From positions 168,166 through 232,165 of the forward strand of contig JBMNFQ010000001.1 in the NCBI GenBank assembly GCA_050949405.1: a stretch of 64,000 nt of DNA, given 5' to 3'. Both the position numbers and the translations under genes were made by a program. Below the pieces are notes generated by a model. That model saw nothing but the letters and a program-made list of their open reading frames with translations. It was not told the origin of the DNA and made no database searches. This stretch comes from Limisphaerales bacterium (GTDB lineage Bacteria; Verrucomicrobiota; Verrucomicrobiia; Limisphaerales; UBA1412). Below are positions 1 to 64,000 of the stretch, piece after piece (position 1 is the stretch's first letter; the number at the start of each line of letters is the position of its first letter).

Positions 1-576
1 CCGCTCGAAGATGGGTTTGTGACGATATCCCGCGCCTCCGGCACTCTCATTTTCCCGACAGAGCTGATGCTGATTGCCGCCATGAACCCCACCCCGGACG
101 GCAAAATGCCTCACGAATCCCGCAGCTCGCCCCAGCAGATTCAAAACTACCTGGGGCGCATCTCCGGTCCGCTTCTGGACCGCATTGATCTCCATATCGA
201 GGTTCCGTCCGTCCCCTTCCGTTTCATCTCTTCCAATCAGCCGGCGGCCGAAAGCTCAGAGCAAATCCGCAAACGGGTCATTGCCGCCCGCCAGAAGCAG
301 ACTGAGCGCTTTGCCCTGAGCCCCCACATTCGCGCCAATGCGCGCATGGGCAGCCGCGAGCTCAGCAAGTTCTGTAACCTTGACAGCGATTGCCTCAATC
401 TGCTCAAGATGGCGATGAACGAAATGCACCTGAGCGCCCGAGCCTATGACCGCATCCGTAAGGTCGCCCGTACGATTGCTGATCTGGAGGGCTCTGAGGA
501 AATCCAGTCCCAGCATATCATGGAAGCCAGCCAGTACAGAAATCTGGACCGGCAAGTCTGGAGCTTTCTGGCCTGA
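1..576 (+). CDS. comM: YifB/ComM family Mg-chelatase-like AAA+ ATPase, C-terminal part (5' truncated by window)
   Basis: Frame is open from base 1 (PLEDGFVTISRA). Motifs LIAAMNP, RISGPLLDRIDLH and LSARAYDRIRKVARTIADL are typical of YifB/ComM. Confidence 0.9.
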   Translation, partial: PLEDGFVTISRASGTLIFPTELMLIAAMNPTPDGKMPHESRSSPQQIQNYLGRISGPLLDRIDLHIEVPSVPFRFISSNQPAAESSEQIRKRVIAARQKQTERFALSPHIRANARMGSRELSKFCNLDSDCLNLLKMAMNEMHLSARAYDRIRKVARTIADLEGSEEIQSQHIMEASQYRNLDRQVWSFLA

Positions 577-591
577 GCCAGAGCCACTGAA

Positions 592-1974
592 ATGAAAATG
601 AAAACGAAATTAACAACCCTTTTCCTGCTGTCGGCCTCTCTCTGCACTCTGCAGGCGCTTGAACCGTTCCGGATTCAAGTGGTCGATCGCCAAAGCGGCT
701 GGCCCGTCCCATTGGTCGAGCTAAAAACCGTCGGCTATGTCCGTTACCTGAGCGATAACGCCGGCGTCATCGCCTTTGACGACCCGGACCTGATGGACCA
801 GGAGGTCTGGTTTGATATTTCCGGCCATGGTTACACGGTACCCAAAGATGGTTTCGGCTATCGGGGCGTGCGTCTGAAGCCGACCCCGGGCGGAGAAGCT
901 ACCGTCAAGGTTGACCGCGAAAGCATCGCCCGGCGAATTGGACGCCTGACAGGCAGCGGCCTCTTTGGGGAAAGCAAAAAATGCGGCCTGATGCTCGATT
1001 GGGAAGATACCGGCGTCATCGGCTGCGATACTGTGCAGACAGCCCTCTACAAAGGCGAAGTCTTCTGGGCCTGGGGCGACACCTCGCTGCCACACTACCC
1101 GCTGGGAGTCTTCCACACCACCGCAGCAATCACCCCCTTCACCGCCAGCTTCCCTGCCGAGCCACCTCTGCAGGTTCAGTTCAATTTATTCCGCGAAGCC
1201 AACGGCAGACCCCGCGGCGTCGCCAAATTGCCGGGCGATGGTCCCACCTGGATCAGCGGCACCCTCACCCTCAAAGATAAGAACGGAGAAGAGCAACTCT
1301 GCACGGTCTATAACAAAATCAACCCACCCTTGGAGCCCTATGAACGCGGCCTGGCCCGCTGGAATGATGAATCGAAAGAATTTGAACGCAGCCGTATCGT
1401 CTGGGAAAAATCCTCCGGCCAGCGCTCGCCCACCCTGCCCGATGGCCACCCGGCCTTCTGGCGAGACGAGGAGACCGGAATCGAGTGGGTCTTCTTCGGA
1501 GACCCATTGCCACGGCTCAAATGCAAAGCAACCTTTGAGGATTGGTCCAACCCCGACGCTTGGGAAAAGGTGGAATCCCCACGCACTCTCACCTCTGCCA
1601 CCGATGAGCAGGAGGTCCGCCTCCACACCGGTTCCATCCAGTGGAGTGAGTATCGCAAGCGCTGGGTCGCTCTATTTGTTCAGTCTGGCGGGAAATCTTC
1701 CTACCTGGGAGACCTCTGGTATGCCGAAGCCCGTTCACCTCTGGGCCCCTGGGGCAAAGCGGTCCCAATTCTTTCTCATGACCGCTACACCTTCTACAAT
1801 CCCCGGCTGCATCCGGAGCTGGCCCCAGCCGATAAACCATACCTCCTCTTCGAAGGCACTTACACGATGACCTTCGAGGGGCGCGCTTTCCCGACAGCCC
1901 GCTACGAGTATAATCAGATACTCTACCGGCTGGATCTGGATGAGCCAAAGCTAAAACCGGCCTTTGTCGATTAA
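592..1974 (+). CDS. Secreted hypothetical protein (probable beta-propeller, glycoside-hydrolase-like)
   Basis: 460 aa ORF with an N-terminal signal peptide, an FWAWGDT motif and Trp/Gly-rich repeats. No confident family assignment. Confidence 0.6.
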   Translation: MKMKTKLTTLFLLSASLCTLQALEPFRIQVVDRQSGWPVPLVELKTVGYVRYLSDNAGVIAFDDPDLMDQEVWFDISGHGYTVPKDGFGYRGVRLKPTPGGEATVKVDRESIARRIGRLTGSGLFGESKKCGLMLDWEDTGVIGCDTVQTALYKGEVFWAWGDTSLPHYPLGVFHTTAAITPFTASFPAEPPLQVQFNLFREANGRPRGVAKLPGDGPTWISGTLTLKDKNGEEQLCTVYNKINPPLEPYERGLARWNDESKEFERSRIVWEKSSGQRSPTLPDGHPAFWRDEETGIEWVFFGDPLPRLKCKATFEDWSNPDAWEKVESPRTLTSATDEQEVRLHTGSIQWSEYRKRWVALFVQSGGKSSYLGDLWYAEARSPLGPWGKAVPILSHDRYTFYNPRLHPELAPADKPYLLFEGTYTMTFEGRAFPTARYEYNQILYRLDLDEPKLKPAFVD

Positions 1975-1992
1975 CTCTTTCCCCGTGCGCGA

Positions 1993-4431
1993 CTAGTTCT
2001 CTGAGCGTTGCAGGCTGATGGCCGTTTCTGGGCGCAGCTCACCCTCAACCGCTATCTCGAGGCTTCCCTCTTTGGATGTCAGCTTCAGGCGCCGCTCAGC
2101 TCCGGTAATCGTATTGAGCACCCATACCTCATAGGAGCCCGCAGGTACCCTGAGCGCCAACCGCTCCGGCATTTGGCGGCTATAGAGCAGGTATTGCTTG
2201 CCGTTCTCCGCCAGAACGAAAAGGTTCAGTTCCCCCTCTGCCAGAAGGCTCTTTCCTGCGACCGGTTTCAAGCGGATGAAGTCCGAGCTCTCAAGAAAGC
2301 GCTTCATCAAACTAATCTGGCGCCTGAACTCGGGGCTTCCACAACCCGGGGTTGGCTCCTTCACTTCGAAGGTCCCATCCTCCCAGCCCACCGCGAAGGA
2401 GTAATCCAGGTTATTATAGAGCGCACCGCCCGAGAGCATGAACTCCCATGCTTCACGCCGGTAGTAGTCGCCGCCAATCCCCTTGAAGCCAGTCTCATTC
2501 ATTCCGATGGGCAGAGGCAGATGCGCATTATCGGCCACGGCTCTGGGCGGCGAGCAGTAGTGGAAATTCAAGAGCGACCAGGCCGGATGAGGATTTTGCA
2601 CTATCGCGGTGCCATTAGCCACGTTTACGGAGATAAGATGCTTGCGAGGCAGCTCCTTCTCAGTCTCCACGATACAATCGGTAATCATCCGTTGCCAGGC
2701 ATCCGTTACCCCGCCAAAATACGCCTCATTACAAATCTCAAAATAGAAGTTATCGTAACCGTTCACCTCGCGCACAATTCTGCGTACAACCTCCCTCTGA
2801 ACCTCCAAGAGCCCCAGCTCCGCATCCATACTCAAAAGCTGGTTCGATGGGACATTCCCGAGACCCTGAATATTATTCTCGGCATTCATTGGTGAGAGCT
2901 TCCACTGAGATGGATCGTAAATCGGGCAGAAAAGGGTCAGCTCCAGCACAATCCCAAGCTCTGAGGATTTTTGCAGCAGTTGATGCAGCCGCTCAAAATA
3001 GGCCGGGTTAAACTGCATAAGGTCAAACTTGTTGGCACCATCCAGCGCACCTGCCTCCTGGCTTCGCTTCCAAGGCGACACATAGTTTTTGCCGGGTGCC
3101 AACGTGTTGTTCTGAATATTGAAATTGCCCTCCTCTTCACGGTAAGTCCCCATGAAAACGCGGGTATGGTTGAGCCCATCCTTTGCCAGCGTCTCCAGAT
3201 ATTTATCGAAATCAAAAGCGCTGTTGAGGAGAACCCCATAATGCTCGCCAGAGGTGATCAGGAGCGTCGGCTTGTCACGGAAGAGAAAATATTTCGGGTT
3301 CTCCGGATGAAGCGAAAACGTCTCGCCCAAAGCCCGCTTGCCGGTGAGCGGTTCGATCATGGGCCATACCGGTTCTCCCCGTTGAATGATCCCGAAACCG
3401 CCTTTGTAATCCCAGTTGGAATAACCGATGTTGTGCCGTTTGAAGAGCATCGTCACATCCCGATACCAGCGGTATTTATCCGGAGCCGGAGACGTTTGGC
3501 AGCAACCGAATTCGCCGCAATAGACCGGCAGATTGTGTTTTTTGGCCACATCCAGAACCTGTTTGAAATGCCCTTCGATCACGTCGGCATTGAAGACACG
3601 CCGGTTCCATTGTATGCCATATTTTTGGCGTTGCGTTTCGGGAAGAGCATCCAATTCCTCATCCAGAATGGTTTTGCCCGGATAATGAACCGGCCCGGTG
3701 TAATCCCTTATCTCGTGCCAGGGGGCCCGGTGGTGGGTCAGGAGAAATGGCTCATAATAGTGGAAAGTGATAATGATATTGGGGTCGTTTTCCGGAATCC
3801 ACAAATCTTTCACGGTGCTGTAATTTTGCCAGCGGTTGGAACCTATAAGGATTTTACGCTCCGGCTCCAGCTTCCTCAAGGTCGCCACGGCGCGGCGAAC
3901 GATTTTGTTCCACGTCTCCGAGTCATCGGCCACCGGCTCATTCATCAGCTCGTAGGCGACCCACTCATTCGGATATTTGTTCAACTCTCCGCTCAGTTTC
4001 TCCCAGCAGGCATAAAATTTCTCCTGAGCTTCAGGGTCGGTAAAAAGCGGCTTAACCTTGCTGTCAAAGTAGTGAGTACGCAGAATGTGTAAATCGACAA
4101 TCGCCCGCAGTTGATGCTTCCGGCACCATTCAAGCCCCTGATGCAGAAGCGCGAAAGCCTCCGCATCCTTCTCTCCATTTTCCAGGAACATCTGCTCTTC
4201 ATCAATCGGGATACGCAGATGGTCATACCCCAGAGAGGCCAGGAGCGCCACATCCTTCTCGGTAAAATAAGCAGCCCGTCTTTCACCGCGCGCGCCGCTT
4301 TGCGAAAGCCAATGACTGATATTGATTCCCTTTTGAACTTCAAAAGGGCTCACCTCTTTTTCTGCAGCCCAGCCGCTGCAATGCAGCCAGGAAAAGAGGA
4401 AAAACAGGGAATAAACGAATATCTTTTTCAT
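1993..4431 (-). CDS. Secreted GH5 glycoside hydrolase fused to a second clan-A-like TIM-barrel domain and a C-terminal beta domain
   Basis: Signal peptide; GH5 motifs GINISHWLSQ, HLRIP, ELMNEP (acid/base) and YCGEFG (nucleophile). Second half has HPENPKYFLFR, EICNEA and MNETG. Confidence 0.8.
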   Translation of the reverse strand: MKKIFVYSLFFLFSWLHCSGWAAEKEVSPFEVQKGINISHWLSQSGARGERRAAYFTEKDVALLASLGYDHLRIPIDEEQMFLENGEKDAEAFALLHQGLEWCRKHQLRAIVDLHILRTHYFDSKVKPLFTDPEAQEKFYACWEKLSGELNKYPNEWVAYELMNEPVADDSETWNKIVRRAVATLRKLEPERKILIGSNRWQNYSTVKDLWIPENDPNIIITFHYYEPFLLTHHRAPWHEIRDYTGPVHYPGKTILDEELDALPETQRQKYGIQWNRRVFNADVIEGHFKQVLDVAKKHNLPVYCGEFGCCQTSPAPDKYRWYRDVTMLFKRHNIGYSNWDYKGGFGIIQRGEPVWPMIEPLTGKRALGETFSLHPENPKYFLFRDKPTLLITSGEHYGVLLNSAFDFDKYLETLAKDGLNHTRVFMGTYREEEGNFNIQNNTLAPGKNYVSPWKRSQEAGALDGANKFDLMQFNPAYFERLHQLLQKSSELGIVLELTLFCPIYDPSQWKLSPMNAENNIQGLGNVPSNQLLSMDAELGLLEVQREVVRRIVREVNGYDNFYFEICNEAYFGGVTDAWQRMITDCIVETEKELPRKHLISVNVANGTAIVQNPHPAWSLLNFHYCSPPRAVADNAHLPLPIGMNETGFKGIGGDYYRREAWEFMLSGGALYNNLDYSFAVGWEDGTFEVKEPTPGCGSPEFRRQISLMKRFLESSDFIRLKPVAGKSLLAEGELNLFVLAENGKQYLLYSRQMPERLALRVPAGSYEVWVLNTITGAERRLKLTSKEGSLEIAVEGELRPETAISLQRSEN

Positions 4432-4477
4432 AAATATGAACAGGTTTGAACAGGTTCTAAAATGGTCTTCTTAACTT

Positions 4478-4515
4478 AAAAAGGGGATGGATGCCATTCA
4501 CCACACCCATCCCCT
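4478..4515 (-). terminator. Intrinsic terminator downstream of the ThuA-DUF1080 gene
   Basis: AGGGGATGG...CCATCCCCT inverted repeat followed by a T-run on the minus strand. Confidence 0.65.
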
Positions 4516-4546
4516 CAAAAAAGAGTCTTAATTAACTCTCAAGAGC

Positions 4547-5902
4547 TTACTTGAGCTCTTTAACGCGCATGTTCCGGAAAGCCACGTTGCCGTGGTCGCC
4601 CTGTACAAAGAAGGCGCCCGGGTCATTCACATTGTTATCGAGCTGGCTGCCGGTTGGGCGCTCCACCGTGACGTTATCGTGCACCTTAACATCGTTTACA
4701 ATCACGGTAAGCTTGTTACCAATAAGCGCTGCTTCCACGGTATTCCACTCGCCGGGCTTCTTGGAAGCCTTGACGGAGGCGGCAGCATGGTTATAGATAG
4801 CGTTATCGCCCGTCTTTTCGGGCTTGGCCGTCACCGGCTCGCCAAAGACCTGAATTTCATAGCGGCCACGCAGATAAAATCCACTGTTGGAGCCCTCGGG
4901 CACCATGTATTCATAGCGAACGACAAAATCACGATACTTCGCATTAGTGATCAGGTCCGTGCCATGCTGGCCAGGAGGAATGCTGTTGACGAGCATACCA
5001 TTCTGGGCGCTCCAGCTCTTGAGACCATTGGGATTGCGGTAGTACCAGCCGGTGAGGTCGCAGCCGTTGAAGAACGGCACGAAACCCTCGGCAGCCTCTT
5101 CTGCGCTCACGGTGTACCAGTTACTGGTCGGGCTCGGATCTCCATCAACCAGGCCGATTGACCAGAGAATACCCTGCAGCACATGGCCCTCATACCAATC
5201 GGTAGCGATCACGTCAGTGCGGTGACCCAGAGAGGTATAGAAAACGCGGCCCTGGCCCCAGTTTTTGCAATAGGCAATCGGGTAATCGCCAGGCTGATTT
5301 GCCGTCGGGCTGCCATCATTGGGCCTCTTATCCAGAGTCAGGAGACCGTGTACAGTATCACGGTTAAACTTCTGGAGAATATAAATCTCATCATGAACGA
5401 CCAGGTTATCAGGGATATCCTTAATGATCGGGTGTGTCGGGTCCTCCTTGATTATATTAACCGTCGCCTGGGCACCATGGGTCAGAAAAAGACCACCCAC
5501 CATTTCGGTGTAGGCCGGGAACCCCGCAAAGGTATCTGTCGCGGCGTGAAGCCCCACATAACCCTTACCCGAAGCAATCCAGTTGATAAAACCGTTCTTA
5601 TCCGGCAACGGGAGCTCACCGGTCGTGTTGTTAAAGACCACGCCGTCATATTTTTTCAGGGAGTCCATGGTCATCAGTTTGGCCATGTCCTCATCGGTCC
5701 TCACAAAATCAACATCAAACTGGCCACTCTCTTTGGCCAGCTTCTCAAGCATTTTATCCGCCGAAGGGATAACATCGTGTCTGAAAGACTTGGTCACAGA
5801 AACGACCAGGACTTTCTTATCTGCGGCTTGCGCCGAAAATACAAAACAGGCTGCCAGCGCCAAAGCACCCGCCTTTAACCATAAACTTCTATTATTTTTC
5901 AT
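4547..5902 (-). CDS. Secreted ThuA-like domain + DUF1080 (3-keto-disaccharide hydrolase-like) protein
   Basis: N-terminal half has FRHDVIP, VGLHAATDT and GRVFYTSLGH (ThuA). C-terminal half has FNGCDLTGW, NSGFYLRG, KPGEWN and QGDHGNVAFRN (DUF1080). Confidence 0.85.
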   Translation of the reverse strand: MKNNRSLWLKAGALALAACFVFSAQAADKKVLVVSVTKSFRHDVIPSADKMLEKLAKESGQFDVDFVRTDEDMAKLMTMDSLKKYDGVVFNNTTGELPLPDKNGFINWIASGKGYVGLHAATDTFAGFPAYTEMVGGLFLTHGAQATVNIIKEDPTHPIIKDIPDNLVVHDEIYILQKFNRDTVHGLLTLDKRPNDGSPTANQPGDYPIAYCKNWGQGRVFYTSLGHRTDVIATDWYEGHVLQGILWSIGLVDGDPSPTSNWYTVSAEEAAEGFVPFFNGCDLTGWYYRNPNGLKSWSAQNGMLVNSIPPGQHGTDLITNAKYRDFVVRYEYMVPEGSNSGFYLRGRYEIQVFGEPVTAKPEKTGDNAIYNHAAASVKASKKPGEWNTVEAALIGNKLTVIVNDVKVHDNVTVERPTGSQLDNNVNDPGAFFVQGDHGNVAFRNMRVKELK

Positions 5903-5985
5903 AAAAAACGTTCGTCAAAACACAATCGATTAGACGCCTTCAACGGTGATATTATTCAAAATGGAGAGTAAAAACAAGGCATTTT

Positions 5986-6561
5986 TCACTTTCGGTAGCA
6001 GCCCGATGCAAGCACAGACTCTTCAACCGCAGCCGGCATCAACCCCTTCACGCTCTGGCCCAAAGCAATCCGCTCGCGAATACTGCGCGAAGAGGTCTCG
6101 TTGAAAAGAGTATCAATCAGGTGGATACGGTAATCCTCGGGCAGCGGTTGTAAGCTCTCCCCAGGCCGGCTCACGACGATGAACTCCACCAGCCGCGCCA
6201 GCTCCGGCGCATCTTTCCAGAGCGGCAAAGAGGGTGCGTTATCCATCCCAATCAGGTAAAAAAGCTCAGCCCCGGGGAACTGCTTCCTATACTTCTTCAC
6301 GGTATCAATCGTGTAGGAGATACCCCCACGCTCAAGCTCGGAGGAATCGATTTTCCACTCCGGATGCCCCGCAAGCGCCAGCTCCACCCACTGAAGCCGA
6401 AGCCCCGATGGAGCCGTAAACTGCCCCTCCTTGAAAGGGGAGCGCGCCGCCGGGACGACATAGAGCTCATCGAGCTTCAGGCGATCGCAGGCAGCCTCAG
6501 CCACCTGCAAATGCGCCAGATGGATGGGGTCAAACGATCCGCCATAAATTCCAACCCTCAC
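5986..6561 (-). CDS. nadD: Nicotinate-nucleotide adenylyltransferase
   Basis: GIYGGSFDPIHLAH, SYTIDT, LIGMDN and SSRSIR motifs. Confidence 0.95.
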   Translation of the reverse strand: MRVGIYGGSFDPIHLAHLQVAEAACDRLKLDELYVVPAARSPFKEGQFTAPSGLRLQWVELALAGHPEWKIDSSELERGGISYTIDTVKKYRKQFPGAELFYLIGMDNAPSLPLWKDAPELARLVEFIVVSRPGESLQPLPEDYRIHLIDTLFNETSSRSIRERIALGQSVKGLMPAAVEESVLASGCYRK

Positions 6562-6636
6562 AATTTGAACCCCTTGTCCAATGGTCCAATGGAAAGGGAG
6601 CTTTTCAGCCCCCTTCTGCTCAGATACTGCCTGCCC

Positions 6637-7638
6637 TTAAATAGCCGTCACGCGCGCCAGATAATCAATCTCACGCTTGAGCTGGCCAAAGCGCTCCTCG
6701 GGCGTCTTGAGCCGGCTGACAATCTCGTTTTCCAGGCACATATCAGCCTTATACTTCGCCGCCTTCATGATCTGGGCAAACCTCTCAAAGTCAATATCCC
6801 CCTCATCAATCGGCGAGGCATACTTGCCATACTCCCAGCCCATCTCCCGCTTGCTGTTGCGTTTGTCTTCCGGGTACTTAATGCTCTTACAATGCGTATG
6901 ATAGGCCTTGCCGGCATAGCGCTCGAAGATATCGTAAAGATCATCCAGCGGGTGCCCGTACCAGTAGAAGTTGGCCGTATCCAGAGTCAAACCAAGCTTA
7001 TCGGAGCCGACTCCGTCAAAAAGACGGTCCAGGAACCATGGATCATTGGTGACGCTGCCGTGATTCTCAATGGCGTAGCGAATCTTCGTACCCTTGAGCA
7101 GGTCACAAAGCTTCTTGCAGGCATTGATGGCGACCGGCAGAAAATCCTCCTTGCTCATCTTGGAGGGGTATACATCAATGCGAATCGCCGGCACCTTCAG
7201 TATCTCGGCCGCATTGACCACTATCTCCGCATATTTCAGCTCCTCGACCAGGTCGCCCTCCAGCTTGTTGCCCATCAGGAAAGCGGTGATATTCTTCTTC
7301 TCCTTCTTGAGGTCCTTCTTGAGCTCCTTGATGCCGGCATCGTTGGTCAGGTCATACTTCTTCTCATCATGGAAAAAACCGTTGCTCTTGAATCCGCGCG
7401 CTGAAGCGGCCTCCACGCCGGTGATGCCGAGCCGGTCCATCGCTTCCCAGCAATTTTTGGCGCCGATCATCGCCAGCAGATTATCGCGGCAGGAGAGCTC
7501 CCAACGCGGCTTTTTCGCCCTGGGTGCGGCCCACGCTTCTGTTGCGCCCAGACCGAGGGTGAAACCTGCGGCAGAGGCTACCACGGCGCTTTTCAGAAAA
7601 GAGCGCCGACTGCTTAAGAAACAATCATTCTTCTTCAC
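6637..7638 (-). CDS. Tat-exported sugar phosphate isomerase/epimerase (xylose-isomerase-like TIM barrel)
   Basis: SRRSFLK twin-arginine signal; ENH, DTANF, HCK and LENE metal motifs. Start moved from the track's 7710 to GTG 7638, just before the signal peptide. Confidence 0.85.
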   Translation of the reverse strand: MKKNDCFLSSRRSFLKSAVVASAAGFTLGLGATEAWAAPRAKKPRWELSCRDNLLAMIGAKNCWEAMDRLGITGVEAASARGFKSNGFFHDEKKYDLTNDAGIKELKKDLKKEKKNITAFLMGNKLEGDLVEELKYAEIVVNAAEILKVPAIRIDVYPSKMSKEDFLPVAINACKKLCDLLKGTKIRYAIENHGSVTNDPWFLDRLFDGVGSDKLGLTLDTANFYWYGHPLDDLYDIFERYAGKAYHTHCKSIKYPEDKRNSKREMGWEYGKYASPIDEGDIDFERFAQIMKAAKYKADMCLENEIVSRLKTPEERFGQLKREIDYLARVTAI

Positions 7639-7933
7639 CCACTCATAAAAGACGAAAAGAAGAAGAATTTCAATTCTTTTATCTGAGGCAGGGCAATCAG
7701 GAAGACCCAATAAGGGTCTGTAGCCTCTCTCTTTCGCTCAACATACAGGAAGAATCTCTTGTATAAATACTTGCCTTTAATCTAGAAATGCGAAAAACTA
7801 TGGGAAGTGATGATGTTTTGGTTAAATCAGCCGGCTTTTGGAGGGCGAAACTCTTCGAGTATTCAGAGTGAGTTCTCCATGCCGGTTTGCAATTTATCCT
7901 GACTACGTAACAACTTAGTTGATAAAAGGTTCC

Positions 7934-9586
7934 ATGAATAGCGATAAACAACTCTTGCATTCCCGGATGCGATTTACTGTGGAGACCGTTCGAGCCTTTT
8001 TCTGGCTTGTCGTATTAGCTTTTTTGCTTTGCCTGCCGCAATCTCGGGCTGCCGTCGGCGATACCTTCACTGACGACAACTTCAAATACACCGTCCTGAC
8101 CGAAAAAGGCACAACCGGCACCGTCTCGGTCGCCAAACAATCGAATACTATCCCCTCCGGAGCGGTAACTATTCCCAACACTGTCACCCTGGGCCCGATG
8201 ACCTATAACGTCACCGGCATAGCGACGACTGCATTCATTGCATGCAACGGTTTGACGGGTATTACGATTTCCGACAGCGTTGTCAGCATCGGTGTGGCTG
8301 CGTTCTCTAAATGCAGCAGTCTGGTGAACATCACTATCTCCGATAGCGTCACGAACATTGGCGGTAGTGCTTTCGTTAGTTGCAGTAGTCTGATGAGTAT
8401 AACGATTCCTGATAGTGTCACCAGTATTGATGTAGCTGCGTTCGCCGGGTGCAGCAGCCTGGAGAATGTATTGATAGGCAAAAACGTCACCAGTATTGGA
8501 AACAATGCGTTCCAATATTGCACCAGTCTGACGAATATTATTTTCAAAGCCAATCCACCGAGCATGGGACGTGATGTTTTTTACAATTGCACGGAACTGG
8601 AAACCATTTACTACAAAGGAGACTCCAGCGGGTGGACGAATCCCTGGAATTCGCTAACAACGATTGCCTTAAAACCGGAAGATATCTGTATTATCAGCGC
8701 TCCTGTGGATCAGATGGTCTTGTCAAATACGGATGCCTCATTTGCTGTATCAGCCTTCAGCCCCGCCGAATTGAGTTATCAATGGTATAAAGACGGATTC
8801 CCCATTGAAGGAGCAACTTCACCGGCTTACTTCATTGTAAATGCTCAAGGTGAAGATAGCGGTTCCTATACGGTTACGATGAGCAACGAATATGCAAGTG
8901 CCGGCAGACAGGCAACACTGGATGTTGTCACAGAAAGAACGGGCGACCCGGATAGTGATTTCCAATATACGCTGGATGGAAGAACGGCCACCATTACGGG
9001 TTACCTGGGAACAAAAAAGATTGTGACAATTCCCAATATCGTCGAAGGATGCCTGGTGACACGTATTGGAGACCATGCTTTCGCTGGTTGCAGCGGACTG
9101 ACGAGTATCACGATTCCCGATAGCGCGACCAGTATCGAAAGAGGTGCTTTCAGAGGCTGCGCCAGTCTGACGAGCGTCATAATTCCCAACAAAGTCACAT
9201 TCATTGGAGACCATGCGTTTTATGGCTGCAGCGGACTGACGAATGTTTATTTCAAAGGCGATGCGCCGAGCATTGGAGGAAGTCATGTTTTCTCCGGCTG
9301 CAAAGCATTGGAGACTATTTACTACATAGAGGGCACCACGGGTTGGACGAATCCCTGGGAGGGAATTGCTACGGCGGCGTGGGTGCCGGAGTTGGTCTAC
9401 ACAATTGCGGGGGGCAAGCTCGTTCTGAGTTGGGCAGCTTCCTCCGGAGCGACACTGGAAGTCTCCGGCCAGGCCGGCGGCGGTCTCTGGACTCATGCCG
9501 GGGAGCCCGAAGTCGAAGAGGGTATCTGCTATTATGAAGCGCCCATCACTTCGGGCACAGCCTACTACAGGCTCGTCATCGAGTAA
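7934..9586 (+). CDS. BspA-like leucine-rich-repeat surface protein with Ig-like domain
   Basis: Signal peptide and two blocks of xTIPDSVTSIGxxAFxxCxSL repeats separated by an Ig domain (LSYQWYKDG...DSGSYTV). C-terminal ...AYYRLVIE. Start uncertain (7934 or 7967). Confidence 0.85.
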   Translation: MNSDKQLLHSRMRFTVETVRAFFWLVVLAFLLCLPQSRAAVGDTFTDDNFKYTVLTEKGTTGTVSVAKQSNTIPSGAVTIPNTVTLGPMTYNVTGIATTAFIACNGLTGITISDSVVSIGVAAFSKCSSLVNITISDSVTNIGGSAFVSCSSLMSITIPDSVTSIDVAAFAGCSSLENVLIGKNVTSIGNNAFQYCTSLTNIIFKANPPSMGRDVFYNCTELETIYYKGDSSGWTNPWNSLTTIALKPEDICIISAPVDQMVLSNTDASFAVSAFSPAELSYQWYKDGFPIEGATSPAYFIVNAQGEDSGSYTVTMSNEYASAGRQATLDVVTERTGDPDSDFQYTLDGRTATITGYLGTKKIVTIPNIVEGCLVTRIGDHAFAGCSGLTSITIPDSATSIERGAFRGCASLTSVIIPNKVTFIGDHAFYGCSGLTNVYFKGDAPSIGGSHVFSGCKALETIYYIEGTTGWTNPWEGIATAAWVPELVYTIAGGKLVLSWAASSGATLEVSGQAGGGLWTHAGEPEVEEGICYYEAPITSGTAYYRLVIE

Positions 9587-9640
9587 AAATCAGAATTCCG
9601 ATATGCAGGGGGAGGTTTTTTGCACTCCCCTGTTTAAAGC

Positions 9641-9680
9641 GAAAAAATCGAGGAGGCGTTTCGTCTCCCCGATTTTTTTC
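9641..9680. terminator. Bidirectional intrinsic terminator between convergent BspA and HPr genes
   Basis: GAAAAAATCG-AGGAGGCG-TTT-CGTCTCC-CCGATTTTTTTC hairpin with A/T tails on both sides. Confidence 0.7.
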
Positions 9681-9730
9681 AATTGCGGCACCCTTGTCAA
9701 TGCAGGGGAAAGCCGATTGACTGGCAGTGG

Positions 9731-10063
9731 CTAGTCTTCGTCGAATTTCCCATCCACCAGCTTCTGAAGCTCATCCAGAGCCTCACGAGCATCCTCACCG
9801 GCCGCCTTGACCAGAATGTGACTGCCTTCACCGGCTGCCAACATCATTAAACCCATAATGCTCTTACCGTTGACCTCTTCGCCATCCTTTTCAACATAGA
9901 TAGAGCACTTAAAACGTCCCGCCAGTTTGACAAACTTGGATGCCGGCCTGGCATGAAGTCCATATCGGTTCTGAATCACCATCTCCTGAGATAATCCCTC
10001 AGAAGTATCCATTTGACTACTCGTGTTACTCACAGCGCTTTCTGGTTGGAGAAAATTAAACAT
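9731..10063 (-). CDS. ptsH: Phosphocarrier protein HPr
   Basis: GLHARPAS (His15 site) and GKSIMGLMML (Ser46 site). Start uncertain; a downstream ATG at MDTSEG is also possible. Confidence 0.9.
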   Translation of the reverse strand: MFNFLQPESAVSNTSSQMDTSEGLSQEMVIQNRYGLHARPASKFVKLAGRFKCSIYVEKDGEEVNGKSIMGLMMLAAGEGSHILVKAAGEDAREALDELQKLVDGKFDED

Positions 10064-10237
10064 ACTTACCGGCACGACAACCGCCAGTATGCGATGACTC
10101 CCCTGCCACCGCAAAAGAAACTATACACGCCTCTCAAGTTTATTGCAAAAAGATTTACAACTTTTCCGCCTGGAAAATGAAGAACGAAGCCGGAACTCTC
10201 CCCCAACAAAAAGAGAGACGTTTATTTACCCTTAAAA

Positions 10238-10311
10238 TGGCTGTCCGACCTGGATTTGAACCAAGACAGAGGCTTCCAAAGAGCCTAGTGCTACCATTAC
10301 ACCATCGGACA
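10238..10311 (-). tRNA. tRNA-Gln (TTG)
   Basis: Reverse complement TGTCCGATGGTGTAATGGTAGCACTAGGCTCTTTGGAAGCCTCTGTCTTGGTTCAAATCCAGGTCGGACAGCCA folds as a cloverleaf with anticodon TTG and encoded CCA. Confidence 0.95.
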
Positions 10312-10429
10312 AGCCGCGCAGAGAACATAACAATTCTCAGGCTCTGGGGCAAAGTATTTTTTAAATTAGTCTGGATTTTCCCCAGAATTACCTTAGAATC
10401 AGCCTCTGGTAACTGATAATCATGCTGCT

Positions 10430-11680
10430 ATGAGTATTATTCTAAGAAGTCGATTGTCCCTGATGATGTTCATCCAATACGTTATCTGGGGGTTATGGTA
10501 TTCAACACTGGGCGCTTTCATGACTCATAAGGGGTTCTCCTCCACGGAAATCCCGCTGGCGTACGCCTCCACGGCCATCGCCAGCATGATATCGCCCTTC
10601 TTCGTCGGGATGGTGGCAGACCGCTTTTTTGCGACTGAAAAAGTTATGGCCACTCTCCATTTCCTCGGTGCAATCTTCGCGATAGCCGCCGTCATGCAAA
10701 GCTCCTTCCCTCTCTTTTTCTCCTTCCTGCTGATGCATACGGTCTGCTATATGCCGACCTTGCCCCTGGCCAACTCACTCTCTTTCAAACAGCTCTCAAA
10801 CCCGGGTGAACAGTTCCCCACAATCCGCGTCTTTGGCAGCATTGGATGGATTGCCGCAGGCACCATCATCTCTCTGCTCAAGTTTGACAAAACGGAAGGG
10901 ATGTTCTACACAACGGCCTGCTTTGGAATCGCCATGGCCGTCTACTGCCTGACACTCCCGCACACCCCAGCCGTAAAGAGTGAAAAAGGAGTCTCTGCCC
11001 GCGAAATTTTGGGACTCGATGCACTGGCCCTGCTCAAGGACCGCAACGTCCTCATCTTCATGATCGGCTCCTTCCTCACCTGCATCCCCCTGACCTTCTA
11101 TTTTTCGGCAACGGGGATTTACCTGGGTGATAACAATATTCAAAAAATCGGTGCCATGATGACCATCGGCCAGTGGGTCGAAATGGGCTTCTTCCTGGTC
11201 ATGCCCATCCTGTTCAGAAAACTGGGCGTCAAGAGAATGCTCCTGCTGGGTATGCTCTGCTGGGCGTTGAGACTCGCCTGCTTTGGTTTTGCGGATGGAA
11301 GGGATCTCCTCTGGATGATCATCTTCGGTATTGCTCTGCATGGCATGGCCTATGACTTCTTCTTTGTCACCGGCCAGATATATATCGATAAACGCGCCCC
11401 CGAAGCAATCCGCAGCTCTGCCCAGGGTCTCCTCTATTTCCTGACTCTCGGTGCAGGCATGCTCGCCGGTAACCTCGTATTGACCCTGGTCAATGCACGC
11501 TTCAGCAAGGTTGTCGAACAGCTTGGAGCTGATGGTCTTCTCAAAGAGGTCACCGTCTATGACTGGCCCAGTATCTGGTATATAGCCGCCATCATGTCGG
11601 CAGCCGTCTTCCTCATGTTTGCCCTGGCTTTCAAAGACTCCAATCCGGAGAAAGAACAGAAAGCCCCGGACGCTAACTAA
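10430..11680 (+). CDS. Nucleoside:H+ symporter-like MFS transporter (NupG/YegT family)
   Basis: RLSLMMFIQY, GMVADRFF, FPTIRVFGSIGWI and LHGMAYDFFFVTGQIY motifs; about 12 hydrophobic helices. Confidence 0.9.
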   Translation: MSIILRSRLSLMMFIQYVIWGLWYSTLGAFMTHKGFSSTEIPLAYASTAIASMISPFFVGMVADRFFATEKVMATLHFLGAIFAIAAVMQSSFPLFFSFLLMHTVCYMPTLPLANSLSFKQLSNPGEQFPTIRVFGSIGWIAAGTIISLLKFDKTEGMFYTTACFGIAMAVYCLTLPHTPAVKSEKGVSAREILGLDALALLKDRNVLIFMIGSFLTCIPLTFYFSATGIYLGDNNIQKIGAMMTIGQWVEMGFFLVMPILFRKLGVKRMLLLGMLCWALRLACFGFADGRDLLWMIIFGIALHGMAYDFFFVTGQIYIDKRAPEAIRSSAQGLLYFLTLGAGMLAGNLVLTLVNARFSKVVEQLGADGLLKEVTVYDWPSIWYIAAIMSAAVFLMFALAFKDSNPEKEQKAPDAN

Positions 11681-11700
11681 GAAGCGCTCTTTCTAAAGCC

Positions 11701-11738
11701 AAACACCCTCCGGAAGAAATTCTTCCGGAGGGTGTTTT
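11701..11738. terminator. Bidirectional terminator between the MFS gene and the convergent znuB
   Basis: Inverted repeat AAACACCCTCCGGAAGAA / TTCTTCCGGAGGGTGTTT. Confidence 0.8.
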
Positions 11739-11753
11739 GTCACTGAAAATCGG

Positions 11754-12578
11754 CTAATTCTGCTTATAGAGCTTCTGGATGGAGTGGAACCCCACACTCA
11801 GAATAAAGAGAGTTATCGCGGTCAGGACAATCAGCGGGCCACAGGGAAGATCAAAGTAATAGGCACCCACCACGCCCAGCCCGCCTGAGATAAGCCCCAT
11901 GAGAACGCTTAACAGCAGATGCTGCCGCAGGTTGGAGGTAACGTTGCGGGCGGCCGCAGCCGGAATAATCAAGAGCGCAGTGACCAGGATAATCCCCAGG
12001 AGCCGTACACTCAAAGCGACCGTAAAGGTCAGAAGCAGCAAAAAGAGATAGTTCAAAGCCTTCACCCGCACACCCGATACCTGCGCCAGCCCTTCATTGA
12101 GCGTCAGGAGAATCAGCGAACGCATCTTGTAGAGAATGAAGCAGCTCCCCAGCCCCGCAATCAGAGCCCCAAACCAGACCTGCGCAGGCCCCGTCGCCAA
12201 AATATCACCAAAAAGATAACGATGCAGCTCGCCACGGTAGCTTTTGAGCATGCTCAAAATCACGACACCAACCGCAACCGAGCCCGAAAGCAGAACCGCC
12301 ATGATCGTATCAGTCAGCAGCTTCGTATTTTCTTTGAGCCAGATCACCCCAAAAGCAATCAGCAGACTGAAAAGGATTTGCGTCAGAGTCGGATCACTCA
12401 ACCCCCACCAGAAGCCCAGAGCCACTCCGGTCAGGGAGCTGTGAGCCAATGTTTCGCTGAAAAAAGAAAGCTTGCGGGCAGTCACGAAGACCCCCATCAG
12501 TGCGCAGAAAGGCCCCATCAGGAGAGCCATCGCGAGCGCTCTCTGCATAAAGGCCTCTGAAAACATCTCCACTATCAT
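11754..12578 (-). CDS. znuB: Zn/Mn ABC transporter permease (ZnuB-like)
   Basis: FMQRAL, ETLAHSSLTGVA, YLFGDILA and GIILVTALLIIPAAAA (ABC-3 family). Confidence 0.85.
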   Translation of the reverse strand: MIVEMFSEAFMQRALAMALLMGPFCALMGVFVTARKLSFFSETLAHSSLTGVALGFWWGLSDPTLTQILFSLLIAFGVIWLKENTKLLTDTIMAVLLSGSVAVGVVILSMLKSYRGELHRYLFGDILATGPAQVWFGALIAGLGSCFILYKMRSLILLTLNEGLAQVSGVRVKALNYLFLLLLTFTVALSVRLLGIILVTALLIIPAAAARNVTSNLRQHLLLSVLMGLISGGLGVVGAYYFDLPCGPLIVLTAITLFILSVGFHSIQKLYKQN

Positions 12579-12581
12579 CGC

Positions 12582-13415
12582 CTAGTCTTTCATCTTGAGT
12601 ACCGCGGAGCCTGAGGACCCCTGATGCTGATGCTTCTCTTCGTCTCCATGATGATGCTGGTAGTAGGATAGCTCCCTTCCATAAAGCTGGGCCAGGCTCT
12701 GCCCGGCCAGGACCTCCCGCGGCGTCCCCTGGCAGCAAATCGAGCGGTTGAGCGCATACACCCGAGAGGCATGTTTATAAACCATGGATAAATCATGAGA
12801 AACCAGAAGCACCGTCAAATGGCGCTGCGTATGAATCTTGCCGATCATTTCATAAAAGCTCTCCTCCCCCGGTGCATCCACCCCGGCTGTCGGCTCATCC
12901 ATGAAAAGCACTTCGGGCTCCTTCAGCAACGCGAAGGCGATCATCACCCGCTGGAACTGCCCACCCGAGAGCTCAGCCACCGAGCGCCCAAGCAAATCCT
13001 GAATCCCGATCTCCTCTACCGTTGCTGCAAGCAACTGATCCACCCTCCTTTTGGAAAACCACGGCCAGCGAATCCCCTTCAGATGAAGCGAGAGAAACTC
13101 CCGAACGCTCAAGGCGAAACTGGGGTCCGCCACCAGCCGCTGCGGAACATACCCCACCCGTTGAGAAACCTCCCTGAAAGCATCGCACCCCAGAATCCGG
13201 ATAGAGCCGCTCTTTGCAGGGAGAAGCCCCAGCAGAGCGCGAAGAAGCGTTGTCTTGCCGGCTCCATTGGGACCGATTAAAGCCACCGCCTCCCCCTGCA
13301 ATATCTGCAGGCTGATATCCTCCAGAACGGGTCTCCCCTCCAGATTTACGTAGAGGCCAGCCGCCTCAATAGCCGGCGTTTGACTGCGGGCATGTTTCTC
13401 ACAACAGGTTGCCAT
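12582..13415 (-). CDS. znuC: Zn/Mn ABC transporter ATPase (ZnuC-like)
   Basis: GPNGAGKT, LSGGQFQR, DEPTAGVD and SHDL motifs; His-rich tail. Confidence 0.85.
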   Translation of the reverse strand: MATCCEKHARSQTPAIEAAGLYVNLEGRPVLEDISLQILQGEAVALIGPNGAGKTTLLRALLGLLPAKSGSIRILGCDAFREVSQRVGYVPQRLVADPSFALSVREFLSLHLKGIRWPWFSKRRVDQLLAATVEEIGIQDLLGRSVAELSGGQFQRVMIAFALLKEPEVLFMDEPTAGVDAPGEESFYEMIGKIHTQRHLTVLLVSHDLSMVYKHASRVYALNRSICCQGTPREVLAGQSLAQLYGRELSYYQHHHGDEEKHQHQGSSGSAVLKMKD

Positions 13416-13426
13416 CGGCTCTACGC

Positions 13427-14392
13427 TTACTTTAACGACTCCAGGAGCGAACTGAGGTTCTCCTTCATCATCCGCTCGTAGGTATCCCTGCCAAGCGGCT
13501 GCTCATCAAGCGTCTCCAGAGTCTCGAGCTTGCCCAGCCTGATATTCCCATCCCGTGCCAGCCGCTCGGCCAGCCGGTCAGGGCTCTTGCTGGGTAGGAG
13601 AATCGCGACAACTCCCTCATCCCTGATCTTTTTCAGAAGAGCCGCCAGGTGACGCGGCGAGACATCCGAATCAGGAACCTGCTGCAATACACCGGCACAC
13701 TTCAACCCATAGCGCCGGTTGAAGTAGGAAAAAGCGTCATGCTGCGTATAAAACGGTTTATCCTGAACCCCCTTCAACCCTTCCTTGAGCTCCTTATCCA
13801 GTTGGTCAAGCTTGCCGCTGTACGCCTCCGCATTCTTTTGAAATAGAGCCGCATTCTCGGAGTCCATCTGCCCCAACTGCTCCGCGATCATCGCCACGCA
13901 CTCCTTCGCCAGAACAGGGTCCAGCCAGATGTGCGGGTCATACTGACCATGCTTGTGGTCATTGTGGTCATCGTGATCAGCATCATGGTCATGGCCATCA
14001 TGCTCAGCCTCTGAATCAGGGTGCTCACCTCCCTGGCCATAAGGAATCAGCCGTTTTTGGTCCAGCCGCTCCCCCAGGCTCAAAGTTCGGACTCTCTTTT
14101 TCAGGGAGCCATTTTCGATCATCGTCTCCAGCCACGGCTCCAGCTCCAGACCGATATAAATGACCAGGTCCGCCGCGTTGAGTTTTCGCAAGTGACTGGG
14201 AGTCAACTGGAATTCATGCGGGCCCACAGTCCCCTCCATCAGGTTCTCCACCTGAGCCGCGCCAGAGGCGACGGAAGCGCTCCAGCAGTAGACGGGAAGA
14301 AAAGTCGTAACGACTTTGAGTTCAGCGGCCTTTGCCGAGAGGGCAAGAGTAGCCAGCAACACGGTTGCCAGGGATGTTTTCCAGAGATTCAT
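13427..14392 (-). CDS. znuA: Zn ABC transporter substrate-binding protein (ZnuA-like)
   Basis: Signal peptide, PHEF, long His/Asp loop, DPHIWLDP and HDAFSYF motifs. Confidence 0.85.
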   Translation of the reverse strand: MNLWKTSLATVLLATLALSAKAAELKVVTTFLPVYCWSASVASGAAQVENLMEGTVGPHEFQLTPSHLRKLNAADLVIYIGLELEPWLETMIENGSLKKRVRTLSLGERLDQKRLIPYGQGGEHPDSEAEHDGHDHDADHDDHNDHKHGQYDPHIWLDPVLAKECVAMIAEQLGQMDSENAALFQKNAEAYSGKLDQLDKELKEGLKGVQDKPFYTQHDAFSYFNRRYGLKCAGVLQQVPDSDVSPRHLAALLKKIRDEGVVAILLPSKSPDRLAERLARDGNIRLGKLETLETLDEQPLGRDTYERMMKENLSSLLESLK

Positions 14393-14409
14393 CGCTTAGC
14401 CTTTTCTAA

Positions 14410-14426
14410 TTGCAAATCGTTTGCAA
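14410..14426. promoter_or_regulatory. Palindromic operator upstream of znuA (candidate Zur/Fur-family box)
   Basis: TTGCAAA-TCG-TTTGCAA inverted repeat about 18 bp upstream of the znuA start. The regulator identity is inferred. Confidence 0.6.
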
Positions 14427-14491
14427 ATAAACTCTACAAAAAAATCCTTCCACTGGCGGGAATGGATTTTTGCACGCAGGGTGCCCCCTGC

Positions 14492-14758
14492 TTACTTCAT
14501 CAACAGCATCTGACGAGCACGCTTCACCGAGCGGGAAAGCTTGCGCTGAAAAGCGGCCGGCAACCCGGTATATTTTCTCAGAAGGATGCGGCCGTGATCG
14601 GTCACATATCTGCGAAGCAGGGTTACATTCCTGTAATCAAGCTGGTCAATGGTAAAATCTACCTTGGGTTGAGGACGCGGAGTCCGGCGTTCCATCGGAC
14701 GGCCGCTTGAGTTGCGTCCACCCCTTTTACTTCTATCGGTATTGGTTTTACGAGGCAT
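14492..14758 (-). CDS. rpsR: 30S ribosomal protein S18 (Cys-free form)
   Basis: LDYRNVTLLRRYVTDHGRILLRKYTG...QRKLSRSVKRAR. Confidence 0.95.
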   Translation of the reverse strand: MPRKTNTDRSKRGGRNSSGRPMERRTPRPQPKVDFTIDQLDYRNVTLLRRYVTDHGRILLRKYTGLPAAFQRKLSRSVKRARQMLLMK

Positions 14759-14765
14759 ATTTCTA

Positions 14766-14930
14766 CTACTTAATTTCTCTGTGCAAAGTGCGGCGTCGCA
14801 GATACTTGTTGTACTTCATCATCTCGACCCTCTCGGTTTGGAGTTTCTTGTTCCGGGAGGTCTGATACCGAGTCGGGGCTTTCCCCTCTTTGCGGGCCTC
14901 CGTACATTCTATGGTTACAATTTCACGCAT
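14766..14930 (-). CDS. rpmG: 50S ribosomal protein L33 (not in ORF track; 54 aa)
   Basis: Manual translation: [54 protein letters not shown]. Confidence 0.93.
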
Positions 14931-14974
14931 GATAACTAATCAAGCCAAAAAAAAGTTTATCGTTATTCTCTGTT

Positions 14975-15817
14975 TTAGGCAAGCTTATCTTCTCCCTCAT
15001 CGTCATCATCAGATGAAGAACGGGAATCCGAATCATCCGCTGAAGAGGTCAAGTTTCCCAAGTCACCCAGACGGCGACGGTTTTTTCCACCCTCTTTTTC
15101 CAAAAGGACCTGGGATTCGACCGTATAACGTGCCCAAGGGATCGCATCCAGTCTACTCTTGGGGATTGGCTTGCCTGTCATCTCACAAACCCCGTAAGTC
15201 CCTTTTTGGATCCGCTTGAGCGCCTGCTCCACTTCATAAAGTGCGTCGCGGTCGGCAGAAAGCAAACTCAAAGCAAAATCGCGATCAAAGTGGTCGGTCC
15301 CGGCATCGGCCATGTGCATCCCAAAGCTGGATATCTCCTGAGCCGAGTGCTCTGCCAAACCCAACATCTGGTTCTTCAGCCGTTTACGAAGCCCAAAAAG
15401 ATTCTTGTAATATTTAACCCATTGAGGCTTGACCCATTCAGGCGGCACTTCCGAAAAAACAGACTCTTCACTGCTCGCAGGCGCCCCAAAAAGAGATGCC
15501 AACGAGGCACGCGGAACCACCCTGGTAGAAGGAGTCACTTCTGCCTTAGGCTCCTCTTCCACTTTCTTGAGGACCTGCTGGGCCTTGGCCTCCGGCTTCT
15601 CCACCGGTGCCGTTACGGAAGTTTTCCTGGCCGCAGACTTCTTCTCTGAAGCTTTGGAACCTTTTGCCCTGGAGGCACTTTTTTCCTTCAATGACTTTTC
15701 AGTCGCACTCGAGACCGGGGTAGAAGCCACTTTGTCCAAAGGTTTAGCTTTCGGCTTTTCAGAAGCTTTCTTCTTATTCACCGGGCTCTTCTCCGTTGTT
15801 TTTTTCTTAGTACTCAC
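14975..15817 (-). CDS. TraR/DksA family transcription factor with Lys-rich N-terminal extension
   Basis: Coiled-coil tip HMADAGTD and ALKRIQKGTYGVCEMTGKPIPKSRLDAIPWAR; only one Cys of the C4 finger is present. Confidence 0.9.
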   Translation of the reverse strand: MSTKKKTTEKSPVNKKKASEKPKAKPLDKVASTPVSSATEKSLKEKSASRAKGSKASEKKSAARKTSVTAPVEKPEAKAQQVLKKVEEEPKAEVTPSTRVVPRASLASLFGAPASSEESVFSEVPPEWVKPQWVKYYKNLFGLRKRLKNQMLGLAEHSAQEISSFGMHMADAGTDHFDRDFALSLLSADRDALYEVEQALKRIQKGTYGVCEMTGKPIPKSRLDAIPWARYTVESQVLLEKEGGKNRRRLGDLGNLTSSADDSDSRSSSDDDDEGEDKLA

Positions 15818-15929
15818 TGAATACCCTTCCGGTTAAAAATGAATTTCTCTCAAACTCCCGACAGGGAACTCCTGCTCTCCACAGGAAGGCTAAGCATACT
15901 GATACTTTTTAAAAAATCCACCTTAATTT

Positions 15930-16397
15930 TTAAAAATCTTCAGTTCCGCTTTTTCTCCTTTTTTGGCGCCAGCCACGAAGAAAACTCAACCCGGTCACCC
16001 AAAGAGCGATCTCGCTAAAAAAACAGAACCGCCCCCCCTCAAAAGTGAGCGACCAGAGACTATAAAAATAGGCCAAAAAGAGCCCAAGACTAATCCAGGT
16101 ATCCGAGCATACCTTCCATTTTTTAAGCTCTCTCCAGCCGATATGGTAGAAGCGCGCACTCACAACCCCGATAACGGGCGTCGCTATGGCAAACTCCACC
16201 CAGCCCCAATACTCCCAACTGCCACTCTTTAGACCCCACTTAAAGAACAGCAACAGCAGAACCGGTCCCAGCCCCAGCCAGCCGGCAAAGCTCCAAGGCA
16301 TAAAGACAGGCGGCTCTTTTTTCTTTTTTGGAGGCGGCGGCGACTCTTGAGGCTCGCCGGAGGATGCTTCTGGTTGAATAACGGGGGGAGACTCCAT
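15930..16397 (-). CDS. Small membrane protein resembling the N-terminal TM segment of P1B heavy-metal ATPases
   Basis: WVEFAIATPV...RFYHIGWRELK...DTWISLG...AYFYSL...FFSE aligns by eye to the CopA/ZntA leading helices. Start taken at MESPP to avoid overlap with the upstream gene. Confidence 0.6.
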   Translation of the reverse strand: MESPPVIQPEASSGEPQESPPPPKKKKEPPVFMPWSFAGWLGLGPVLLLLFFKWGLKSGSWEYWGWVEFAIATPVIGVVSARFYHIGWRELKKWKVCSDTWISLGLFLAYFYSLWSLTFEGGRFCFFSEIALWVTGLSFLRGWRQKRRKSGTEDF

Positions 16398-16425
16398 TTT
16401 CTTTAATACGCCATGGAACCCAGTC

Positions 16426-18960
16426 TCATCGTTGCAATGCCGGAGAGAGCAACCGTCTGACTTTGGCCAGGGCCTCAGCCTCCATCTGCCGTTGTAAAAA
16501 CTCAATCACCTGGCGGTTCAGGTCCGGCGTATAGTGATTATAATCATCGCGCAGCTCATAGAAGAACTTCGAAGAGCTCTCCAGAAGCGAGTAGATACGG
16601 GAAGCTGAATCCAGACAGCGGGTCAAATTCTCCTCAGAGTTGACCGCATCCTCCTTGAAGGCGATAACCCAGGCGGCTCGAGGGGCCACCAGCCCCAGTA
16701 TTTCATTAAAATCATACGGTATCCTCCGCTCATGCTCCTCAAAGGCTGCCAGCCGCGGTGCCAGAAGTGGAGACTTCACCCAGCGCGAAATACCACCCAG
16801 CCGCCCTCCGGGCTCATTGATGCGCATCGGCGCAAACCCGCCCACAGAGACCACCCCGGCAATCCCCGGGTCCATGGCCGCTGCATACAGCGCCGCCATC
16901 CCGCCCAGATCATAACCCACCAGATAGATTTTCCCCGTATCGGCAAAAGGTATCTTGCCTATCGCATCCACCGCCAGCGATATATCCTGAACCATTTTCC
17001 CCAGAAGCGACCATTGGGGGTAGCGCTCATAGAAGTTGCGCGCCTCCTCAATGCGGGTGCCGCTGCCTGCCGGGTCGAACACCACAACGAGGAATCCGGA
17101 AAGCGCCATCTCGAAATAGGGCGGCACACCACGCAGCTCCGAGCAGGTGTAGCCACCGGGCACCGAAAAACCAGGCTGCCAGATAACCACCGGCAGGTTC
17201 GTCTGAGCGGTGTCACCCCCCTCTTCAAAGTAAAAATCGGCATGAACACCGTTACCCAGGCGGATTCCCCCTTTGAGGATTGAAGGCGGTGCATTGGCGC
17301 GCCGCATCAGGGCCGCCACCTGCAGCGGCTCAGAGTCAAACTCCGGCTCTTCCAGAAATAGCGGCGGAGCATCCCCCATCCCCCACTCCAGATGCTCTCT
17401 CATTTCTGAGCGCCGAATCTTCCAGTTATCGTTTGAAAAAACGGGATTGCCCGAGGAAAAAGAGAGGATATCGGCATAGCTCTTTTCAGGGTAAGAAAGA
17501 GGATTCGGCTTTTCAAGCCCGCCTGCACTCTCAAGCCACTTCTCATAAGTGGGATAAAAAGAGCTCTGCAGATCAAATGTACGCCTGCGACCCCACTGAA
17601 ATTCAAGCCAGTCCAATGCTTTTTCCCGCTCTTCTCGGGTGAAGCCTGCGCCGGCAACTTCCTGCAAGAAAAGCCGCCGCACATCCGCCCCCAGCTTCAG
17701 ATAGGTCTTCTGGAGTAGCTGCAGCGCCTGCTCATTACCCCAGAGGCTCTCGGCCGGGTCGTTCCTGAGCGTCGCCACATAGAGCGCTCTGGGGGCTATG
17801 CAGGCCGCCATATCCGTCTGCTCAAAAGGGAGGTAATGTTCGCGGCCGGAGAAGAATCGCAGCCGCGGAGTAAACCACTCCGGATGCTCCCGAGTCAGAC
17901 CCTCAATGCCACCGCCCATCTGCATCTCCGATAAAGTCCGAAAAGGAGTAAAGCCGGCCAGCCCGGGAGAAAAAGCGATGGTTGCCGAAATCCGAGCATC
18001 CGCAGCGGCAGCCGTAATCGCCGCTTTGGCGGAAAACCCCTCACCAGCAACCGCGATACACCCCCGGTCCACCTGTGGATATTGAACCAGATAATCCACC
18101 ACCCGACGCATCATCCATGCTTCACGGCAAAGGTCGCCCCAATCGGCCATCGCCCATTGAGCCAGCGCGCGAACCGAGTTGGTCCCCTCCCCTGGCTCCA
18201 AAATCGATTTCTTATCCAGCCCCACCCCCGGCCAGTAGCGGCAGACAATAAACCCACGGCTCACCGAAGCTTGCGAAAACTCCTGCGTCGCCTGGCTCAT
18301 GCTTCCATCGGGCTCCGATGGCAATACCACCACCGGCGTATACCGGCGCAGCGACTCTTGGGGGAAAAACATCTCCACGTTAATCTGCGCCTTCACATCC
18401 TCACCCATATTGAGAACCCCTCTTTGCGAAAAACAACGGAAGGATTCGCTCCGGCCCGGGTGAACCTCTGCCAGGACCTCCCCGGGTGCCGGCGGTGAGG
18501 AGCCCAGCACCCACCAGGTGTAGAGCCCCAGTATTTCATTGCGGCGGCCATTCCAGATTTTAAAAAGAATGTCGCTGGGCATTGTCGGCGTTACCAGCAG
18601 ACCACGCAGCGGATCGGGGAGCAAAGGGGTGGGAAGCGAAAAATCGGGGTCCTCCAGCTCCTTGGGGAATTTCTCCAGCTCCAGTGTCAGGCTCTTAAAG
18701 TCCGGCGGCAGTTCCCGTCTCCTCGCTTGCCATTCTTCAAAGGATTCCACCGGCGGAATCCACTTTTTCAATTCTTCCCAATAGAGGTTGCGCCGAGTAA
18801 AAGCTTCCCGCTCCAGCCGAGCCGCGGCCTGGGGGTCCAGTTCCGGAGCCGCTTTTACCTCTGCGCTCTGCACGGCATAAAGGTTTACACTCAAAGAAAG
18901 CAAAACAACCCAAAGAGCAACCCCCAGCATCCCGCTCCAGTTATTTAGAGAGTTCCTCAT
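16426..18960 (-). CDS. Secreted tandem alpha/beta-hydrolase-fold protein (CE15-like + dienelactone-hydrolase-like)
   Basis: GGAGG RBS before ATG 18960; signal peptide; AWMMRRVVDYL...VDRGCIAVAG, LPFEQ...IAPR, and a second domain WSLLGKMVQD...KIYLVGYDLGG. Confidence 0.75.
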   Translation of the reverse strand: MRNSLNNWSGMLGVALWVVLLSLSVNLYAVQSAEVKAAPELDPQAAARLEREAFTRRNLYWEELKKWIPPVESFEEWQARRRELPPDFKSLTLELEKFPKELEDPDFSLPTPLLPDPLRGLLVTPTMPSDILFKIWNGRRNEILGLYTWWVLGSSPPAPGEVLAEVHPGRSESFRCFSQRGVLNMGEDVKAQINVEMFFPQESLRRYTPVVVLPSEPDGSMSQATQEFSQASVSRGFIVCRYWPGVGLDKKSILEPGEGTNSVRALAQWAMADWGDLCREAWMMRRVVDYLVQYPQVDRGCIAVAGEGFSAKAAITAAAADARISATIAFSPGLAGFTPFRTLSEMQMGGGIEGLTREHPEWFTPRLRFFSGREHYLPFEQTDMAACIAPRALYVATLRNDPAESLWGNEQALQLLQKTYLKLGADVRRLFLQEVAGAGFTREEREKALDWLEFQWGRRRTFDLQSSFYPTYEKWLESAGGLEKPNPLSYPEKSYADILSFSSGNPVFSNDNWKIRRSEMREHLEWGMGDAPPLFLEEPEFDSEPLQVAALMRRANAPPSILKGGIRLGNGVHADFYFEEGGDTAQTNLPVVIWQPGFSVPGGYTCSELRGVPPYFEMALSGFLVVVFDPAGSGTRIEEARNFYERYPQWSLLGKMVQDISLAVDAIGKIPFADTGKIYLVGYDLGGMAALYAAAMDPGIAGVVSVGGFAPMRINEPGGRLGGISRWVKSPLLAPRLAAFEEHERRIPYDFNEILGLVAPRAAWVIAFKEDAVNSEENLTRCLDSASRIYSLLESSSKFFYELRDDYNHYTPDLNRQVIEFLQRQMEAEALAKVRRLLSPALQR

Positions 18961-19018
18961 TTTTCCTCCAGGCATAATACCATTACAAACCACACGCCGA
19001 GCCCTCAGGAGTAGCACG

Positions 19019-20353
19019 TCAAAAGAGGCCTTTAGCCGGATTAAACTTACCCATCATCTTCTGGAACTTGCCCATCTTCTTCATCATCTTCTGGAGCTGA
19101 CCAAACTTGTTGAGCATGTTGTTCAGCTCGGTCACCGTCACGCCGGCCCCCTTGGCAATACGTTTGCGGCGGCTGGCATTGAGCACTTGCGGTCTTTCAC
19201 GCTCCAGAGGGGTCATGGAGCAGATCATGGCATCCATATGGATAAACTCCTTCTCACTTCGGCTCAAATTAGCGCCCTGGAGCATGTTCGCTCCACCCGG
19301 AAGCATCCCGACGATGTTTTCCAGCGGCCCCAGTTTGCGCATCTGTCGGAGCTGCTCGCGAAAATCAGCCAGGGTAAACTGACCCTTGCGGACCTTCTCC
19401 TCCAGCCGAAGGGCCGCCTCCTGGTCCACCGTCTCGGCCGCTTTCTCCACCAGGCTCACCACGTCGCCCATTCCCAAAATACGGGAGGCCATCCGCTCCG
19501 GGTGGAACGGCTCAAAGGCATCGAGCTTCTCCCCCGTACCGGCAAATTTAATCGGCTTGCCGGTGACCCTGCTCAAACTCAGAGCCGCTCCGCCGCGCGC
19601 ATCGCCATCGAGCTTCGTCAAAATGGCACCGGTAATATTAAGCGCCTCATCAAAGTGCTTGGCCACGTTCACCGCTTCCTGACCCGTAGCGGCATCCAGC
19701 GCCAGGAGAACTTCCCGCGGTTTCACCAGCTCACGGAGCCGCACCAGCTCCTGCACCAGCGGCTCATCAATCTGCAAGCGGCCGGCCGTATCAAAGATCA
19801 CCACGTTGGCACCCAGGCTCCTGGCATGGTCCAGCGCATGGGCCGCTATTTTGAGTACATCGGTCTCGCCTTTCTCCACCCAGACGGGGATATTGACCTG
19901 TTTACCCACCGTGTCGAGCTGGTCCATGGCCGCCGGACGGTAAACATCGGCCGCGACCAGAAGCGGTTTTTTGCCCATCCGCATCAGGTAGCGCCCCAGC
20001 TTGCCCGCAGAGGTCGTCTTGCCCGAGCCATGAAGACCGCAGAGAAGGATACAACTGGGCACCGCATCCAGAAGAAGGCCAGAGTGCGCCGAGCCCAAAA
20101 GCTTCACCAGCTCATCATGGATAATCTTGATGACCTGCTGCCCCGGCTGGATACTCTGAATCACCTGCTGCCCAATCGCCTTTTGCCGAACCTCCTCAAT
20201 AAATTCACGTGCCACCTTGAAGTTGACGTCTGCCTCCAGAAGCGCCATCCGTACCTCCCTCAGCGCGTCCGACACGTTGGAATCGCTGATTTTCCCCATC
20301 CCTCGCAGGTTTTTGAACACCTGCTGTAATTTTCCGCTTAAAGCATCAAACAT
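19019..20353 (-). CDS. ffh: Signal recognition particle protein
   Basis: Starts MFDALSGKL; GSGKTT, DVYRPAA, DTAGR, TKLDGDARGGAA and RILGMGD motifs; Met-rich tail. Confidence 0.97.
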   Translation of the reverse strand: MFDALSGKLQQVFKNLRGMGKISDSNVSDALREVRMALLEADVNFKVAREFIEEVRQKAIGQQVIQSIQPGQQVIKIIHDELVKLLGSAHSGLLLDAVPSCILLCGLHGSGKTTSAGKLGRYLMRMGKKPLLVAADVYRPAAMDQLDTVGKQVNIPVWVEKGETDVLKIAAHALDHARSLGANVVIFDTAGRLQIDEPLVQELVRLRELVKPREVLLALDAATGQEAVNVAKHFDEALNITGAILTKLDGDARGGAALSLSRVTGKPIKFAGTGEKLDAFEPFHPERMASRILGMGDVVSLVEKAAETVDQEAALRLEEKVRKGQFTLADFREQLRQMRKLGPLENIVGMLPGGANMLQGANLSRSEKEFIHMDAMICSMTPLERERPQVLNASRRKRIAKGAGVTVTELNNMLNKFGQLQKMMKKMGKFQKMMGKFNPAKGLF

Positions 20354-20390
20354 AATTCCAAGTCTAAAGAATTTTTCTGTTTTGACAAGC

Positions 20391-20418
20391 TTGACAAGCG
20401 GCAAAAACCATGTATGAT
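20391..20418 (+). promoter_or_regulatory. Sigma70-like promoter of tRNA-Tyr
   Basis: TTGACA (20391-20396), 16 bp spacer, TATGAT (20413-20418), then a GC-rich discriminator before the tRNA. Confidence 0.6.
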
Positions 20419-20435
20419 GAGCCCCCGTTACGGGT

Positions 20436-20521
20436 GGTAGGATACCCAAGTGGCCAACGGGGGCAGACTGTAAATCTGCTGGCAAACGCCTTCACTGGTT
20501 CGAATCCAGTTCCTACCACCA
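20436..20521 (+). tRNA. tRNA-Tyr (GTA)
   Basis: GGTAGGA...GCAGA-CTGTAAA-TCTGC, long variable arm, GGTTCGAATCC, TCCTACC-A-CCA. Confidence 0.96.
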
Positions 20522-20653
20522 TTTTTCTTTTCTAATTCCCTCTCCTGCAAGCCATAAGATGCGAAAATAAATTCATTGAAAAAAGGTTTGCTTTTTCCTC
20601 CGTTTTTCGTCAGAATTTCGTCGTTATTTTTAAAATCAATATACTTTGCTGCC

Positions 20654-23600
20654 ATGAAAACAAAAAGTTTTTTTACGCTCTGCACAGCTCTTCTCTTTAC
20701 TTTGCTTTTTTTGGGAGAAAAAGCCCAGGGCTATGTCGGTCAAACTTTATTCTTGGATGGTTTCAGCTTTTATGTCCTTACCGAAGACCCCTTTTCAAAA
20801 ACAGGCACGGTAGCCGTGAACTCATCGCGTATCTTCGCATCCGAGCCATACGGCGTTAGTATTCCCCAATCACTCGCTTTCGAACAAAATCCCGGATTCA
20901 GTTATCTGGTCACGGAAGTAGGCATAAACTGTTTTAACAACGACCGCTACTGCACGGGAGTTGAGCTGCCTGACAGCGTGACAAGAATCGGCTATGGCGC
21001 ATTTCAGGATGCTTACAGTCTCAAAGATATCGTATTGCCCAAATATCTTGCCGCCATCGAAAAGGAGACCTTTGCCGGATGCAGTAGTCTCGAAAGCATT
21101 TTCCTGCCCGATGATCTCATAGGCATCGGGGAGCGTGCTTTTGCCGGCTGTTTCAAGCTCACGACAATAAATTTGGAAAATATAACCTCAATCGCTCCAA
21201 ACGCCTTTGAATACTGCCACGCTCTGGAAAACGTGAACATCTCCAGCAAAACCGAGTACCTGGGCGAGAGGGCCTTTCAAACCTGTAACAACCTCAAACA
21301 TGTCAAAATAGGCAATGGGCTGCAGTACATCGAGTCTCACACATTCTATGACTGCAAAGCGCTTGAGAGCGTAGAAATCGGTAACGGCGTCCAGATCATC
21401 GGCACCAGCGCCTTTTCCCAGTGCAAGAATCTCTCCAGCGTAACAATAGGCAGCAGCGTTCAATTCATAGAGCCGCAGGCGTTTTACAATTGCCAAAAAT
21501 TGAATAACCTCTTCATACCACCCAATGTTCACACGATAAGGTCTGAGGCCTTTTACGGCTGTTCCGGCTTGGAAAACCTCACCCTCTCCGAGGGGCTCAA
21601 TGAAATCAGCACTAAGGCATTCCATTACTGCACCGCCCTCTTGGAAGTCATCATCCCCCATAGCGTTACTTTAATCAGAAACGAAGCTTTCTCCCATTGC
21701 TCAAGCCTCACCAATTTGGTGATTGGCGATGGAGTTACCAGGATGGGAGATCGTGCCTTTACCGAGTGCAGAAAGCTTGAACATGTGCACCTGGGCAGCT
21801 CGCTCCCTTCGCTCCCCTATGGCTGTTTTGACGTCGCTATCAGCTTGAAAGAACTCGTCATCCCCGACAACATTACCTTCCTGAGCGATCTCTGTCTCAG
21901 TTCCTGCACCAGCCTGACTAACCTTATACTGCCTCAAACTCTTGTCCATATCGGCAAGAGCGCGTTGCATAACTGCACCAGCCTGGAGCATCTCTCATTG
22001 CCCAGAGAGCTCGCCTCCATCGGTGCCTATGCCTTTGGCCAATGCTATTCCCTGAAAAGCCTCGTATTCCCTCCCAACCTGATGAGCATAGGCGATAACG
22101 CTTTTGGGTCATGTAAAGAGCTGAACTCACTCTACTTCAGGGGGGATGCGCCGCTCAGCGTGGGCAAAGACCTCTTTGAGAACGCCTCTGAAGACGTCAC
22201 AATCTACTACAAGCCCGGGACAGCCGGCTGGCCCGAGCCTCATCAAACCTGGCATGGAGTTCCCGTCCTGCTCTGGGAGGAAGCCGGTATCTTTTCGTTG
22301 GAATTCTTTCGTATTAAAGATATCAAGGGATTCCAAAACGCCACTCTGAATGAAGATGCGCAAATGCCACTCATCCCTACCACTCAGATGAGTGCGCTGG
22401 AATCCTCTCTCGAGCCGGTCAGTAGAGGGCTGATCGCCGACGGGGTCACTCCGCTCATTATCAAAATCCATGAAAACGGGGCTGCCCATACTCCCCAAAC
22501 CTGTCGTCTTAGCCTGATTCACACCTCCCAGCGGTACGATTCGCCGCTAATCAAAGGTCTTGGACAGCACCTCTGCCTGATTCAGAATGGCGAAATCCGC
22601 ACGGCGAACGAAGAGGGGGAGCTCGAATTCACCATCCCCGCTCATCCCAATAGCACGTACACGCTCTATGCCTTTATCTCGCCTATCGAATCCTATGACA
22701 TGGCCAATAGCTCTTATTATTGGGAGCTCTTTGATTTTGAAGCGAGAATAGGGCTGCTCGCATCCAAAGAGAATCCGGAGGAAGGCGAGCGCTTCCTGGC
22801 GCATCGGCTCTTTGATGTTTCTAAACCGCCAATCGTCCTGATTCATGACTTGAACGCCGGCGAATCCATGAAATATCTCCCCTCGGTTTTGAGTAATTAC
22901 AGACCTGCGGAATTGATTTACCCGATCACTTACGGCTGTAAAATGAATCTGAAAACCGGCCGCCTCGATAACACCGCCAATACCATCTATCCGCTCTTTG
23001 ACTACGATCCCAATAGAAGCCTCGTGCATATCCTGGACCAGCAGCTCAAAAAAGAGATCGAAGGCACTCCCACCACAGAACGGCTCTGGAAGGAATGGGC
23101 CTGGACCAGATACGACGTCATCGCCCACGGCCAGGGCGGGCTTCTGACGCGAATGCTCTGCGCCAGTGAACCGGTCTGGGGCGGGCAGGTCCTCCCCTTC
23201 CGCAACAAAGAAAACTTCAACCGCGGCCGCTTCCACTTTATCGTGACCATCGGCACTCCGCACAACGGCACCAGCCTGGCCCGCTACCTTCTGGAGCTGG
23301 AAAAGCTATCAAACTCGCTCTTCTCAAACCAGATACTCCCAGAGGAGCTCTCCTTCCTGAAATACTTCAGAGACAAGTTCGACCCCTGGGGTCCCCAAAT
23401 GCAGATCGCCAACCATCCCAACTGTGCACCGGACCCCGGCGCTCTCTTTCATCTGATCCGCAGCTTCGTGGATTCTAACTCTGAAGCCTATTCGCTCCTG
23501 GGTCTCAAATTAAGCGGAAACCCTTACTGGAACAAGGGAACCGATATCGTACTGAAAGGCGGCTCCGATGGCATTATCGACGGCGCCAGCCAATTCGAAG

Positions 23601-24661
23601 GCTGCAGCAGTGTGACCCATCAATCTGGAATGATAGCCCACTGCGAGCCTGCCAAACTCCTGGGGGCCACCACCTATTCATACGTGACTCAGATGACAAG
23701 CTACGATCTGATCACCACTGCCGCCAGACTGCTGACATCCAGACAGAGCGGAAACTATAACCCCGACGCTTCCCCTCCGTTTACCCCCTTCACTCAGCCG
23801 AAGACACGGGATGCCGCCTGGAAAAAACAGATAGAGGACTTCGCGGCGCTGGCCATCCTCTCCTTCAACCCCAAAATACTGGAGTTCGATTGGGATACTT
23901 CGGGCGATATCTTCGTGAAGTTCGCTCAAAACATCAGCGGCCAGGCCTCTTCCGAAGTCACTCCGGCCGCGGCCAGAGCGATTCAGTGGTCAGTCGTCTA
24001 TTACGGTCCCGAAGAGATGGATAGCGAAAACGCCGCTACATGGGTCACGGACCCGCAAGACCCCTACGGCATCCAAATAACGCCGCGCGAAAACCTGCAG
24101 GGCGACATCGTCGTGAGCGCTCTCTATGAGGAGCAGGAAAATCTCTTTTACGGCGCACCGATGCGAGTCTACTCTCAGCCGATCGAAAAAGAGATAACGG
24201 CCATCCTCTGCAAGCCTGAAGATACCATACTGGATGTTGGCGCCGGTCTCACCCCGGAGCTCTGGGCCATCTATGAGGATGGTAGCCAGGGGCGGCTCTT
24301 CATTGACGAAGACTCGGAGTTGGAGCTCAGCTCCAGTAATCCTGACACCCTCGCTGTGGATGGCCGGAGCCTCAAAGCGCTGGCACGCGGAGAGGCCACC
24401 CTCAGCGCCAGTTGGGGCGGCTTCCATTGCAATAGCGGCTACCAGGTCGGTTATGCTCAATCCTACAGTATCTACCTCTACAATGGCCGGGCAGAGGATG
24501 GCACCTTCTGGCTCTGGTGGCCCAGAGGCGCCCTGCAGATAGCCCCCACGCACCAGGGGCCCTGGGTGACCTACAGGACAGAGCCGCCCTACCAGGTCCC
24601 GTTCAATGAAGAAAACCGCTTCTACCGTATAATTGAGCACTTGCCCAATCCGGAGCAGTGA
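20654..24661 (+). CDS. Large secreted BspA-LRR protein fused to an alpha/beta-hydrolase-like domain and an Ig-like (Big_2-type) domain
   Basis: Signal peptide from MKTKSFF; about 18 LRR_5 repeats; PPIVLIHD, DVIAHGQGG, TIGTPHNGT and SDGII; SSSNPDTLAVDG...GEATLSASW; C-terminal NRFYRII. Confidence 0.8.
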   Translation: MKTKSFFTLCTALLFTLLFLGEKAQGYVGQTLFLDGFSFYVLTEDPFSKTGTVAVNSSRIFASEPYGVSIPQSLAFEQNPGFSYLVTEVGINCFNNDRYCTGVELPDSVTRIGYGAFQDAYSLKDIVLPKYLAAIEKETFAGCSSLESIFLPDDLIGIGERAFAGCFKLTTINLENITSIAPNAFEYCHALENVNISSKTEYLGERAFQTCNNLKHVKIGNGLQYIESHTFYDCKALESVEIGNGVQIIGTSAFSQCKNLSSVTIGSSVQFIEPQAFYNCQKLNNLFIPPNVHTIRSEAFYGCSGLENLTLSEGLNEISTKAFHYCTALLEVIIPHSVTLIRNEAFSHCSSLTNLVIGDGVTRMGDRAFTECRKLEHVHLGSSLPSLPYGCFDVAISLKELVIPDNITFLSDLCLSSCTSLTNLILPQTLVHIGKSALHNCTSLEHLSLPRELASIGAYAFGQCYSLKSLVFPPNLMSIGDNAFGSCKELNSLYFRGDAPLSVGKDLFENASEDVTIYYKPGTAGWPEPHQTWHGVPVLLWEEAGIFSLEFFRIKDIKGFQNATLNEDAQMPLIPTTQMSALESSLEPVSRGLIADGVTPLIIKIHENGAAHTPQTCRLSLIHTSQRYDSPLIKGLGQHLCLIQNGEIRTANEEGELEFTIPAHPNSTYTLYAFISPIESYDMANSSYYWELFDFEARIGLLASKENPEEGERFLAHRLFDVSKPPIVLIHDLNAGESMKYLPSVLSNYRPAELIYPITYGCKMNLKTGRLDNTANTIYPLFDYDPNRSLVHILDQQLKKEIEGTPTTERLWKEWAWTRYDVIAHGQGGLLTRMLCASEPVWGGQVLPFRNKENFNRGRFHFIVTIGTPHNGTSLARYLLELEKLSNSLFSNQILPEELSFLKYFRDKFDPWGPQMQIANHPNCAPDPGALFHLIRSFVDSNSEAYSLLGLKLSGNPYWNKGTDIVLKGGSDGIIDGASQFEGCSSVTHQSGMIAHCEPAKLLGATTYSYVTQMTSYDLITTAARLLTSRQSGNYNPDASPPFTPFTQPKTRDAAWKKQIEDFAALAILSFNPKILEFDWDTSGDIFVKFAQNISGQASSEVTPAAARAIQWSVVYYGPEEMDSENAATWVTDPQDPYGIQITPRENLQGDIVVSALYEEQENLFYGAPMRVYSQPIEKEITAILCKPEDTILDVGAGLTPELWAIYEDGSQGRLFIDEDSELELSSSNPDTLAVDGRSLKALARGEATLSASWGGFHCNSGYQVGYAQSYSIYLYNGRAEDGTFWLWWPRGALQIAPTHQGPWVTYRTEPPYQVPFNEENRFYRIIEHLPNPEQ

Positions 24662-24670
24662 AATAGAAAT

Positions 24671-24730
24671 AGAAAGAGGGCGACTTCTCCAATAAGACAA
24701 GCCGCCCTCTGATTCAAAGGGAGCCTCAAC
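24671..24730 (+). repeat. 60-bp direct repeat, copy 1 (contains terminator-like hairpin)
   Basis: AGAAAGAGGGCGACTTCTCCAATAAGACAAGCCGCCCTCTGATTCAAAGGGAGCCTCAAC is identical to 26028-26087. Confidence 0.95.
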
Positions 24731-24754
24731 TGGGAGAAAACCGCAAACACTGTT

Positions 24755-25960
24755 ATGAATAAAACGCTGTCAAAATTTCTCTGGAGGACGGTCAAAATCG
24801 GTCTTTGGACCGGGGGAATTCTGTTATTATTGTTCATTTTATTGGTTGTAATTACTCTGCTGACACAGGAAAGTAGACACTTCTCAAACGGTGACTTCGT
24901 GTATCGGCTTCTTCCTGAGGATGAGGCTACCGGAGAAAGAACTGCACCTCTTAGTCGAGTAAAGGGAATAACAGCCGAGATGGAAAAATTTGATATCCCC
25001 TCAACTGCAAGCTATAAGGAAAAGGAACTTCGTATTACCCATATTAGCAGGTGGGCATTTAGTGACTGCACCAATCTGGCAAACATTACGATTCCGGAGG
25101 GTATTACCCATATCGGAGAGGTAGCGTTCGCTGGGTGTACCAACCTGACAAACATCAGAGTGGCACAAGGGAATAAAAATTATACCAGTGTGGATGGGGT
25201 GCTTTTTACAATAGATATGTCTTCAATAGTGGCCTATCCCGCAGGGAAAAAAGAAGAGACCTACACTCTGCCGAATACTGTTACCGATATCGTCGAAGGG
25301 GCCTTTAACAGTTGCTCCGTTCTGAAAAACATCATAATTCCCAATACTGTTACAAATATCGGAAAACGTGCGTTCACGGAATGTGAGAGCCTGACAAGCA
25401 TTACGATTCCGCATGGTGTTACCACTCTTGAACGTGGGGTCTTTAACAATTGCTCCAGTCTGACAGACATCACAATTCCGGAGAGTGTGACCACCATCGA
25501 AATGGGTGTATTCGCTGGGTGTACCAGTTTGAAAAATATCACAATTCCGAAGGGTGTGACCGATATCAGAGAGGGTGTAGTATTTGAAGGCTGTACCAGC
25601 CTGACAAGCGTTACGATTCCTGAAGGAGTGACCACTCTTGGCCATAGAATCTTTCATAATTGCTCTAGTCTGACAAATATCACAATTCCGAAGAGTGTGA
25701 CCACAATTAACGGGCTGGCATTTCATGGCTGCCCTGGTCTGACATGCATCACAATTCCGGAGGGTGTTAATTTTATCGGAAAGGGAGGATTCCAAAATTG
25801 CAAAAATTTGAAAAATGTTTATTTCAAGGGGCCCCCTGCAGATAGTTTTATTCTAGCATTTGATGGAAACACGGTACTTCATTACATTGAAGGAACTCCG
25901 GGCTGGACGACTCCCGAATGGAAGGGATTCACTACCAGGATTTGGGTTCCTGAATCGTGA
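24755..25960 (+). CDS. Membrane-anchored BspA-like LRR protein
   Basis: N-terminal TM helix, TIPEGVTxIxxxxFxxCxSL repeats, NYTSVDGVLF and YPAGK motifs; visibly lower GC than the flanks. Confidence 0.85.
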   Translation: MNKTLSKFLWRTVKIGLWTGGILLLLFILLVVITLLTQESRHFSNGDFVYRLLPEDEATGERTAPLSRVKGITAEMEKFDIPSTASYKEKELRITHISRWAFSDCTNLANITIPEGITHIGEVAFAGCTNLTNIRVAQGNKNYTSVDGVLFTIDMSSIVAYPAGKKEETYTLPNTVTDIVEGAFNSCSVLKNIIIPNTVTNIGKRAFTECESLTSITIPHGVTTLERGVFNNCSSLTDITIPESVTTIEMGVFAGCTSLKNITIPKGVTDIREGVVFEGCTSLTSVTIPEGVTTLGHRIFHNCSSLTNITIPKSVTTINGLAFHGCPGLTCITIPEGVNFIGKGGFQNCKNLKNVYFKGPPADSFILAFDGNTVLHYIEGTPGWTTPEWKGFTTRIWVPES

Positions 25961-26027
25961 GATCGGTAGGAAAAGGAGGAATATCGGAATGTCTTTGCTG
26001 CACCCCATCCGGGTACAGCGGTGAAAC

Positions 26028-26087
26028 AGAAAGAGGGCGACTTCTCCAATAAGACAAGCCGCCCTCTGATTCAAAGGGAGCCTCAAC
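26028..26087 (+). repeat. 60-bp direct repeat, copy 2
   Basis: Identical to 24671-24730. Confidence 0.95.
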
Positions 26088-26112
26088 CCCCCTTTTGCTG
26101 TTTCAGGAGCAA

Positions 26113-27150
26113 TTAATCCTGAGCTCCGAGACCATCTTCAAAGCTGCCTTCAGCCATCGGGAAGCACAGGTCTTTGGCAACGTACTGGATTCCGTTGGCG
26201 CTGGTGGCGTCACCATCACGGTAGGCGCTTTCAGCTTCCACGACCAGCGGAGCCGTCGTCGTACCCATCACCTGGCAGTAACGCCTGGCATAACCGATTT
26301 TCTCCATCAGCTCGGCATAGCGGACCATATTCAGGTCGCCCGTAGAGAGGTCGGTAAACTGCATGGCGCGCTTCTTCCAATCGGCTTCCATGCTGCGCAG
26401 CGGCATCCCCTTGTGAACGACATGGTTCTTCACATGGCAGCCAATGACGCGGTCACCCACCTTGGTGAAGCGGGTTTCCCAATCCTCTCCTTCCCAGCAA
26501 TGCGAAGGGTCCGCATTGACGGTCAGGCATTTATCGCCGTCGCAAATATCGACCAGCATGTTGAAGTCATCGGCGCAGCAGGCGGCCGTGCCCGGGTGAA
26601 TTTCATGAGCCAGGTAAATTCCGCGCTCATTGGCATACTTGCGGACCGCGGCGCTCTGCTTGATGAAGCGCTCCTGGCCTTCCTTGATTAAATCGTAACC
26701 GGCCTTGAAAAAGCCCCAGGGATAACCCGTGGCCAATTCCCAGCCAAAAGAAACACCCCAGAACATCGGCAGGACGAACACTTTCAGCTCGGCCGCCAGG
26801 TCCATCAGTTTCTTGAGATAGTCTTCGGCCCAAAGCTCGATTTCGGGAGCGGATTTCTTGCCCACTTCGCTGGAGAGGAAGGGCAGCATCGTCTTGGAAC
26901 CGGTCCAGGCTGTGCCCAATACCCACGTCACGCAATGGCAACTGATGCCGTCGAGCTTCAATCCATACTTTTCGCAAGCGGCTTTGACTTCGGCAGCACT
27001 CTTGAAGCCGCCTTTGCCGTCTTCAAGCATGTAACAGGTCGGCTGAGCGCCGGCTGCGCCGGATTGCTTCGCAAAAGCCAGAAAACCATCTAATCCCTTG
27101 GGTCCATGTTGACCCCCTTCGATACTTGAGTGAAAAATAGCTTTACCCAT
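26113..27150 (-). CDS. Sugar phosphate isomerase/epimerase (xylose-isomerase-like TIM barrel)
   Basis: HEIHPG, DPSH, HVKN and VEAE motifs. Start taken at MGKAIFHS. Confidence 0.85.
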   Translation of the reverse strand: MGKAIFHSSIEGGQHGPKGLDGFLAFAKQSGAAGAQPTCYMLEDGKGGFKSAAEVKAACEKYGLKLDGISCHCVTWVLGTAWTGSKTMLPFLSSEVGKKSAPEIELWAEDYLKKLMDLAAELKVFVLPMFWGVSFGWELATGYPWGFFKAGYDLIKEGQERFIKQSAAVRKYANERGIYLAHEIHPGTAACCADDFNMLVDICDGDKCLTVNADPSHCWEGEDWETRFTKVGDRVIGCHVKNHVVHKGMPLRSMEADWKKRAMQFTDLSTGDLNMVRYAELMEKIGYARRYCQVMGTTTAPLVVEAESAYRDGDATSANGIQYVAKDLCFPMAEGSFEDGLGAQD

Positions 27151-27341
27151 AATTTTTATTTGTTTAATACTCTTTCTGACACTCTCCGCTCGGGAATGAC
27201 CACCCCCGCAAGAAATCTGTTTCTCTTCCGGGCGCCCCACTGCGAGTCGGGTTTGTTCCCCTTTTTCTACTCCCTTTACAGAACAAAAGCAATCTAAAAC
27301 TCCAAACTTTTTCATGCCGGATTTTCCCTTTGCCGGAAATA

Positions 27342-27377
27342 GAAAAACGGCCGTCTCGAGTGAAACGACCGTTTTTC
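27342..27377 (-). terminator. Intrinsic terminator after the Gfo/Idh/MocA gene
   Basis: GAAAAACGG-CCGT...ACG-ACCGTTTTTC inverted repeat. Confidence 0.6.
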
Positions 27378-27421
27378 GTATAATTAACCTTTAGCCGAAA
27401 TATCCGGCAACAATACTACTC

Positions 27422-28702
27422 TTAGAGCAGTTCGTAGGTGTTGGGTACCGGAGCCTTCCAGGGCTTAATCGGAGAGTTCAGGTCAACCAGGTTCTCAGGT
27501 ACGATGTCCTGCTCGCCCTCAAGGATATCTTCCCAGGAGGTCTTGCGGCCGGAGTATGCGGATTCGCGGCCCATGATAGCGGTGATGCAGGATTCGCCCA
27601 CTTCTCTGGCTTCATTGAGCTTCTTGTTCTCAGCGATAGCCGTCATCAGGTTCATATGCTCCTGGACGTAGGGGTTACGACCCTGGGTAGCGCGCCACAC
27701 TTTACCGGTCTTGAAGGTAATCGTGCCGGCCGGGTTGGAGGTACCATTGGTGCCGACAATGAACTCGCTCACGTTGGAGTCAGTGCTGTCGATCTGGCGG
27801 CACTGGCTGTACATGCGTGTTCCATCAGCATACTCATACTCAACTGCAAAGTGATCCCAGATTTCGCCGGGGCCCTTCAGCGCTTCGCGGCCGCCCATAC
27901 CGTAGGCGCGGACCGGATGTGCACCCTTGACCCAGTTGCAGACGTCAACGTTATGAACGTGCTGCTCAACGATATGATCGCCGCAGAGCCACAGATAGTG
28001 GTACCAGTTGCGGAGCTGATTCTCCATGTCGGACTTATTGATATCCCACGGATTATTCCAGATGTTACCCTGGTTCCAATAACAGGCCATGGAGACGATT
28101 TCTCCAATAACGCCATTTTTGAGCTGCTCAACAGTCTCGATATAACCCTGCTGGTGGCGGCGCTGGGTACCGGCTGCGATCTTCAGACCCTTCTTCTCGG
28201 ATTCGTCGGCAGCCTTGAGGAACAGACGCGCTGTGGCGGAATCAACGCACACCGGCTTTTCGGTGAACATGTTCTTACCCTTTTCAACGGCATAGGCGAA
28301 ATGCTGAGCGCGGAAACCAGGAGGTGTCGCCAAAATCACGTAGTTTACCTCGGGATGATCAATAACTTTCTTGTAGTTATCGAACCCGGAATAAGCCTCA
28401 ACCTTTACGGATTTATCGGCATTAAGACCATCTCTTCCTGCGAAGCTCTTGGCCCTCTCTTCAAAAACGTCGCCAACGGCAACGACCTTGATGTCCTTAA
28501 TACCATGCTCTTTGGCTGCGTTAATCGCATCCCAGGCAGCACCCTGACCGCGACCACCGCATCCAACCAACCCCACACGAATCTTCAGATCCGTCACAGG
28601 GGCAGCATGACTGGTAATTACATACGGAGCAACCATCGCACCGGCGGCCAGCACAGACGAGCTCTTAATAAACTGACGGCGAGATACATCCATCTTCTTC
28701 AT
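27422..28702 (-). CDS. Tat-exported Gfo/Idh/MocA oxidoreductase
   Basis: SRRQFIK signal; VGLVGCGGRG, ATPPGFR, TEKP and GDHIVEQHVHNVD motifs. Confidence 0.92.
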   Translation of the reverse strand: MKKMDVSRRQFIKSSSVLAAGAMVAPYVITSHAAPVTDLKIRVGLVGCGGRGQGAAWDAINAAKEHGIKDIKVVAVGDVFEERAKSFAGRDGLNADKSVKVEAYSGFDNYKKVIDHPEVNYVILATPPGFRAQHFAYAVEKGKNMFTEKPVCVDSATARLFLKAADESEKKGLKIAAGTQRRHQQGYIETVEQLKNGVIGEIVSMACYWNQGNIWNNPWDINKSDMENQLRNWYHYLWLCGDHIVEQHVHNVDVCNWVKGAHPVRAYGMGGREALKGPGEIWDHFAVEYEYADGTRMYSQCRQIDSTDSNVSEFIVGTNGTSNPAGTITFKTGKVWRATQGRNPYVQEHMNLMTAIAENKKLNEAREVGESCITAIMGRESAYSGRKTSWEDILEGEQDIVPENLVDLNSPIKPWKAPVPNTYELL

Positions 28703-28913
28703 ATTTTTTTCTTTCTTTACTCTGTTTTCCGCGCACAATTTCTTCCCTTTTGTTCCAAGAAGTCACCATGCGCCTTCAAATTTCAAACACGTCGATTCTA
28801 GCAGAAGAGCCCGAGGAATCCAGCCTTTTTTTGGAAAATAGCAAATTTTTAATCGGCCCCGCTTCAAGGCTTGCGCTGTTGGCCGAAAAATGAGATGCTC
28901 CGTGAAACGGGAC

Positions 28914-29666
28914 ATGTCCTATCCTCCTTTGTATTACTCCAGCTTGAGGCCGTTCAAAAACTTGTTTCGGCTGGGGATGCCTATTCTCACATATCACAAA
29001 CTGGGGCCGAGACCGGATAATGTACGCATCAAAGGTCTCTACATGGCGGAGTCTTACTTCAAAAAACAGCTTCGTACATTACGCGAAAACCGCTTCCCTT
29101 CCCTCACCCTCGATGATGTGGCCCGCGATAACCTGCCCCCGGGCAGCGGCGTCGTCCTCACCTTTGATGATGCCTATGATAACGTCTTCCGCTACGGCCT
29201 GCCCCACCTGGTGAACGAAGGTTTTTGCGCCATCCAGTTCATCGTGGTCAACCTGATTGGCAAAACCAATGAGTGGGACGTTGCAGAAGGTGAAGCGATG
29301 GAGCGGCTGATGGATGAAGGGCAAATCCGCGAGTGGCTCCAGGAGGGACAGATGATCGGCTCACACACGCTCTCTCATCCCTGGCTGAGCAAAATTGACG
29401 GGAACCTTGCCCGCGAGGAAATTTACGCCAGTAAAGCCAGACTGGAAGATAAGTTCGGAGTCGCAGTGGAGCACTTCTGCTACCCCTATGGAGACTGGGC
29501 CCCGGCGGTCGTCGAGCATGTCCGCTCTGCTGGCTACAAGACGGCCTGCACCGTCATGAACGGCATCAACCTGCCCGAGACGCCCAAACACACATTGCGC
29601 CGGTTCACCGCCCGCTACCCCAGCCGAAATTTAAAAGCATGGTGGAACCGCCTCCGTGGCTGGTAG
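28914..29666 (+). CDS. Polysaccharide deacetylase (CE4/NodB)
   Basis: PILTYH, LTFDDAY, GSHTLSH and FCYPYG motifs. Start uncertain. Confidence 0.9.
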   Translation: MSYPPLYYSSLRPFKNLFRLGMPILTYHKLGPRPDNVRIKGLYMAESYFKKQLRTLRENRFPSLTLDDVARDNLPPGSGVVLTFDDAYDNVFRYGLPHLVNEGFCAIQFIVVNLIGKTNEWDVAEGEAMERLMDEGQIREWLQEGQMIGSHTLSHPWLSKIDGNLAREEIYASKARLEDKFGVAVEHFCYPYGDWAPAVVEHVRSAGYKTACTVMNGINLPETPKHTLRRFTARYPSRNLKAWWNRLRGW

Positions 29667-29730
29667 CCTTTTCTTTTCCCGACTACCAGCAGCCAACAAC
29701 CGGCAAACAAGACAGCCCCCGCTTTACTCC

Positions 29731-30864
29731 TTACTCCTTTGGAGTCTCTGAAGCGGCCGGCTCTTCCTGAGCCTTATCCGGGGATTCCTTTTCTTCTCCC
29801 TCCCCGGCTGATACCAGAGGCAGCGGTATACTCGTCTGGGCCATCACTGCCGCCAGCAGCTTATTGCGCAGCTCTTCATTGGCGGTAACTTCCTTGGCGC
29901 AGGCATCCCGGCCCTGACCAATCAGGTTCCCATCAAACTGCAGCCAGGCGCCTCTCTTGGTCACGACACCGACCTGAAGCGCCGCATCGAGTATATTGCC
30001 TTCCTGGTTAATACCATGGTTAAAGAGAATATCAAACTCCGCCTCGGCAAAAGGAGGAGCCACCTTGTTTTTGACCACTTTGACCTTGGTCCGGTTGCCC
30101 AGCATCCCGCCTGTTGAATCCTTTATGATATCACGCCGCCGGATATCCAGCCGCACGCTGGCGTAAAACTTGAGCGCCTTGCCTCCGGGCGTCGTCTCCG
30201 GGTTCCCAAACATGACACCCAGCTTTTCGCGAATCTGATTGGTAAAAAGGCATAACGTCTTGGATTTACCCAAGATCGCAGTGAGCTTACGCAAGGCCTG
30301 GCTCATCAGCCGCGCCTGCATCCCCATCGTCGCCATCCCCATTTCACCTTCCAGCTCCGATTTGGGCACCAGCGCCGCCACCGAGTCCACCACCACCACG
30401 TCAAGCGCATTGGAGCGGACCAATGTTTCACAAATGGTCAGAGCCTCTTCTCCGCTATCGGGTTGGGAGACCAGGAGTTCATTCAGGTTCACCCCCAGCC
30501 GAGCCGCATAGTTTGGGTCCAAAGCATGTTCCGCATCGATAAAAGCAGCGGTGCCGCCCAGCTTTTGGGCATTGGCAATGACATGCAGCATCAGGGTCGT
30601 TTTGCCGGAGGATTCCGGTCCATAAATCTCCACCACCCTGCCTCTGGGCAAACCGCCCACGCCCAGCGCCAGGTCCAGCGTCAACGCGCCGGTCGGGATC
30701 ACCTCAATGTGCTGATGGGCCGCCTTGTCGCCCAGGCGCATGATGCTCCCCTCGCCGTAATGCTTGGTAATCGTGCTGATTGCCGCTTCCAAATCCTTTT
30801 TGCGCGCCGCCTGGAGGGCTGCCTCCTTATTTGAATCACTGCTTTTATCTGTTTTTGCTGCCAT
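29731..30864 (-). CDS. recA: Recombinase A
   Basis: [34 protein letters not shown] and [10 protein letters not shown] motifs. Confidence 0.99.
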
Positions 30865-31029
30865 AGTAAATTCAGTCTCCTGACCTGCTTCTATTGTGAG
30901 AGCTCTTCACGAAACAGTCAAAAACAAAGTTCTCCACTCCCGCCTTAATTTCTAAAGCCCATAGACTTCCTGGCCCCCTCTTCCGCCCCAAGCTTGACCC
31001 TGAGCCATGAAACCGGCTACCATTAGGCC

Positions 31030-31311
31030 ATGGGCGATAGCCAACATAGAGGCCAGCGCGCCTCGCGGAAAATGCTCCTGGGAATCGGTTTGGACTCCGA
31101 CGGTCACAAACGGATTACCACCGGTGAGAATTTCAAGCTCATCGGCGGCACCAAAGAGACCCACGAGGAGATGACCGAAAAGACGATTAAGATCAACGAA
31201 AAACTCTCCCGCAAAGGCAAGAACCTCGATAACGTCAGCCGGGAGGAGTTCGAAGATATTGCTCACTCCGTAGGGCTTGTTTCCTTCAAGAAGAAAAAGG
31301 ATAACGAGTAG
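31030..31311 (+). CDS. Small hypothetical protein
   Basis: 93 aa ORF (LLGIGLDSDGHKRITTGENFKLIGG...THEEMTE) with host-like codon usage. Confidence 0.65.
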   Translation: MGDSQHRGQRASRKMLLGIGLDSDGHKRITTGENFKLIGGTKETHEEMTEKTIKINEKLSRKGKNLDNVSREEFEDIAHSVGLVSFKKKKDNE

Positions 31312-31476
31312 AGCCCGCTCCCCTTTCTTGCCATGAGGTACCATCCAACAAGGGGAACTTCCGACAATTTTTTGAATATTCTGCTGGAGCATTGCCGCTA
31401 TTGTGGGGTAGCCTCGCCTGCAGTAAGGGATTCAATTGCCAGCTCCGGCGATTGAGTAAAAGGATAGACAAAACAG

Positions 31477-33021
31477 ATGAACGTTCCCCACCCGTTTTCA
31501 GCTTTAGTAATCTCCGCGGCACCGGAAGTCATTTTAATTCTCGCTTCCGTCATTATTTTCTCCATTCGTTCCAGCCGCCGTCTCGATGATATCTCGCCTC
31601 TGGGCAGCTTCTCTCATCTTCTGGCGGTTTCAGCCTGCCTCCTCTCCATCATCCCCGCCGGCTTCTATTACTTCATCCTCACCCAGGTAAAGGGCGGCAG
31701 ATGGATTGAGCACTCGGGCTTCCGGATCGATGGAACGATCCTGCCCATCAAAATCACCCTTCTTTTATTAGCCGTCCTGGCCCTCATCCTGTCGCGAGAG
31801 GAGAAGGCGCTGCCCCGGCCAGTCTCGGCTCCCGGGCACGATTACGGTCTGGCAGGCTCCCCGGGCTTCCTCCTCTTGAGCACGGCGGCCCTGATGATTT
31901 TTTGCAGCTCCGCCACTCTGGGCGTAGCCTTCCTCGGATTGGAATTTCTCGGGCTGGCCTGGGGGCTCTCCTGGATCTATCGGCAAAAGGCGCCGCGGGT
32001 ACGTCCGGCAGCGCCCGGCTTTTTTATCCCCTGGGCACTCTCTTCTTCGCTTCTCCTGCTGGGGTACAGCTTCCTTTACAGTGCGAGCGGTTCATCACTC
32101 TTGCGCCAGACGACGCCGCTGCTCTTCCGGCTCCAAAAATATCCGCTCTGGGTTCTGGCGTTCGCCATGCTTTTCATCGGGTTGGTCTTCAAGTTCGGCT
32201 ATCTCCCCCTGCGGCTCTCCAAACCGAAGCTGGGCAACCGCTACTCCCCTTCCATTCTGGCCTTCCATGCCGCCGTCATCCTCTGGGTCTCTTTCTGGAT
32301 TCTGGGCCTCTTCCTGACGACCGGCTCCTCCATTTTGCCCGGAGCGCGAGCGCCCCTGGCGGCACCTCTGGGCTGGAAGATATTCATCGCCCTCTTCAGC
32401 GCTTCTTTGATGATTTGGGGCAGCTTTGCCGCGCTTTTTCAGAGGAGCCTCTGCAGGATGATTCTCTATCTGGCATTGGTCCAGACCGGTTTTCTGGCGA
32501 TGACTCTCTCCTTTACCGATTACCAGATACTCCCTTTCCTTACCTGCTCGGGTCTGTTTCATACCTTGTCTCTCCTGGGTATCTGCGGTTTCTCCTCCAT
32601 TCTGATTCGTGCCACCGGCAGCGACCGGATTGAATCGCTCCGGTCTCTGGGGCGCTCCCAGCCTCTCCTGGGTGCCTGCATGGTGGTCTTCCTGCTTTCG
32701 TGGGTCGGATTGCCGCCGCTGGCCGGCTTCTGGAGCAAGCTCGGAGCGTTCACTCTGCTGTTCAAGCTTCGCGACTCTCACCTTTTTCTTCCGCTCTTTC
32801 TAAGTGCGGTTGCGCTCTGGGCGATGCTCCTCTCCCTCTGGCCGATTTATAAGGTATTGAAGAATCTCTATCACTCGCCCAACCACTCCGGGTTGGATGA
32901 TTTCCAGCCATTGCCCCTGAAGCCACAGGCTACGACCCGGGGAGTCCTTCTCCTCCTGGCGCTCGTATTGCTGGCTGCCGGCTTGGGGCGCTCTCACTGT
33001 ACCAACCTCTTTTTCCCCTGA
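31477..33021 (+). CDS. Stand-alone NuoN-like (proton-antiporter module) membrane protein
   Basis: APEVIL, FLGLEF, GLVFKFG and LSWVGLPPLAGFWSK motifs; about 14 hydrophobic helices. Confidence 0.75.
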   Translation: MNVPHPFSALVISAAPEVILILASVIIFSIRSSRRLDDISPLGSFSHLLAVSACLLSIIPAGFYYFILTQVKGGRWIEHSGFRIDGTILPIKITLLLLAVLALILSREEKALPRPVSAPGHDYGLAGSPGFLLLSTAALMIFCSSATLGVAFLGLEFLGLAWGLSWIYRQKAPRVRPAAPGFFIPWALSSSLLLLGYSFLYSASGSSLLRQTTPLLFRLQKYPLWVLAFAMLFIGLVFKFGYLPLRLSKPKLGNRYSPSILAFHAAVILWVSFWILGLFLTTGSSILPGARAPLAAPLGWKIFIALFSASLMIWGSFAALFQRSLCRMILYLALVQTGFLAMTLSFTDYQILPFLTCSGLFHTLSLLGICGFSSILIRATGSDRIESLRSLGRSQPLLGACMVVFLLSWVGLPPLAGFWSKLGAFTLLFKLRDSHLFLPLFLSAVALWAMLLSLWPIYKVLKNLYHSPNHSGLDDFQPLPLKPQATTRGVLLLLALVLLAAGLGRSHCTNLFFP

Positions 33022-33053
33022 CCGGGGTATTCCTTATTTTATCCAAAGTAGTC

Positions 33054-33842
33054 ATGATAAACCGCAAGACAACATCCAAAGCAAAGATTGATGAAGGAAG
33101 ATACAAAACTGAATCGATCCTTCAGCTCGAGACGCCTGACGGCCAATCAATCCCGATTCTGGTCAAACAGAGCCAGAGAGCCAGTCGGTTCTCCCTGCGG
33201 TTCGCAAATGGCCAACTGGTGGCGCCCCTTCCCCTGGAAGGATTTGCCACACTCTCACTACTTAAAGAATTCATCCTCTCCCGGACTCACTGGATACTAA
33301 AAATTATGGAACGGCACAAATCTCTTCCGCCTGAGTCCATTCCGACTCCCTGCCTGCCGGGAGCCTCCATAGAGATTCACGGAGAGTGGCAGCGTTTTAG
33401 CCTGCTCTCGATTTTTTCGACTCGGCGAGGCTGGGGCACTTTCAGCCTTGGCACTCTGCCAGAGCTCACGCTCCCCTTTGGCTGCGACGACTACAAACCG
33501 GCTATTGAAGAGGCGCTTAAGGCGGAAGCTCTCCGTCATATTCCTCCTCTCCTGGAGCGTCTGGCCGGCCAGATGGGGCTCACCTATAATCGGCTCACTC
33601 TGCGCTCCCAGCGCTCAAGGTGGGGCTCCTGTTCTTCCAAAAGGAATATCTCCATCAATTGGAGGGTGATTCATGCTCCGCTCTGGGTTCAGGAGTATCT
33701 CCTCATCCATGAGCTGGCCCACCTGAAGGAGATGAACCACTCCAAAAGGTTCTGGGCCATCGTCTCCTGCTTTTGCCCTGAGTACAAGGAGGCGCGCAAA
33801 TGGTTCAGGGAGCACCCGCTCCAGAGAGTTGAGCCTCTGTAG
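33054..33842 (+). CDS. YgjP/DUF45 family metal-dependent hydrolase
   Basis: SRWGSCS, YLLIHELAHL and NHSKRFW motifs. Confidence 0.9.
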   Translation: MINRKTTSKAKIDEGRYKTESILQLETPDGQSIPILVKQSQRASRFSLRFANGQLVAPLPLEGFATLSLLKEFILSRTHWILKIMERHKSLPPESIPTPCLPGASIEIHGEWQRFSLLSIFSTRRGWGTFSLGTLPELTLPFGCDDYKPAIEEALKAEALRHIPPLLERLAGQMGLTYNRLTLRSQRSRWGSCSSKRNISINWRVIHAPLWVQEYLLIHELAHLKEMNHSKRFWAIVSCFCPEYKEARKWFREHPLQRVEPL

Positions 33843-33988
33843 CTCTCCTACCTGCCTTTGCAGTAGAAGTTTTTAAAGAAAAGTATCGCTCCGGCTCCTC
33901 AGAGATACTATCCTTCCAGTGGCATCTGGCGCCGAGGTCCTGCCCCGTTGAAAGCCGGAACCTGAAAAGCCGCTTAACAGTAAACCAC

Positions 33989-35086
33989 ATGCAATTTATT
34001 GATCTTCAATCCCAATACCGCCGCATTAGTGACTCCATCAAAAACCGTATCGAAAAGGTACTCGAGCACGGCCAGTACATCCTCGGACCAGAGGTGAGAG
34101 AGCTGGAGGCGACTCTGGCCAATTACGTCGGCAGCAGGTATTGCGTCAGTACCGGCTCGGGCACGGTCTCGCTGGAGATGGCGCTGCGGGCTCTCAATAT
34201 CGGCCCGGGCGATGAGGTCATCACCACCCCTTATTCCTTTTTTGCGACGGCGGAAGTGATCTCCATTGTCGGCGCCAAACCGGTTTTTGTCGATATCCGC
34301 TCCAATACCTTCTGCATTGATGAAGAGCGGATTGAGGCGGCGATCACTCCCAGGACAAAGGCGATCATGCCTGTGAGCCTCTACGGACAGATGCCCGATA
34401 TGGAGAAGATCAACGAGGTGGCGGCCCGTCATGAACTGCCGGTTATTGAAGATGCGGCCCAGAGCTTTGGCTCTCGCCAGAAGGGCTTCTACAGTTGCGG
34501 GCTCTCCACCATCGCCTGCACCAGTTTTTATCCCGCCAAGCCGCTGGGTGCTTACGGTGAGGGCGGCGCGCTCTTTACCAACGATGAGGAGCTTTACCAG
34601 AAATTCCTCATGCTGCGCAACCATGGCAGTCTGAAGCGAGACGAGCACCTCCTGCTCGGGATGAATGCACGGCTTGATTCACTCCAGGCGGCCATCCTCC
34701 TCTCCAAGATGGAAGTCTTTGATGATGAAATCCTCCAGCGCAACCGCATTGCCGATTTCTATACCCGTCACCTGGGGACCCTCTGCATCCCTCCCCAGAC
34801 CGAGCCCGAAAACAGGCATGTCTATGCCCAGTACACCATCAGGACCCCGAAACGCGATGAGCTCCAATCGCTTTTAAATGAGGAGGGCATCCCGACGGTG
34901 ACTCACTACTCCCGCTGCCTGCATGAGCAGCCGGCTCTGACGATGCTCGGCCATAAAGCGGAGGATTTCCCGGTAGCGCTGGCCTGCTCGCGTCAGGTGC
35001 TCTGCCTGCCGATGTCTCCCTATTTATCAGAGGCTGACCAGGAGAAGGTAGTACACTCCATTCAGCGCCTGGCCAAAAAACTATGA
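33989..35086 (+). CDS. DegT/DnrJ/EryC1/StrS aminotransferase (WbpE-like)
   Basis: MQFIDL, YILGPEV, EDAAQSFG, SFYPAKPLGAYGEGG and NARLDSLQAA motifs. Confidence 0.93.
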   Translation: MQFIDLQSQYRRISDSIKNRIEKVLEHGQYILGPEVRELEATLANYVGSRYCVSTGSGTVSLEMALRALNIGPGDEVITTPYSFFATAEVISIVGAKPVFVDIRSNTFCIDEERIEAAITPRTKAIMPVSLYGQMPDMEKINEVAARHELPVIEDAAQSFGSRQKGFYSCGLSTIACTSFYPAKPLGAYGEGGALFTNDEELYQKFLMLRNHGSLKRDEHLLLGMNARLDSLQAAILLSKMEVFDDEILQRNRIADFYTRHLGTLCIPPQTEPENRHVYAQYTIRTPKRDELQSLLNEEGIPTVTHYSRCLHEQPALTMLGHKAEDFPVALACSRQVLCLPMSPYLSEADQEKVVHSIQRLAKKL

Positions 35087-36603
35087 GTCTCAAAGCAATC
35101 CCCCAGCATCCTCTGGCCCGAAAGCTCGGCATCGCCACCGAGGGCCTTTTTCTTTTTCTGGTATTGTTTGGTCCCTGGGCGTTTGGGACGACTCAGGAGT
35201 GGGCCATCCGGCTCCTTTGCCACGGCTCGCTGCTTTTCTTTGCCATGGCGCTGGCGCTTTACTTTCTGGATCGTCATTTTTCTTCACGCTACTTTTCCCA
35301 GGAGCAATCCCGCCACAAAGAGCGGCTCTGGGGCTGGGCCGATTGGCTCTTTATCGGCCTGGGGATTCTCTCGCTCCTCTACGTAGCATTGCAATGGTTC
35401 AATGCTCAGTCCGATTATTACGCCACCACCTATGAGTTCATCGATTATCCACATTGGGAGTGGCTCCCCAGCAGCTTTGATAAACGCTTTACCCTCTTTT
35501 ATCTCTTTAAATACACGGCCCTTTTCTTCACCTATCTGGGCGCGCGAATCCTCTTCCAGAGTGGACGCGCCCGGGGGCGGATGTTCACGCTCCGGATGGA
35601 GCGCTTTTTGTGGGTTGTCCTGGCGAGCACCTTCGTCATGGTAATTGTCGGCGCCTTCATGCGTCTGGATAAAACCACCACCCTGCTCTGGATGGTGGAG
35701 CGCTCGCGCTGGGCCGGCATCAACAACTCCTTTGGCCCCTACGGCTACCGCTCTTCTGCCGCTCAATATATGAACCTGCTCTGGCCTCTGGGCATCGCCT
35801 TCTGGTGGAGCCTCTCATCAGCTCTGGAATCCAGGGTCTTCCCCCGCTTTCGTGCTTATCTCAATCGGTATCTGGTGATCGTGGTATTGAGCCTCTTTGT
35901 GTTGGCAGGCGTCTGGATTGCCATCAGCCGCGGCGGTGTCTGGATTGCCAGCATTGTCTCGGTGCTCCTGTTGGCTCTGATTTGCCTGGATGCGCTTCGC
36001 GGAAAGCACAAGAGAATCTACTCCGCTCTGATCATCCTCCTGCTGCTGGCCGGTGCGGCCGGGCTCGGTCTGCAGGTGGCCGGCCAAGATGCCAGGCGCC
36101 TCTTGGAAACCGAAAGCTCAGGCCGTCTGGAGCAATATGAAGCCAGTTGGCCCATCTACCACGATTACCCCACCTACGGAGTCGGCGCCGGTGCCTACTA
36201 CTGCATGTATGATCTCTATCGCTCCGATACTTCCAGAGCCAAAGACCCCGATTTCACTTTCCCCTTTGCCCATAGCGATTGGCTCCAGCTCTTTATCGAG
36301 TTCGGCAATGTCGGCACCGCTCTGGTGGTCGCCCTGCTCCTTTGGGGATTGCTACTCCCCTGGGTCACGGGGCGTGGAACCTGGTTTATACGGCTGGCGA
36401 TGATACTCGCTTTTTCAACGGCATTGCTCCATGCGATTGTGGACCTCCCCTTCTATATCTTTTCGGTCTCCTGGCTCTTCGTCGTATTGATGGCCTTCTA
36501 TCATGCACTGGGCCCGGTTGGCAGGAAGCTGGCAGACGCTCCGGAGCGCTCCGGCTCCCGCAAACTCCGGCGCCGCGAAGTTACTCGGCACGCAAGCTCC
36601 TGA
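35083..36603 (+). CDS. O-antigen ligase (Wzy_C)-like membrane protein
   Basis: Many TM helices; SRGG, R...P..GVGAG and AHSDWLQ...EFG motifs. ATGA overlap with the DegT gene. Confidence 0.8.
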   Translation: MSLKAIPQHPLARKLGIATEGLFLFLVLFGPWAFGTTQEWAIRLLCHGSLLFFAMALALYFLDRHFSSRYFSQEQSRHKERLWGWADWLFIGLGILSLLYVALQWFNAQSDYYATTYEFIDYPHWEWLPSSFDKRFTLFYLFKYTALFFTYLGARILFQSGRARGRMFTLRMERFLWVVLASTFVMVIVGAFMRLDKTTTLLWMVERSRWAGINNSFGPYGYRSSAAQYMNLLWPLGIAFWWSLSSALESRVFPRFRAYLNRYLVIVVLSLFVLAGVWIAISRGGVWIASIVSVLLLALICLDALRGKHKRIYSALIILLLLAGAAGLGLQVAGQDARRLLETESSGRLEQYEASWPIYHDYPTYGVGAGAYYCMYDLYRSDTSRAKDPDFTFPFAHSDWLQLFIEFGNVGTALVVALLLWGLLLPWVTGRGTWFIRLAMILAFSTALLHAIVDLPFYIFSVSWLFVVLMAFYHALGPVGRKLADAPERSGSRKLRRREVTRHASS

Positions 36604-38308
36604 TCTTTCTCAGATCCGCTCGGGAGGGAGCCCGCCGTGCCGCGTTTTCCCACTGCTTCAGGAATTCTTTGCCTTTCTGCAGCGGGGCATACTCTTCATA
36701 GAGGCTCTTAAAAGTCTGATTCGCCTCTTTGTATTTCGCAAGCCGACTCAGCGCTTCTGCTTTCTGGAGAAGCGTCCAGCAGCGCTGAACATGGCTCAAC
36801 TCCCGGGATTGCCCGAGGAGGTTCTCCGCGACCATCAAAGCCTTTTCCCCCTGCTCCTCCTTCATGTAAAAGCGGATGAGCCACTGCCCCAGCGCCCAGT
36901 CCATCTGGTTATCCTTGTAAATCCCCTCTATATACTCAAGCACCTTCTCTTCTTCCATCGCCTTGAGCAGGTTCAGGTTCACCGTCTGTACCACGGCCCA
37001 ACCGGCCAGATACGGATACTCGCTAAAGGTTTTGATGAAGCGCTCAATCGGTGGAAGCCGAAACGGACGATAGAGCGGGTCCCCCACCACCGTCGTCTGC
37101 CATGACAATACCGGCAGCGCATGATAAGCCGCCTCGCCAAAAGAGGCCCCCCTGAGGAACCACTCCGCAAAAAGCCCCACATCCAGCGTCTGACCCAGGA
37201 ACGGCTCATCCACATATCCCACCGTGCAGGCGGCCCCCCGCTTCAGGAGCGGTCCCACCCAATGATTCGTATTCGAGTAGATATCCTGCGCGCTGAAAGA
37301 ATGCAGGTGATAGGCAAAGGCTCCCGGCACGAACTCGGCCAGCCCTTCCGCGAAAGGGCCGCTGGCGTTCCAGTCGTACCAGCCGGCATAAAAGGCGAGT
37401 GAGGGCAATGGCCGCTCGGCAGCTATCGTGGCCGGCTCCTCATCCAGCAAAAAGTCCAGCCCCGCAGTGCGCCACCAGTAAGCCGCCCGCCGCAGCCAGA
37501 GATCGCCCAACAGATAGCCGCGGTCTTCCTCACGCTCCGTCAACCCCCGCACATCGAAGCAACCCTGCCCCCAAAGCCCCTCTTCTTCAGCTTTGAGCGC
37601 CTTATCCACCAATCCCATGGCGATCTCGTCGCTTGGCCCGTCCAGCCGCGCCACCATGAGGAGATGCTTTTCGGGTCCCATTTGGGCTGGGGTCACCTGG
37701 GGTGCCGCGGCCTCATTGGGCAAAAATCCTTCCAGCCCATCAAAAGCAGGCAACTTCTCTTTGGACTGCCTGCGCAAAAAAACGGAAGCCAGCTCGCTAT
37801 CCACAGCGGCACCGCATTGCTTCTTCTGATCCAGCCGCCGTTTATCGTAAATCACGAAAGGAATCCCGCGGCAGAGCACCAGATACCGAATCCCACCGGC
37901 AGGCGCCTCCAAGGCGTTTGTGGAGTGCCCAAGCGTTAAAAGCCCCTTCTTTGAGAGCTGCTCCAGAATCGGCTTCTCAATCTGGTTTTCATAATCGCTG
38001 CGCTGGATGCCGCCGCTCCAGGCAGGGCTAATCGCGATCAGGTTATTGGTGGGGATGTTTCGCTTCTCCAGATAGTGACGCGCAATTTTGAGCGAGCCCG
38101 GATACTCCGTACTGTAGACCACCGCCGTTGCCAAAGCCTCCTCTTCAACACTGGGCCAGATAACGGCATTATTAGTGGCGGTTGTCGTATTAGTCGCCTT
38201 GTCGCTCTGCTCTTCCACCTCTGCAAAGGCTCCGAAAACTCCGCAGAAGAGGAGCGCCACCCCCAGTAATAGTCTGCTTGCCATCCTTATTTTGCACGGA
38301 ATACTCAT
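36581..38308 (-). CDS. TIGR03790 family protein with C-terminal TPR-like region
   Basis: S..IARHY...RNIP, AAVDSEL, ARLDGP, YHLHSFSA, GYVDEPFL and VGDPLYRPF motifs. Confidence 0.85.
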   Translation of the reverse strand: MSIPCKIRMASRLLLGVALLFCGVFGAFAEVEEQSDKATNTTTATNNAVIWPSVEEEALATAVVYSTEYPGSLKIARHYLEKRNIPTNNLIAISPAWSGGIQRSDYENQIEKPILEQLSKKGLLTLGHSTNALEAPAGGIRYLVLCRGIPFVIYDKRRLDQKKQCGAAVDSELASVFLRRQSKEKLPAFDGLEGFLPNEAAAPQVTPAQMGPEKHLLMVARLDGPSDEIAMGLVDKALKAEEEGLWGQGCFDVRGLTEREEDRGYLLGDLWLRRAAYWWRTAGLDFLLDEEPATIAAERPLPSLAFYAGWYDWNASGPFAEGLAEFVPGAFAYHLHSFSAQDIYSNTNHWVGPLLKRGAACTVGYVDEPFLGQTLDVGLFAEWFLRGASFGEAAYHALPVLSWQTTVVGDPLYRPFRLPPIERFIKTFSEYPYLAGWAVVQTVNLNLLKAMEEEKVLEYIEGIYKDNQMDWALGQWLIRFYMKEEQGEKALMVAENLLGQSRELSHVQRCWTLLQKAEALSRLAKYKEANQTFKSLYEEYAPLQKGKEFLKQWENAARRAPSRADLRKIRSLRAE

Positions 38309-38393
38309 AGTTTTCCCCGAGGAAGTCTATATGGGAGCCCCACATCGGAGCAAGAAGTTACGCTCTCATGGCGACTTCCGCCCGCTTCGCTCC

Positions 38394-39620
38394 CTAGCGC
38401 TTCCAAAACTTCCACCAGGGACTCCGCGCTTTTTCAACTGCCGGCAAAACCTCTTTTGGCGAAACGTTCGTTTTAGGTGCGGGAGAGGAGGATTCCTGGC
38501 CCAGCTCAAAGCGCCGAACATTTATCCGCCCCTCCGAAGCATTGCCCAGCTCCAAAAGGAGCGCGTTTTCCAGGAGCGTCCGCCCAGCCCAGGCAACATC
38601 CATCGGCACGCCAGCCTCCATTGCCCTGTCACGCCGAATATCCATCATCTTCCGGAAAGCCCGCGCATCCAGCGCAACGGGGTCCCGAGAAAACCAAAGC
38701 TCATTCAGCTCCTGCGTATAATGCAGGAAGCTGGCGCTCTGCCCGCGATATTGACAAAAAAGAGCATCCGTAATGCAAAGCACCACCTTGTCACCCACCG
38801 CCTCCATCGCATAAATCTCAGTCGCCGCCTCTGCCAAACGGTAGCCATCGGCTTCAAAACGCAAAAAATTATCCGTGCTCCCGCTGGCCAGACTGTAAAT
38901 ATGGCCAGTAGCCCCCAAAGAATTGTGATGGAGCAGAGGCGTCACCAGAATGATCCGCGTCACCTCCTGGCTCAGAAGTCTGCTGACAAAGGAGCGCCGC
39001 CCTGGCTGCTCTTCATCTGCCGAGAGCCCGGGCTCAATGCGAATAGCTGGCTCGACGCTCTTCTCCTCCTTTTGGGAGAGCCCCTGCCTCTCCTTCGCAA
39101 ACTCCACGTCTCCATAAACCAGACTTGAGGGGAAAAAGGAGCTGTAAAACACCTCTTTATCAAACCCGGCCTCCGCCGTTGCCTCCACACGCACTCCGCA
39201 TTCCTGAGCCAGCTTCACGAACCCGGCCCCATAAAGCGCCTCCCATGAGCGGTCCCAAATCACTATATGTTCTGCCGGCACTCCGGCCTCTCCAAGCAGC
39301 TCAATCAAAGCCCGCACCACCTCCGGCCGTACCCCGCCTGCTCCATCCTTCAGGGCATAGACCTTGATCCCGACGATGTCATCGGCCCCCACCAGTTTCC
39401 CGAGCCCCTCCGCCGCATCAGCGCTTCCCAGCAGCTCGCTAATCCCTCGGCGCATCATCGGCCCCAACGGCTCCTGCCGTGGCCGAAACACCTCCGTGGC
39501 GGCCCGATCATGGACCTCAACCACGAGCGAGCGCTCCGGAAGCGCTGCCTGCAACCCAAAAGCGGTGAAAAGACCAAGAACCAGCATCCTGATGCAAAAA
39601 GAATTATAAAAGGTTCTCAA
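38394..39620 (-). CDS. DUF362-domain protein
   Basis: DIVGIKV, IVIWDR and SRDPVALD motifs; signal peptide. Confidence 0.7.
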   Translation of the reverse strand: MRTFYNSFCIRMLVLGLFTAFGLQAALPERSLVVEVHDRAATEVFRPRQEPLGPMMRRGISELLGSADAAEGLGKLVGADDIVGIKVYALKDGAGGVRPEVVRALIELLGEAGVPAEHIVIWDRSWEALYGAGFVKLAQECGVRVEATAEAGFDKEVFYSSFFPSSLVYGDVEFAKERQGLSQKEEKSVEPAIRIEPGLSADEEQPGRRSFVSRLLSQEVTRIILVTPLLHHNSLGATGHIYSLASGSTDNFLRFEADGYRLAEAATEIYAMEAVGDKVVLCITDALFCQYRGQSASFLHYTQELNELWFSRDPVALDARAFRKMMDIRRDRAMEAGVPMDVAWAGRTLLENALLLELGNASEGRINVRRFELGQESSSPAPKTNVSPKEVLPAVEKARSPWWKFWKR

Positions 39621-39807
39621 CAGATACCCCTCCTTTCCGTTTTAATAAAATAGCTCTTTTTTCCCACAGTTAAAATCGGTATAATTCAACCCAGTGGGCT
39701 CTTTCCGTTAAGGCTATTGTCAGGCAAGCATCCGGAAATGCAAGCCTTTCTGCCCGAAACAGAGAGTTGAGGATGGATGTTTTAAAAAGAAGAGTTAAAA
39801 TGGAGCT

Positions 39808-41919
39808 ATGAGCGTTGGGATCAAAAATGCACTGTTCACGATTCTGGCCGTTATCGGGGTAGGTTTCCTGGCCGGCTGCACTCCTTCCGGCCCCAAAGCC
39901 CTCCTGCAGGGAGAGGAGCTCCTCAATAAAGGCCAGACGCGCGAAGCGGTCAAAAAAATGGAGCGCGCCGTCAAGTATATGCCCAATAACCCGCTGGCAT
40001 GGAACTATCTGGGCGTAGCTCTCCATACCGCCGGACGCCAGGATGAAGCCCTCCACGCTTACCAGAAGGCATCCGCCATCAATCCTCACATGGATACCCT
40101 CTACTACAACCTGGGCTGCCTCTACCTCGACCGCAAAAATTACCAGATCGCTATCCACTCTTTTTCCAACTACCTCAATCTGGAAAAAAACATGAACTTT
40201 GAACCGGCCTGGGAAAAAATCGGCTATGCTTTCCTCGCCGTCCAGCGCAGCGACCTGGCCGCACGCTCCTTCAGCAATGTCGTCATCCTGAACCCCCAGA
40301 ACGCCAAAGCCTATAATACGCTGGGCCTGATCGCCGCCACCGAAAAAAATACCCTCCTGGCGATGAAGCACTTCTCCAACAGCATATTGGCCGATGCCGC
40401 CTACGCTCCGCCTCATCTCAATACCGCTATCCTCCTCCAGAGAACCGGCGGCAATACAAACCTGGCTCTGGCCCTCAACCGCTACGAGCGCTACCTGGCT
40501 CTGGCCCCCAGAGCGTCGGACACCCAGAGAGTGGAAAACCAGGTATCTGCTTTGCACAAACTGCTCAGCGCGGAAACCGAGAATAGAACCGTACCGGAAC
40601 CGGCCGCCACTTCGCAAAAACCAACCGCAGTGGCCTCCCTCGATCAAAAACCGGAGCCAGATACCCAACTCCCTGCCACCAACCAGCTTGCACAGACTGA
40701 AAACGATGCCCCCGAAACCAAACTCTCCACCGAAAAAAATGGCGTCATCGTGACCAAACTCCAGCAAACCAGTTTACCAACACAACAACCCGCCATAAGA
40801 GAGACCACCGCTGAGCCCGAACCGGTTGTCGCTGCGACGGTGCCCAGTACGACCGGCACCAGCGAACCTCCTGAAGAAATTGACCTGGCAGCGCTCCGGA
40901 AAGAATCTCCCGAGCCGCTCATTAAAGACCTCACCCCACCCGAACCGGCTCCCCGGAGCAGCGAACCCGCGCTCCAACCGGAGAACATTCTCCCCAGAAA
41001 CGAAGAACCCAAACTGAGTCTGGAGCCCAGTTTGACAGCGGAACCGGAACCGGAGCCCGCACCGGTCCTCCAGCCGCCGGCCGAAAGAGTCCGTGTCGTC
41101 AAAGTCACCTCTACCCCAACAGCCTCCGATACCAGAGCCTCCGCCCAGGCTGCACCGGCGGATACCGATCCGGAGAGAGGCAACTTCTTTTCCAGAGTCT
41201 TCGGCAAAAGACGCTCAGCCGACCCCTCCGAAAGCGAGCATCCTGCACCCGTAGCGGCCTCCTCTGAACCGCCGGCCATCTCCGTTACTCCGGTCGATGT
41301 CCCTGCCGAGCCCCAAGTCGTCAATATCCCCCCCAGGGAGAGAACCGCTCCGGCTCCCGTCGCGCCAGTGCCCACACTCCGCGTCTACGAGCCCTACACC
41401 TACCAAAACCCGCCGGCCGCTGCGTCAGGCAACCGCGAAGAGGCTTACCCCCTCTTCCAGAGAGCCTTCCGCGCGCACCAGGAAAAAGATTTCCCCACCG
41501 CCATTGAGTATTACAGCAAAGCTATCCAGAAAGACCCCGCCTGGTTCGAAGCCCACTTCAACCTCGGTCTGGCCTGCTACGGCGCCGGCGAATACTCCTC
41601 CTCGCTCCTGGCCTTTGAGAATGCGCTGGCCCTCAAGCCCGATTCCTGGGAAACCCGCTACAACTTCGCGCTGGCCCTCAACAAGGCCGAGCACCCCAAC
41701 GAAGCGATCGTCGAACTCAAAAAAGTCACGCGCCTGAACGATTCCTACGCCAACGCCTGGCTTGAGATGGGTGTCATCTACCAGAACCGCTTCGCCGACA
41801 TCGAAAACGCCTACCGCTCCTACCAGAAGTTCGTCGCACTGGCCCCCAACCACCCCAGCGCCTACACCACCAAAATCTGGCTCGCCCAAAACGCCTCCAA
41901 AGTAAAAGCCCAGCCATAA
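39808..41919 (+). CDS. TPR-repeat lipoprotein with Pro/Glu-rich linker
   Basis: Lipobox LAGC; N- and C-terminal TPR arrays (AWNYLG, YYNLG, AHFNLG) separated by a low-complexity linker. Confidence 0.85.
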   Translation: MSVGIKNALFTILAVIGVGFLAGCTPSGPKALLQGEELLNKGQTREAVKKMERAVKYMPNNPLAWNYLGVALHTAGRQDEALHAYQKASAINPHMDTLYYNLGCLYLDRKNYQIAIHSFSNYLNLEKNMNFEPAWEKIGYAFLAVQRSDLAARSFSNVVILNPQNAKAYNTLGLIAATEKNTLLAMKHFSNSILADAAYAPPHLNTAILLQRTGGNTNLALALNRYERYLALAPRASDTQRVENQVSALHKLLSAETENRTVPEPAATSQKPTAVASLDQKPEPDTQLPATNQLAQTENDAPETKLSTEKNGVIVTKLQQTSLPTQQPAIRETTAEPEPVVAATVPSTTGTSEPPEEIDLAALRKESPEPLIKDLTPPEPAPRSSEPALQPENILPRNEEPKLSLEPSLTAEPEPEPAPVLQPPAERVRVVKVTSTPTASDTRASAQAAPADTDPERGNFFSRVFGKRRSADPSESEHPAPVAASSEPPAISVTPVDVPAEPQVVNIPPRERTAPAPVAPVPTLRVYEPYTYQNPPAAASGNREEAYPLFQRAFRAHQEKDFPTAIEYYSKAIQKDPAWFEAHFNLGLACYGAGEYSSSLLAFENALALKPDSWETRYNFALALNKAEHPNEAIVELKKVTRLNDSYANAWLEMGVIYQNRFADIENAYRSYQKFVALAPNHPSAYTTKIWLAQNASKVKAQP

Positions 41920-41982
41920 ACTTGGGGGGCCGCCCGGAGGCATAGCCGGCCTCAGTTGTCAGTTCCGGCTTCATTTTTCACT

Positions 41983-42024
41983 TTTCGCAAGGACTCCACC
42001 CGGTTTCCTTGCGAAATTCTTTTT
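41983..42024 (+). terminator. Intrinsic terminator after the TPR gene, upstream of the cas operon
   Basis: TTTCGCAAGGA...TCCTTGCGAAA hairpin followed by TTCTTTTT. Confidence 0.7.
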
Positions 42025-42237
42025 CACCTTTATCCCTACCGCTTTTCCGTATCCTTCTTCACGTCAGAATTTCTCAGGTAAAATTTATTTCAAAAAAATT
42101 TCACTTTTCCGGGGGGACCCCCGTAATTGTCCTACCCCCTTTGCTAAAATTACCCCTGTTAATGGGAAAATTTACCCCCAACTGAAAAAACAAATGGACA
42201 CAGAGCACTTTTTTATAAAGAATGGGAGAGGGATACT

Positions 42238-42483
42238 ATGAGGAATCAAGAACCACTGGCACACTTGGAAAAGGCGTGTAATAAAGAGCAAAGCATGGAG
42301 GATCACCTTCAGGGCGTCGCAGAACTTGCCAAAAAATTCGCTGAAGAGTTTGGGAATGGTGACTGGGCCGAACAGGCAGGCCTCTGGCACGACCTGGGAA
42401 AATATAACCCGAAATGGCAAGAGTATCTGAGGAATCAAACCGACAGTTACTATAACCAGCCCGAAAGCGAGGAAGAGGAATAG
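42238..42483 (+). CDS. cas3: Cas3 HD nuclease, N-terminal fragment (ends at in-frame TAG)
   Basis: LAH...QSMEDHLQGVA...AGLWHDLGK; same reading frame as 42487. Confidence 0.85.
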   Translation: MRNQEPLAHLEKACNKEQSMEDHLQGVAELAKKFAEEFGNGDWAEQAGLWHDLGKYNPKWQEYLRNQTDSYYNQPESEEEE

Positions 42484-42486
42484 AAT

Positions 42487-44526
42487 ATGGGTAAAATTGA
42501 TCATTCTACCGCCGGCGCTATCCATGCAGTCAAAAAATTGGATAAACGGGGACGCATTCTGGCTTATATCATCGCCGGCCACCATGCCGGACTTCCCGAT
42601 TGGTCTTACGATGATGCAAAAGGAGGCCCACTGCACGAACGGCTTGAGGATAAGAAAAGGAACCTTAATGCCGCCATGGATGGGGCTCCCCCTGAAAAGA
42701 TTCTGGCACCTCTGCTTTCCGGTTTGTCAACACCCTGTATTGCGGGTAAGGACTCTGTAGAGTTTATCCATTTATGGATAAGAATGCTCTTTTCCTGCCT
42801 TATAGATGCAGACCGCCTGGATACAGAAGCCTTCATGAGTCCTGAAAAATCAGAAGCACGGGGAGGCTACCCTGAAATCAGCGAGCTGGAAAAGCTCTAC
42901 GATGGCTACATGAAGAAAAAACAGGATGAAGCCCCAGGCAGCCCTGTAAACGAAAAGCGCAAAGAGATACTTGCTCAGTGCCTCGAAAAAGCTCAAGAAC
43001 CTCCAGGAATCTTTTCACTGACCGTCCCCACCGGCGGAGGAAAAACTCTGGCCTCAATGGGGTTTGCTCTAAAACATGCCATGAGATATGGCAAAAAACG
43101 GATCATTATTGTGATCCCCTATACCAGCATCATTGAGCAGACGGCTGAAGAGATGCGAAAGGTCTTTGGTGAAGAAACTGTACTGGAGCATCACAGCAAC
43201 TTGGACCCTGATAAGGAAACTACGACATCCAGTCTGGTCAGCGAAAACTGGGATGCTCCCATTATCGTCACAACCAATGTTCAATTCTTTGAATCCCTCT
43301 TCGCTTCAAGAGGCTCTGCCTGCCGTAAGATACACAACATCGTCAACTCCATTGTCATCCTTGATGAAGCCCAAACGTTGCCTACCGATTTTCTGCAACC
43401 CATCGTCTCCGTGATGAAGGGCCTTTGCAATCACTTCAAAACCACTTTTGTTCTCTGTACAGCAACGCAGCCTGTTCTAAATAAAAACATTAAATCCGGA
43501 ATGGCTATTCTCAACGGGTTTGAAAAAGTGACGGAAATCATGGAGGATCCAAAAGCTTTGTATCACAGCTTTCAGCGTGTGGAGGTTTCCCAACATCAAA
43601 AAAATATCGAGCAGGAATCCTCCCTGGAAGAGATTGCCGAAGAAATCGTGGAACATCAGCAAGTGCTTTGCATTGTTAGCACCCGAAAGCGTTGCCGGGA
43701 ATTGTTTGATCTGGTTCGGAACAGGTCAACCGACGCAGTGGAGGTGCTACACCTCTCAGCCCTGATGTGTCCCATGCACCGCAGCGACGTTATCGCACAA
43801 ATCAAAGAAAAACTCCTGCTGGGAGAGCCGATTCGCGTCATTAGCACTCAGGTAGTAGAAGCCGGTGTGGATATCGATTTCCCCGTCGTCTATCGTGAAT
43901 TGGCCGGTCTGGACTCCATCGCTCAGGCAGCCGGCAGATGCAACCGTGAAGGCAAACTAACCGAAGGGGGCAAAGTGGTTATTTTCAATGCCGGCAGTAC
44001 TTTACGAGGGCAGTTTGCCAAAGCAAGACAAGCCTGCGAAGAGACACTCCGGCATATCCAACCCGGAAAAGAACTCGCTCCCGAGAATTTTGAAAAATAT
44101 TTCACCCATTTTTTTCATAGACTCAATAGCTTTGACCAAAAGCAGATCATGACTTTGCTGACGAATGATGCCGCTGAGTGCAAAATTCAATTTCGTACAG
44201 CAGCGATGCGCTTTAAACTGATTGATGACAGCCACCAGCACGCCATCATCGTCCGATATAAAGGGAAACGCGGCAAACAGCTCGATAGCAATGAGCTTTT
44301 GAAAAAATTAAAAAATGAGGCTGATACGATGTGTAGTAAAGAAAAAAGAAAAACACTAAGAAGATTACAACGATTCTCAGTTACCCTCTATGACAAAGAA
44401 TTTGAGAACCTTAAAAACCAGGGAGCACTCGAAGAAGTATCCGGTATCTGGGCTCAGTTTAAAGAAGAAATTTATACTTCTGAGTGCGGGTTGGATGCCA
44501 AAATTTTTTTAGATCAGATTTACTGA
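42487..44526 (+). CDS. cas3: Cas3 remainder: C-terminal half of HD domain + SF2 helicase
   Basis: DHSTAGA, GHHAGL, LIDADRLDT, PTGGGKT, DEAQ, TAT, STQVVEAGVDIDF and QAAGRCNREG motifs. Confidence 0.92.
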   Translation: MGKIDHSTAGAIHAVKKLDKRGRILAYIIAGHHAGLPDWSYDDAKGGPLHERLEDKKRNLNAAMDGAPPEKILAPLLSGLSTPCIAGKDSVEFIHLWIRMLFSCLIDADRLDTEAFMSPEKSEARGGYPEISELEKLYDGYMKKKQDEAPGSPVNEKRKEILAQCLEKAQEPPGIFSLTVPTGGGKTLASMGFALKHAMRYGKKRIIIVIPYTSIIEQTAEEMRKVFGEETVLEHHSNLDPDKETTTSSLVSENWDAPIIVTTNVQFFESLFASRGSACRKIHNIVNSIVILDEAQTLPTDFLQPIVSVMKGLCNHFKTTFVLCTATQPVLNKNIKSGMAILNGFEKVTEIMEDPKALYHSFQRVEVSQHQKNIEQESSLEEIAEEIVEHQQVLCIVSTRKRCRELFDLVRNRSTDAVEVLHLSALMCPMHRSDVIAQIKEKLLLGEPIRVISTQVVEAGVDIDFPVVYRELAGLDSIAQAAGRCNREGKLTEGGKVVIFNAGSTLRGQFAKARQACEETLRHIQPGKELAPENFEKYFTHFFHRLNSFDQKQIMTLLTNDAAECKIQFRTAAMRFKLIDDSHQHAIIVRYKGKRGKQLDSNELLKKLKNEADTMCSKEKRKTLRRLQRFSVTLYDKEFENLKNQGALEEVSGIWAQFKEEIYTSECGLDAKIFLDQIY

Positions 44527-44539
44527 TGAAAGGATAGGA

Positions 44540-45265
44540 ATGGAAAACAACTATACAAACAAAGAATTCTGTCTGGAGGTCACGGGCGATTACGCCTGTT
44601 TCACCCGGCCGGAAATGAAGGTAGAGCGGGTCAGCTACGACGTAATCACGCCCTCAGCCCTCCGCTCCATCTTCGAAGCCATTCTTTGGAAACCGGCCAT
44701 CCGGTATATTCCAACGAAAATCGAAATTCTGAATCCCATTAAATGGGTTTCGGTGAGAAGAAACGAATTGTCCAGTATCGCCAGCACAAGAATCGGTTCA
44801 CGCGAAAAAGGTGTTTTTATTGAAGAGGATCGCCAGCAACGAGCCGGACTCTTTCTGAGAGATGTCGCCTACCGCCTCTATGCGGAGCTCGTGTTTATTC
44901 CTCCGGATAAACGCATGAAAGTGAAAAATCCCTTACCTGATTTCCTGGCGGATGAATTTGAAAAAAAGGAATTTTGGCCAAGGGATGAAAACCCGGGGAA
45001 ATACAATGCCATGTTTGAACGACGTGCCAGCAAGGGCCAATGCTTTAACCAGCCTTACTTGGGATGCCGCGAGTTCAGTTGCAGCTTCCGCTTCATTGAA
45101 GATCCGTCGAAAGAAACCAAAAAACCGATCAAGGAAACGAGAGACCTCAGCATTATGCTTTACGATAGGGATTACAACTCCAATAACCCGATGTTCTTCC
45201 GCGCCAAAATGGAAAGCGGTGTCATCACGATTCCGGAACCCGAAAGCGAGGAGGTTTTAAGATGA
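44540..45265 (+). CDS. cas5: Type I-C Cas5 (Cas5c/Cas5d)
   Basis: ACFTRPEMKVERVSYDVITPSA, WKP and QPYLGCREF motifs. Confidence 0.97.
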   Translation: MENNYTNKEFCLEVTGDYACFTRPEMKVERVSYDVITPSALRSIFEAILWKPAIRYIPTKIEILNPIKWVSVRRNELSSIASTRIGSREKGVFIEEDRQQRAGLFLRDVAYRLYAELVFIPPDKRMKVKNPLPDFLADEFEKKEFWPRDENPGKYNAMFERRASKGQCFNQPYLGCREFSCSFRFIEDPSKETKKPIKETRDLSIMLYDRDYNSNNPMFFRAKMESGVITIPEPESEEVLR

Positions 45266-47436
45266 TACTTCAGGAACTTTGTAAGTACTATGAACGGATT
45301 CCGAATGTGCCGCCTCCTGGTGCGACTTGGAGAAAGATACCATTTCTTGTTGTGATCAATAAAGAGGGTGAGTTTGTTGATATAGAAAGCACCTGGGACG
45401 ACAGTGGTAAAGCAAAAGATTTTTTAGTTCCCGTAGCTTCTTTACGAACAAGTGGAACAAAGCCTAATCTTCTCTGGGATAAACCGGATTATGTCTTTGG
45501 TGTCGGACCAAAAAATAAAGAAAAGAGAAATAAAGAAAGGAATGATTCTTTTATAAATCTTATCGAAATTTTTTTTAACGAAGAAGATGTAGCAGAAAAG
45601 GTTAAGCCTTTAATTAATTTTTTAAAAAATTCACCTACTGAAAAAATAGAAAAAAAGGCTTCAATCAATAAAGAGATTAAAAATAAATGGATTGAAATTA
45701 AAAATGGTTCTGAAATATGTTTTAGAATAATAGAATATTCAGATGATTTGTGTTCTGTTTTGAAAGTTTTTTGGCTAAAACATTGGTTAACATATTGGTT
45801 AGGTAATGAAACTACTTCCTCTTTAAAGGAAGCTGAGAAACAAATTTGCCTCATCACTGGAATTAAAAATAATATTGTAAGGATACATCCTGGAATTAAA
45901 GGCATAGGAGGTAATCAACCCAAAATAATTTCTTTTGATAAAAACACTCCCTCTTATAATTCTTATCAAAAAGAAGAGGGTAGCAATGCACCTGTTTCAG
46001 AAGAAGCTGTTTTCAAGTATGTGACTGCATTGAATACGTTGACAGAAGAAGGATCAATTAATACAACTCGACTCGAAGATACTAGGTTAGTGTTTTGGTC
46101 GGATGAAAAAACCGTTTTTGAAAGTAGTTTTTCTGCGTTGTTCGGCAACAATTCTACAGAAAAAGAAGATTTTTCAAAAATATTTAATTTTGAAACTAAG
46201 AACAATCCAAATAAAAACATAAGAGCGATAAAGAATCTTTATTCTAGCATTTACGCAGGAAGATTGTTGAAAGAAGAAACAAGTAATAATTTCTATATTT
46301 TAGGTCTTTCCGCTCCAACTAAAGGAAGAGCGTGTATAAGACTATGGAAAACAGGAAAAGTTTCAGAGTTTTCAAGACATATTAAACAATATTTTGATGA
46401 TATAAAAATTATTGGATATGAAAATATTAATGGTTATTTTCAGTTATATAAAATTTTAAATGAATTGTTTATAAAAACAGGAAATAAAGATAAAACATTA
46501 AAGGATAAAAAAGATAAGATACCTTCTAAAATTTCAAGAGATATTATTAATTCTTCTATTACTGAAGATATGTTTCCAATCGTTATGTTGCAAAGAGCAA
46601 TACAACGTATTCGAGCTGTCCAGGATGTCTCAGTAATTCGAGCAGGAGTTTTAAAAGCATATCTAAACAGATATGTAAGAATTCAGAAAAATCCTGAAAA
46701 ATTATTGAATATAGCATTAGATGAAGAAAATACAAATGCGGCCTATTGTTTTGGAAGGATTTTTGCAGTTTTGGGCAAGGTACAAGAATATATTAACCCT
46801 AAATTAGATGCTCCTATTCGAAACCGATTTTACGGAGGGGCCTCTATAACGCCCGTGAGAGTATTTCCTCACCTGATGAAACTGGCAACACATCATCTTT
46901 CGAAGCTTAGGAAAAAAAATCGAGGTTTGATGACTCTCAGAGAAAAACTATTGGATATTATTTTTCAAAAGTTTACTGCTTTAAATGAAAGGGCAAAACC
47001 ACTCACTTTGGATGATCAGGCACGCTTTGCTATTGGTTATTATCATCAGGTGCAGAGCTTTTATTATGATGATTATCTTGAAGAACAGGAGAAAAACATG
47101 GCACTAAATAAAGAAGAAAAAAATATTGGTTATCTTTTAGGACGTCTTTTTGGCATTCTCGAAGAAATACAGAAAGAGGCCAGTGGCGATCTCAATGCTA
47201 CAATTAAGGATCGCTTTTTTAGCGCAGCTATGGAAACACCAAAACGTATATTCCCAGAGCTGAGAAAACTATCTGAACACCATCTTAAAAAAATAAAAAC
47301 TTATAAAAAAGATGGTTTTAATAAAACGATAGATAATATTATTAATAATATTTCTATAGAAAATGTTCCTTCGACTCTATCTATTGAGGATCAATGGAAT
47401 TTCATCGTTGGTTATCATCACCAACGTAAAAACTAG
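45262..47436 (+). CDS. cas8c: Type I-C Cas8c (Csd1) with duplicated C-terminal Cas11-like domain
   Basis: MILQELCKYY, RTSG.KPNLLWD, CLITG, FYILGLSAP, and two copies of the Y..GR.F..L...Q...RF......P...FP.L.KL..HHL.K...Q..F..GY.HQ module. Confidence 0.92.
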   Translation: MILQELCKYYERIPNVPPPGATWRKIPFLVVINKEGEFVDIESTWDDSGKAKDFLVPVASLRTSGTKPNLLWDKPDYVFGVGPKNKEKRNKERNDSFINLIEIFFNEEDVAEKVKPLINFLKNSPTEKIEKKASINKEIKNKWIEIKNGSEICFRIIEYSDDLCSVLKVFWLKHWLTYWLGNETTSSLKEAEKQICLITGIKNNIVRIHPGIKGIGGNQPKIISFDKNTPSYNSYQKEEGSNAPVSEEAVFKYVTALNTLTEEGSINTTRLEDTRLVFWSDEKTVFESSFSALFGNNSTEKEDFSKIFNFETKNNPNKNIRAIKNLYSSIYAGRLLKEETSNNFYILGLSAPTKGRACIRLWKTGKVSEFSRHIKQYFDDIKIIGYENINGYFQLYKILNELFIKTGNKDKTLKDKKDKIPSKISRDIINSSITEDMFPIVMLQRAIQRIRAVQDVSVIRAGVLKAYLNRYVRIQKNPEKLLNIALDEENTNAAYCFGRIFAVLGKVQEYINPKLDAPIRNRFYGGASITPVRVFPHLMKLATHHLSKLRKKNRGLMTLREKLLDIIFQKFTALNERAKPLTLDDQARFAIGYYHQVQSFYYDDYLEEQEKNMALNKEEKNIGYLLGRLFGILEEIQKEASGDLNATIKDRFFSAAMETPKRIFPELRKLSEHHLKKIKTYKKDGFNKTIDNIINNISIENVPSTLSIEDQWNFIVGYHHQRKN
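47098..47436 (+). CDS. cas11: Internally translated Cas11c small subunit (112 aa)
   Basis: In-frame ATG (MALNKEE) preceded by AGGAG at 47087-47091. Internal Cas11 translation from cas8c is established for type I-C. Confidence 0.75.
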   Translation: MALNKEEKNIGYLLGRLFGILEEIQKEASGDLNATIKDRFFSAAMETPKRIFPELRKLSEHHLKKIKTYKKDGFNKTIDNIINNISIENVPSTLSIEDQWNFIVGYHHQRKN

Positions 47437-47475
47437 CTTACACAAACAGTATATGTAATTTAAAATAAATTAATT

Positions 47476-48513
47476 ATGAATGAAAATAATACAATAAAAA
47501 ACCGTTATGAATTTGTCCTTCTATTCGATGCGACAAATTGCAACCCCAATGGTGATCCGGATGCGGGCAATATGCCTCGTATTGATTCTGAAACACACCG
47601 TGGTCTAGTGACTGACGTCTGTATAAAACGAAAGATAAGAAATCGAATACAGATTCGAACTGTTAATAACAATGATTTAAATAAAAATAATTATGATATA
47701 TTTATAAAAGAAAAAGCCGTATTAAATAACTTAATCAAAGAAGCATATGACTCTCTTGAAACTAAATCTGAGAAAAAAATAGTGACACCATCTGATGCTC
47801 AAAAATTCATGTGCGAAAAGTACTATGATGTAAGAACATTTGGAGCTGTTATGAGTACTGGTGGGAAAGAAGATTCAAAAAACGATTCTGAATCTGAAAA
47901 TGATGAGATAAAAATTGATAATACTAAAAAGAAAGGCGAAAAAACTGATAAGAGTAAAAAATCAAAAAATGCCGGGCAGGTAAAAGGACCAATTCAATTA
48001 TCATTCGCTACCTCTATTAGCCCTATTTTCGAGCATCCACATTGCTTAACAAGGTGTGCTGTTACGAAAGAAGCTGATATTGATAAGGAACAAACCATGG
48101 GACGAAAATACACAATTCCTTATGGCCTCTACCGCGCGCATGGATATATTTCCGCTTTTCGGGCTCATAAGACCGGTTTTTCAAAAAAAGACCTGCAAAT
48201 ATTTTGGGAAGCTCTCCTTAACATGTTTGAAGAAGATCCCTCCTCTTCCCATTCCGGAATGACAGTCTGCGCCCTCTATGTGTTTAAACATTCCTCTCAA
48301 CTGGGAAATATGTATGCAGCTGATGTGTTCGATAGCGTAGAAATAACTGAAACTGAAAATAAACCTCCGCGTTCTTTTAGAGACTATAAGGTGACCCTAA
48401 AAACCGAGAAACTTGGAGATAAAGTCACTTTCCTTCGCTACCGTGATCGCTGGAATCCCGAGTTAGAAGATGGAGTTGAAGACCCGACGATAGCTGAAGA
48501 ATCGAAAGGCTAA
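47476..48513 (+). CDS. cas7: Type I-C Cas7 (Csd2)
   Basis: NRYEFV, NPNGDPDAGNMPRID, TDVCIKRKIR, DVRTFGAV, TMGRK and YGLY motifs. Confidence 0.97.
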   Translation: MNENNTIKNRYEFVLLFDATNCNPNGDPDAGNMPRIDSETHRGLVTDVCIKRKIRNRIQIRTVNNNDLNKNNYDIFIKEKAVLNNLIKEAYDSLETKSEKKIVTPSDAQKFMCEKYYDVRTFGAVMSTGGKEDSKNDSESENDEIKIDNTKKKGEKTDKSKKSKNAGQVKGPIQLSFATSISPIFEHPHCLTRCAVTKEADIDKEQTMGRKYTIPYGLYRAHGYISAFRAHKTGFSKKDLQIFWEALLNMFEEDPSSSHSGMTVCALYVFKHSSQLGNMYAADVFDSVEITETENKPPRSFRDYKVTLKTEKLGDKVTFLRYRDRWNPELEDGVEDPTIAEESKG

Positions 48514-48539
48514 CCAAATAATCAGCAATGAACTGATAA

Positions 48540-49265
48540 GTGATCAACCCCAAATATGCGGAGTCGGACTATATCATGATCTCCGCTTTGCAGCACGTTG
48601 CTGTTTGTCCGAGGCAATGTGCGCTCATTCACAGCGAGCAACTCTGGGAAGATAACCGCTGGAGTGCCGAAGGCGAACTCCTCCACCAGCGCGTGGATAA
48701 AGGAGGAGAAGAAAAACGTGGCGAGCTCATCACCGCGCGCTCCGTCCGCCTAAGCCATCCCGAGCTGGGGATTACAGGAATCGCTGATATGGTGGAGTTC
48801 CGTAAATGGAACCCACAAAGCAAAGACTCCCCGCCACAGCAGGAGACTCTGCTAACCACAACCGAGCTCCCACACCGCCGGGGCCGCTGGATACCCTGCC
48901 CCGTCGAATACAAGCGGGGCAAAAGTAAACTCGAAGACTGGGACCGAGTACAACTTTGCGCTCAGACGCTCTGTCTGGAGTCAATGTACAAAATACGAAT
49001 TGACCGTGCAGCGCTTTGGTATGATTCAACCAAAAGCCGTGAATGGGTCACCCTTGATGAGTCCCTCAGAGAGAAGACGCTCTCCCTGATTGCCCAGGCC
49101 CACGAGCTGCTCCGCTCCGGCATAACCCCTCCACCGGTGTATGACCGGCGACGCTGCTCCGCCTGCTCCCTCTACGAAGTCTGCCGGCCGCGCGATTACA
49201 ACCCTCAGCGCCTGGAGCGCTACCATCAGAGCCTCTTCACTATCCAGGAACCCGAAGAGCCATAA
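48540..49265 (+). CDS. cas4: CRISPR-associated exonuclease Cas4
   Basis: ISALQH...CPRQ, GIADMVE, PVEYKRG, QLCAQ and C..CSL...C motifs. Confidence 0.95.
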   Translation: MINPKYAESDYIMISALQHVAVCPRQCALIHSEQLWEDNRWSAEGELLHQRVDKGGEEKRGELITARSVRLSHPELGITGIADMVEFRKWNPQSKDSPPQQETLLTTTELPHRRGRWIPCPVEYKRGKSKLEDWDRVQLCAQTLCLESMYKIRIDRAALWYDSTKSREWVTLDESLREKTLSLIAQAHELLRSGITPPPVYDRRRCSACSLYEVCRPRDYNPQRLERYHQSLFTIQEPEEP

Positions 49266-49280
49266 CAAAAACAGAACAAA

Positions 49281-50315
49281 ATGAAAAAACTTCTGAATAC
49301 TCTCTACATCACAAGCCCGGAAGCCTGGCTCCGCCGCGATGGCGAAACAGTAGAAATCCAGATACAGGGCAAAAAAGCAGGCAAACTCCCCGTTCACGGG
49401 TTGGAGAGCATTGTCTGCATGGGCTACAACGTCCTGATTACCCCCTCCCTGATGGAGCTCTGCGCCAGCCGCGGGGTCAGTATGGTTTATCTGAGCCAGA
49501 ACGGTCGCTTCCAGGCGCGCGTGGAGGGCCCGCTCAGCGGAAACGTGCTCCTGCGAAAAGAACAGTACCGTATCTCTGATGATGAACCCCGAGCGCTGCC
49601 GATCGCCAAAGCCTGCGTTGCTGCAAAAATACAGAATAGCCGCTCTAACCTGATGCGTCACTTGAGGAATCATCAGAATACTGACGGTAAAGAAAATATT
49701 GAGAAGGCGATAAACCGCCTGGCAATCCTCCTCAAAGAGGCTCAGGACAGTGCCACACTGGATGAGCTCAGAGGATACGAGGGTATCTGCGCAGATGAAT
49801 ATTTTTCGGTGTTCGACCACATGATAGTCGCACAGAAAAACGATTTCCGCTTTCTGAAGCGCTCACGCCGTCCGCCCCTGGACCGCGTCAATGCGCTCCT
49901 CTCATTCCTCTACGTTTTGCTGGCCCATGCCTGCCGCTCTGCCCTGGAATCTGTAGGTCTGGACCCTGCCGTCGGGTTCCTCCATAGAGACCGACCCGGC
50001 AGGCCCAGTCTTGCGCTGGATTTGCTGGAGGAATTCCGACATCCCATTGCAGACCGTCTGGTACTCTCATTGATTAACTTGCAAACAGTGCAGGCCAAAG
50101 ATTTCATTATCGGCCCCACCGGCGCCGTGGAAATGAGCGACGATACACGAAAGACGATCCTTCAGACCTGGCAGAAAAGAAAGCTCGACGAAGTCCAGCA
50201 TCCGTATCTGGAAGAGACGATCTCACTGGGGCTCTTCTTCCACGTGCAGGCGCAGCTCCTGGCCAGGACGATCCGGGGCGATATGAAATACTACCCCGCT
50301 TACATGAATCGATAA
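49281..50315 (+). CDS. cas1: Type I-C Cas1
   Basis: MKKLLNTLY, GNVLLR, LRGYEG, RRPPLD.VNALLSFLY, GFLH and LALDLLEEFR motifs. No RT domain. Confidence 0.97.
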   Translation: MKKLLNTLYITSPEAWLRRDGETVEIQIQGKKAGKLPVHGLESIVCMGYNVLITPSLMELCASRGVSMVYLSQNGRFQARVEGPLSGNVLLRKEQYRISDDEPRALPIAKACVAAKIQNSRSNLMRHLRNHQNTDGKENIEKAINRLAILLKEAQDSATLDELRGYEGICADEYFSVFDHMIVAQKNDFRFLKRSRRPPLDRVNALLSFLYVLLAHACRSALESVGLDPAVGFLHRDRPGRPSLALDLLEEFRHPIADRLVLSLINLQTVQAKDFIIGPTGAVEMSDDTRKTILQTWQKRKLDEVQHPYLEETISLGLFFHVQAQLLARTIRGDMKYYPAYMNR

Positions 50316-50316
50316 A

Positions 50317-50610
50317 ATGCTTGTCCTGGTTACTTATGACGTGAACACGGCTTGCCCGGAAGGGCAAAGAAGGCTCCGACAAATCGCGAAAGTCTGCGAA
50401 AACAAAGGCCAGCGCGTTCAGTATTCCGTCTTTGAATGCGACCTTGAGCCAGCACAGTGGGTCAAAATGAAGGAAAAACTTCTAACACTTTTTGATCCGC
50501 AGAAGGATAGCTTGCGGTTCTACTTTCTGGGAAGTAATTGGGAACGCAAAATAGAGCACCATGGAGCCAAAGAATCTTATCACCCGACCCGGGATACCTT
50601 GATGTTTTGA
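50317..50610 (+). CDS. cas2: Cas2
   Basis: MLVLVTYDV, RVQYSVFEC and DSLRFY motifs. Confidence 0.97.
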   Translation: MLVLVTYDVNTACPEGQRRLRQIAKVCENKGQRVQYSVFECDLEPAQWVKMKEKLLTLFDPQKDSLRFYFLGSNWERKIEHHGAKESYHPTRDTLMF

Positions 50611-50783
50611 AGTTGCGCTAAGCGGACGTTCTCATGAAAACCCCCTCAGTTTAGCAGTCACTCTCTTTGAAGACGTTAATGTATATCTCCAGCCTTGAAA
50701 TAAGGTGGATTTTGAAAATTCTAACGAGCTCAGCGGAAATGCCTTTAAATTTTACTGCAAATCAATTACTTTCAGCGCATAGA
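50611..50783 (+). promoter_or_regulatory. CRISPR leader
   Basis: AT-rich non-coding 173 bp between cas2 and the first repeat. A degenerate repeat at the far end of the array supports this orientation. Confidence 0.8.
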
Positions 50784-53700
50784 GTCGCACCCTTCACGGG
50801 TGCGTGGATTGAAACCCAATGCAGTATATCTTTCAACACTATCTAACAAGTCGCACCCTTCACGGGTGCGTGGATTGAAACACCGTCATACCCGTATCCG
50901 CGATAAAGTCGCACCCTTCACGGGTGCGTGGATTGAAACATTTGTTCCTGAAAAGTACCCCGTTTGTCGCACCCTTCACGGGTGCGTGGATTGAAACAAG
51001 CTATCGGGCTGACCACCTTTCGTGGTCCGATGAACGGGTCGCACCCTTCACGGGTGCGTGGATTGAAACACGGTAGATAATTTCGTCATTCTCCACCGGT
51101 CGCACCCTTCACGGGTGCGTGGATTGAAACATCTAATCACGTTAGTGAGCTTTAAGTTGTCGCACCCTTCACGGGTGCGTGGATTGAAACAGAGGATACT
51201 ACCAAGCGATGCTTTAAAGTGGTATATCGTCGCACCCTTCACGGGTGCGTGGATTGAAACAGGGTTCAGGCTGGCTTCAGGCATACATCAGCAGATCACT
51301 GAAGTCGCACCCTTCACGGGTGCGTGGATTGAAACATCACTCTTCGATGCGACCACTGCTTCAATGCGGTTTCCATGGTCGCACCCTTCACGGGTGCGTG
51401 GATTGAAACAACCGTAACTCGTACGCGTATACCAGCCAATCACGTCGCACCCTTCACGGGTGCGTGGATTGAAACACATCTCGCGAGCTCAACGTCGAAA
51501 TCGGTCGCACCCTTCACGGGTGCGTGGATTGAAACATGCCAGTTCGTTGCAGTGACTTCGTGCTGTTGACTCGCGGCGTCGACAGTCGCACCCTTCACGG
51601 GTGCGTGGATTGAAACAACCGTAACCGATTGTACTTAGGCGCGTGGGCGTAACGATTCACGTCGCACCCTTCACGGGTGCGTGGATTGAAACACAGTTAA
51701 CCTAAGGTTAATCAGTTGGTCGCACCCTTCACGGGTGCGTGGATTGAAACCCGTAATCGTACATGCATCGTCCCGCAGTCGCACCCTTCACGGGTGCGTG
51801 GATTGAAACATTGGACAGTTGGTTCTGCTTGAAACTAGCTGTCGCACCCTTCACGGGTGCGTGGATTGAAACATGTTCTGAGTTAGATGACCGGCTATGG
51901 TCGCACCCTTCACGGGTGCGTGGATTGAAACAACATCAATTATATCGCCTGAACCACCGCCTATAGGTCGCACCCTTCACGGGTGCGTGGATTGAAACAC
52001 CACCTTCGATACCTTTGGCATCTTTAATCGTATGTCGCACCCTTCACGGGTGCGTGGATTGAAACACCAGTATAATTCGTGCTTACACACCTAACCCTAA
52101 GTCGCACCCTTCACGGGTGCGTGGATTGAAACATTGCTGGACGCTATCATCGCCGGTGTTTCAAAGTCGCACCCTTCACGGGTGCGTGGATTGAAACAAA
52201 CATCGTTTTACTTGGCATCTTCTAATTCCTCTGTCGCACCCTTCACGGGTGCGTGGATTGAAACTTTACTTCTCCAAACGAATACGGGCGATATTTAAGT
52301 CGCACCCTTCACGGGTGCGTGGATTGAAACATAGCATTTGACCTTGGAGTCCGCCTTGATGGTCGTCGCACCCTTCACGGGTGCGTGGATTGAAACATTG
52401 TATATCCTTATTTTATTTGTTTTCCAGCTCAGTCGCACCCTTCACGGGTGCGTGGATTGAAACACCAGTATAATTCGTGCTTAACACACCTAACCCTAAG
52501 TCGCACCCTTCACGGGTGCGTGGATTGAAACATCTAACCCGTTTAATATCTTGTTTAACTTGTCCAGTCGCACCCTTCACGGGTGCGTGGATTGAAACAT
52601 TTGGCTTTACAAACTGATAGTCCAGCGGAAAACGTCGCACCCTTCACGGGTGCGTGGATTGAAACATGCAACTGAATATGCACTTGCAAGATGGCTAAAG
52701 GTCGCACCCTTCACGGGTGCGTGGATTGAAACGACTGCAAACAATTTTAGCGGGCTATCCCTGTTAGTCGCACCCTTCACGGGTGCGTGGATTGAAACAA
52801 CCTGTTCAATATCTTCATACTCTTCCATAGTAAGTCGCACCCTTCACGGGTGCGTGGATTGAAACATCAAATCCTATATACTCATTATACGCCAGTTCGT
52901 CGCACCCTTCACGGGTGCGTGGATTGAAACGTGATTGGGACGTTATCATATCAAACGAAGATGTGTCGCACCCTTCACGGGTGCGTGGATTGAAACTTAA
53001 GATTGCCTGCAAGCAGGACTGGCAGGATGGTGTCGCACCCTTCACGGGTGCGTGGATTGAAACATATTCAGTCGAGTTACCTTTATCCCTTGCCGCTGCG
53101 TCGCACCCTTCACGGGTGCGTGGATTGAAACACCGGATGACATTGATAACTATCGGTTAAACGTTGTCGCACCCTTCACGGGTGCGTGGATTGAAACACT
53201 GGTTTCAGCAACGCACCTGTTCCAACCGAAAAGTCGCACCCTTCACGGGTGCGTGGATTGAAACAGACTGTAAAACGGCGGTCAGATGCGTCAGCGGCGT
53301 CGCACCCTTCACGGGTGCGTGGATTGAAACTGGCTTTAAAAGACCTTTGATAATATCAAACTCGGTCGCACCCTTCACGGGTGCGTGGATTGAAACAAAG
53401 AAGTTTTTCTGTTTCGTCAGTCTGTTGCGATGTCGCACCCTTCACGGGTGCGTGGATTGAAACTTTTGTTGGCGTCTCGTCAAAGAGGTGCCCTCTCGGT
53501 CGCACCCTTCACGGGTGCGTGGATTGAAACGTTTTATTATCTCAAAGCCAAAGTCTTGCCCGCCGTCGCACCCTTCACGGGTGCGTGGATTGAAACTGCG
53601 CTGGCATTCCTGCAAAAATCGGATAAGCTTTGTCGCACCCTTCACGGGTGCGTGGATTGAAACATCAAATCCTATATACTCATTATACGCCAGTTCTCGT

Positions 53701-56700
53701 CGCACCCTTCACGGGTGCGTGGATTGAAACAAGCAGGTCTTCTCTCTTTATATAGATTCTTTTTGTCGCACCCTTCACGGGTGCGTGGATTGAAACTGGG
53801 GAGGTAGTTAAAAATGCTGAAACATTCGAGACGTCGCACCCTTCACGGGTGCGTGGATTGAAACTCAAACAAAGCGTACACGGCTGCCATACCCAGCCGG
53901 GTCGCACCCTTCACGGGTGCGTGGATTGAAACACGGGGATGACACGCCTAGTGCCCGTATCTTTGATGGTCGCACCCTTCACGGGTGCGTGGATTGAAAC
54001 GATTTTAGCGTAGATTTTTTTAAAGTCCTTTCGGACGTCGCACCCTTCACGGGTGCGTGGATTGAAACGCGGGAATCGCTTGAAAGGATACTTTGCTTTT
54101 CAGGTCGCACCCTTCACGGGTGCGTGGATTGAAACAATCACGAACTCCTGCCGTTGCCAGCTACCTAAAGTCGCACCCTTCACGGGTGCGTGGATTGAAA
54201 CAATAACAGGCCAGTCTCCTTCAGGGTTATACTCCAGTCGCACCCTTCACGGGTGCGTGGATTGAAACAGTATAAGCGGCTGGAGAAAGATGTAGATATT
54301 TCAGTCGCACCCTTCACGGGTGCGTGGATTGAAACATCAAACGTACAGCCTATCTTATACCCAGTAAATAAGTCGCACCCTTCACGGGTGCGTGGATTGA
54401 AACTCTGGGTAATAATACGTACTAATAACTGCTCGTAGTGTCGCACCCTTCACGGGTGCGTGGATTGAAACAGCATTATCTAGGCAGGAACCCGCCTACC
54501 TTTGAAGTCGCACCCTTCACGGGTGCGTGGATTGAAACTTATGCCTTCACCACATTGCAGCAGTCGGATGACGTCGCACCCTTCACGGGTGCGTGGATTG
54601 AAACTTGCGGGTTATCTTCTCTACATAGCTTCTAAGGTTGTCGCACCCTTCACGGGTGCGTGGATTGAAACTTTAAACAGCAAGTATGCCGAGAAACACG
54701 GGTATGGTCGCACCCTTCACGGGTGCGTGGATTGAAACATGCCCTATATTGGAAGAGTGCATACCAGAAAGGCGTCGCACCCTTCACGGGTGCGTGGATT
54801 GAAACCGGCCTACCCGAACATACTCAGGTACCATCCTGGGGGTCGCACCCTTCACGGGTGCGTGGATTGAAACATTTACTTCGTTAAAAGAAGTAGTTTT
54901 ACCAAAAGGTCGCACCCTTCACGGGTGCGTGGATTGAAACGTTGGAGAATCCTCTCGGGTAAGCGTCCGGTGCCCGGTCGCACCCTTCACGGGTGCGTGG
55001 ATTGAAACTTGTGGCAGCGCATGTTTGGCGCACAGCCCCGAGTCGCACCCTTCACGGGTGCGTGGATTGAAACATATAATCATTCCTACAGGTTATTTCT
55101 ACCTATCCGTCGCACCCTTCACGGGTGCGTGGATTGAAACCCTTTGCCAGTATAACCGGGTCTTTGGTCTCTGAGTCGCACCCTTCACGGGTGCGTGGAT
55201 TGAAACTGCTGACGGTCTGATACCTTCGCCAATCAATAACGGTCGCACCCTTCACGGGTGCGTGGATTGAAACTCATGCCCTTGGTGCGATACGCCGAAT
55301 TCAAAAAGTCGCACCCTTCACGGGTGCGTGGATTGAAACTTCCAAACAACGCTTGTACCTTGGCCTATCCTTCAGGTCGCACCCTTCACGGGTGCGTGGA
55401 TTGAAACATGGTATGTTTATTCTTTAACCATCATCCCAGCCAGTCGCACCCTTCACGGGTGCGTGGATTGAAACTGGAGATGGCGCGCGGCCAGAACGAG
55501 GTCAATATGTCGCACCCTTCACGGGTGCGTGGATTGAAACGATAAATAATACTTAAGCCGCCTTGGACGCCCGTACGTCGCACCCTTCACGGGTGCGTGG
55601 ATTGAAACGGAAGGAGATAGTTATTTTGATTTAGTGGATGAGTCGCACCCTTCACGGGTGCGTGGATTGAAACAACCATACGAAGTATACTCACCACCTT
55701 GCTTTGAGGTCGCACCCTTCACGGGTGCGTGGATTGAAACACGGGCACTTCCTGCACTTGCTTCAATGATATCCTGTCGCACCCTTCACGGGTGCGTGGA
55801 TTGAAACGGCCAGATAATCACGGAGGCGTCTAAAGTCAACCGTCGCACCCTTCACGGGTGCGTGGATTGAAACAGCGAGCCTGACCTCTGGAAAAAGTAA
55901 TCTGTACTGTCGCACCCTTCACGGGTGCGTGGATTGAAACCTTGATAAAAGTAAGTAAAAACTATGCCTATGATTGGTCGCACCCTTCACGGGTGCGTGG
56001 ATTGAAACAAGACGCAGAAAAGCACAAGGAAAACCTGATCAGTCGCACCCTTCACGGGTGCGTGGATTGAAACCTGTTGGCGACGGGGTGGTGGTGACTA
56101 AAGTTGACGTCGCACCCTTCACGGGTGCGTGGATTGAAACAAAGATCAAAAAATTACTGGAGTGCAGTTTTAGGGTCGCACCCTTCACGGGTGCGTGGAT
56201 TGAAACGTAAAAACGAATAATGTTGCTAACGGCAGCGTGGTCGCACCCTTCACGGGTGCGTGGATTGAAACATCTCAGCGATTTTGGTAGGCTCGGAGCC
56301 GGTATGGTCGCACCCTTCACGGGTGCGTGGATTGAAACTGCGTATCAGGAGGCTATCACGATGTGGCACCTATAGTCGCACCCTTCACGGGTGCGTGGAT
56401 TGAAACAGACTGGGCCCGTTGTAATAATTCCTTATTCCTAGGTCGCACCCTTCACGGGTGCGTGGATTGAAACATAATTGGTGATAAAATAATAAGATTA
56501 GGGTGTGAAGTCGCACCCTTCACGGGTGCGTGGATTGAAACTTTTTTGGTACTGCTTCCATCCGCGGGGCCGTGAGGTCGCACCCTTCACGGGTGCGTGG
56601 ATTGAAACAAGACGGCAAGGTGCTGATGCATTGCTTTGCCGGGTCGCACCCTTCACGGGTGCGTGGATTGAAACTCCAATCCTTATTGGTAAAATAGGAA

Positions 56701-59700
56701 GGACAGTCGTCGCACCCTTCACGGGTGCGTGGATTGAAACTTTATGATGCAGAGGGCAGGATGAAATCCTTAGCGGTCGCACCCTTCACGGGTGCGTGGA
56801 TTGAAACATCCAAATCTCGACATCTCGTATCGTGCCCAGCAGTCGCACCCTTCACGGGTGCGTGGATTGAAACGCGTCTCAGGTTGTGGATCGCAAAAAG
56901 GCATACTTGTCGCACCCTTCACGGGTGCGTGGATTGAAACGTTTATTGTATCCCGACGGGCAATAACCCGACTTAAGTCGCACCCTTCACGGGTGCGTGG
57001 ATTGAAACCTTTTGGGCTCTGATGCAGTCAGGTCTGTAATAGGGTCGCACCCTTCACGGGTGCGTGGATTGAAACGCCGTAGCTGTACCCGAACGATGCT
57101 GATACCTTTGGTCGCACCCTTCACGGGTGCGTGGATTGAAACGCCTAACTCCTGCCCGCATATATCACACCTATTCAGTCGCACCCTTCACGGGTGCGTG
57201 GATTGAAACGTTGCTGCTTAGATTGGACCCCAAAAAAGATAGGTCGCACCCTTCACGGGTGCGTGGATTGAAACAAAATTAAGCTTCTGATAATCGGTAT
57301 CCGTGCAGGTCGCACCCTTCACGGGTGCGTGGATTGAAACACGCTGTAACCGTTTTGATTTAGCCCGCCAACTGGTCGCACCCTTCACGGGTGCGTGGAT
57401 TGAAACATCAATTATGTTTTCATCTATAACTGTACCTTGGATGTCGCACCCTTCACGGGTGCGTGGATTGAAACAAATTGGACCCAAAAAAAGATAAGGC
57501 GATAGCTCGGTCGCACCCTTCACGGGTGCGTGGATTGAAACATCAAGACCAGCAGCACCAACGCGAGTTGTAGAAGTCGCACCCTTCACGGGTGCGTGGA
57601 TTGAAACTTCTGACTTCATTAAGGAGTTTCTCGGCAACGCTAGTCGCACCCTTCACGGGTGCGTGGATTGAAACGTCCAGATTGCGTATAATAAGAGAGG
57701 CAGGACGTGTCGCACCCTTCACGGGTGCGTGGATTGAAACAAAATCATTGTCTATCCGGCCAATTAACCGATGCGTCGCACCCTTCACGGGTGCGTGGAT
57801 TGAAACAGGTGTTTGGTCGGGTAGTCCGGGAATACTCAGAGTCGCACCCTTCACGGGTGCGTGGATTGAAACATGAGATACTGGAGACGTTATGTTTGGA
57901 CCGTAGGTCGCACCCTTCACGGGTGCGTGGATTGAAACATATTCCCTGATTTTGCCAGACATGCCCAGCAGAGTCGCACCCTTCACGGGTGCGTGGATTG
58001 AAACAACTTGGCTGTTCGGGAAGCTTACAGGTTGGCTCGGTCGCACCCTTCACGGGTGCGTGGATTGAAACCACAGTCCACATCAGATAAAGCAAATATA
58101 TCAAAGTCGCACCCTTCACGGGTGCGTGGATTGAAACAATCAAAAGATGGAGGGCGATGAAGTAAAAAACGGTCGCACCCTTCACGGGTGCGTGGATTGA
58201 AACCCATCTAAAGACACCTTTGCAGGAAGTAATGGAGGTCGCACCCTTCACGGGTGCGTGGATTGAAACTTTGGATGTCGTTAATAATTTCGCAATTGCA
58301 GGAAGTCGCACCCTTCACGGGTGCGTGGATTGAAACTTAATAAGGATGTAGAAGAGGGTGCTGCAGTCTTAGTCGCACCCTTCACGGGTGCGTGGATTGA
58401 AACCCATACCTGCCTAAACGCAAGCAGCAACCAAAGTCGCACCCTTCACGGGTGCGTGGATTGAAACAATCATATCTATCCCAGCCAGATATGCCGATAA
58501 CGTCGCACCCTTCACGGGTGCGTGGATTGAAACATCATCCGTCAGATTTTAGCTAATGTTGCACTCTGTCGCACCCTTCACGGGTGCGTGGATTGAAACC
58601 GATGATTTTGAAAGTCAACCACATGATTCGAGAAGTCGCACCCTTCACGGGTGCGTGGATTGAAACCTCTGTTTTTTAATCAGGTAAAAGGGTTGAAAGG
58701 TCGCACCCTTCACGGGTGCGTGGATTGAAACAGAAGATATTGTGGATAGCCCTGAAGAGACAGAAGGTCGCACCCTTCACGGGTGCGTGGATTGAAACAT
58801 TGTATACATAAACAAGCATTCTCTATTCATACCAGTCGCACCCTTCACGGGTGCGTGGATTGAAACTGGATAATATAAGGGTACTGTGTAACTTTTTAAA
58901 CAGTCGCACCCTTCACGGGTGCGTGGATTGAAACAAGCGACCGGTCAATGACAGCATCGTGGAAGGTAGTCGCACCCTTCACGGGTGCGTGGATTGAAAC
59001 CATCGTATAGCCCTGTAGAAGAAACGGTCTGGGGGTCGCACCCTTCACGGGTGCGTGGATTGAAACAGGCAGGTAATCATGCAGCTTACGTCGGCCAGCC
59101 GTCGCACCCTTCACGGGTGCGTGGATTGAAACACCTAATATACCACCTAAACTCATTAAAAACAAGGTCGCACCCTTCACGGGTGCGTGGATTGAAACCG
59201 GTTAAAGAATAAATGCCCTTGTTTAACCCCGCAGTCGCACCCTTCACGGGTGCGTGGATTGAAACAGTCCAGCCGGGTTTAGAAGAAAGTTTTTGTATGG
59301 TCGCACCCTTCACGGGTGCGTGGATTGAAACAAGCATGATGGCGAGGCTTGCAGGGCCAAGGAACGTCGCACCCTTCACGGGTGCGTGGATTGAAACGAT
59401 AAATGGCAACTTTATTTCTTTGAGATGGTGGGTCGCACCCTTCACGGGTGCGTGGATTGAAACTAATAATCGATTTGGTTATTCCGTTCTCGGTAACGTC
59501 GCACCCTTCACGGGTGCGTGGATTGAAACGCCAGCTCAGCCGACGCCACCCAGCAGACGGCAAGTCGCACCCTTCACGGGTGCGTGGATTGAAACAGGGA
59601 TGTAAAGAATTTCGCCAATCGGGACCTTGGGGTCGCACCCTTCACGGGTGCGTGGATTGAAACTTATGTAACCTAACATTTTCTTTACCGCCTATGGCGT

Positions 59701-61262
59701 CGCACCCTTCACGGGTGCGTGGATTGAAACCAACAGGCTGGCACATTCCCGCAGGCTGTCACCTTCGTCGCACCCTTCACGGGTGCGTGGATTGAAACAA
59801 AGATTGGCGCAGTTATTTGATTGCTCATCATCGTCGCACCCTTCACGGGTGCGTGGATTGAAACCCAGCTCAGCCGACGCCACCCAGCAGACGGCAGTAG
59901 TCGCACCCTTCACGGGTGCGTGGATTGAAACAGACCTCCTCCGTAATCTGGCTCTCCTCCGTAATTGTCGCACCCTTCACGGGTGCGTGGATTGAAACTC
60001 GGCCAGAACCACCAACCCGAGTTGCAGAATCAGTCGCACCCTTCACGGGTGCGTGGATTGAAACATTTTATATGGCCATTTGGGGCTTTGGAATGGGAGT
60101 CGCACCCTTCACGGGTGCGTGGATTGAAACACAGATCATGTAATCTTTCAACCCTTTAACCGCATGTCGCACCCTTCACGGGTGCGTGGATTGAAACCCA
60201 AAAGACAGCGTTTGAACTTGCCTGGGATGAGGTCGCACCCTTCACGGGTGCGTGGATTGAAACTGAAAAGTGAATTCTCCATTTTCATATTTTGAAAGTC
60301 GCACCCTTCACGGGTGCGTGGATTGAAACTTGCAAGATAAGCTTCTTAAAAATTATATCGAAGTCGCACCCTTCACGGGTGCGTGGATTGAAGCCGGAAG
60401 GGTTCAAAGTTTCGGATGACGACGGCGAGTCGCACCCTTCACGGGTGCGTGGATTGAAACATTAAAAGCTGCGCCTGTACATCCCAACGACGGAAGTCGC
60501 ACCCTTCACGGGTGCGTGGATTGAAACATTAAAAGCTGCGCCTGTACATCCCAACGACGGAAGTCGCACCCTTCACGGGTGCGTGGATTGAAACTTGAAA
60601 TTTCCAGTGGCGCGGAAAGGTGGACGTTGTCGCACCCTTCACGGGTGCGTGGATTGAAACAGTTGGAAAAGATGATGGTACTCCCATCACGGTTGTCGCA
60701 CCCTTCACGGGTGCGTGGATTGAAACACTCCACCGTTTGGCAAGCGGCTTTCGATCAAAGGTCGCACCCTTCACGGGTGCGTGGATTGAAACAGAGAGCT
60801 TTTGAGTGATACGACCTTGAGAATAAGTCGCACCCTTCACGGGTGCGTGGATTGAAACGCCTTCGCTGTTCTTGACTGTGTAAACCAGAGTAGTCGCACC
60901 CTTCACGGGTGCGTGGATTGAAACGGTGAAGTTGCGTAAAATGTTGATTATGAAGGACTGTCGCACCCTTCACGGGTGCGTGGATTGAAACGATACTTAC
61001 AACTTTAAACGTAAATCGTAAATATTTGGTCGCACCCTTCACGGGTGCGTGGATTGAAACCGAAGAAATTCATAATAACGCAAAATTGGCCCATTGTCGC
61101 ACCCTTCACGGGTGCGTGGATTGAAACTCGGAGCTGAATCGGAGACCGAATCGGAGACCGAGTCGCACCCTTCACGGGTGCGTGGATTGAAACCGCCTCG
61201 AGCTGGTCGGGGGTCTCTTCGTATTCAAAAGTCGCACCCTTCACGGGTGCGTGGATTGAAAC
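50784..61262 (+). CRISPR. Type I-C CRISPR array, about 158 repeats of GTCGCACCCTTCACGGGTGCGTGGATTGAAAC
   Basis: 32-bp repeat with a CGCACCC/GGGTGCG hairpin; about 158 copies by manual count. One variant ends GAAGC at 60363. Degenerate terminal repeat GCCGCGTCCTTATGG at 61299. Confidence 0.99.
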
Positions 61263-61407
61263 TACGTCGAGAATTATCTCCTCGTTGACAATGTAAAAGC
61301 CGCGTCCTTATGGAGAGATATGTTTTTGGGGCGATCCTCTTTTTTCTCTTCTTCAGGAGGGGTGTTTTTATAGAATTAACGGTAAAAGGACTTGTAAAAA
61401 ACTCCGT

Positions 61408-62739
61408 ATGAGTGTAGGTTATCAACGTATGACGAATTCATCGGCGAGATATCACGAGGGAGAAATTCTGGCCATTATTATGGGCGGCGGCCAGGGCTCG
61501 CGTCTTTTCCCTCTCACCAAGGAGCGCTCCAAGCCGGCGGTCCCGTTGGCCGGTAAGTACAGATTGGTCGATATACCGATCTCCAACTGTATCAATTCAA
61601 ACATACGCAGGATTTACCTCCTCACGCAGTTCAATTCGGCCTCGCTCCATCGCCATATCTCTCAATCCTATAAGTTCGACCAGTTCTCTGATGGCTTTGT
61701 GGAGATTCTGGCCGCTGAGCAGACCTTCTCCAGCAGCACCTGGTATCAGGGGACCGCAGATGCCGTCCGCAAAAACCTGCTTCACTTCGCCCCGAACCAA
61801 AACCGTCATTTCCTGATTCTGAGCGGTGACCAGCTTTACAGAATGGATTTCCGCCCCATCATCCAGCAACATATCGAGACGGATGCAGACTTGACCGTCG
61901 CGACCATTCTCAAAGGACAACGCGACGTCAGCGAGCTGGGCATCATGCAGATTGACGAGACGCGGCGTGTCGTGAACTTTGTCGAAAAACCGAGCGACCC
62001 GGACGTGCAGGAGTCGCTCAAGCTACCCAAAAAGTGGCATACCCGCTTCGGTATCCAAGGCGAGGACGATTCCTACCTGGCCTCCATGGGTATCTATGTC
62101 TTTAAACGCGGCGTGCTCGAAGAGCTGCTCTCCAATAACGACTCCACCGATTTTGGCCGCCACATTATCCCGGAGACAATCAAGACCCATCGCGTCTTTT
62201 CCTACATCTTCCAGGGATATTGGGAGGACATCGGGACGATTCGCAGCTTCTTCGAGGCGAACCTGGCCATGACCGATGAGCTGCCGCCCTTTGATTTCTT
62301 TAACATGCAGGCGCCCATTTATTCGCGCCCGCGCTTCCTGCCGGCCTCCAAAGTTAATGGAGCCAACGTGTTCCATGCCGCAATTTCCGATGGCTGCATC
62401 ATCAACCATGCTCACCTGAGCCAATGCGTCGTCGGCCTGCGAACCGTTATTGAACGCAATGCAAGCCTCAAACGGGTCGTTCTGCTGGGAGGCGACTACT
62501 ACGAAACCGAGGAATCCATCCTGGCGAGCCGCGCCAAAGGAATCCCCAAAATCGGCGTCGGAGAAAATACGATCATCGAAAACGCGATCATTGATAAAGG
62601 AGTACGCATCGGCACCAATTGCGTCATCAAACCCGATGGCAAACCCGACAAGGTGGATAACTCGCCCATGTACTATATCCGCGATGGAATCGTGGTTATC
62701 CCCAAACATGCAATCATTCCCGATAATACGGTCATCTGA
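61408..62739 (+). CDS. glgC: Glucose-1-phosphate adenylyltransferase
   Basis: GGGQGSRLFPLT..RSKPAVP, WYQGTADAVR, LSGDQLY, FVEKP and YWEDIGTI motifs. Confidence 0.97.
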   Translation: MSVGYQRMTNSSARYHEGEILAIIMGGGQGSRLFPLTKERSKPAVPLAGKYRLVDIPISNCINSNIRRIYLLTQFNSASLHRHISQSYKFDQFSDGFVEILAAEQTFSSSTWYQGTADAVRKNLLHFAPNQNRHFLILSGDQLYRMDFRPIIQQHIETDADLTVATILKGQRDVSELGIMQIDETRRVVNFVEKPSDPDVQESLKLPKKWHTRFGIQGEDDSYLASMGIYVFKRGVLEELLSNNDSTDFGRHIIPETIKTHRVFSYIFQGYWEDIGTIRSFFEANLAMTDELPPFDFFNMQAPIYSRPRFLPASKVNGANVFHAAISDGCIINHAHLSQCVVGLRTVIERNASLKRVVLLGGDYYETEESILASRAKGIPKIGVGENTIIENAIIDKGVRIGTNCVIKPDGKPDKVDNSPMYYIRDGIVVIPKHAIIPDNTVI

Positions 62740-62773
62740 CCGGACCGGTCTCGGGAAAGGATAACGGAAATTC

Positions 62774-62810
62774 AAAAGGCTGCCTGGGGAGTGTCCCAAG
62801 GCAGCTTTTT
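62774..62810. terminator. Bidirectional terminator between glgC and marC
   Basis: AAAAGGCTGCCT-GGGGA-GTG-TCCC-AAGGCAGCTTTT hairpin. Confidence 0.75.
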
Positions 62811-62815
62811 CTCTT

Positions 62816-63394
62816 TCAGGCCGCGGCAAGCAGCGAACTCAAATTGGAGGTAAAGAGCTTCACGGCAATCGCCAGGAGGATGATCCCGAAGAATTTACGC
62901 AAGATGTAGACCCCGCCCGCACCCAGCACCTTCTCAAGGATATTGATCTTCCAGATCACCAGATAAATCACGATTACGTTGAGGAAAAGCGCTATCAGGA
63001 TGCTGCTCAGGGCATACTCGGCCCTCAGAGAAAGCAGCGTCGTGAAGGAGCCCGCCCCGGCGATAAAGGGGAAAACGATCGGAACAATCGCATCCATTCC
63101 TTCCGGCCCCTGCAGCTTGAACACCCGTATATCGAAGGTCATCTCCACAGCCACCACGAATATCACCAGCGACCCGGCCACGGCAAATGAAGAAACATCA
63201 ACCCCAAACAGCCGCAGGAGTTGGTCTCCCAGAAAAAGGAAAATCAGAAAAACGGTAAGGGAGTAAAGAGCGGTCCTGCAGGGGTGAATCTTCACTCCGC
63301 GGTTACGGTAATCGATAATGATCGGCGTCAGCCCTGCCATATCGATCACGGCGAACAGCACCACAAACGCGCTCAATACCTCCTGCCAGCTCAT
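62816..63394 (-). CDS. MarC family membrane protein
   Basis: LFAVID, SFAVAG, IVPIVFPFIAGAG and LRKFFGIILLAIAV motifs. Confidence 0.9.
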   Translation of the reverse strand: MSWQEVLSAFVVLFAVIDMAGLTPIIIDYRNRGVKIHPCRTALYSLTVFLIFLFLGDQLLRLFGVDVSSFAVAGSLVIFVVAVEMTFDIRVFKLQGPEGMDAIVPIVFPFIAGAGSFTTLLSLRAEYALSSILIALFLNVIVIYLVIWKINILEKVLGAGGVYILRKFFGIILLAIAVKLFTSNLSSLLAAA

Positions 63395-63616
63395 CCAGTC
63401 TTCAGTTTACTCTTTATCAGGTTACAATAATAACAGCCATAGTAGGTTAACAGCTCCGTCTCCATAAGTCAAGCGGTTCCTTCGTCCACCGCCTTCTAAG
63501 CTCGACTCCCCTTTTAGAGCTTGCCCGCCTTTCAGAACTGCGCTTGAAGTAAGGGGCTGGAAGCGCTAAAATTAAGGGGCGTGCATCGGATTCACTGCAC
63601 GGTTTCTAAAAAACAG

Positions 63617-64000
63617 ATGAGTAAAACCTTCCATGTAGCCATAGTCGGAGCCACTGGCGCTGTCGGCATCGAGATGATTCAAACGCTGGAGAAGCGTAAT
63701 TTCCCTATTGGCAAATTGACGCTGCTGGCCTCTGCGCGCTCTGCGGGCAAGAAGCTCCCTTTCCGCGGGGAAGAAATCGAAATAGAGGAGCTCACCGAAA
63801 ATTCTTTTGGTGGCGTCCAGATCGCCCTGTTCAGTGCCGGAGGCGGTATTTCCCAGAAGTACGCTCCGTTTGCGAAAAAGGCCGGCTGCATCGTGGTCGA
63901 TAACTCCAGCGCTTTTCGCCTGGACCCCGAAGTGCCGCTGGTCATCCCCGAAATTAACGCCGCAGACCTCGCCACTCACAAGGGAATCATCGCCAACCCC
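63617..64000 (+). CDS. asd: Aspartate-semialdehyde dehydrogenase, 5' part (truncated by window; not in ORF track)
   Basis: Manual translation: MSKTFHVAIVGATGAVGIEM...LASARSAGK...FSAGG...VDNSSAFR...VPLVIPEIN...IIANP. Confidence 0.95.
   Translation, partial: MSKTFHVAIVGATGAVGIEMIQTLEKRNFPIGKLTLLASARSAGKKLPFRGEEIEIEELTENSFGGVQIALFSAGGGISQKYAPFAKKAGCIVVDNSSAFRLDPEVPLVIPEINAADLATHKGIIANP

Follow-up and report, generated by a model that had tools for sequence, protein, structure and literature searches.

A type I-C Cas8c with two tandem Cas11-like modules, the second of which carries a predicted internal translation start

A complete type I-C locus in the window, the 64,000-nucleotide stretch of Limisphaerales bacterium DNA analyzed here, houses a cas8c gene whose product ends in two tandem Cas11-like modules, and it is at the second of these that the signals for a separate translation start are found. 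In the reading that we favor, to which we give a probability of about 60%, this cas8c is a two-product gene serving a three-unit minor filament with a single free Cas11c. The features of the locus are collected in Table 1. The cas8c gene is flanked by cas5c and cas7c within a type I-C operon that is followed by an array, with NCBIfam names assigned to all of its neighbors, and a Csd1 profile run across the whole genome matched cas8c only, revealing no other source of Cas11c.

Table 1. Features of the type I-C locus, with positions counted from the first letter of the window
Feature	Position	Strand	Basis
cas3 5' piece, HD nuclease motif region, 82 codons	42235..42483	+	TIGR01596 cas3_HD profile positions 2-54, E 1.8e-14
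cas3 remainder: rest of HD domain and helicase, 679 aa	42487..44526	+	TIGR01587 cas3_core E 4.8e-44; TIGR01596 profile positions 64-177
cas5c	44540..45265	+	TIGR01876 type I-C Cas5c, E 6.4e-68
cas8c, 724 aa, two C-terminal Cas11-like modules	45262..47436	+	PF09709 E 8.3e-178; TIGR01863 E 4.2e-154
Module 1 helical bundle, aa 484-596	46711..47049	+	PF09709 positions 445-559
Linker, aa 597-612, VQSFYYDDYLEEQEKN, contains AGGAG 47087-47091	47050..47097	+	sequence and translation
Module 2, aa 613-724 and stop codon; predicted internal cas11c frame, 112 aa	47098..47436	+	PF09709 positions 444-556, E 5.6e-39
cas7c, 345 aa	47476..48513	+	TIGR02589 type I-C Cas7/Csd2, E 8.7e-92
Low-GC cassette: cas8c, cas7, first cas4 codons	45291..48552	+	GC; no DNA counterpart in same-genus G005 locus
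cas4, GTG start	48540..49265	+	TIGR00372, E 1.3e-33
cas1c	49281..50315	+	TIGR03640, E 9.6e-146
cas2	50317..50610	+	TIGR01573, E 1.6e-18
CRISPR array: 158 repeats of 32 nt, 157 spacers; repeat end ATTGAAAC	50784..61262	+	

The single open frame of cas8c (45262-47436) encodes 724 amino acids and matches its family over the full length (PF09709 scores 593 bits, where the cut-off is 27, and is covered from position 1 to 559; TIGR01863 scores 514 bits, where 218.65 is required). It departs from the canonical single-bundle architecture of Cas8c in having two C-terminal bundles: the last part of the PF09709 profile, from position 444 or 445 to 559, is matched twice, by module 1 with an E value of 2.7e-36 and by module 2 with an E value of 5.6e-39, and TIGR01863 concurs on the two matches. 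Module 1, with the bundle and linker, comprises residues 484-612 and module 2 residues 613-724, and the two are 34% identical over 114 columns (BLASTP, E 9e-23). The full-length protein was modeled by AlphaFold2 with a pLDDT of 87, and this predicted model resembles the solved Cas8c chain 8g9t_K (Foldseek E 3.6e-31, TMt 0.81; VIA Z 35.4 over residues 1-608 of the model, 551 residues aligned). Module 1 matches the solved Cas11 chain 8g9s_H in sequence (E 2.1e-21), and its modeled residues 485-601 resemble Cas11c 9jhc_A (VIA Z 16.9, rmsd 1.1); module 2 likewise matches 8g9s_H (E 8.1e-20) and, when modeled alone (pLDDT 88, five helices), resembles Cas11c 8dex_J (Foldseek E 7.8e-8, TM 0.89/0.86). 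Both modules are Cas11c-like in sequence and in predicted fold. The linker region was modeled, at a lower confidence (pLDDT 62-77), as a continuous helix over residues 583-618. A preliminary description of this DNA had proposed two tandem Cas11-like domains in Cas8c, and the double profile matches together with both folds bear this out; the two peptide strings that it quoted are found in the translation, and the Csd1 C-terminal part matches two pieces, as it had expected of a profile scan.

An internally translated Cas11c is expected to have, where its module begins, an in-frame start codon served by a ribosome-binding site; this combination was found at module 2 and was lacking at module 1. 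Module 2 begins with ATG (M613, 47098-47100), which AGGAG (47087-47091) precedes by 6 nt (aaaaac), and this is the one strong in-frame Shine-Dalgarno-plus-ATG site in cas8c. Module 1 begins with ATA (I484, 46711-46713), and no Shine-Dalgarno motif was found in the 24 nt upstream of it. The two codons and the AGGAG ahead of module 2 had been noted in the preliminary description and are confirmed by the DNA, with the same layout recurring in relatives: of 19 single-module relatives compared as DNA, 9 have ATG or GTG as the aligned codon, and AAGGA or AAGGAG lies upstream, typically 6 nt away, in all 9, the arrangement AAGGAG-6 nt-ATG there corresponding to AGGAG-6 nt-ATG at module 2. The 16S rRNA genes of the genome (n=3) all have a CCTCC-bearing 3' tail. 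In the alignment column of M613, which covers 275 modules from 268 proteins, methionine was found in 159, valine in 95 and isoleucine in 5, module 1 included. Judged by these comparisons, module 1 has lost both its start codon and its Shine-Dalgarno motif, and a predicted Cas11c of 112 amino acids would be translated separately from M613.

The claim of a tandem arrangement hinged on there being no stop between the modules in reads, and the junction was found to be crossed without a stop by contigs of three RNA libraries, each from a different study; two of these (X1 record 3 and X18 record 21) run through cas8c ungapped with 0-1 differences, and the third (X2 record 24) spans the junction within a 6.4-kb contig. 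Contigs of this kind are blind to transcription starts and levels, and such libraries may hold DNA. An identical 724-aa protein is also recorded on 9 contigs from four sources. It is highly improbable that the open frame is an artefact, with separate cas8c and cas11 genes and a missed stop between them; all that was found in its favor is one gap in a DNA contig of depth 5 (X13 record 12), lying somewhere in 45825-48234, and an assembly artefact is disfavored because the modules are only 34% alike, because the same protein recurs on the 9 contigs and because the RNA-library contigs span the junction. The homologue P0002 also argues against it, with a junction that is equally open. This protein is 87% identical to that of the window and likewise 724 amino acids long, and it keeps both modules as well as I484 and M613; its N-terminal part is 85.5% identical, its module 1 87.6% and its module 2 92.0%, and 14 of the 16 linker residues are conserved.

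Module 2 might, alternatively, derive from a separate downstream cas11c gene, or from the 3' end of another cas8c, that became fused to the first, with the in-frame read-through as a by-product; the functional unit would then still be Cas8c, by way of module 1, plus free Cas11c. We consider such an origin unlikely, while noting that modules 1 and 2 are not sisters in free trees, that both show about 50% identity to the same canonical C-terminal domains but only 34-38% to one another, and that stand-alone proteins of 116-142 aa starting at the first residue of the module exist in databases. These stand-alone proteins may, however, be internal frames called on broken genes. A tree constrained to place modules 1 and 2 together has a log-likelihood 14.3 above the result of the free search, and joining them is not rejected in the AU test (p 0.69), a likelihood comparison that is weak either way since long branches may attract. 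The retention of the linker and open junction in P0002 also stands against a fusion of this kind.

Searching 1.84 billion representative proteins returned 3876 matches, and among the best 150 of these 3876, which were examined, there are only three multi-module lineages, having two, three and four modules. The first is that of the window, the second includes Dubosiella muris, and the third comprises P0121 and P0393; each includes diverged members. Counted over 505 family proteins, one module is present in 494, two in 3, three in 6 and four in 2; the multi-module form is rare but recurrent. In the tree, the modules of the three- and four-module lineages cluster within each protein (support 100 and 93), and they therefore stem from separate in-place duplications. 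Within the genus of the window, Cas8c was found in 2 of 7 genomes and is single-module in both. A scan of genome contigs with P0002 yielded single-module relatives only, one with P0121 yielded no match, and a scan of metagenome contigs with P0121 yielded only relatives that are about 31% identical. In the literature searched, mainly titles and abstracts, nothing was found that describes a Cas8c with tandem Cas11 modules. The three-module Cas8c of D. muris NM09_H32 (L025) resides in a complete I-C operon whose contig encodes no further module, and its locus has regular arrays with spacers of 33-37 nt. Its module starts align with the codons GAG, GTT and GCA, none of them a canonical start; the gene does have a GTG with AGGA upstream, 5 codons ahead of module 1, and an internal product may therefore exist there.

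Canonical type I-C Cascade, according to O'Brien 2020 and McBride 2020, contains seven Cas7, one Cas8c, one Cas5c and two Cas11c subunits; the C-terminal domain of Cas8c caps the Cas11c filament, and the belly accordingly consists of three units, that domain and the two Cas11c. The same papers agree with the premise of the preliminary description that canonical Cas8c has one such domain, which is also made separately as Cas11c. For the gene of the window, we infer separate translation, the positions of the modules in the complex and the stoichiometry as follows. The gene probably yields a Cas8c of 724 aa, composed of the N-terminal part, module 1, the 16-residue linker and module 2, and a free Cas11c of 112 aa that has the sequence of module 2 and would be started at ATG 47098 via the upstream AGGAG. 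Module 1 would stand in for the C-terminal domain of canonical Cas8c. Of the two Cas11c positions, the first would be occupied by the tethered module 2 and the second by a single free Cas11c, and the three-unit minor filament would be retained with one free small subunit rather than two. Following duplication the copies would have diverged, module 1 being relieved of service as a free subunit and module 2 of docking on the Cas8c body.

That a three-module Cas8c has no canonical start at its aligned module starts and is accompanied by normal spacers of 33-37 nt suggests that a tethered module stands in place of a free subunit and is not an additional one. The preliminary description had proposed that duplication uncoupled the C-terminal bundle of Cas8c from free Cas11 and tethered an extra small subunit; the uncoupling is in keeping with the tandem modules and with the start signal retained in the second only, but the notion of an extra subunit is weakened by this three-module protein. 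It would seem unlikely that the tethered module is truly extra, whether in a four-unit belly, with two free Cas11c beside module 1 and the tethered module 2, or off the filament, serving as a reserve copy, as a docking site or as a decoy, for example against Cas11-binding inhibitors. The four-module Cas8c of two diverged members does imply that one chain can accommodate more than three units, and spacers of up to 49 nt occur among the 17 newest of the array; against this, 140 of the 157 spacers are 32-37 nt, the canonical length for three units in O'Brien 2020, and the three-module locus has regular spacers. A general link of two-module Cas8c to broad spacer lengths, which the preliminary description had raised, was not seen, the three-module locus being regular and that of the window irregular in its 17 newest spacers only. 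It is the adaptation genes, and not Cas8c, that determine spacer length. The whole array gave no match in a megablast comparison with 50,697 phage records, and no protospacer-adjacent motif was readable. Two further points weigh against the replacement of one free Cas11c by a tethered one: P0121 and P0393, with four modules, are a misfit with a strict three-unit belly, and the continuous linker helix, if rigid, may bar module 2 from the Cas11.1 position. A complex prediction for residues 484-724 with free module 2 gave a score of 0.22 (mark 0.32), which speaks neither for nor against the arrangement.

The composition of the locus changes at cas8c. GC is 0.27-0.34 at 45500-47999 and 0.42-0.64 in the other bins listed for 38000-56000; blastn identity to the same-genus genome G005 is 78.7% up to 45290 and 88.8% from 48549, and between these positions the G005 match is limited to 152 nt at 71%. 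On this evidence cas8c and cas7 are a low-GC cassette swapped into the locus. In cas3, an in-frame TAG at 42481-42483 is followed one codon later by an ATG, and interference by the locus is consequently not assured. The same TAG is present in G005, and its sharing with a genome 79% identical in DNA, with open frames on both sides, argues against simple decay. The duplication could nevertheless be a neutral or decaying oddity of a non-interfering locus, without functional consequence, as the cas3 TAG, the foreign nature of the cassette and the frameshifted 172-aa cas8c fragments in other assemblies would allow. We hold this to be quite improbable, given that both modules are conserved at least as well as the rest of the protein (P0001 vs P0002), that other runs carry different spacers after the first repeat, pointing to leader-end array differences between strains, and that multi-module forms occur in three lineages, each with diverged members, in addition to the shared TAG.

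Type I-C is among the commonest CRISPR types, and the gene of the window splits two roles of one sequence, that of the Cas8c C-terminal domain and that of free Cas11c. Forms with two, three and four modules vary the tethered share of the belly and so constitute a natural experiment. Under the proposed arrangement, each complex of the window's locus would hold a single free Cas11c, and one of the three-module form would hold none. We also suggest, tentatively and as something possible that falls short of probable, that tandem Cas11 modules are a recurrent, repeatedly evolved route to a single-chain minor filament, in which the protein of the window would be a half-way state (two units tethered and one free), the three-module form the whole belly without internal translation, and the four-module form an extension. 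If so, the number of tethered units would set the length of the belly, and the system would be spared keeping two products of the same gene in proportion, which could be of consequence in the face of phage inhibitors or, as here, on expression of a foreign cassette in a new host. The swap of cas8c and cas7 also shows that subunits of the effector can be replaced together, as a cassette, within an otherwise conserved locus. With the hidden Cas11 supplied as a component of its own, the type I-C system of Neisseria lactamica was developed into a platform for editing in human cells, as stated in a preprint (Hu et al. 2023, citing Tan et al. 2022), and a natural Cas8c with small subunits in the same chain could make such a separate component unnecessary.

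The closest known systems are the type I-C Cascades of Desulfovibrio vulgaris and N. lactamica (PDB 7KHA, 8DEX, 8G9S/8G9T), in which Cas8c has one C-terminal domain and Cas11c is internally translated. The window shares with them the operon of cas3, cas5c, cas8c, cas7, cas4, cas1 and cas2 with a I-C repeat, the predicted Cas8c fold with modules that match Cas11c chains, and an internal Shine-Dalgarno-plus-ATG site at the start of a Cas11-like module. It differs from them in having two tandem modules, mutually 34% identical, and in the placement of the start site before the second, by which the free product would differ from the domain that directly follows the Cas8c body. Large-subunit genes of types I-B and I-D also give rise to a small subunit from an in-frame internal start, as reported in McBride 2020 and in the Cas11b paper (PMC11899642), but they are described with one small-subunit-like region. 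Cas8f of type I-F, according to McBride 2020, resembles the protein of the window in holding a small-subunit-like bundle covalently in the large subunit. It differs in having one bundle, no internal start, no free Cas11 and a short minor filament, and in belonging to an unrelated protein family. Cas7-11 of type III-E is a single-chain class 1 effector in which normally separate subunits are fused, as in tandem-module Cas8c; it differs in being an RNA-targeting type III effector, whose fusion joins a Cas7 backbone and one Cas11, and to our knowledge it has no homology to Cas8c. Most like the gene of the window are those of D. muris NM09_H32 (L025, P0276), the P0122 cluster, P0121 and P0393, whose products also have tandem C-terminal Cas11-like modules, with linkers of about 15-33 residues. 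These three- and four-module proteins differ in having more modules and no conserved Met at the module starts, for which reason the whole belly is probably contained in one chain.

The type I-C CRISPR-Cas locus of the window is complete and lies wholly on the + strand, and its cas8c is a single open frame of 724 codons. Residues 6-601 of the product match the Csd1 profile end to end, and residues 613-724 match the last 115 profile positions a second time. Taken alone, module 1 (residues 484-612) and module 2 (residues 613-724) match PF09709 positions 444/445-559 with E values of 2.7e-36 and 5.6e-39, and the two are 34% identical to each other (pairwise E 9e-23). Among PDB sequences, modules 1 and 2 match 8g9s_H, the Cas11 chain in the I-C Cascade from Neisseria lactamica (E 2.1e-21 and 8.1e-20, respectively) and the Cas11c chain of Desulfovibrio vulgaris (7kha_K; E 3.7e-16 and 3.9e-17). 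An AlphaFold2 model of the whole protein (pLDDT 87, pTM 0.77, 76-row alignment) has five helices per module; solved Cas8c 8g9t_K aligns with model residues 1-608 (Z 35.4), Cas11c 9jhc_A aligns with residues 485-601 of module 1 (Z 16.9, rmsd 1.1), and module 2 modelled alone (pLDDT 88) matches Cas11c 8dex_J (E 7.8e-8, TM 0.89/0.86). By profile, context and predicted fold the protein belongs to the Cas8c/Csd1 family, and both modules are Cas11c-like in sequence and predicted fold. With more than one profile match and more than one fold found, the two tandem Cas11-like modules proposed in the preliminary description were borne out.

Features of the type I-C locus, in window positions
Feature	Positions	Strand	Basis
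cas3 piece 1	42235-42483	+	NCBIfam/Pfam match
cas3 piece 2	42487-44526	+	NCBIfam/Pfam match
cas5c	44540-45265	+	NCBIfam/Pfam match
cas8c	45262-47436	+	NCBIfam/Pfam match
cas7c	47476-48513	+	NCBIfam/Pfam match
cas4	48540-49265	+	NCBIfam/Pfam match
cas1	49281-50315	+	NCBIfam/Pfam match
cas2	50317-50610	+	NCBIfam/Pfam match
CRISPR array, 158 repeats	50784-61262	+	repeats and spacers

Two other genes of the locus are unusual. The HD domain of cas3 is interrupted by an in-frame TAG, followed by AAT ATG (42481-42489), with both flanking frames open; because the identical TAG-AAT-ATG stands in cas3 of a same-genus genome of only 79% DNA identity (L015, about 4838-4846), a kept two-piece or read-through Cas3 is suggested, rather than fresh decay. 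Cas7 has 345 aa, as against 290 aa in a same-genus locus, and carries a lysine-, aspartate- and glutamate-rich stretch in mid-protein (around GGKEDSKNDSESENDE...KSKKSKNAGQ).

The identical 724-aa protein is recorded on 9 contigs from four sources, and the cas8c-cas7 stretch was found in 20 of 24 listed public runs (18 studies, of biogas or digester type), six of the 20 being RNA libraries. Contigs from the latter were used for sequence continuity only, since transcript ends and levels are not readable from them and the libraries may hold DNA. From RNA run X1, a contig of 3498 nt spans 45245-48740 without a gap and differs at a single letter; one of 2058 nt from run X18 spans 46619-48656 with no difference, and one of 6407 nt from run X2 spans 42363-48749. 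A DNA contig of depth 5 has one gap, somewhere in 45825-48234. The module junction is real, and the alternative that a stop divides the modules into separate cas8c and cas11 genes fails, as the contigs of all three RNA runs cross the junction. In other assemblies, two 172-aa cas8c fragments (P0269, P0271) match the window as far as ...LLDIIFQ but close with SLLL (window about 46960), which indicates a frameshift of cas8c in some assemblies or strains.

The start signals were as first described, with ATA at 46711 for module 1 and, for module 2, ATG at 47098 preceded by AGGAG (47087-47091) and a 6-nt spacer. In an alignment of 275 modules from 268 family proteins, the column of Met613 holds M in 159, V in 95, I in 5 (module 1 of the window protein and of its homologue P0002 included) and another residue or a gap in 16. 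At the DNA level, 8 of 19 single-module relatives have ATG as the aligned codon and 1 has GTG, all nine having AAGGA or AAGGAG upstream (six of them as AAGGAG, 6 nt, ATG); in the remaining 10, the profile alignment starts a few residues later or an ATG lies one to four codons off. Module 2 of the window thus has the canonical cas11c initiation region. The sequence at the equivalent place before module 1 is aaaaatcctgaaaaattattgaat-ATA, which lacks a Shine-Dalgarno motif, and cas8c has only one other in-frame site of this kind, a weak one within module 1 (GAGG, 4 nt, ATG at 46930). All three 16S rRNA genes of the genome terminate in a CCTCC-bearing tail and GAGGAGG precedes the start of cas8c itself, so the host can initiate at sites of this type; that the 112-aa product is translated separately is a well-founded inference. 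Five stand-alone database proteins of 116-142 aa (P0166, P0172, P0185, P0235, P0250) begin precisely where Cas11c starts (MALD/MSLD...) and stop after the module; they could represent either genuine stand-alone cas11c genes or internal frames annotated in broken cas8c genes.

The only close homologue, P0002 (87% identical, likewise 724 aa), has Ile at position 484 and Met at 613. By region, its identity is 85.5% over residues 1-483, 87.6% in module 1 and 92.0% in module 2, with 14 of 16 linker residues the same, so conservation of both modules equals or exceeds that of the remaining protein. After P0002, the best homologues have 42% identity and lengths of 573-600 aa. A two-module profile scored against 1.84 billion representative proteins gave 3876 matches at E <= 0.001, and 147 of the best 150 have a single matched stretch, the others being P0002 (two), P0122 (858 aa, three) and P0121 (1003 aa, four). 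Scores sum over stretches, so multi-module proteins are expected near the top of such a search, which would miss weak modules or multi-module forms in clusters with a single-module representative. Among the best 120 of 1061 matches to residues 484-724, only the window protein and P0002 cover both modules. With the four-module region of P0121 as query, P0393 was added (1023 aa, 79% identical, also four modules), and a scan of species genomes with P0122 added an 858-aa three-module cas8c of Dubosiella muris NM09_H32, 78% identical to P0122, in a full operon (cas3, cas5, cas8c, cas7, cas4, cas1, cas2). A local scan of 505 family proteins counted one module in 494, two in 3, three in 6 and four in 2. 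Cas8c occurs in 12 of 61 related genomes, with two module matches only in that of the window; the cas8c frames of the two same-genus genomes that have Cas8c are open over 594 and 598 aa. The openly accessible abstracts and article passages searched gave no account of Cas8c with tandem Cas11 modules.

A 68-module tree groups the four modules of P0121 with one another (support 100) and the three of P0122 likewise (support 93), in line with independent origins of the multi-module forms. Window modules 1 and 2 have long stems (1.36 and 0.82) and are unjoined in the free search. Forcing modules 1 and 2 together raises the log-likelihood by 14.3 (AU test p 0.69), a result that long-branch attraction could favour; module 2 could also have come by fusion with a separate cas11c or another cas8c end. 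Both modules share about 50% identity with one set of canonical C-terminal domains, those of P0123 and P0277-P0280, and these proteins also rank among the closest to the N-terminal part (37-39% identity). Our interpretation is an old in-place duplication, after which the two copies diverged fast.

Between the window and same-genus genome G005, identity is 78.7% over 40974-45290 and 88.8% over 48549-50817, and the stretch between (cas8c, cas7 and the first four cas4 codons) has no counterpart there except a weak 152-nt match. This cassette (45291-48552) has a GC content of 27-34%, against about 45-64% in the genome region, and stands in for the 588-aa cas8c and 290-aa cas7 of G005, almost exactly at gene borders. 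On these grounds, the two-module cas8c came in with its cas7 as a foreign cassette, giving a hybrid effector in which foreign Cas8c and Cas7 must function alongside the Cas5c, Cas3 and adaptation genes of the resident locus. RNA-library contigs from other samples show dozens of differing sites in the 3' half of cas5 (44623-45183) and a 12-nt insertion behind 45183; the cassette has 0-1 differing letters.

The 17 leader-proximal spacers (50816-51958) measure 34, 26, 26, 40, 29, 28, 38, 43, 42, 34, 28, 49, 44, 26, 27, 31 and 27 nt, and the other 140 are of 32-37 nt. The idea raised earlier, that the number of modules is generally linked to spacer length, is unsupported, the arrays of same-genus G003 and of three-module D. 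muris being regular; on the D. muris contig (L025), a repeat search found 35 repeat copies, divided over the two ends (1-500, 9500-11900), with spacers all of 33-37 nt. A simpler idea is that adaptation was altered after the swap replaced the cas4 start region, now GTG without a Shine-Dalgarno motif, with changed Cas4 expression a possible cause. The first base is A in 15 of the 17 leader-proximal spacers and in 70 of the 140 others. No matches to the array were found among 50,697 phage records by megablast, hence no adjacent motif could be read. Sequence after the first repeat (50815) varies among RNA-library contigs of other samples, and arrays therefore differ at the leader end between strains.

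According to O'Brien 2020 and McBride 2020, canonical I-C Cascade is built from seven copies of Cas7, two of Cas11c and one each of Cas5c and Cas8c, and the Cas8c C-terminal domain shares the Cas11c fold and begins the minor filament (belly), which therefore holds three such units. D. muris cas8c has three units in one chain, with GAG, GTT and GCA at the aligned module starts, no further Cas11-like module encoded on its contig and spacers of 33-37 nt, which fits a belly made wholly from one polypeptide. By the same count, the window Cas8c would supply two units and the retained internal start a third, and a stoichiometry of two tethered units and one free is inferred. Linkers after the GYxxQ module end, of about 16 residues here and about 15-33 in other multi-module proteins, are close in length to the natural C-terminal tail. 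In the AlphaFold2 model the window linker extends the last helix of module 1 without a break (pLDDT 62-77), and the four-module proteins are at odds with a three-unit belly. The tandem form occurs in three lineages and makes a clear stoichiometry prediction, and with it the window Cas8c departs from the canonical single-module architecture of the Cas8c/Csd1 family.

What the first reader, a model, noticed from the sequence alone, without database searches (positions are those of the whole stretch)
50882..51899. Discrete block of 16 recent spacers with aberrant lengths (26-49 nt) in a type I-C array
Seen: spacers 2-17 measure 26, 26, 40, 29, 28, 38, 43, 42, 34, 28, 49, 44, 26, 27, 31 and 27 nt. 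Spacer 1 (34 nt) and the roughly 140 older spacers fall in about 32-37 nt. The flanking repeats are perfect and the block has sharp edges. Established: Cas4-Cas1-Cas2 of type I-C gives a narrow length distribution, whereas RT-Cas1/type III adaptation or loss of Cas4 trimming broadens it. The local cas4, cas1 and cas2 look intact and carry no RT. Inference: for one episode this array was written by a different mechanism or from a different substrate. Candidates are a trans-acting RT/RT-Cas1 capturing RNA, ssDNA/cDNA prespacers, or phage inhibition of Cas4 trimming.
Basis: partly seen in the sequence, partly recalled or inferred. Interest (0 to 1): 0.9.

Follow-up and report, generated by a model that had tools for sequence, protein, structure and literature searches.

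The report
Odd-length spacer block, origin unresolved
Sixteen consecutive spacers in an otherwise regular type I-C CRISPR array have abnormal lengths and random-looking sequence; this is slightly more likely an assembly error in a mixed population than a new way of writing CRISPR memory, and only the raw reads can decide.

Summary
Spacers 2-17 (50882-51899) are 26-49 nt; 15 of 16 fall outside the 32-37 nt range that holds all 141 other spacers, and all flanking repeats are perfect. Four related arrays (about 149 spacers) and about 1,450 spacers in other I-C arrays show nothing similar.

The genome has one cas1, no RT-Cas1, and only group II intron RTs. Published Cas4 knockouts shift spacer length by 0-1 nt.

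The block also differs in content. Twenty-six of the 141 normal spacers hit one phage (PAM TTC/CTC); none of the 16 does. The block's base, dinucleotide and k-mer statistics match shuffled sequence. Three of its six long spacers carry imperfect, indel-bearing internal duplications. No block spacer was found in any collection searched, nor in four bioreactor runs that hold this organism's leader.

The genome is an unrotated circular metagenome contig from a population whose leader-proximal spacers vary. My best reading (about 0.5) is a consensus artefact. Against it: spacer 1 is normal, the block's GC and CpG are higher than mixing would give, and simple simulations do not reproduce the lengths. 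A real ruler-free acquisition episode remains at about 0.3. Reads spanning the leader to spacer 18 would settle it.

The parts
42238..42483 (+). N-terminal piece of the cas3 HD domain. It ends at an in-frame TAG (42481-42483).
   Evidence: Translation and DNA. The same split is present in L103 and L104.
42487..44526 (+). cas3: the rest of the HD domain plus the helicase
   Evidence: TIGR01587 150.9 bits (cut-off 102) and TIGR01596 44.8 bits (cut-off 43.45)
44540..45265 (+). cas5c
   Evidence: TIGR01876 228.9 bits (cut-off 85)
45262..47436 (+). cas8c
   Evidence: TIGR01863 514 bits (cut-off 218.65)
47476..48513 (+). cas7c
   Evidence: TIGR02589 307.5 bits (cut-off 182.25)
48540..49265 (+). cas4, a full-length open frame
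   Evidence: TIGR00372 116.3 bits (cut-off 65), matched 13-217 against profile positions 2-180 of 180. Translation.
49281..50315 (+). cas1c, the only cas1 in the genome
   Evidence: TIGR03640 485 bits (cut-off 385). One PF01867 match in the whole genome.
50317..50610 (+). cas2
   Evidence: TIGR01573 66.8 bits (cut-off 24.5)
50611..50783 (+). Leader
   Evidence: Lies between cas2 and the first repeat. Positions 50620 to about 50810 are present without a difference in contigs of 4 public runs.
50784..61262 (+). Type I-C CRISPR array: 158 repeats, 157 spacers
50816..50849 (+). Spacer 1, the newest: 34 nt, normal length, AT-rich
   Evidence: No exact match in IMG/VR.
50882..51899 (+). Block of spacers 2-17 with aberrant lengths (26-49 nt) and their perfect repeats
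51932..52100 (+). Spacers 18-20, the first normal older spacers. Their protospacers sit next to a TTC PAM.
   Evidence: contigs of runs X3, X9 and X11; IMG/VR contigs

Best explanation
The block is most likely not a faithful copy of any one cell's array. I read it as a consensus artefact of a long-read metagenome assembly across a strain-variable stretch near the leader.

In this reading the repeats are shared by every read, so they were called perfectly. The spacer positions were called from reads of different array variants, possibly with different numbers of units. That would give sequences that match nothing, look random, carry stutter-like imperfect duplications, and have arbitrary lengths. 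One concrete version: the dominant strain reads leader-spacer 1-spacer 18, and the draft path ran through a poorly supported variant carrying extra units between them.

Shown: the genome is an unrotated metagenome-type contig; the population is heterogeneous near the leader in another sample; the block's sequence is random-like. Inferred: the artefact mechanism itself. I could not see the reads or learn which assembler was used.
For: 1. The single 2.74 Mb contig begins and ends inside a hemN-like gene. It is therefore an unrotated circular contig of the kind metagenome assemblers produce.
2. Run X1 holds this array lineage: its loose ends equal window spacers 45, 51, 59, 60 and 98. The leader contig there has depth 75, but the contig carrying spacer 20 has depth 16.5. 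Leader-proximal spacers are therefore polymorphic in such populations.
3. The block is statistically like shuffled sequence. Its k-mer score against its own shuffles gives z of -0.35 to 1.09 in 5 Markov models. Sets of normal spacers, phage fragments and host fragments average 1.5-5.3. Only 2 of 49 sets from unrelated natural loci fall below 0.7, while the block scores 0.11.
4. Base composition is 25/25/23/27% and run lengths are at the uniform-random expectation. Six-base palindromes are at the random level, 9 of 458, against 43 of 4151 in normal spacers.
5. Three of the six long spacers (8, 9 and 13) carry imperfect internal direct repeats: p = 0.013, 0.003 and 0.010. Fisher's combined p over the six is 0.001, a grouping chosen after seeing the data. 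Only 1 of 30 normal spacers reaches p < 0.05. Across the four best repeat alignments shown (spacers 8, 9, 12 and 13), 4 of the 7 differences between copies are indels.
6. Spacers 2, 13 and 15 look like indel-ridden relatives of spacer 10, the only normal-length member.
7. No block spacer was found anywhere. None of 24 listed runs holds half of the words, and the best share is 0.17. No displayed piece in 4 runs covers a block spacer. Six of six block spacers scanned gave no exact IMG/VR match. Phage and plasmid collections gave only repeat-driven or chance hits.
8. Cas1-Cas2 acts as a ruler. About 1,450 surveyed spacers and about 149 spacers of relatives keep to it.
9. Long-read MAG arrays can be damaged: L057 is an example.
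Against: 1. Spacer 1 is normal in length and composition, so the block is internal. Simple heterogeneity at the leader end should hit the newest spacer hardest. The artefact needs the more specific dominant-strain scenario.
2. My toy plurality consensus of 3-8 mixed spacers in register gave 32-37 nt, GC 38-43% and CpG 0.033-0.052. It did not give 26-49 nt, GC 48% and CpG 0.082.
3. Per-base noise of 45-60% was needed to bring the k-mer score down to the block's level. Even then it gave a length sd of only 2.9-3.7, against 7.8 observed.
4. The block shares no fragments with 250 known spacers of this lineage, with the phage, or with the host.
5. Elsewhere the assembly is exact: there are no differences from an independent contig (L103) over the locus outside two recombination patches. 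Those strain-variable patches encode intact genes, so they were not garbled.
6. The one damaged array I found (L057) also has broken repeats. Here all the repeats are perfect.
7. I found no paper describing this kind of artefact. One six-term full-text search listed 9 of 10 papers, and I read passages of two of them.
Confidence: 0.5

Rival explanations
1. The episode is real. The cognate Cas4-Cas1-Cas2 integrated 16 off-size prespacers from a compositionally unusual source other than the usual phage. Repeat duplication stayed exact, but the ruler on the PAM-distal side failed. Normal acquisition then resumed with spacer 1.
For: All repeats are exactly 32 nt and the block's edges are sharp, with normal spacers on both sides. 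Fifteen of 16 block spacers start with A, continuing the trend of 16 of 20 in spacers 18-37. That fits an intact PAM-side end. The higher GC and CpG, and no hit among 16 against a phage fragment that 10 of the 30 most recent normal spacers hit, fit a different invader. In vitro, type I-C Cas4 cuts at the PAM wherever it lies, not by a ruler, and Cas1-Cas2 integrates some unprocessed substrate (passages in PMC6519985). The rest of the assembly is exact.
Against: No known Cas1-Cas2 system gives 26-49 nt. Cas4 loss gives a shift of 0-1 nt. Natural DNA rarely looks this random (2 of 49 control sets). No protospacer was found and no PAM could be checked. cas4, cas1 and cas2 are intact today, so the cause would have to be transient and is unidentified.
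Confidence: 0.27
2. The block was imported by recombination through the identical repeats from another array. The donor could be carried on a mobile element or be a decoy array, with filler spacers that are not ruler-made and drift neutrally.
For: The block is internal with sharp edges at repeats. Neutral filler could explain the random-like sequence, the variable lengths and the internal duplications. The locus is visibly recombinogenic: two imported patches differ from the otherwise identical contig L103.
Against: No donor array with this repeat and odd spacers was seen. That covers 4 related arrays, the rows shown for 401 genomes of the phylum, the rows shown for the plasmid and phage collections, and all 12 array unitigs displayed from 4 runs, which imply 33-36 nt. 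Seventeen perfectly conserved repeats beside freely drifting spacers would need an explanation.
Confidence: 0.08
3. One reading: RNA or cDNA capture through a trans-acting RT or RT-Cas1, or a phage inhibitor of Cas4 trimming.
For: Seven active-looking group II intron RT copies exist in the genome. The block's source is not the usual DNA phage.
Against: There is one cas1, no RT fused to or next to it, and no second adaptation module. Group II intron RTs are not known to feed Cas1-Cas2 (recalled). Cas4 inactivation does not broaden spacer length. RT-Cas1 arrays also keep a narrow length range (recalled, not checked here).
Confidence: 0.05
4. Normal 34-36 nt spacers were changed after integration by deletions and duplications.
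For: Removing one copy of the internal repeat brings spacer 12 to 35 nt (49 minus 14) and spacer 8 to 32 nt (43 minus 11). The block's mean length, 33.6 nt, is close to normal.
Against: Fifteen of 16 adjacent spacers are affected, yet none of the 17 repeats and none of the 141 other spacers is. Spacers 9 and 13 do not return to a normal length. The random-like composition is left unexplained.
Confidence: 0.04

Closest known systems
Canonical type I-C adaptation by Cas4-Cas1-Cas2 (Bacillus halodurans system; PMC6519985, passages read)
   Same: Same gene set and order. The 32-nt repeat ends in ATTGAAAC. A TTC PAM is confirmed for spacers 18-47. The 141 normal spacers are 32-37 nt.
   Different: The 16 block spacers are 26-49 nt, and no protospacer or PAM was found for them.
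Adaptation without Cas4 activity (type I-D in E. coli, PMC5896167; Cas4-Cas1 fusion system, PMC6547450; passages read)
   Different: The published effect is loss of PAM selection plus a shift of 0-1 nt in modal length. The spread in length is unchanged. Here the sd rises from 0.9 to 7.8, and cas4 is intact.
RT-Cas1 spacer capture from RNA in type III systems (recalled from Silas et al. 2016; not read here)
   Same: It is a different substrate class, written into an ordinary-looking array.
   Different: This genome has no RT-Cas1 and no second cas1. Its RTs are group II intron maturases.
Damaged CRISPR array in a long-read MAG (locus L057)
   Same: A metagenome-assembled array with irregular unit lengths, flanked by regular units.
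   Different: In L057 the repeats are truncated too. Here all the repeats are perfect and only the spacers are abnormal.
Spacer-size heterogeneity in type I-B Haloarcula hispanica (PMC5416893; title and start of abstract seen only)
   Same: It is a documented case where spacer size is not fixed by the ruler alone.
   Different: From the abstract, the heterogeneity is tied to protospacer terminal sequence. It does not describe a discrete block spanning 23 nt inside a regular array.

Membership tests
Type I-C CRISPR-Cas locus | Cas5c, Cas8c and Cas7c effector genes plus Cas3 | tested here: met
   All are above the NCBIfam cut-offs. cas3 is split by a conserved in-frame TAG.
Type I-C CRISPR-Cas locus | Cas4, Cas1c and Cas2 adaptation genes next to the array | tested here: met
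   TIGR00372 116 bits, TIGR03640 485 bits and TIGR01573 67 bits, all full length
Type I-C CRISPR-Cas locus | 5'-TTC PAM next to protospacers | tested here: met
   Ten TTC and 10 CTC among 25 protospacers on phage contig G041. TTC also appears in run contigs for spacers 19 and 20. This applies to normal spacers only.
Canonical type I-C spacers (applied to the block) | Length set by the Cas1-Cas2 ruler, 32-37 nt in this lineage | tested here: not met
   Fifteen of 16 lie outside 32-37 nt.
Canonical type I-C spacers (applied to the block) | Copied from an invader next to a TTC PAM | tested here: inconclusive
   No protospacer was found. Six of the 16 block spacers were scanned for exact matches in IMG/VR. 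All 16 were compared with three phage contigs, the plasmid and phage collections, 401 plus 5 genomes, and the own genome.
RT-Cas1 or type III adaptation in trans | A reverse transcriptase fused to or beside a cas1, or a second cas1-cas2 | tested here: not met
   One PF01867 match in the genome. Seven PF00078 matches, all the same group II intron RT (TIGR04416 416 bits, cut-off 300) with intron RNA domains.
Cas4-deficient adaptation | Cas4 absent or inactive | tested here: not met
   cas4 is an intact 241-aa frame above the family cut-off. Its catalytic and Fe-S residues were judged by eye against recalled motifs only. A past transient inhibition cannot be tested.
Cas4-deficient adaptation | Phenotype: PAM selection lost and modal length shifted by about 1 nt | tested here: not met
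   The observed range is 26-49 nt. The published effect is a shift of 0-1 nt.
Assembly or consensus artefact | The sequence is not supported by individual reads of the source sample | not testable with these tools
   No indexed run holds the block (best share 0.17). The source reads were not available.
Assembly or consensus artefact | Assembly from a mixed population with variation at this place | tested here: met
   The contig is an unrotated circle. In run X1 the leader has depth 75 and the spacer-20 contig depth 16.5. This is another sample, not necessarily the source.

The most novel reading that the evidence does not exclude
The 16 spacers are genuine. For one episode the cognate type I-C integrase wrote substrates that its Cas1-Cas2 ruler did not measure. 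Repeat duplication and the PAM-side first base were kept. The sequence it wrote has the statistics of random DNA, with slippage-like internal duplications. That would mean DNA not copied from an ordinary genome, for example untemplated or slippage-synthesised filler, or a very unusual element, so the array grew without storing usable memory.
Probability: 0.3. Interest if true: 0.85.

Novelty: not a real feature. Interest (0 to 1): 0.4.

Why it matters
If the block is real, it would be the first natural record of a Cas1-Cas2 integrase abandoning its length ruler for a defined period while still duplicating repeats exactly. That bears on how prespacer length is enforced in vivo and on whether invaders can corrupt CRISPR memory.

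If it is an artefact, it is a useful warning. Long-read metagenome assemblies may produce arrays with perfect repeats and invented spacers. Such spacers would contaminate spacer databases and host-virus links, and repeat-based quality checks would not catch them. Either way the test is cheap: reads or an amplicon from the leader to spacer 18.

Tried and rejected
Searches for targets
- Self-targeting. No block spacer matches its own genome. The longest exact matches are 11-14 nt, as for shuffled sequence.
- Phage and plasmid collections with the whole block. Only repeat-driven hits appeared among the rows shown; 26 plasmid records were not listed.
- Spacers 10, 12 and 13 queried singly against plasmids. 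This gave no match or chance hits at E >= 3.
- Exact IMG/VR scans of spacers 1, 2, 8, 10, 12, 13 and 14. All gave no hit. The control, spacer 19, gave 3 contigs. All 8 scans are now used. Ten of the 16 block spacers were never scanned singly, and exact matching misses near matches.
- 401 genomes of the phylum and 5 genomes of the genus. Only repeat-driven hits appeared in the rows shown; 278 matches were not listed.
- Sequencing runs. No run holds the block. The four runs I laid are contigs, which show presence and not absence, and 634 pieces were not shown. I treat this only as 'not seen'.

Ideas about the block's nature
- Noisy copies of spacers against the known phage: rejected for error rates up to about 15%.
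- Chimeras of known spacers: no shared fragments.
- General excess of pairwise similarity within the block: not above controls, with 2 of 120 pairs at z > 3 in both the block and the control set. Only the cluster around spacer 10 stands out, and that is a post hoc observation.
- Excess of hairpins: not significant.
- Lengths fitting steps of 6 nt from the normal length: 5 of 16 fit, as chance would give (my own count).
- Sequence copied from the repeat or leader: 7-mer matches are at chance level.
- Cas4 or Cas1 change as the cause. The window differs from contig L103 only in two recombination patches, one of them covering the 3' end of cas4 and the 5' end of cas1. L103 looks like the recombinant for the cas4 part, and no link to spacer length can be drawn.
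- A genome-wide scan for other random-like stretches was uninformative, because it mainly finds AT-rich islands.

Limits
- Paper supplements were closed and were not consulted.
- The look-up of encoding contigs was described as closed, and I did not call it.
Full report
**What is in the sequence**

The window carries a complete type I-C locus:
- cas3, at 42238-44526. It is split by an in-frame TAG.
- cas5c, cas8c and cas7c.
- cas4 (48540-49265), cas1 (49281-50315) and cas2 (50317-50610).

A 173-nt leader follows, then an array of 158 repeats and 157 spacers at 50784-61262. The repeat ends in ATTGAAAC and lies on the same strand as the cas genes, so spacer 1 is the newest.

Their mean is 33.6 nt and their sd 7.8. 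The other 141 spacers span 32-37 nt with sd 0.89. Fifteen of the 16 fall outside that range. Every repeat around them is perfect.

**Is it unusual?**

Yes. Arrays of relatives with the same or a nearly identical repeat are regular:
- G005: 92 spacers of 33-36 nt.
- G004: 12 spacers of 33-37 nt.
- Metagenome contig L105: six leader-proximal spacers of 34-35 nt.
- G003: 39 intervals implying 33-37 nt.

I also ran a crude survey of 45 arrays next to Cas1c relatives, about 1,500 intervals. It gave one true outlier of 41 nt. One array, L057, was visibly damaged, with truncated repeats as well. Two arrays had a repeat that my script cut short, and two values were glitches.

In four bioreactor and wastewater runs, all 12 displayed array unitigs with this repeat imply spacers of 33-36 nt. 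That figure is my own arithmetic.

The whole genome (2.74 Mb, one contig) has one Cas1 match, the local gene. It has seven RVT_1 matches. All are the same group II intron RT/maturase with intron RNA domains.

A second array of 20 repeats, with every spacer the same length, belongs to a lone 1130-aa Cas9 without cas1 or cas2. No RT-Cas1 exists.

I read passages of three papers:
- Kieper et al. [quoted passage not shown]
- Almendros et al. (PMC6547450): no length change with Cas4-domain mutants.
- Lee et al. (PMC6519985): Cas4 cuts at the PAM rather than by a ruler, and it blocks premature integration of unprocessed prespacers.

Cas4 inhibition therefore does not predict 26-49 nt.

**What the normal spacers do**

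Spacer 19 has exact matches in three IMG/VR contigs. Twenty-six of the 141 normal spacers match these contigs with at most 3 mismatches. The longest contig, G041, is 48 kb and rated 28% complete.

PAM use on G041 is TTC 10 times, CTC 10 times, and other triplets 5 times. There are 18 hits on one strand and 7 on the other. Run contigs show the same TTC context for spacers 19 and 20. The system is an ordinary, heavily used anti-phage type I-C array.

**What the block does**

None of the 16 block spacers, nor spacer 1, matches these phage contigs. That holds with up to 20% substitutions and in gapped alignment against shuffled controls, where 15% error would still have been detected. Ten of the 30 most recent normal spacers hit the same fragment, so 0 of 16 is unlikely for the same source.

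The block's GC is 48% and its CpG observed/expected ratio is 1.44. The normal spacers have 40-46% GC and a ratio of 0.8-1.3.

More strikingly, the block behaves like shuffled sequence:
- Its k-mer score against its own shuffles gives z of -0.35 to 1.09 in five Markov models. Natural sets average 1.5-5.3.
- Only 2 of 49 sets from unrelated loci fall below 0.7, while the block scores 0.11.
- Base composition is 25/25/23/27% and run lengths are at the uniform-random expectation.
- Six-base palindromes are at the random level, whereas normal spacers avoid them.

The block is still not pure noise:
- Three of the six long spacers contain imperfect internal direct repeats whose copies differ largely by indels. 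The combined p over the six is 0.001, and I chose that grouping post hoc. Only 1 of 30 normal spacers reaches p < 0.05.
- Spacers 2, 13 and 15 resemble spacer 10, the only 34-nt member, at their 5' ends.
- Fifteen of the 16 begin with A, against 70 of 141 elsewhere and 16 of 20 in spacers 18-37.

**Independent data**

No indexed run holds the block; the best word share is 0.17. All four runs I laid carry the leader without a difference, at depth 27-85.

Run X1 also carries older spacers of this array (45, 51, 59, 60, 98), and it carries spacer 20 at depth 16.5 against 75 for the leader. So the same lineage exists elsewhere and is polymorphic near the leader. No displayed piece covers a block spacer or spacer 1, but the listing is cut, and contigs cannot prove absence.

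**Weighing the readings**

The genome is an unrotated circular contig that starts inside a gene. It is therefore a metagenome assembly of a population.

A consensus built over array variants would keep the shared repeats perfect and could invent spacer sequence. This explains several things at once:
- the random statistics;
- the indel-rich stutters;
- the absence of any match;
- the conflict with the Cas1-Cas2 ruler.

Base rates also favour it. One of 45 surveyed arrays was visibly damaged, while I know of no natural array written without the ruler.

The artefact reading has real problems, however:
- Spacer 1 is normal, so the block is internal.
- Mixing ordinary spacers should lower GC and CpG, not raise them, and my in-register consensus simulation kept lengths at 32-37 nt.
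- Per-base noise cannot give an sd of 7.8.
- No fragment of any known spacer is present in the block.
- The assembly is otherwise exact against an independent contig, including in strain-variable patches.

I therefore put the artefact at about 0.5. A genuine ruler-free episode from an odd source gets about 0.27.

**Verdict**

The finding cannot be called biology until reads from the leader to spacer 18 are examined. I score interest at 0.4. It would rise to about 0.85 if single reads confirm the block.

Noticed in passing
window 42238-44526: cas3 is split inside its HD domain by an in-frame TAG at 42481-42483, followed one codon later by an ATG. The same arrangement is kept in a 98%-identical metagenome contig (L103) and in a different species (L104), where the two parts are 86% and 73% identical at the protein level. 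This looks like a conserved split or a read-through rather than a fresh pseudogene.
   Followed up: partly
window 51932-59500 (spacers 18-131), against phage contig G041: PAM use changes along the array. Protospacers of spacers 60-105 carry CTC (10 on G041). Those of spacers 18-47 and of spacer 125 carry TTC (10). This could reflect a change in Cas4 or Cas8c specificity over time, or an array that is a recombinant of two histories.
   Followed up: no
window 44640-45240 and 49040-49640: Compared with metagenome contig L103, the locus is identical over about 8.5 kb except for two patches of about 10% divergence. One lies in cas5c and has in-frame 15- and 12-nt indels. The other spans the 3' end of cas4 and the 5' end of cas1. 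These look like recombination tracts. In the cas4 part, L103 resembles species L104.
   Followed up: partly
window 61194-61230 (spacer 157) and genome position 694755-694790: The oldest spacer matches the organism's own chromosome over 36 of 36 nt. It is either a self-targeting spacer or a spacer against an integrated element.
   Followed up: no
genome 314186-315513 and 316193-319585 (outside the window; L192:794-4186): A second CRISPR array has 20 repeats of 36 nt, with all 19 spacers the same length. It sits beside a lone 1130-aa Cas9 with no cas1, cas2 or csn2. It is a type II system that depends on another adaptation module or is frozen.
   Followed up: partly
genome, seven places (L001-L007): Seven copies of one group II intron share the same RT score. 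The RT/maturase scores 416 bits against TIGR04416, and intron domains D1-D4 were found by Rfam.
   Followed up: partly
IMG/VR contigs G041-G043 (L183-L190): A large phage is hit by 26 spacers of this array, with a strand bias of 18 to 7. The 48-kb fragment is rated 28% complete, which implies a genome of about 170 kb. The same phage is abundant in three of the four runs laid, at depths up to 735.
   Followed up: partly
window 52066-52100 / 52464-52499; 52866-52898 / 53664-53698; 60461-60562: There are repeated acquisitions of the same site. Spacers 20 and 26 differ by one A, and both versions exist in public runs. Spacers 32 and 44 share a start but end 2 nt apart. Spacers 146 and 147 are identical.
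   Followed up: no
whole array, first base of each spacer: A is the first base in 70 of the 141 normal spacers, in 16 of 20 for spacers 18-37, and in 15 of 16 in the block. In phage matches the A is present in the phage right after the PAM, so this is a real preference for PAM+1 = A.
   Followed up: partly
locus L057:11500-13400: The array of an unrelated long-read MAG has a central stretch where both repeats and spacers are truncated. It is an example of assembly damage in CRISPR arrays.
   Followed up: no
genome about 2,000,500-2,002,200; also about 260,000, 563,000 and 1,776,000 (outside the window): Several islands have very low GC (15-25%) in a genome of 51% GC.
   Followed up: no
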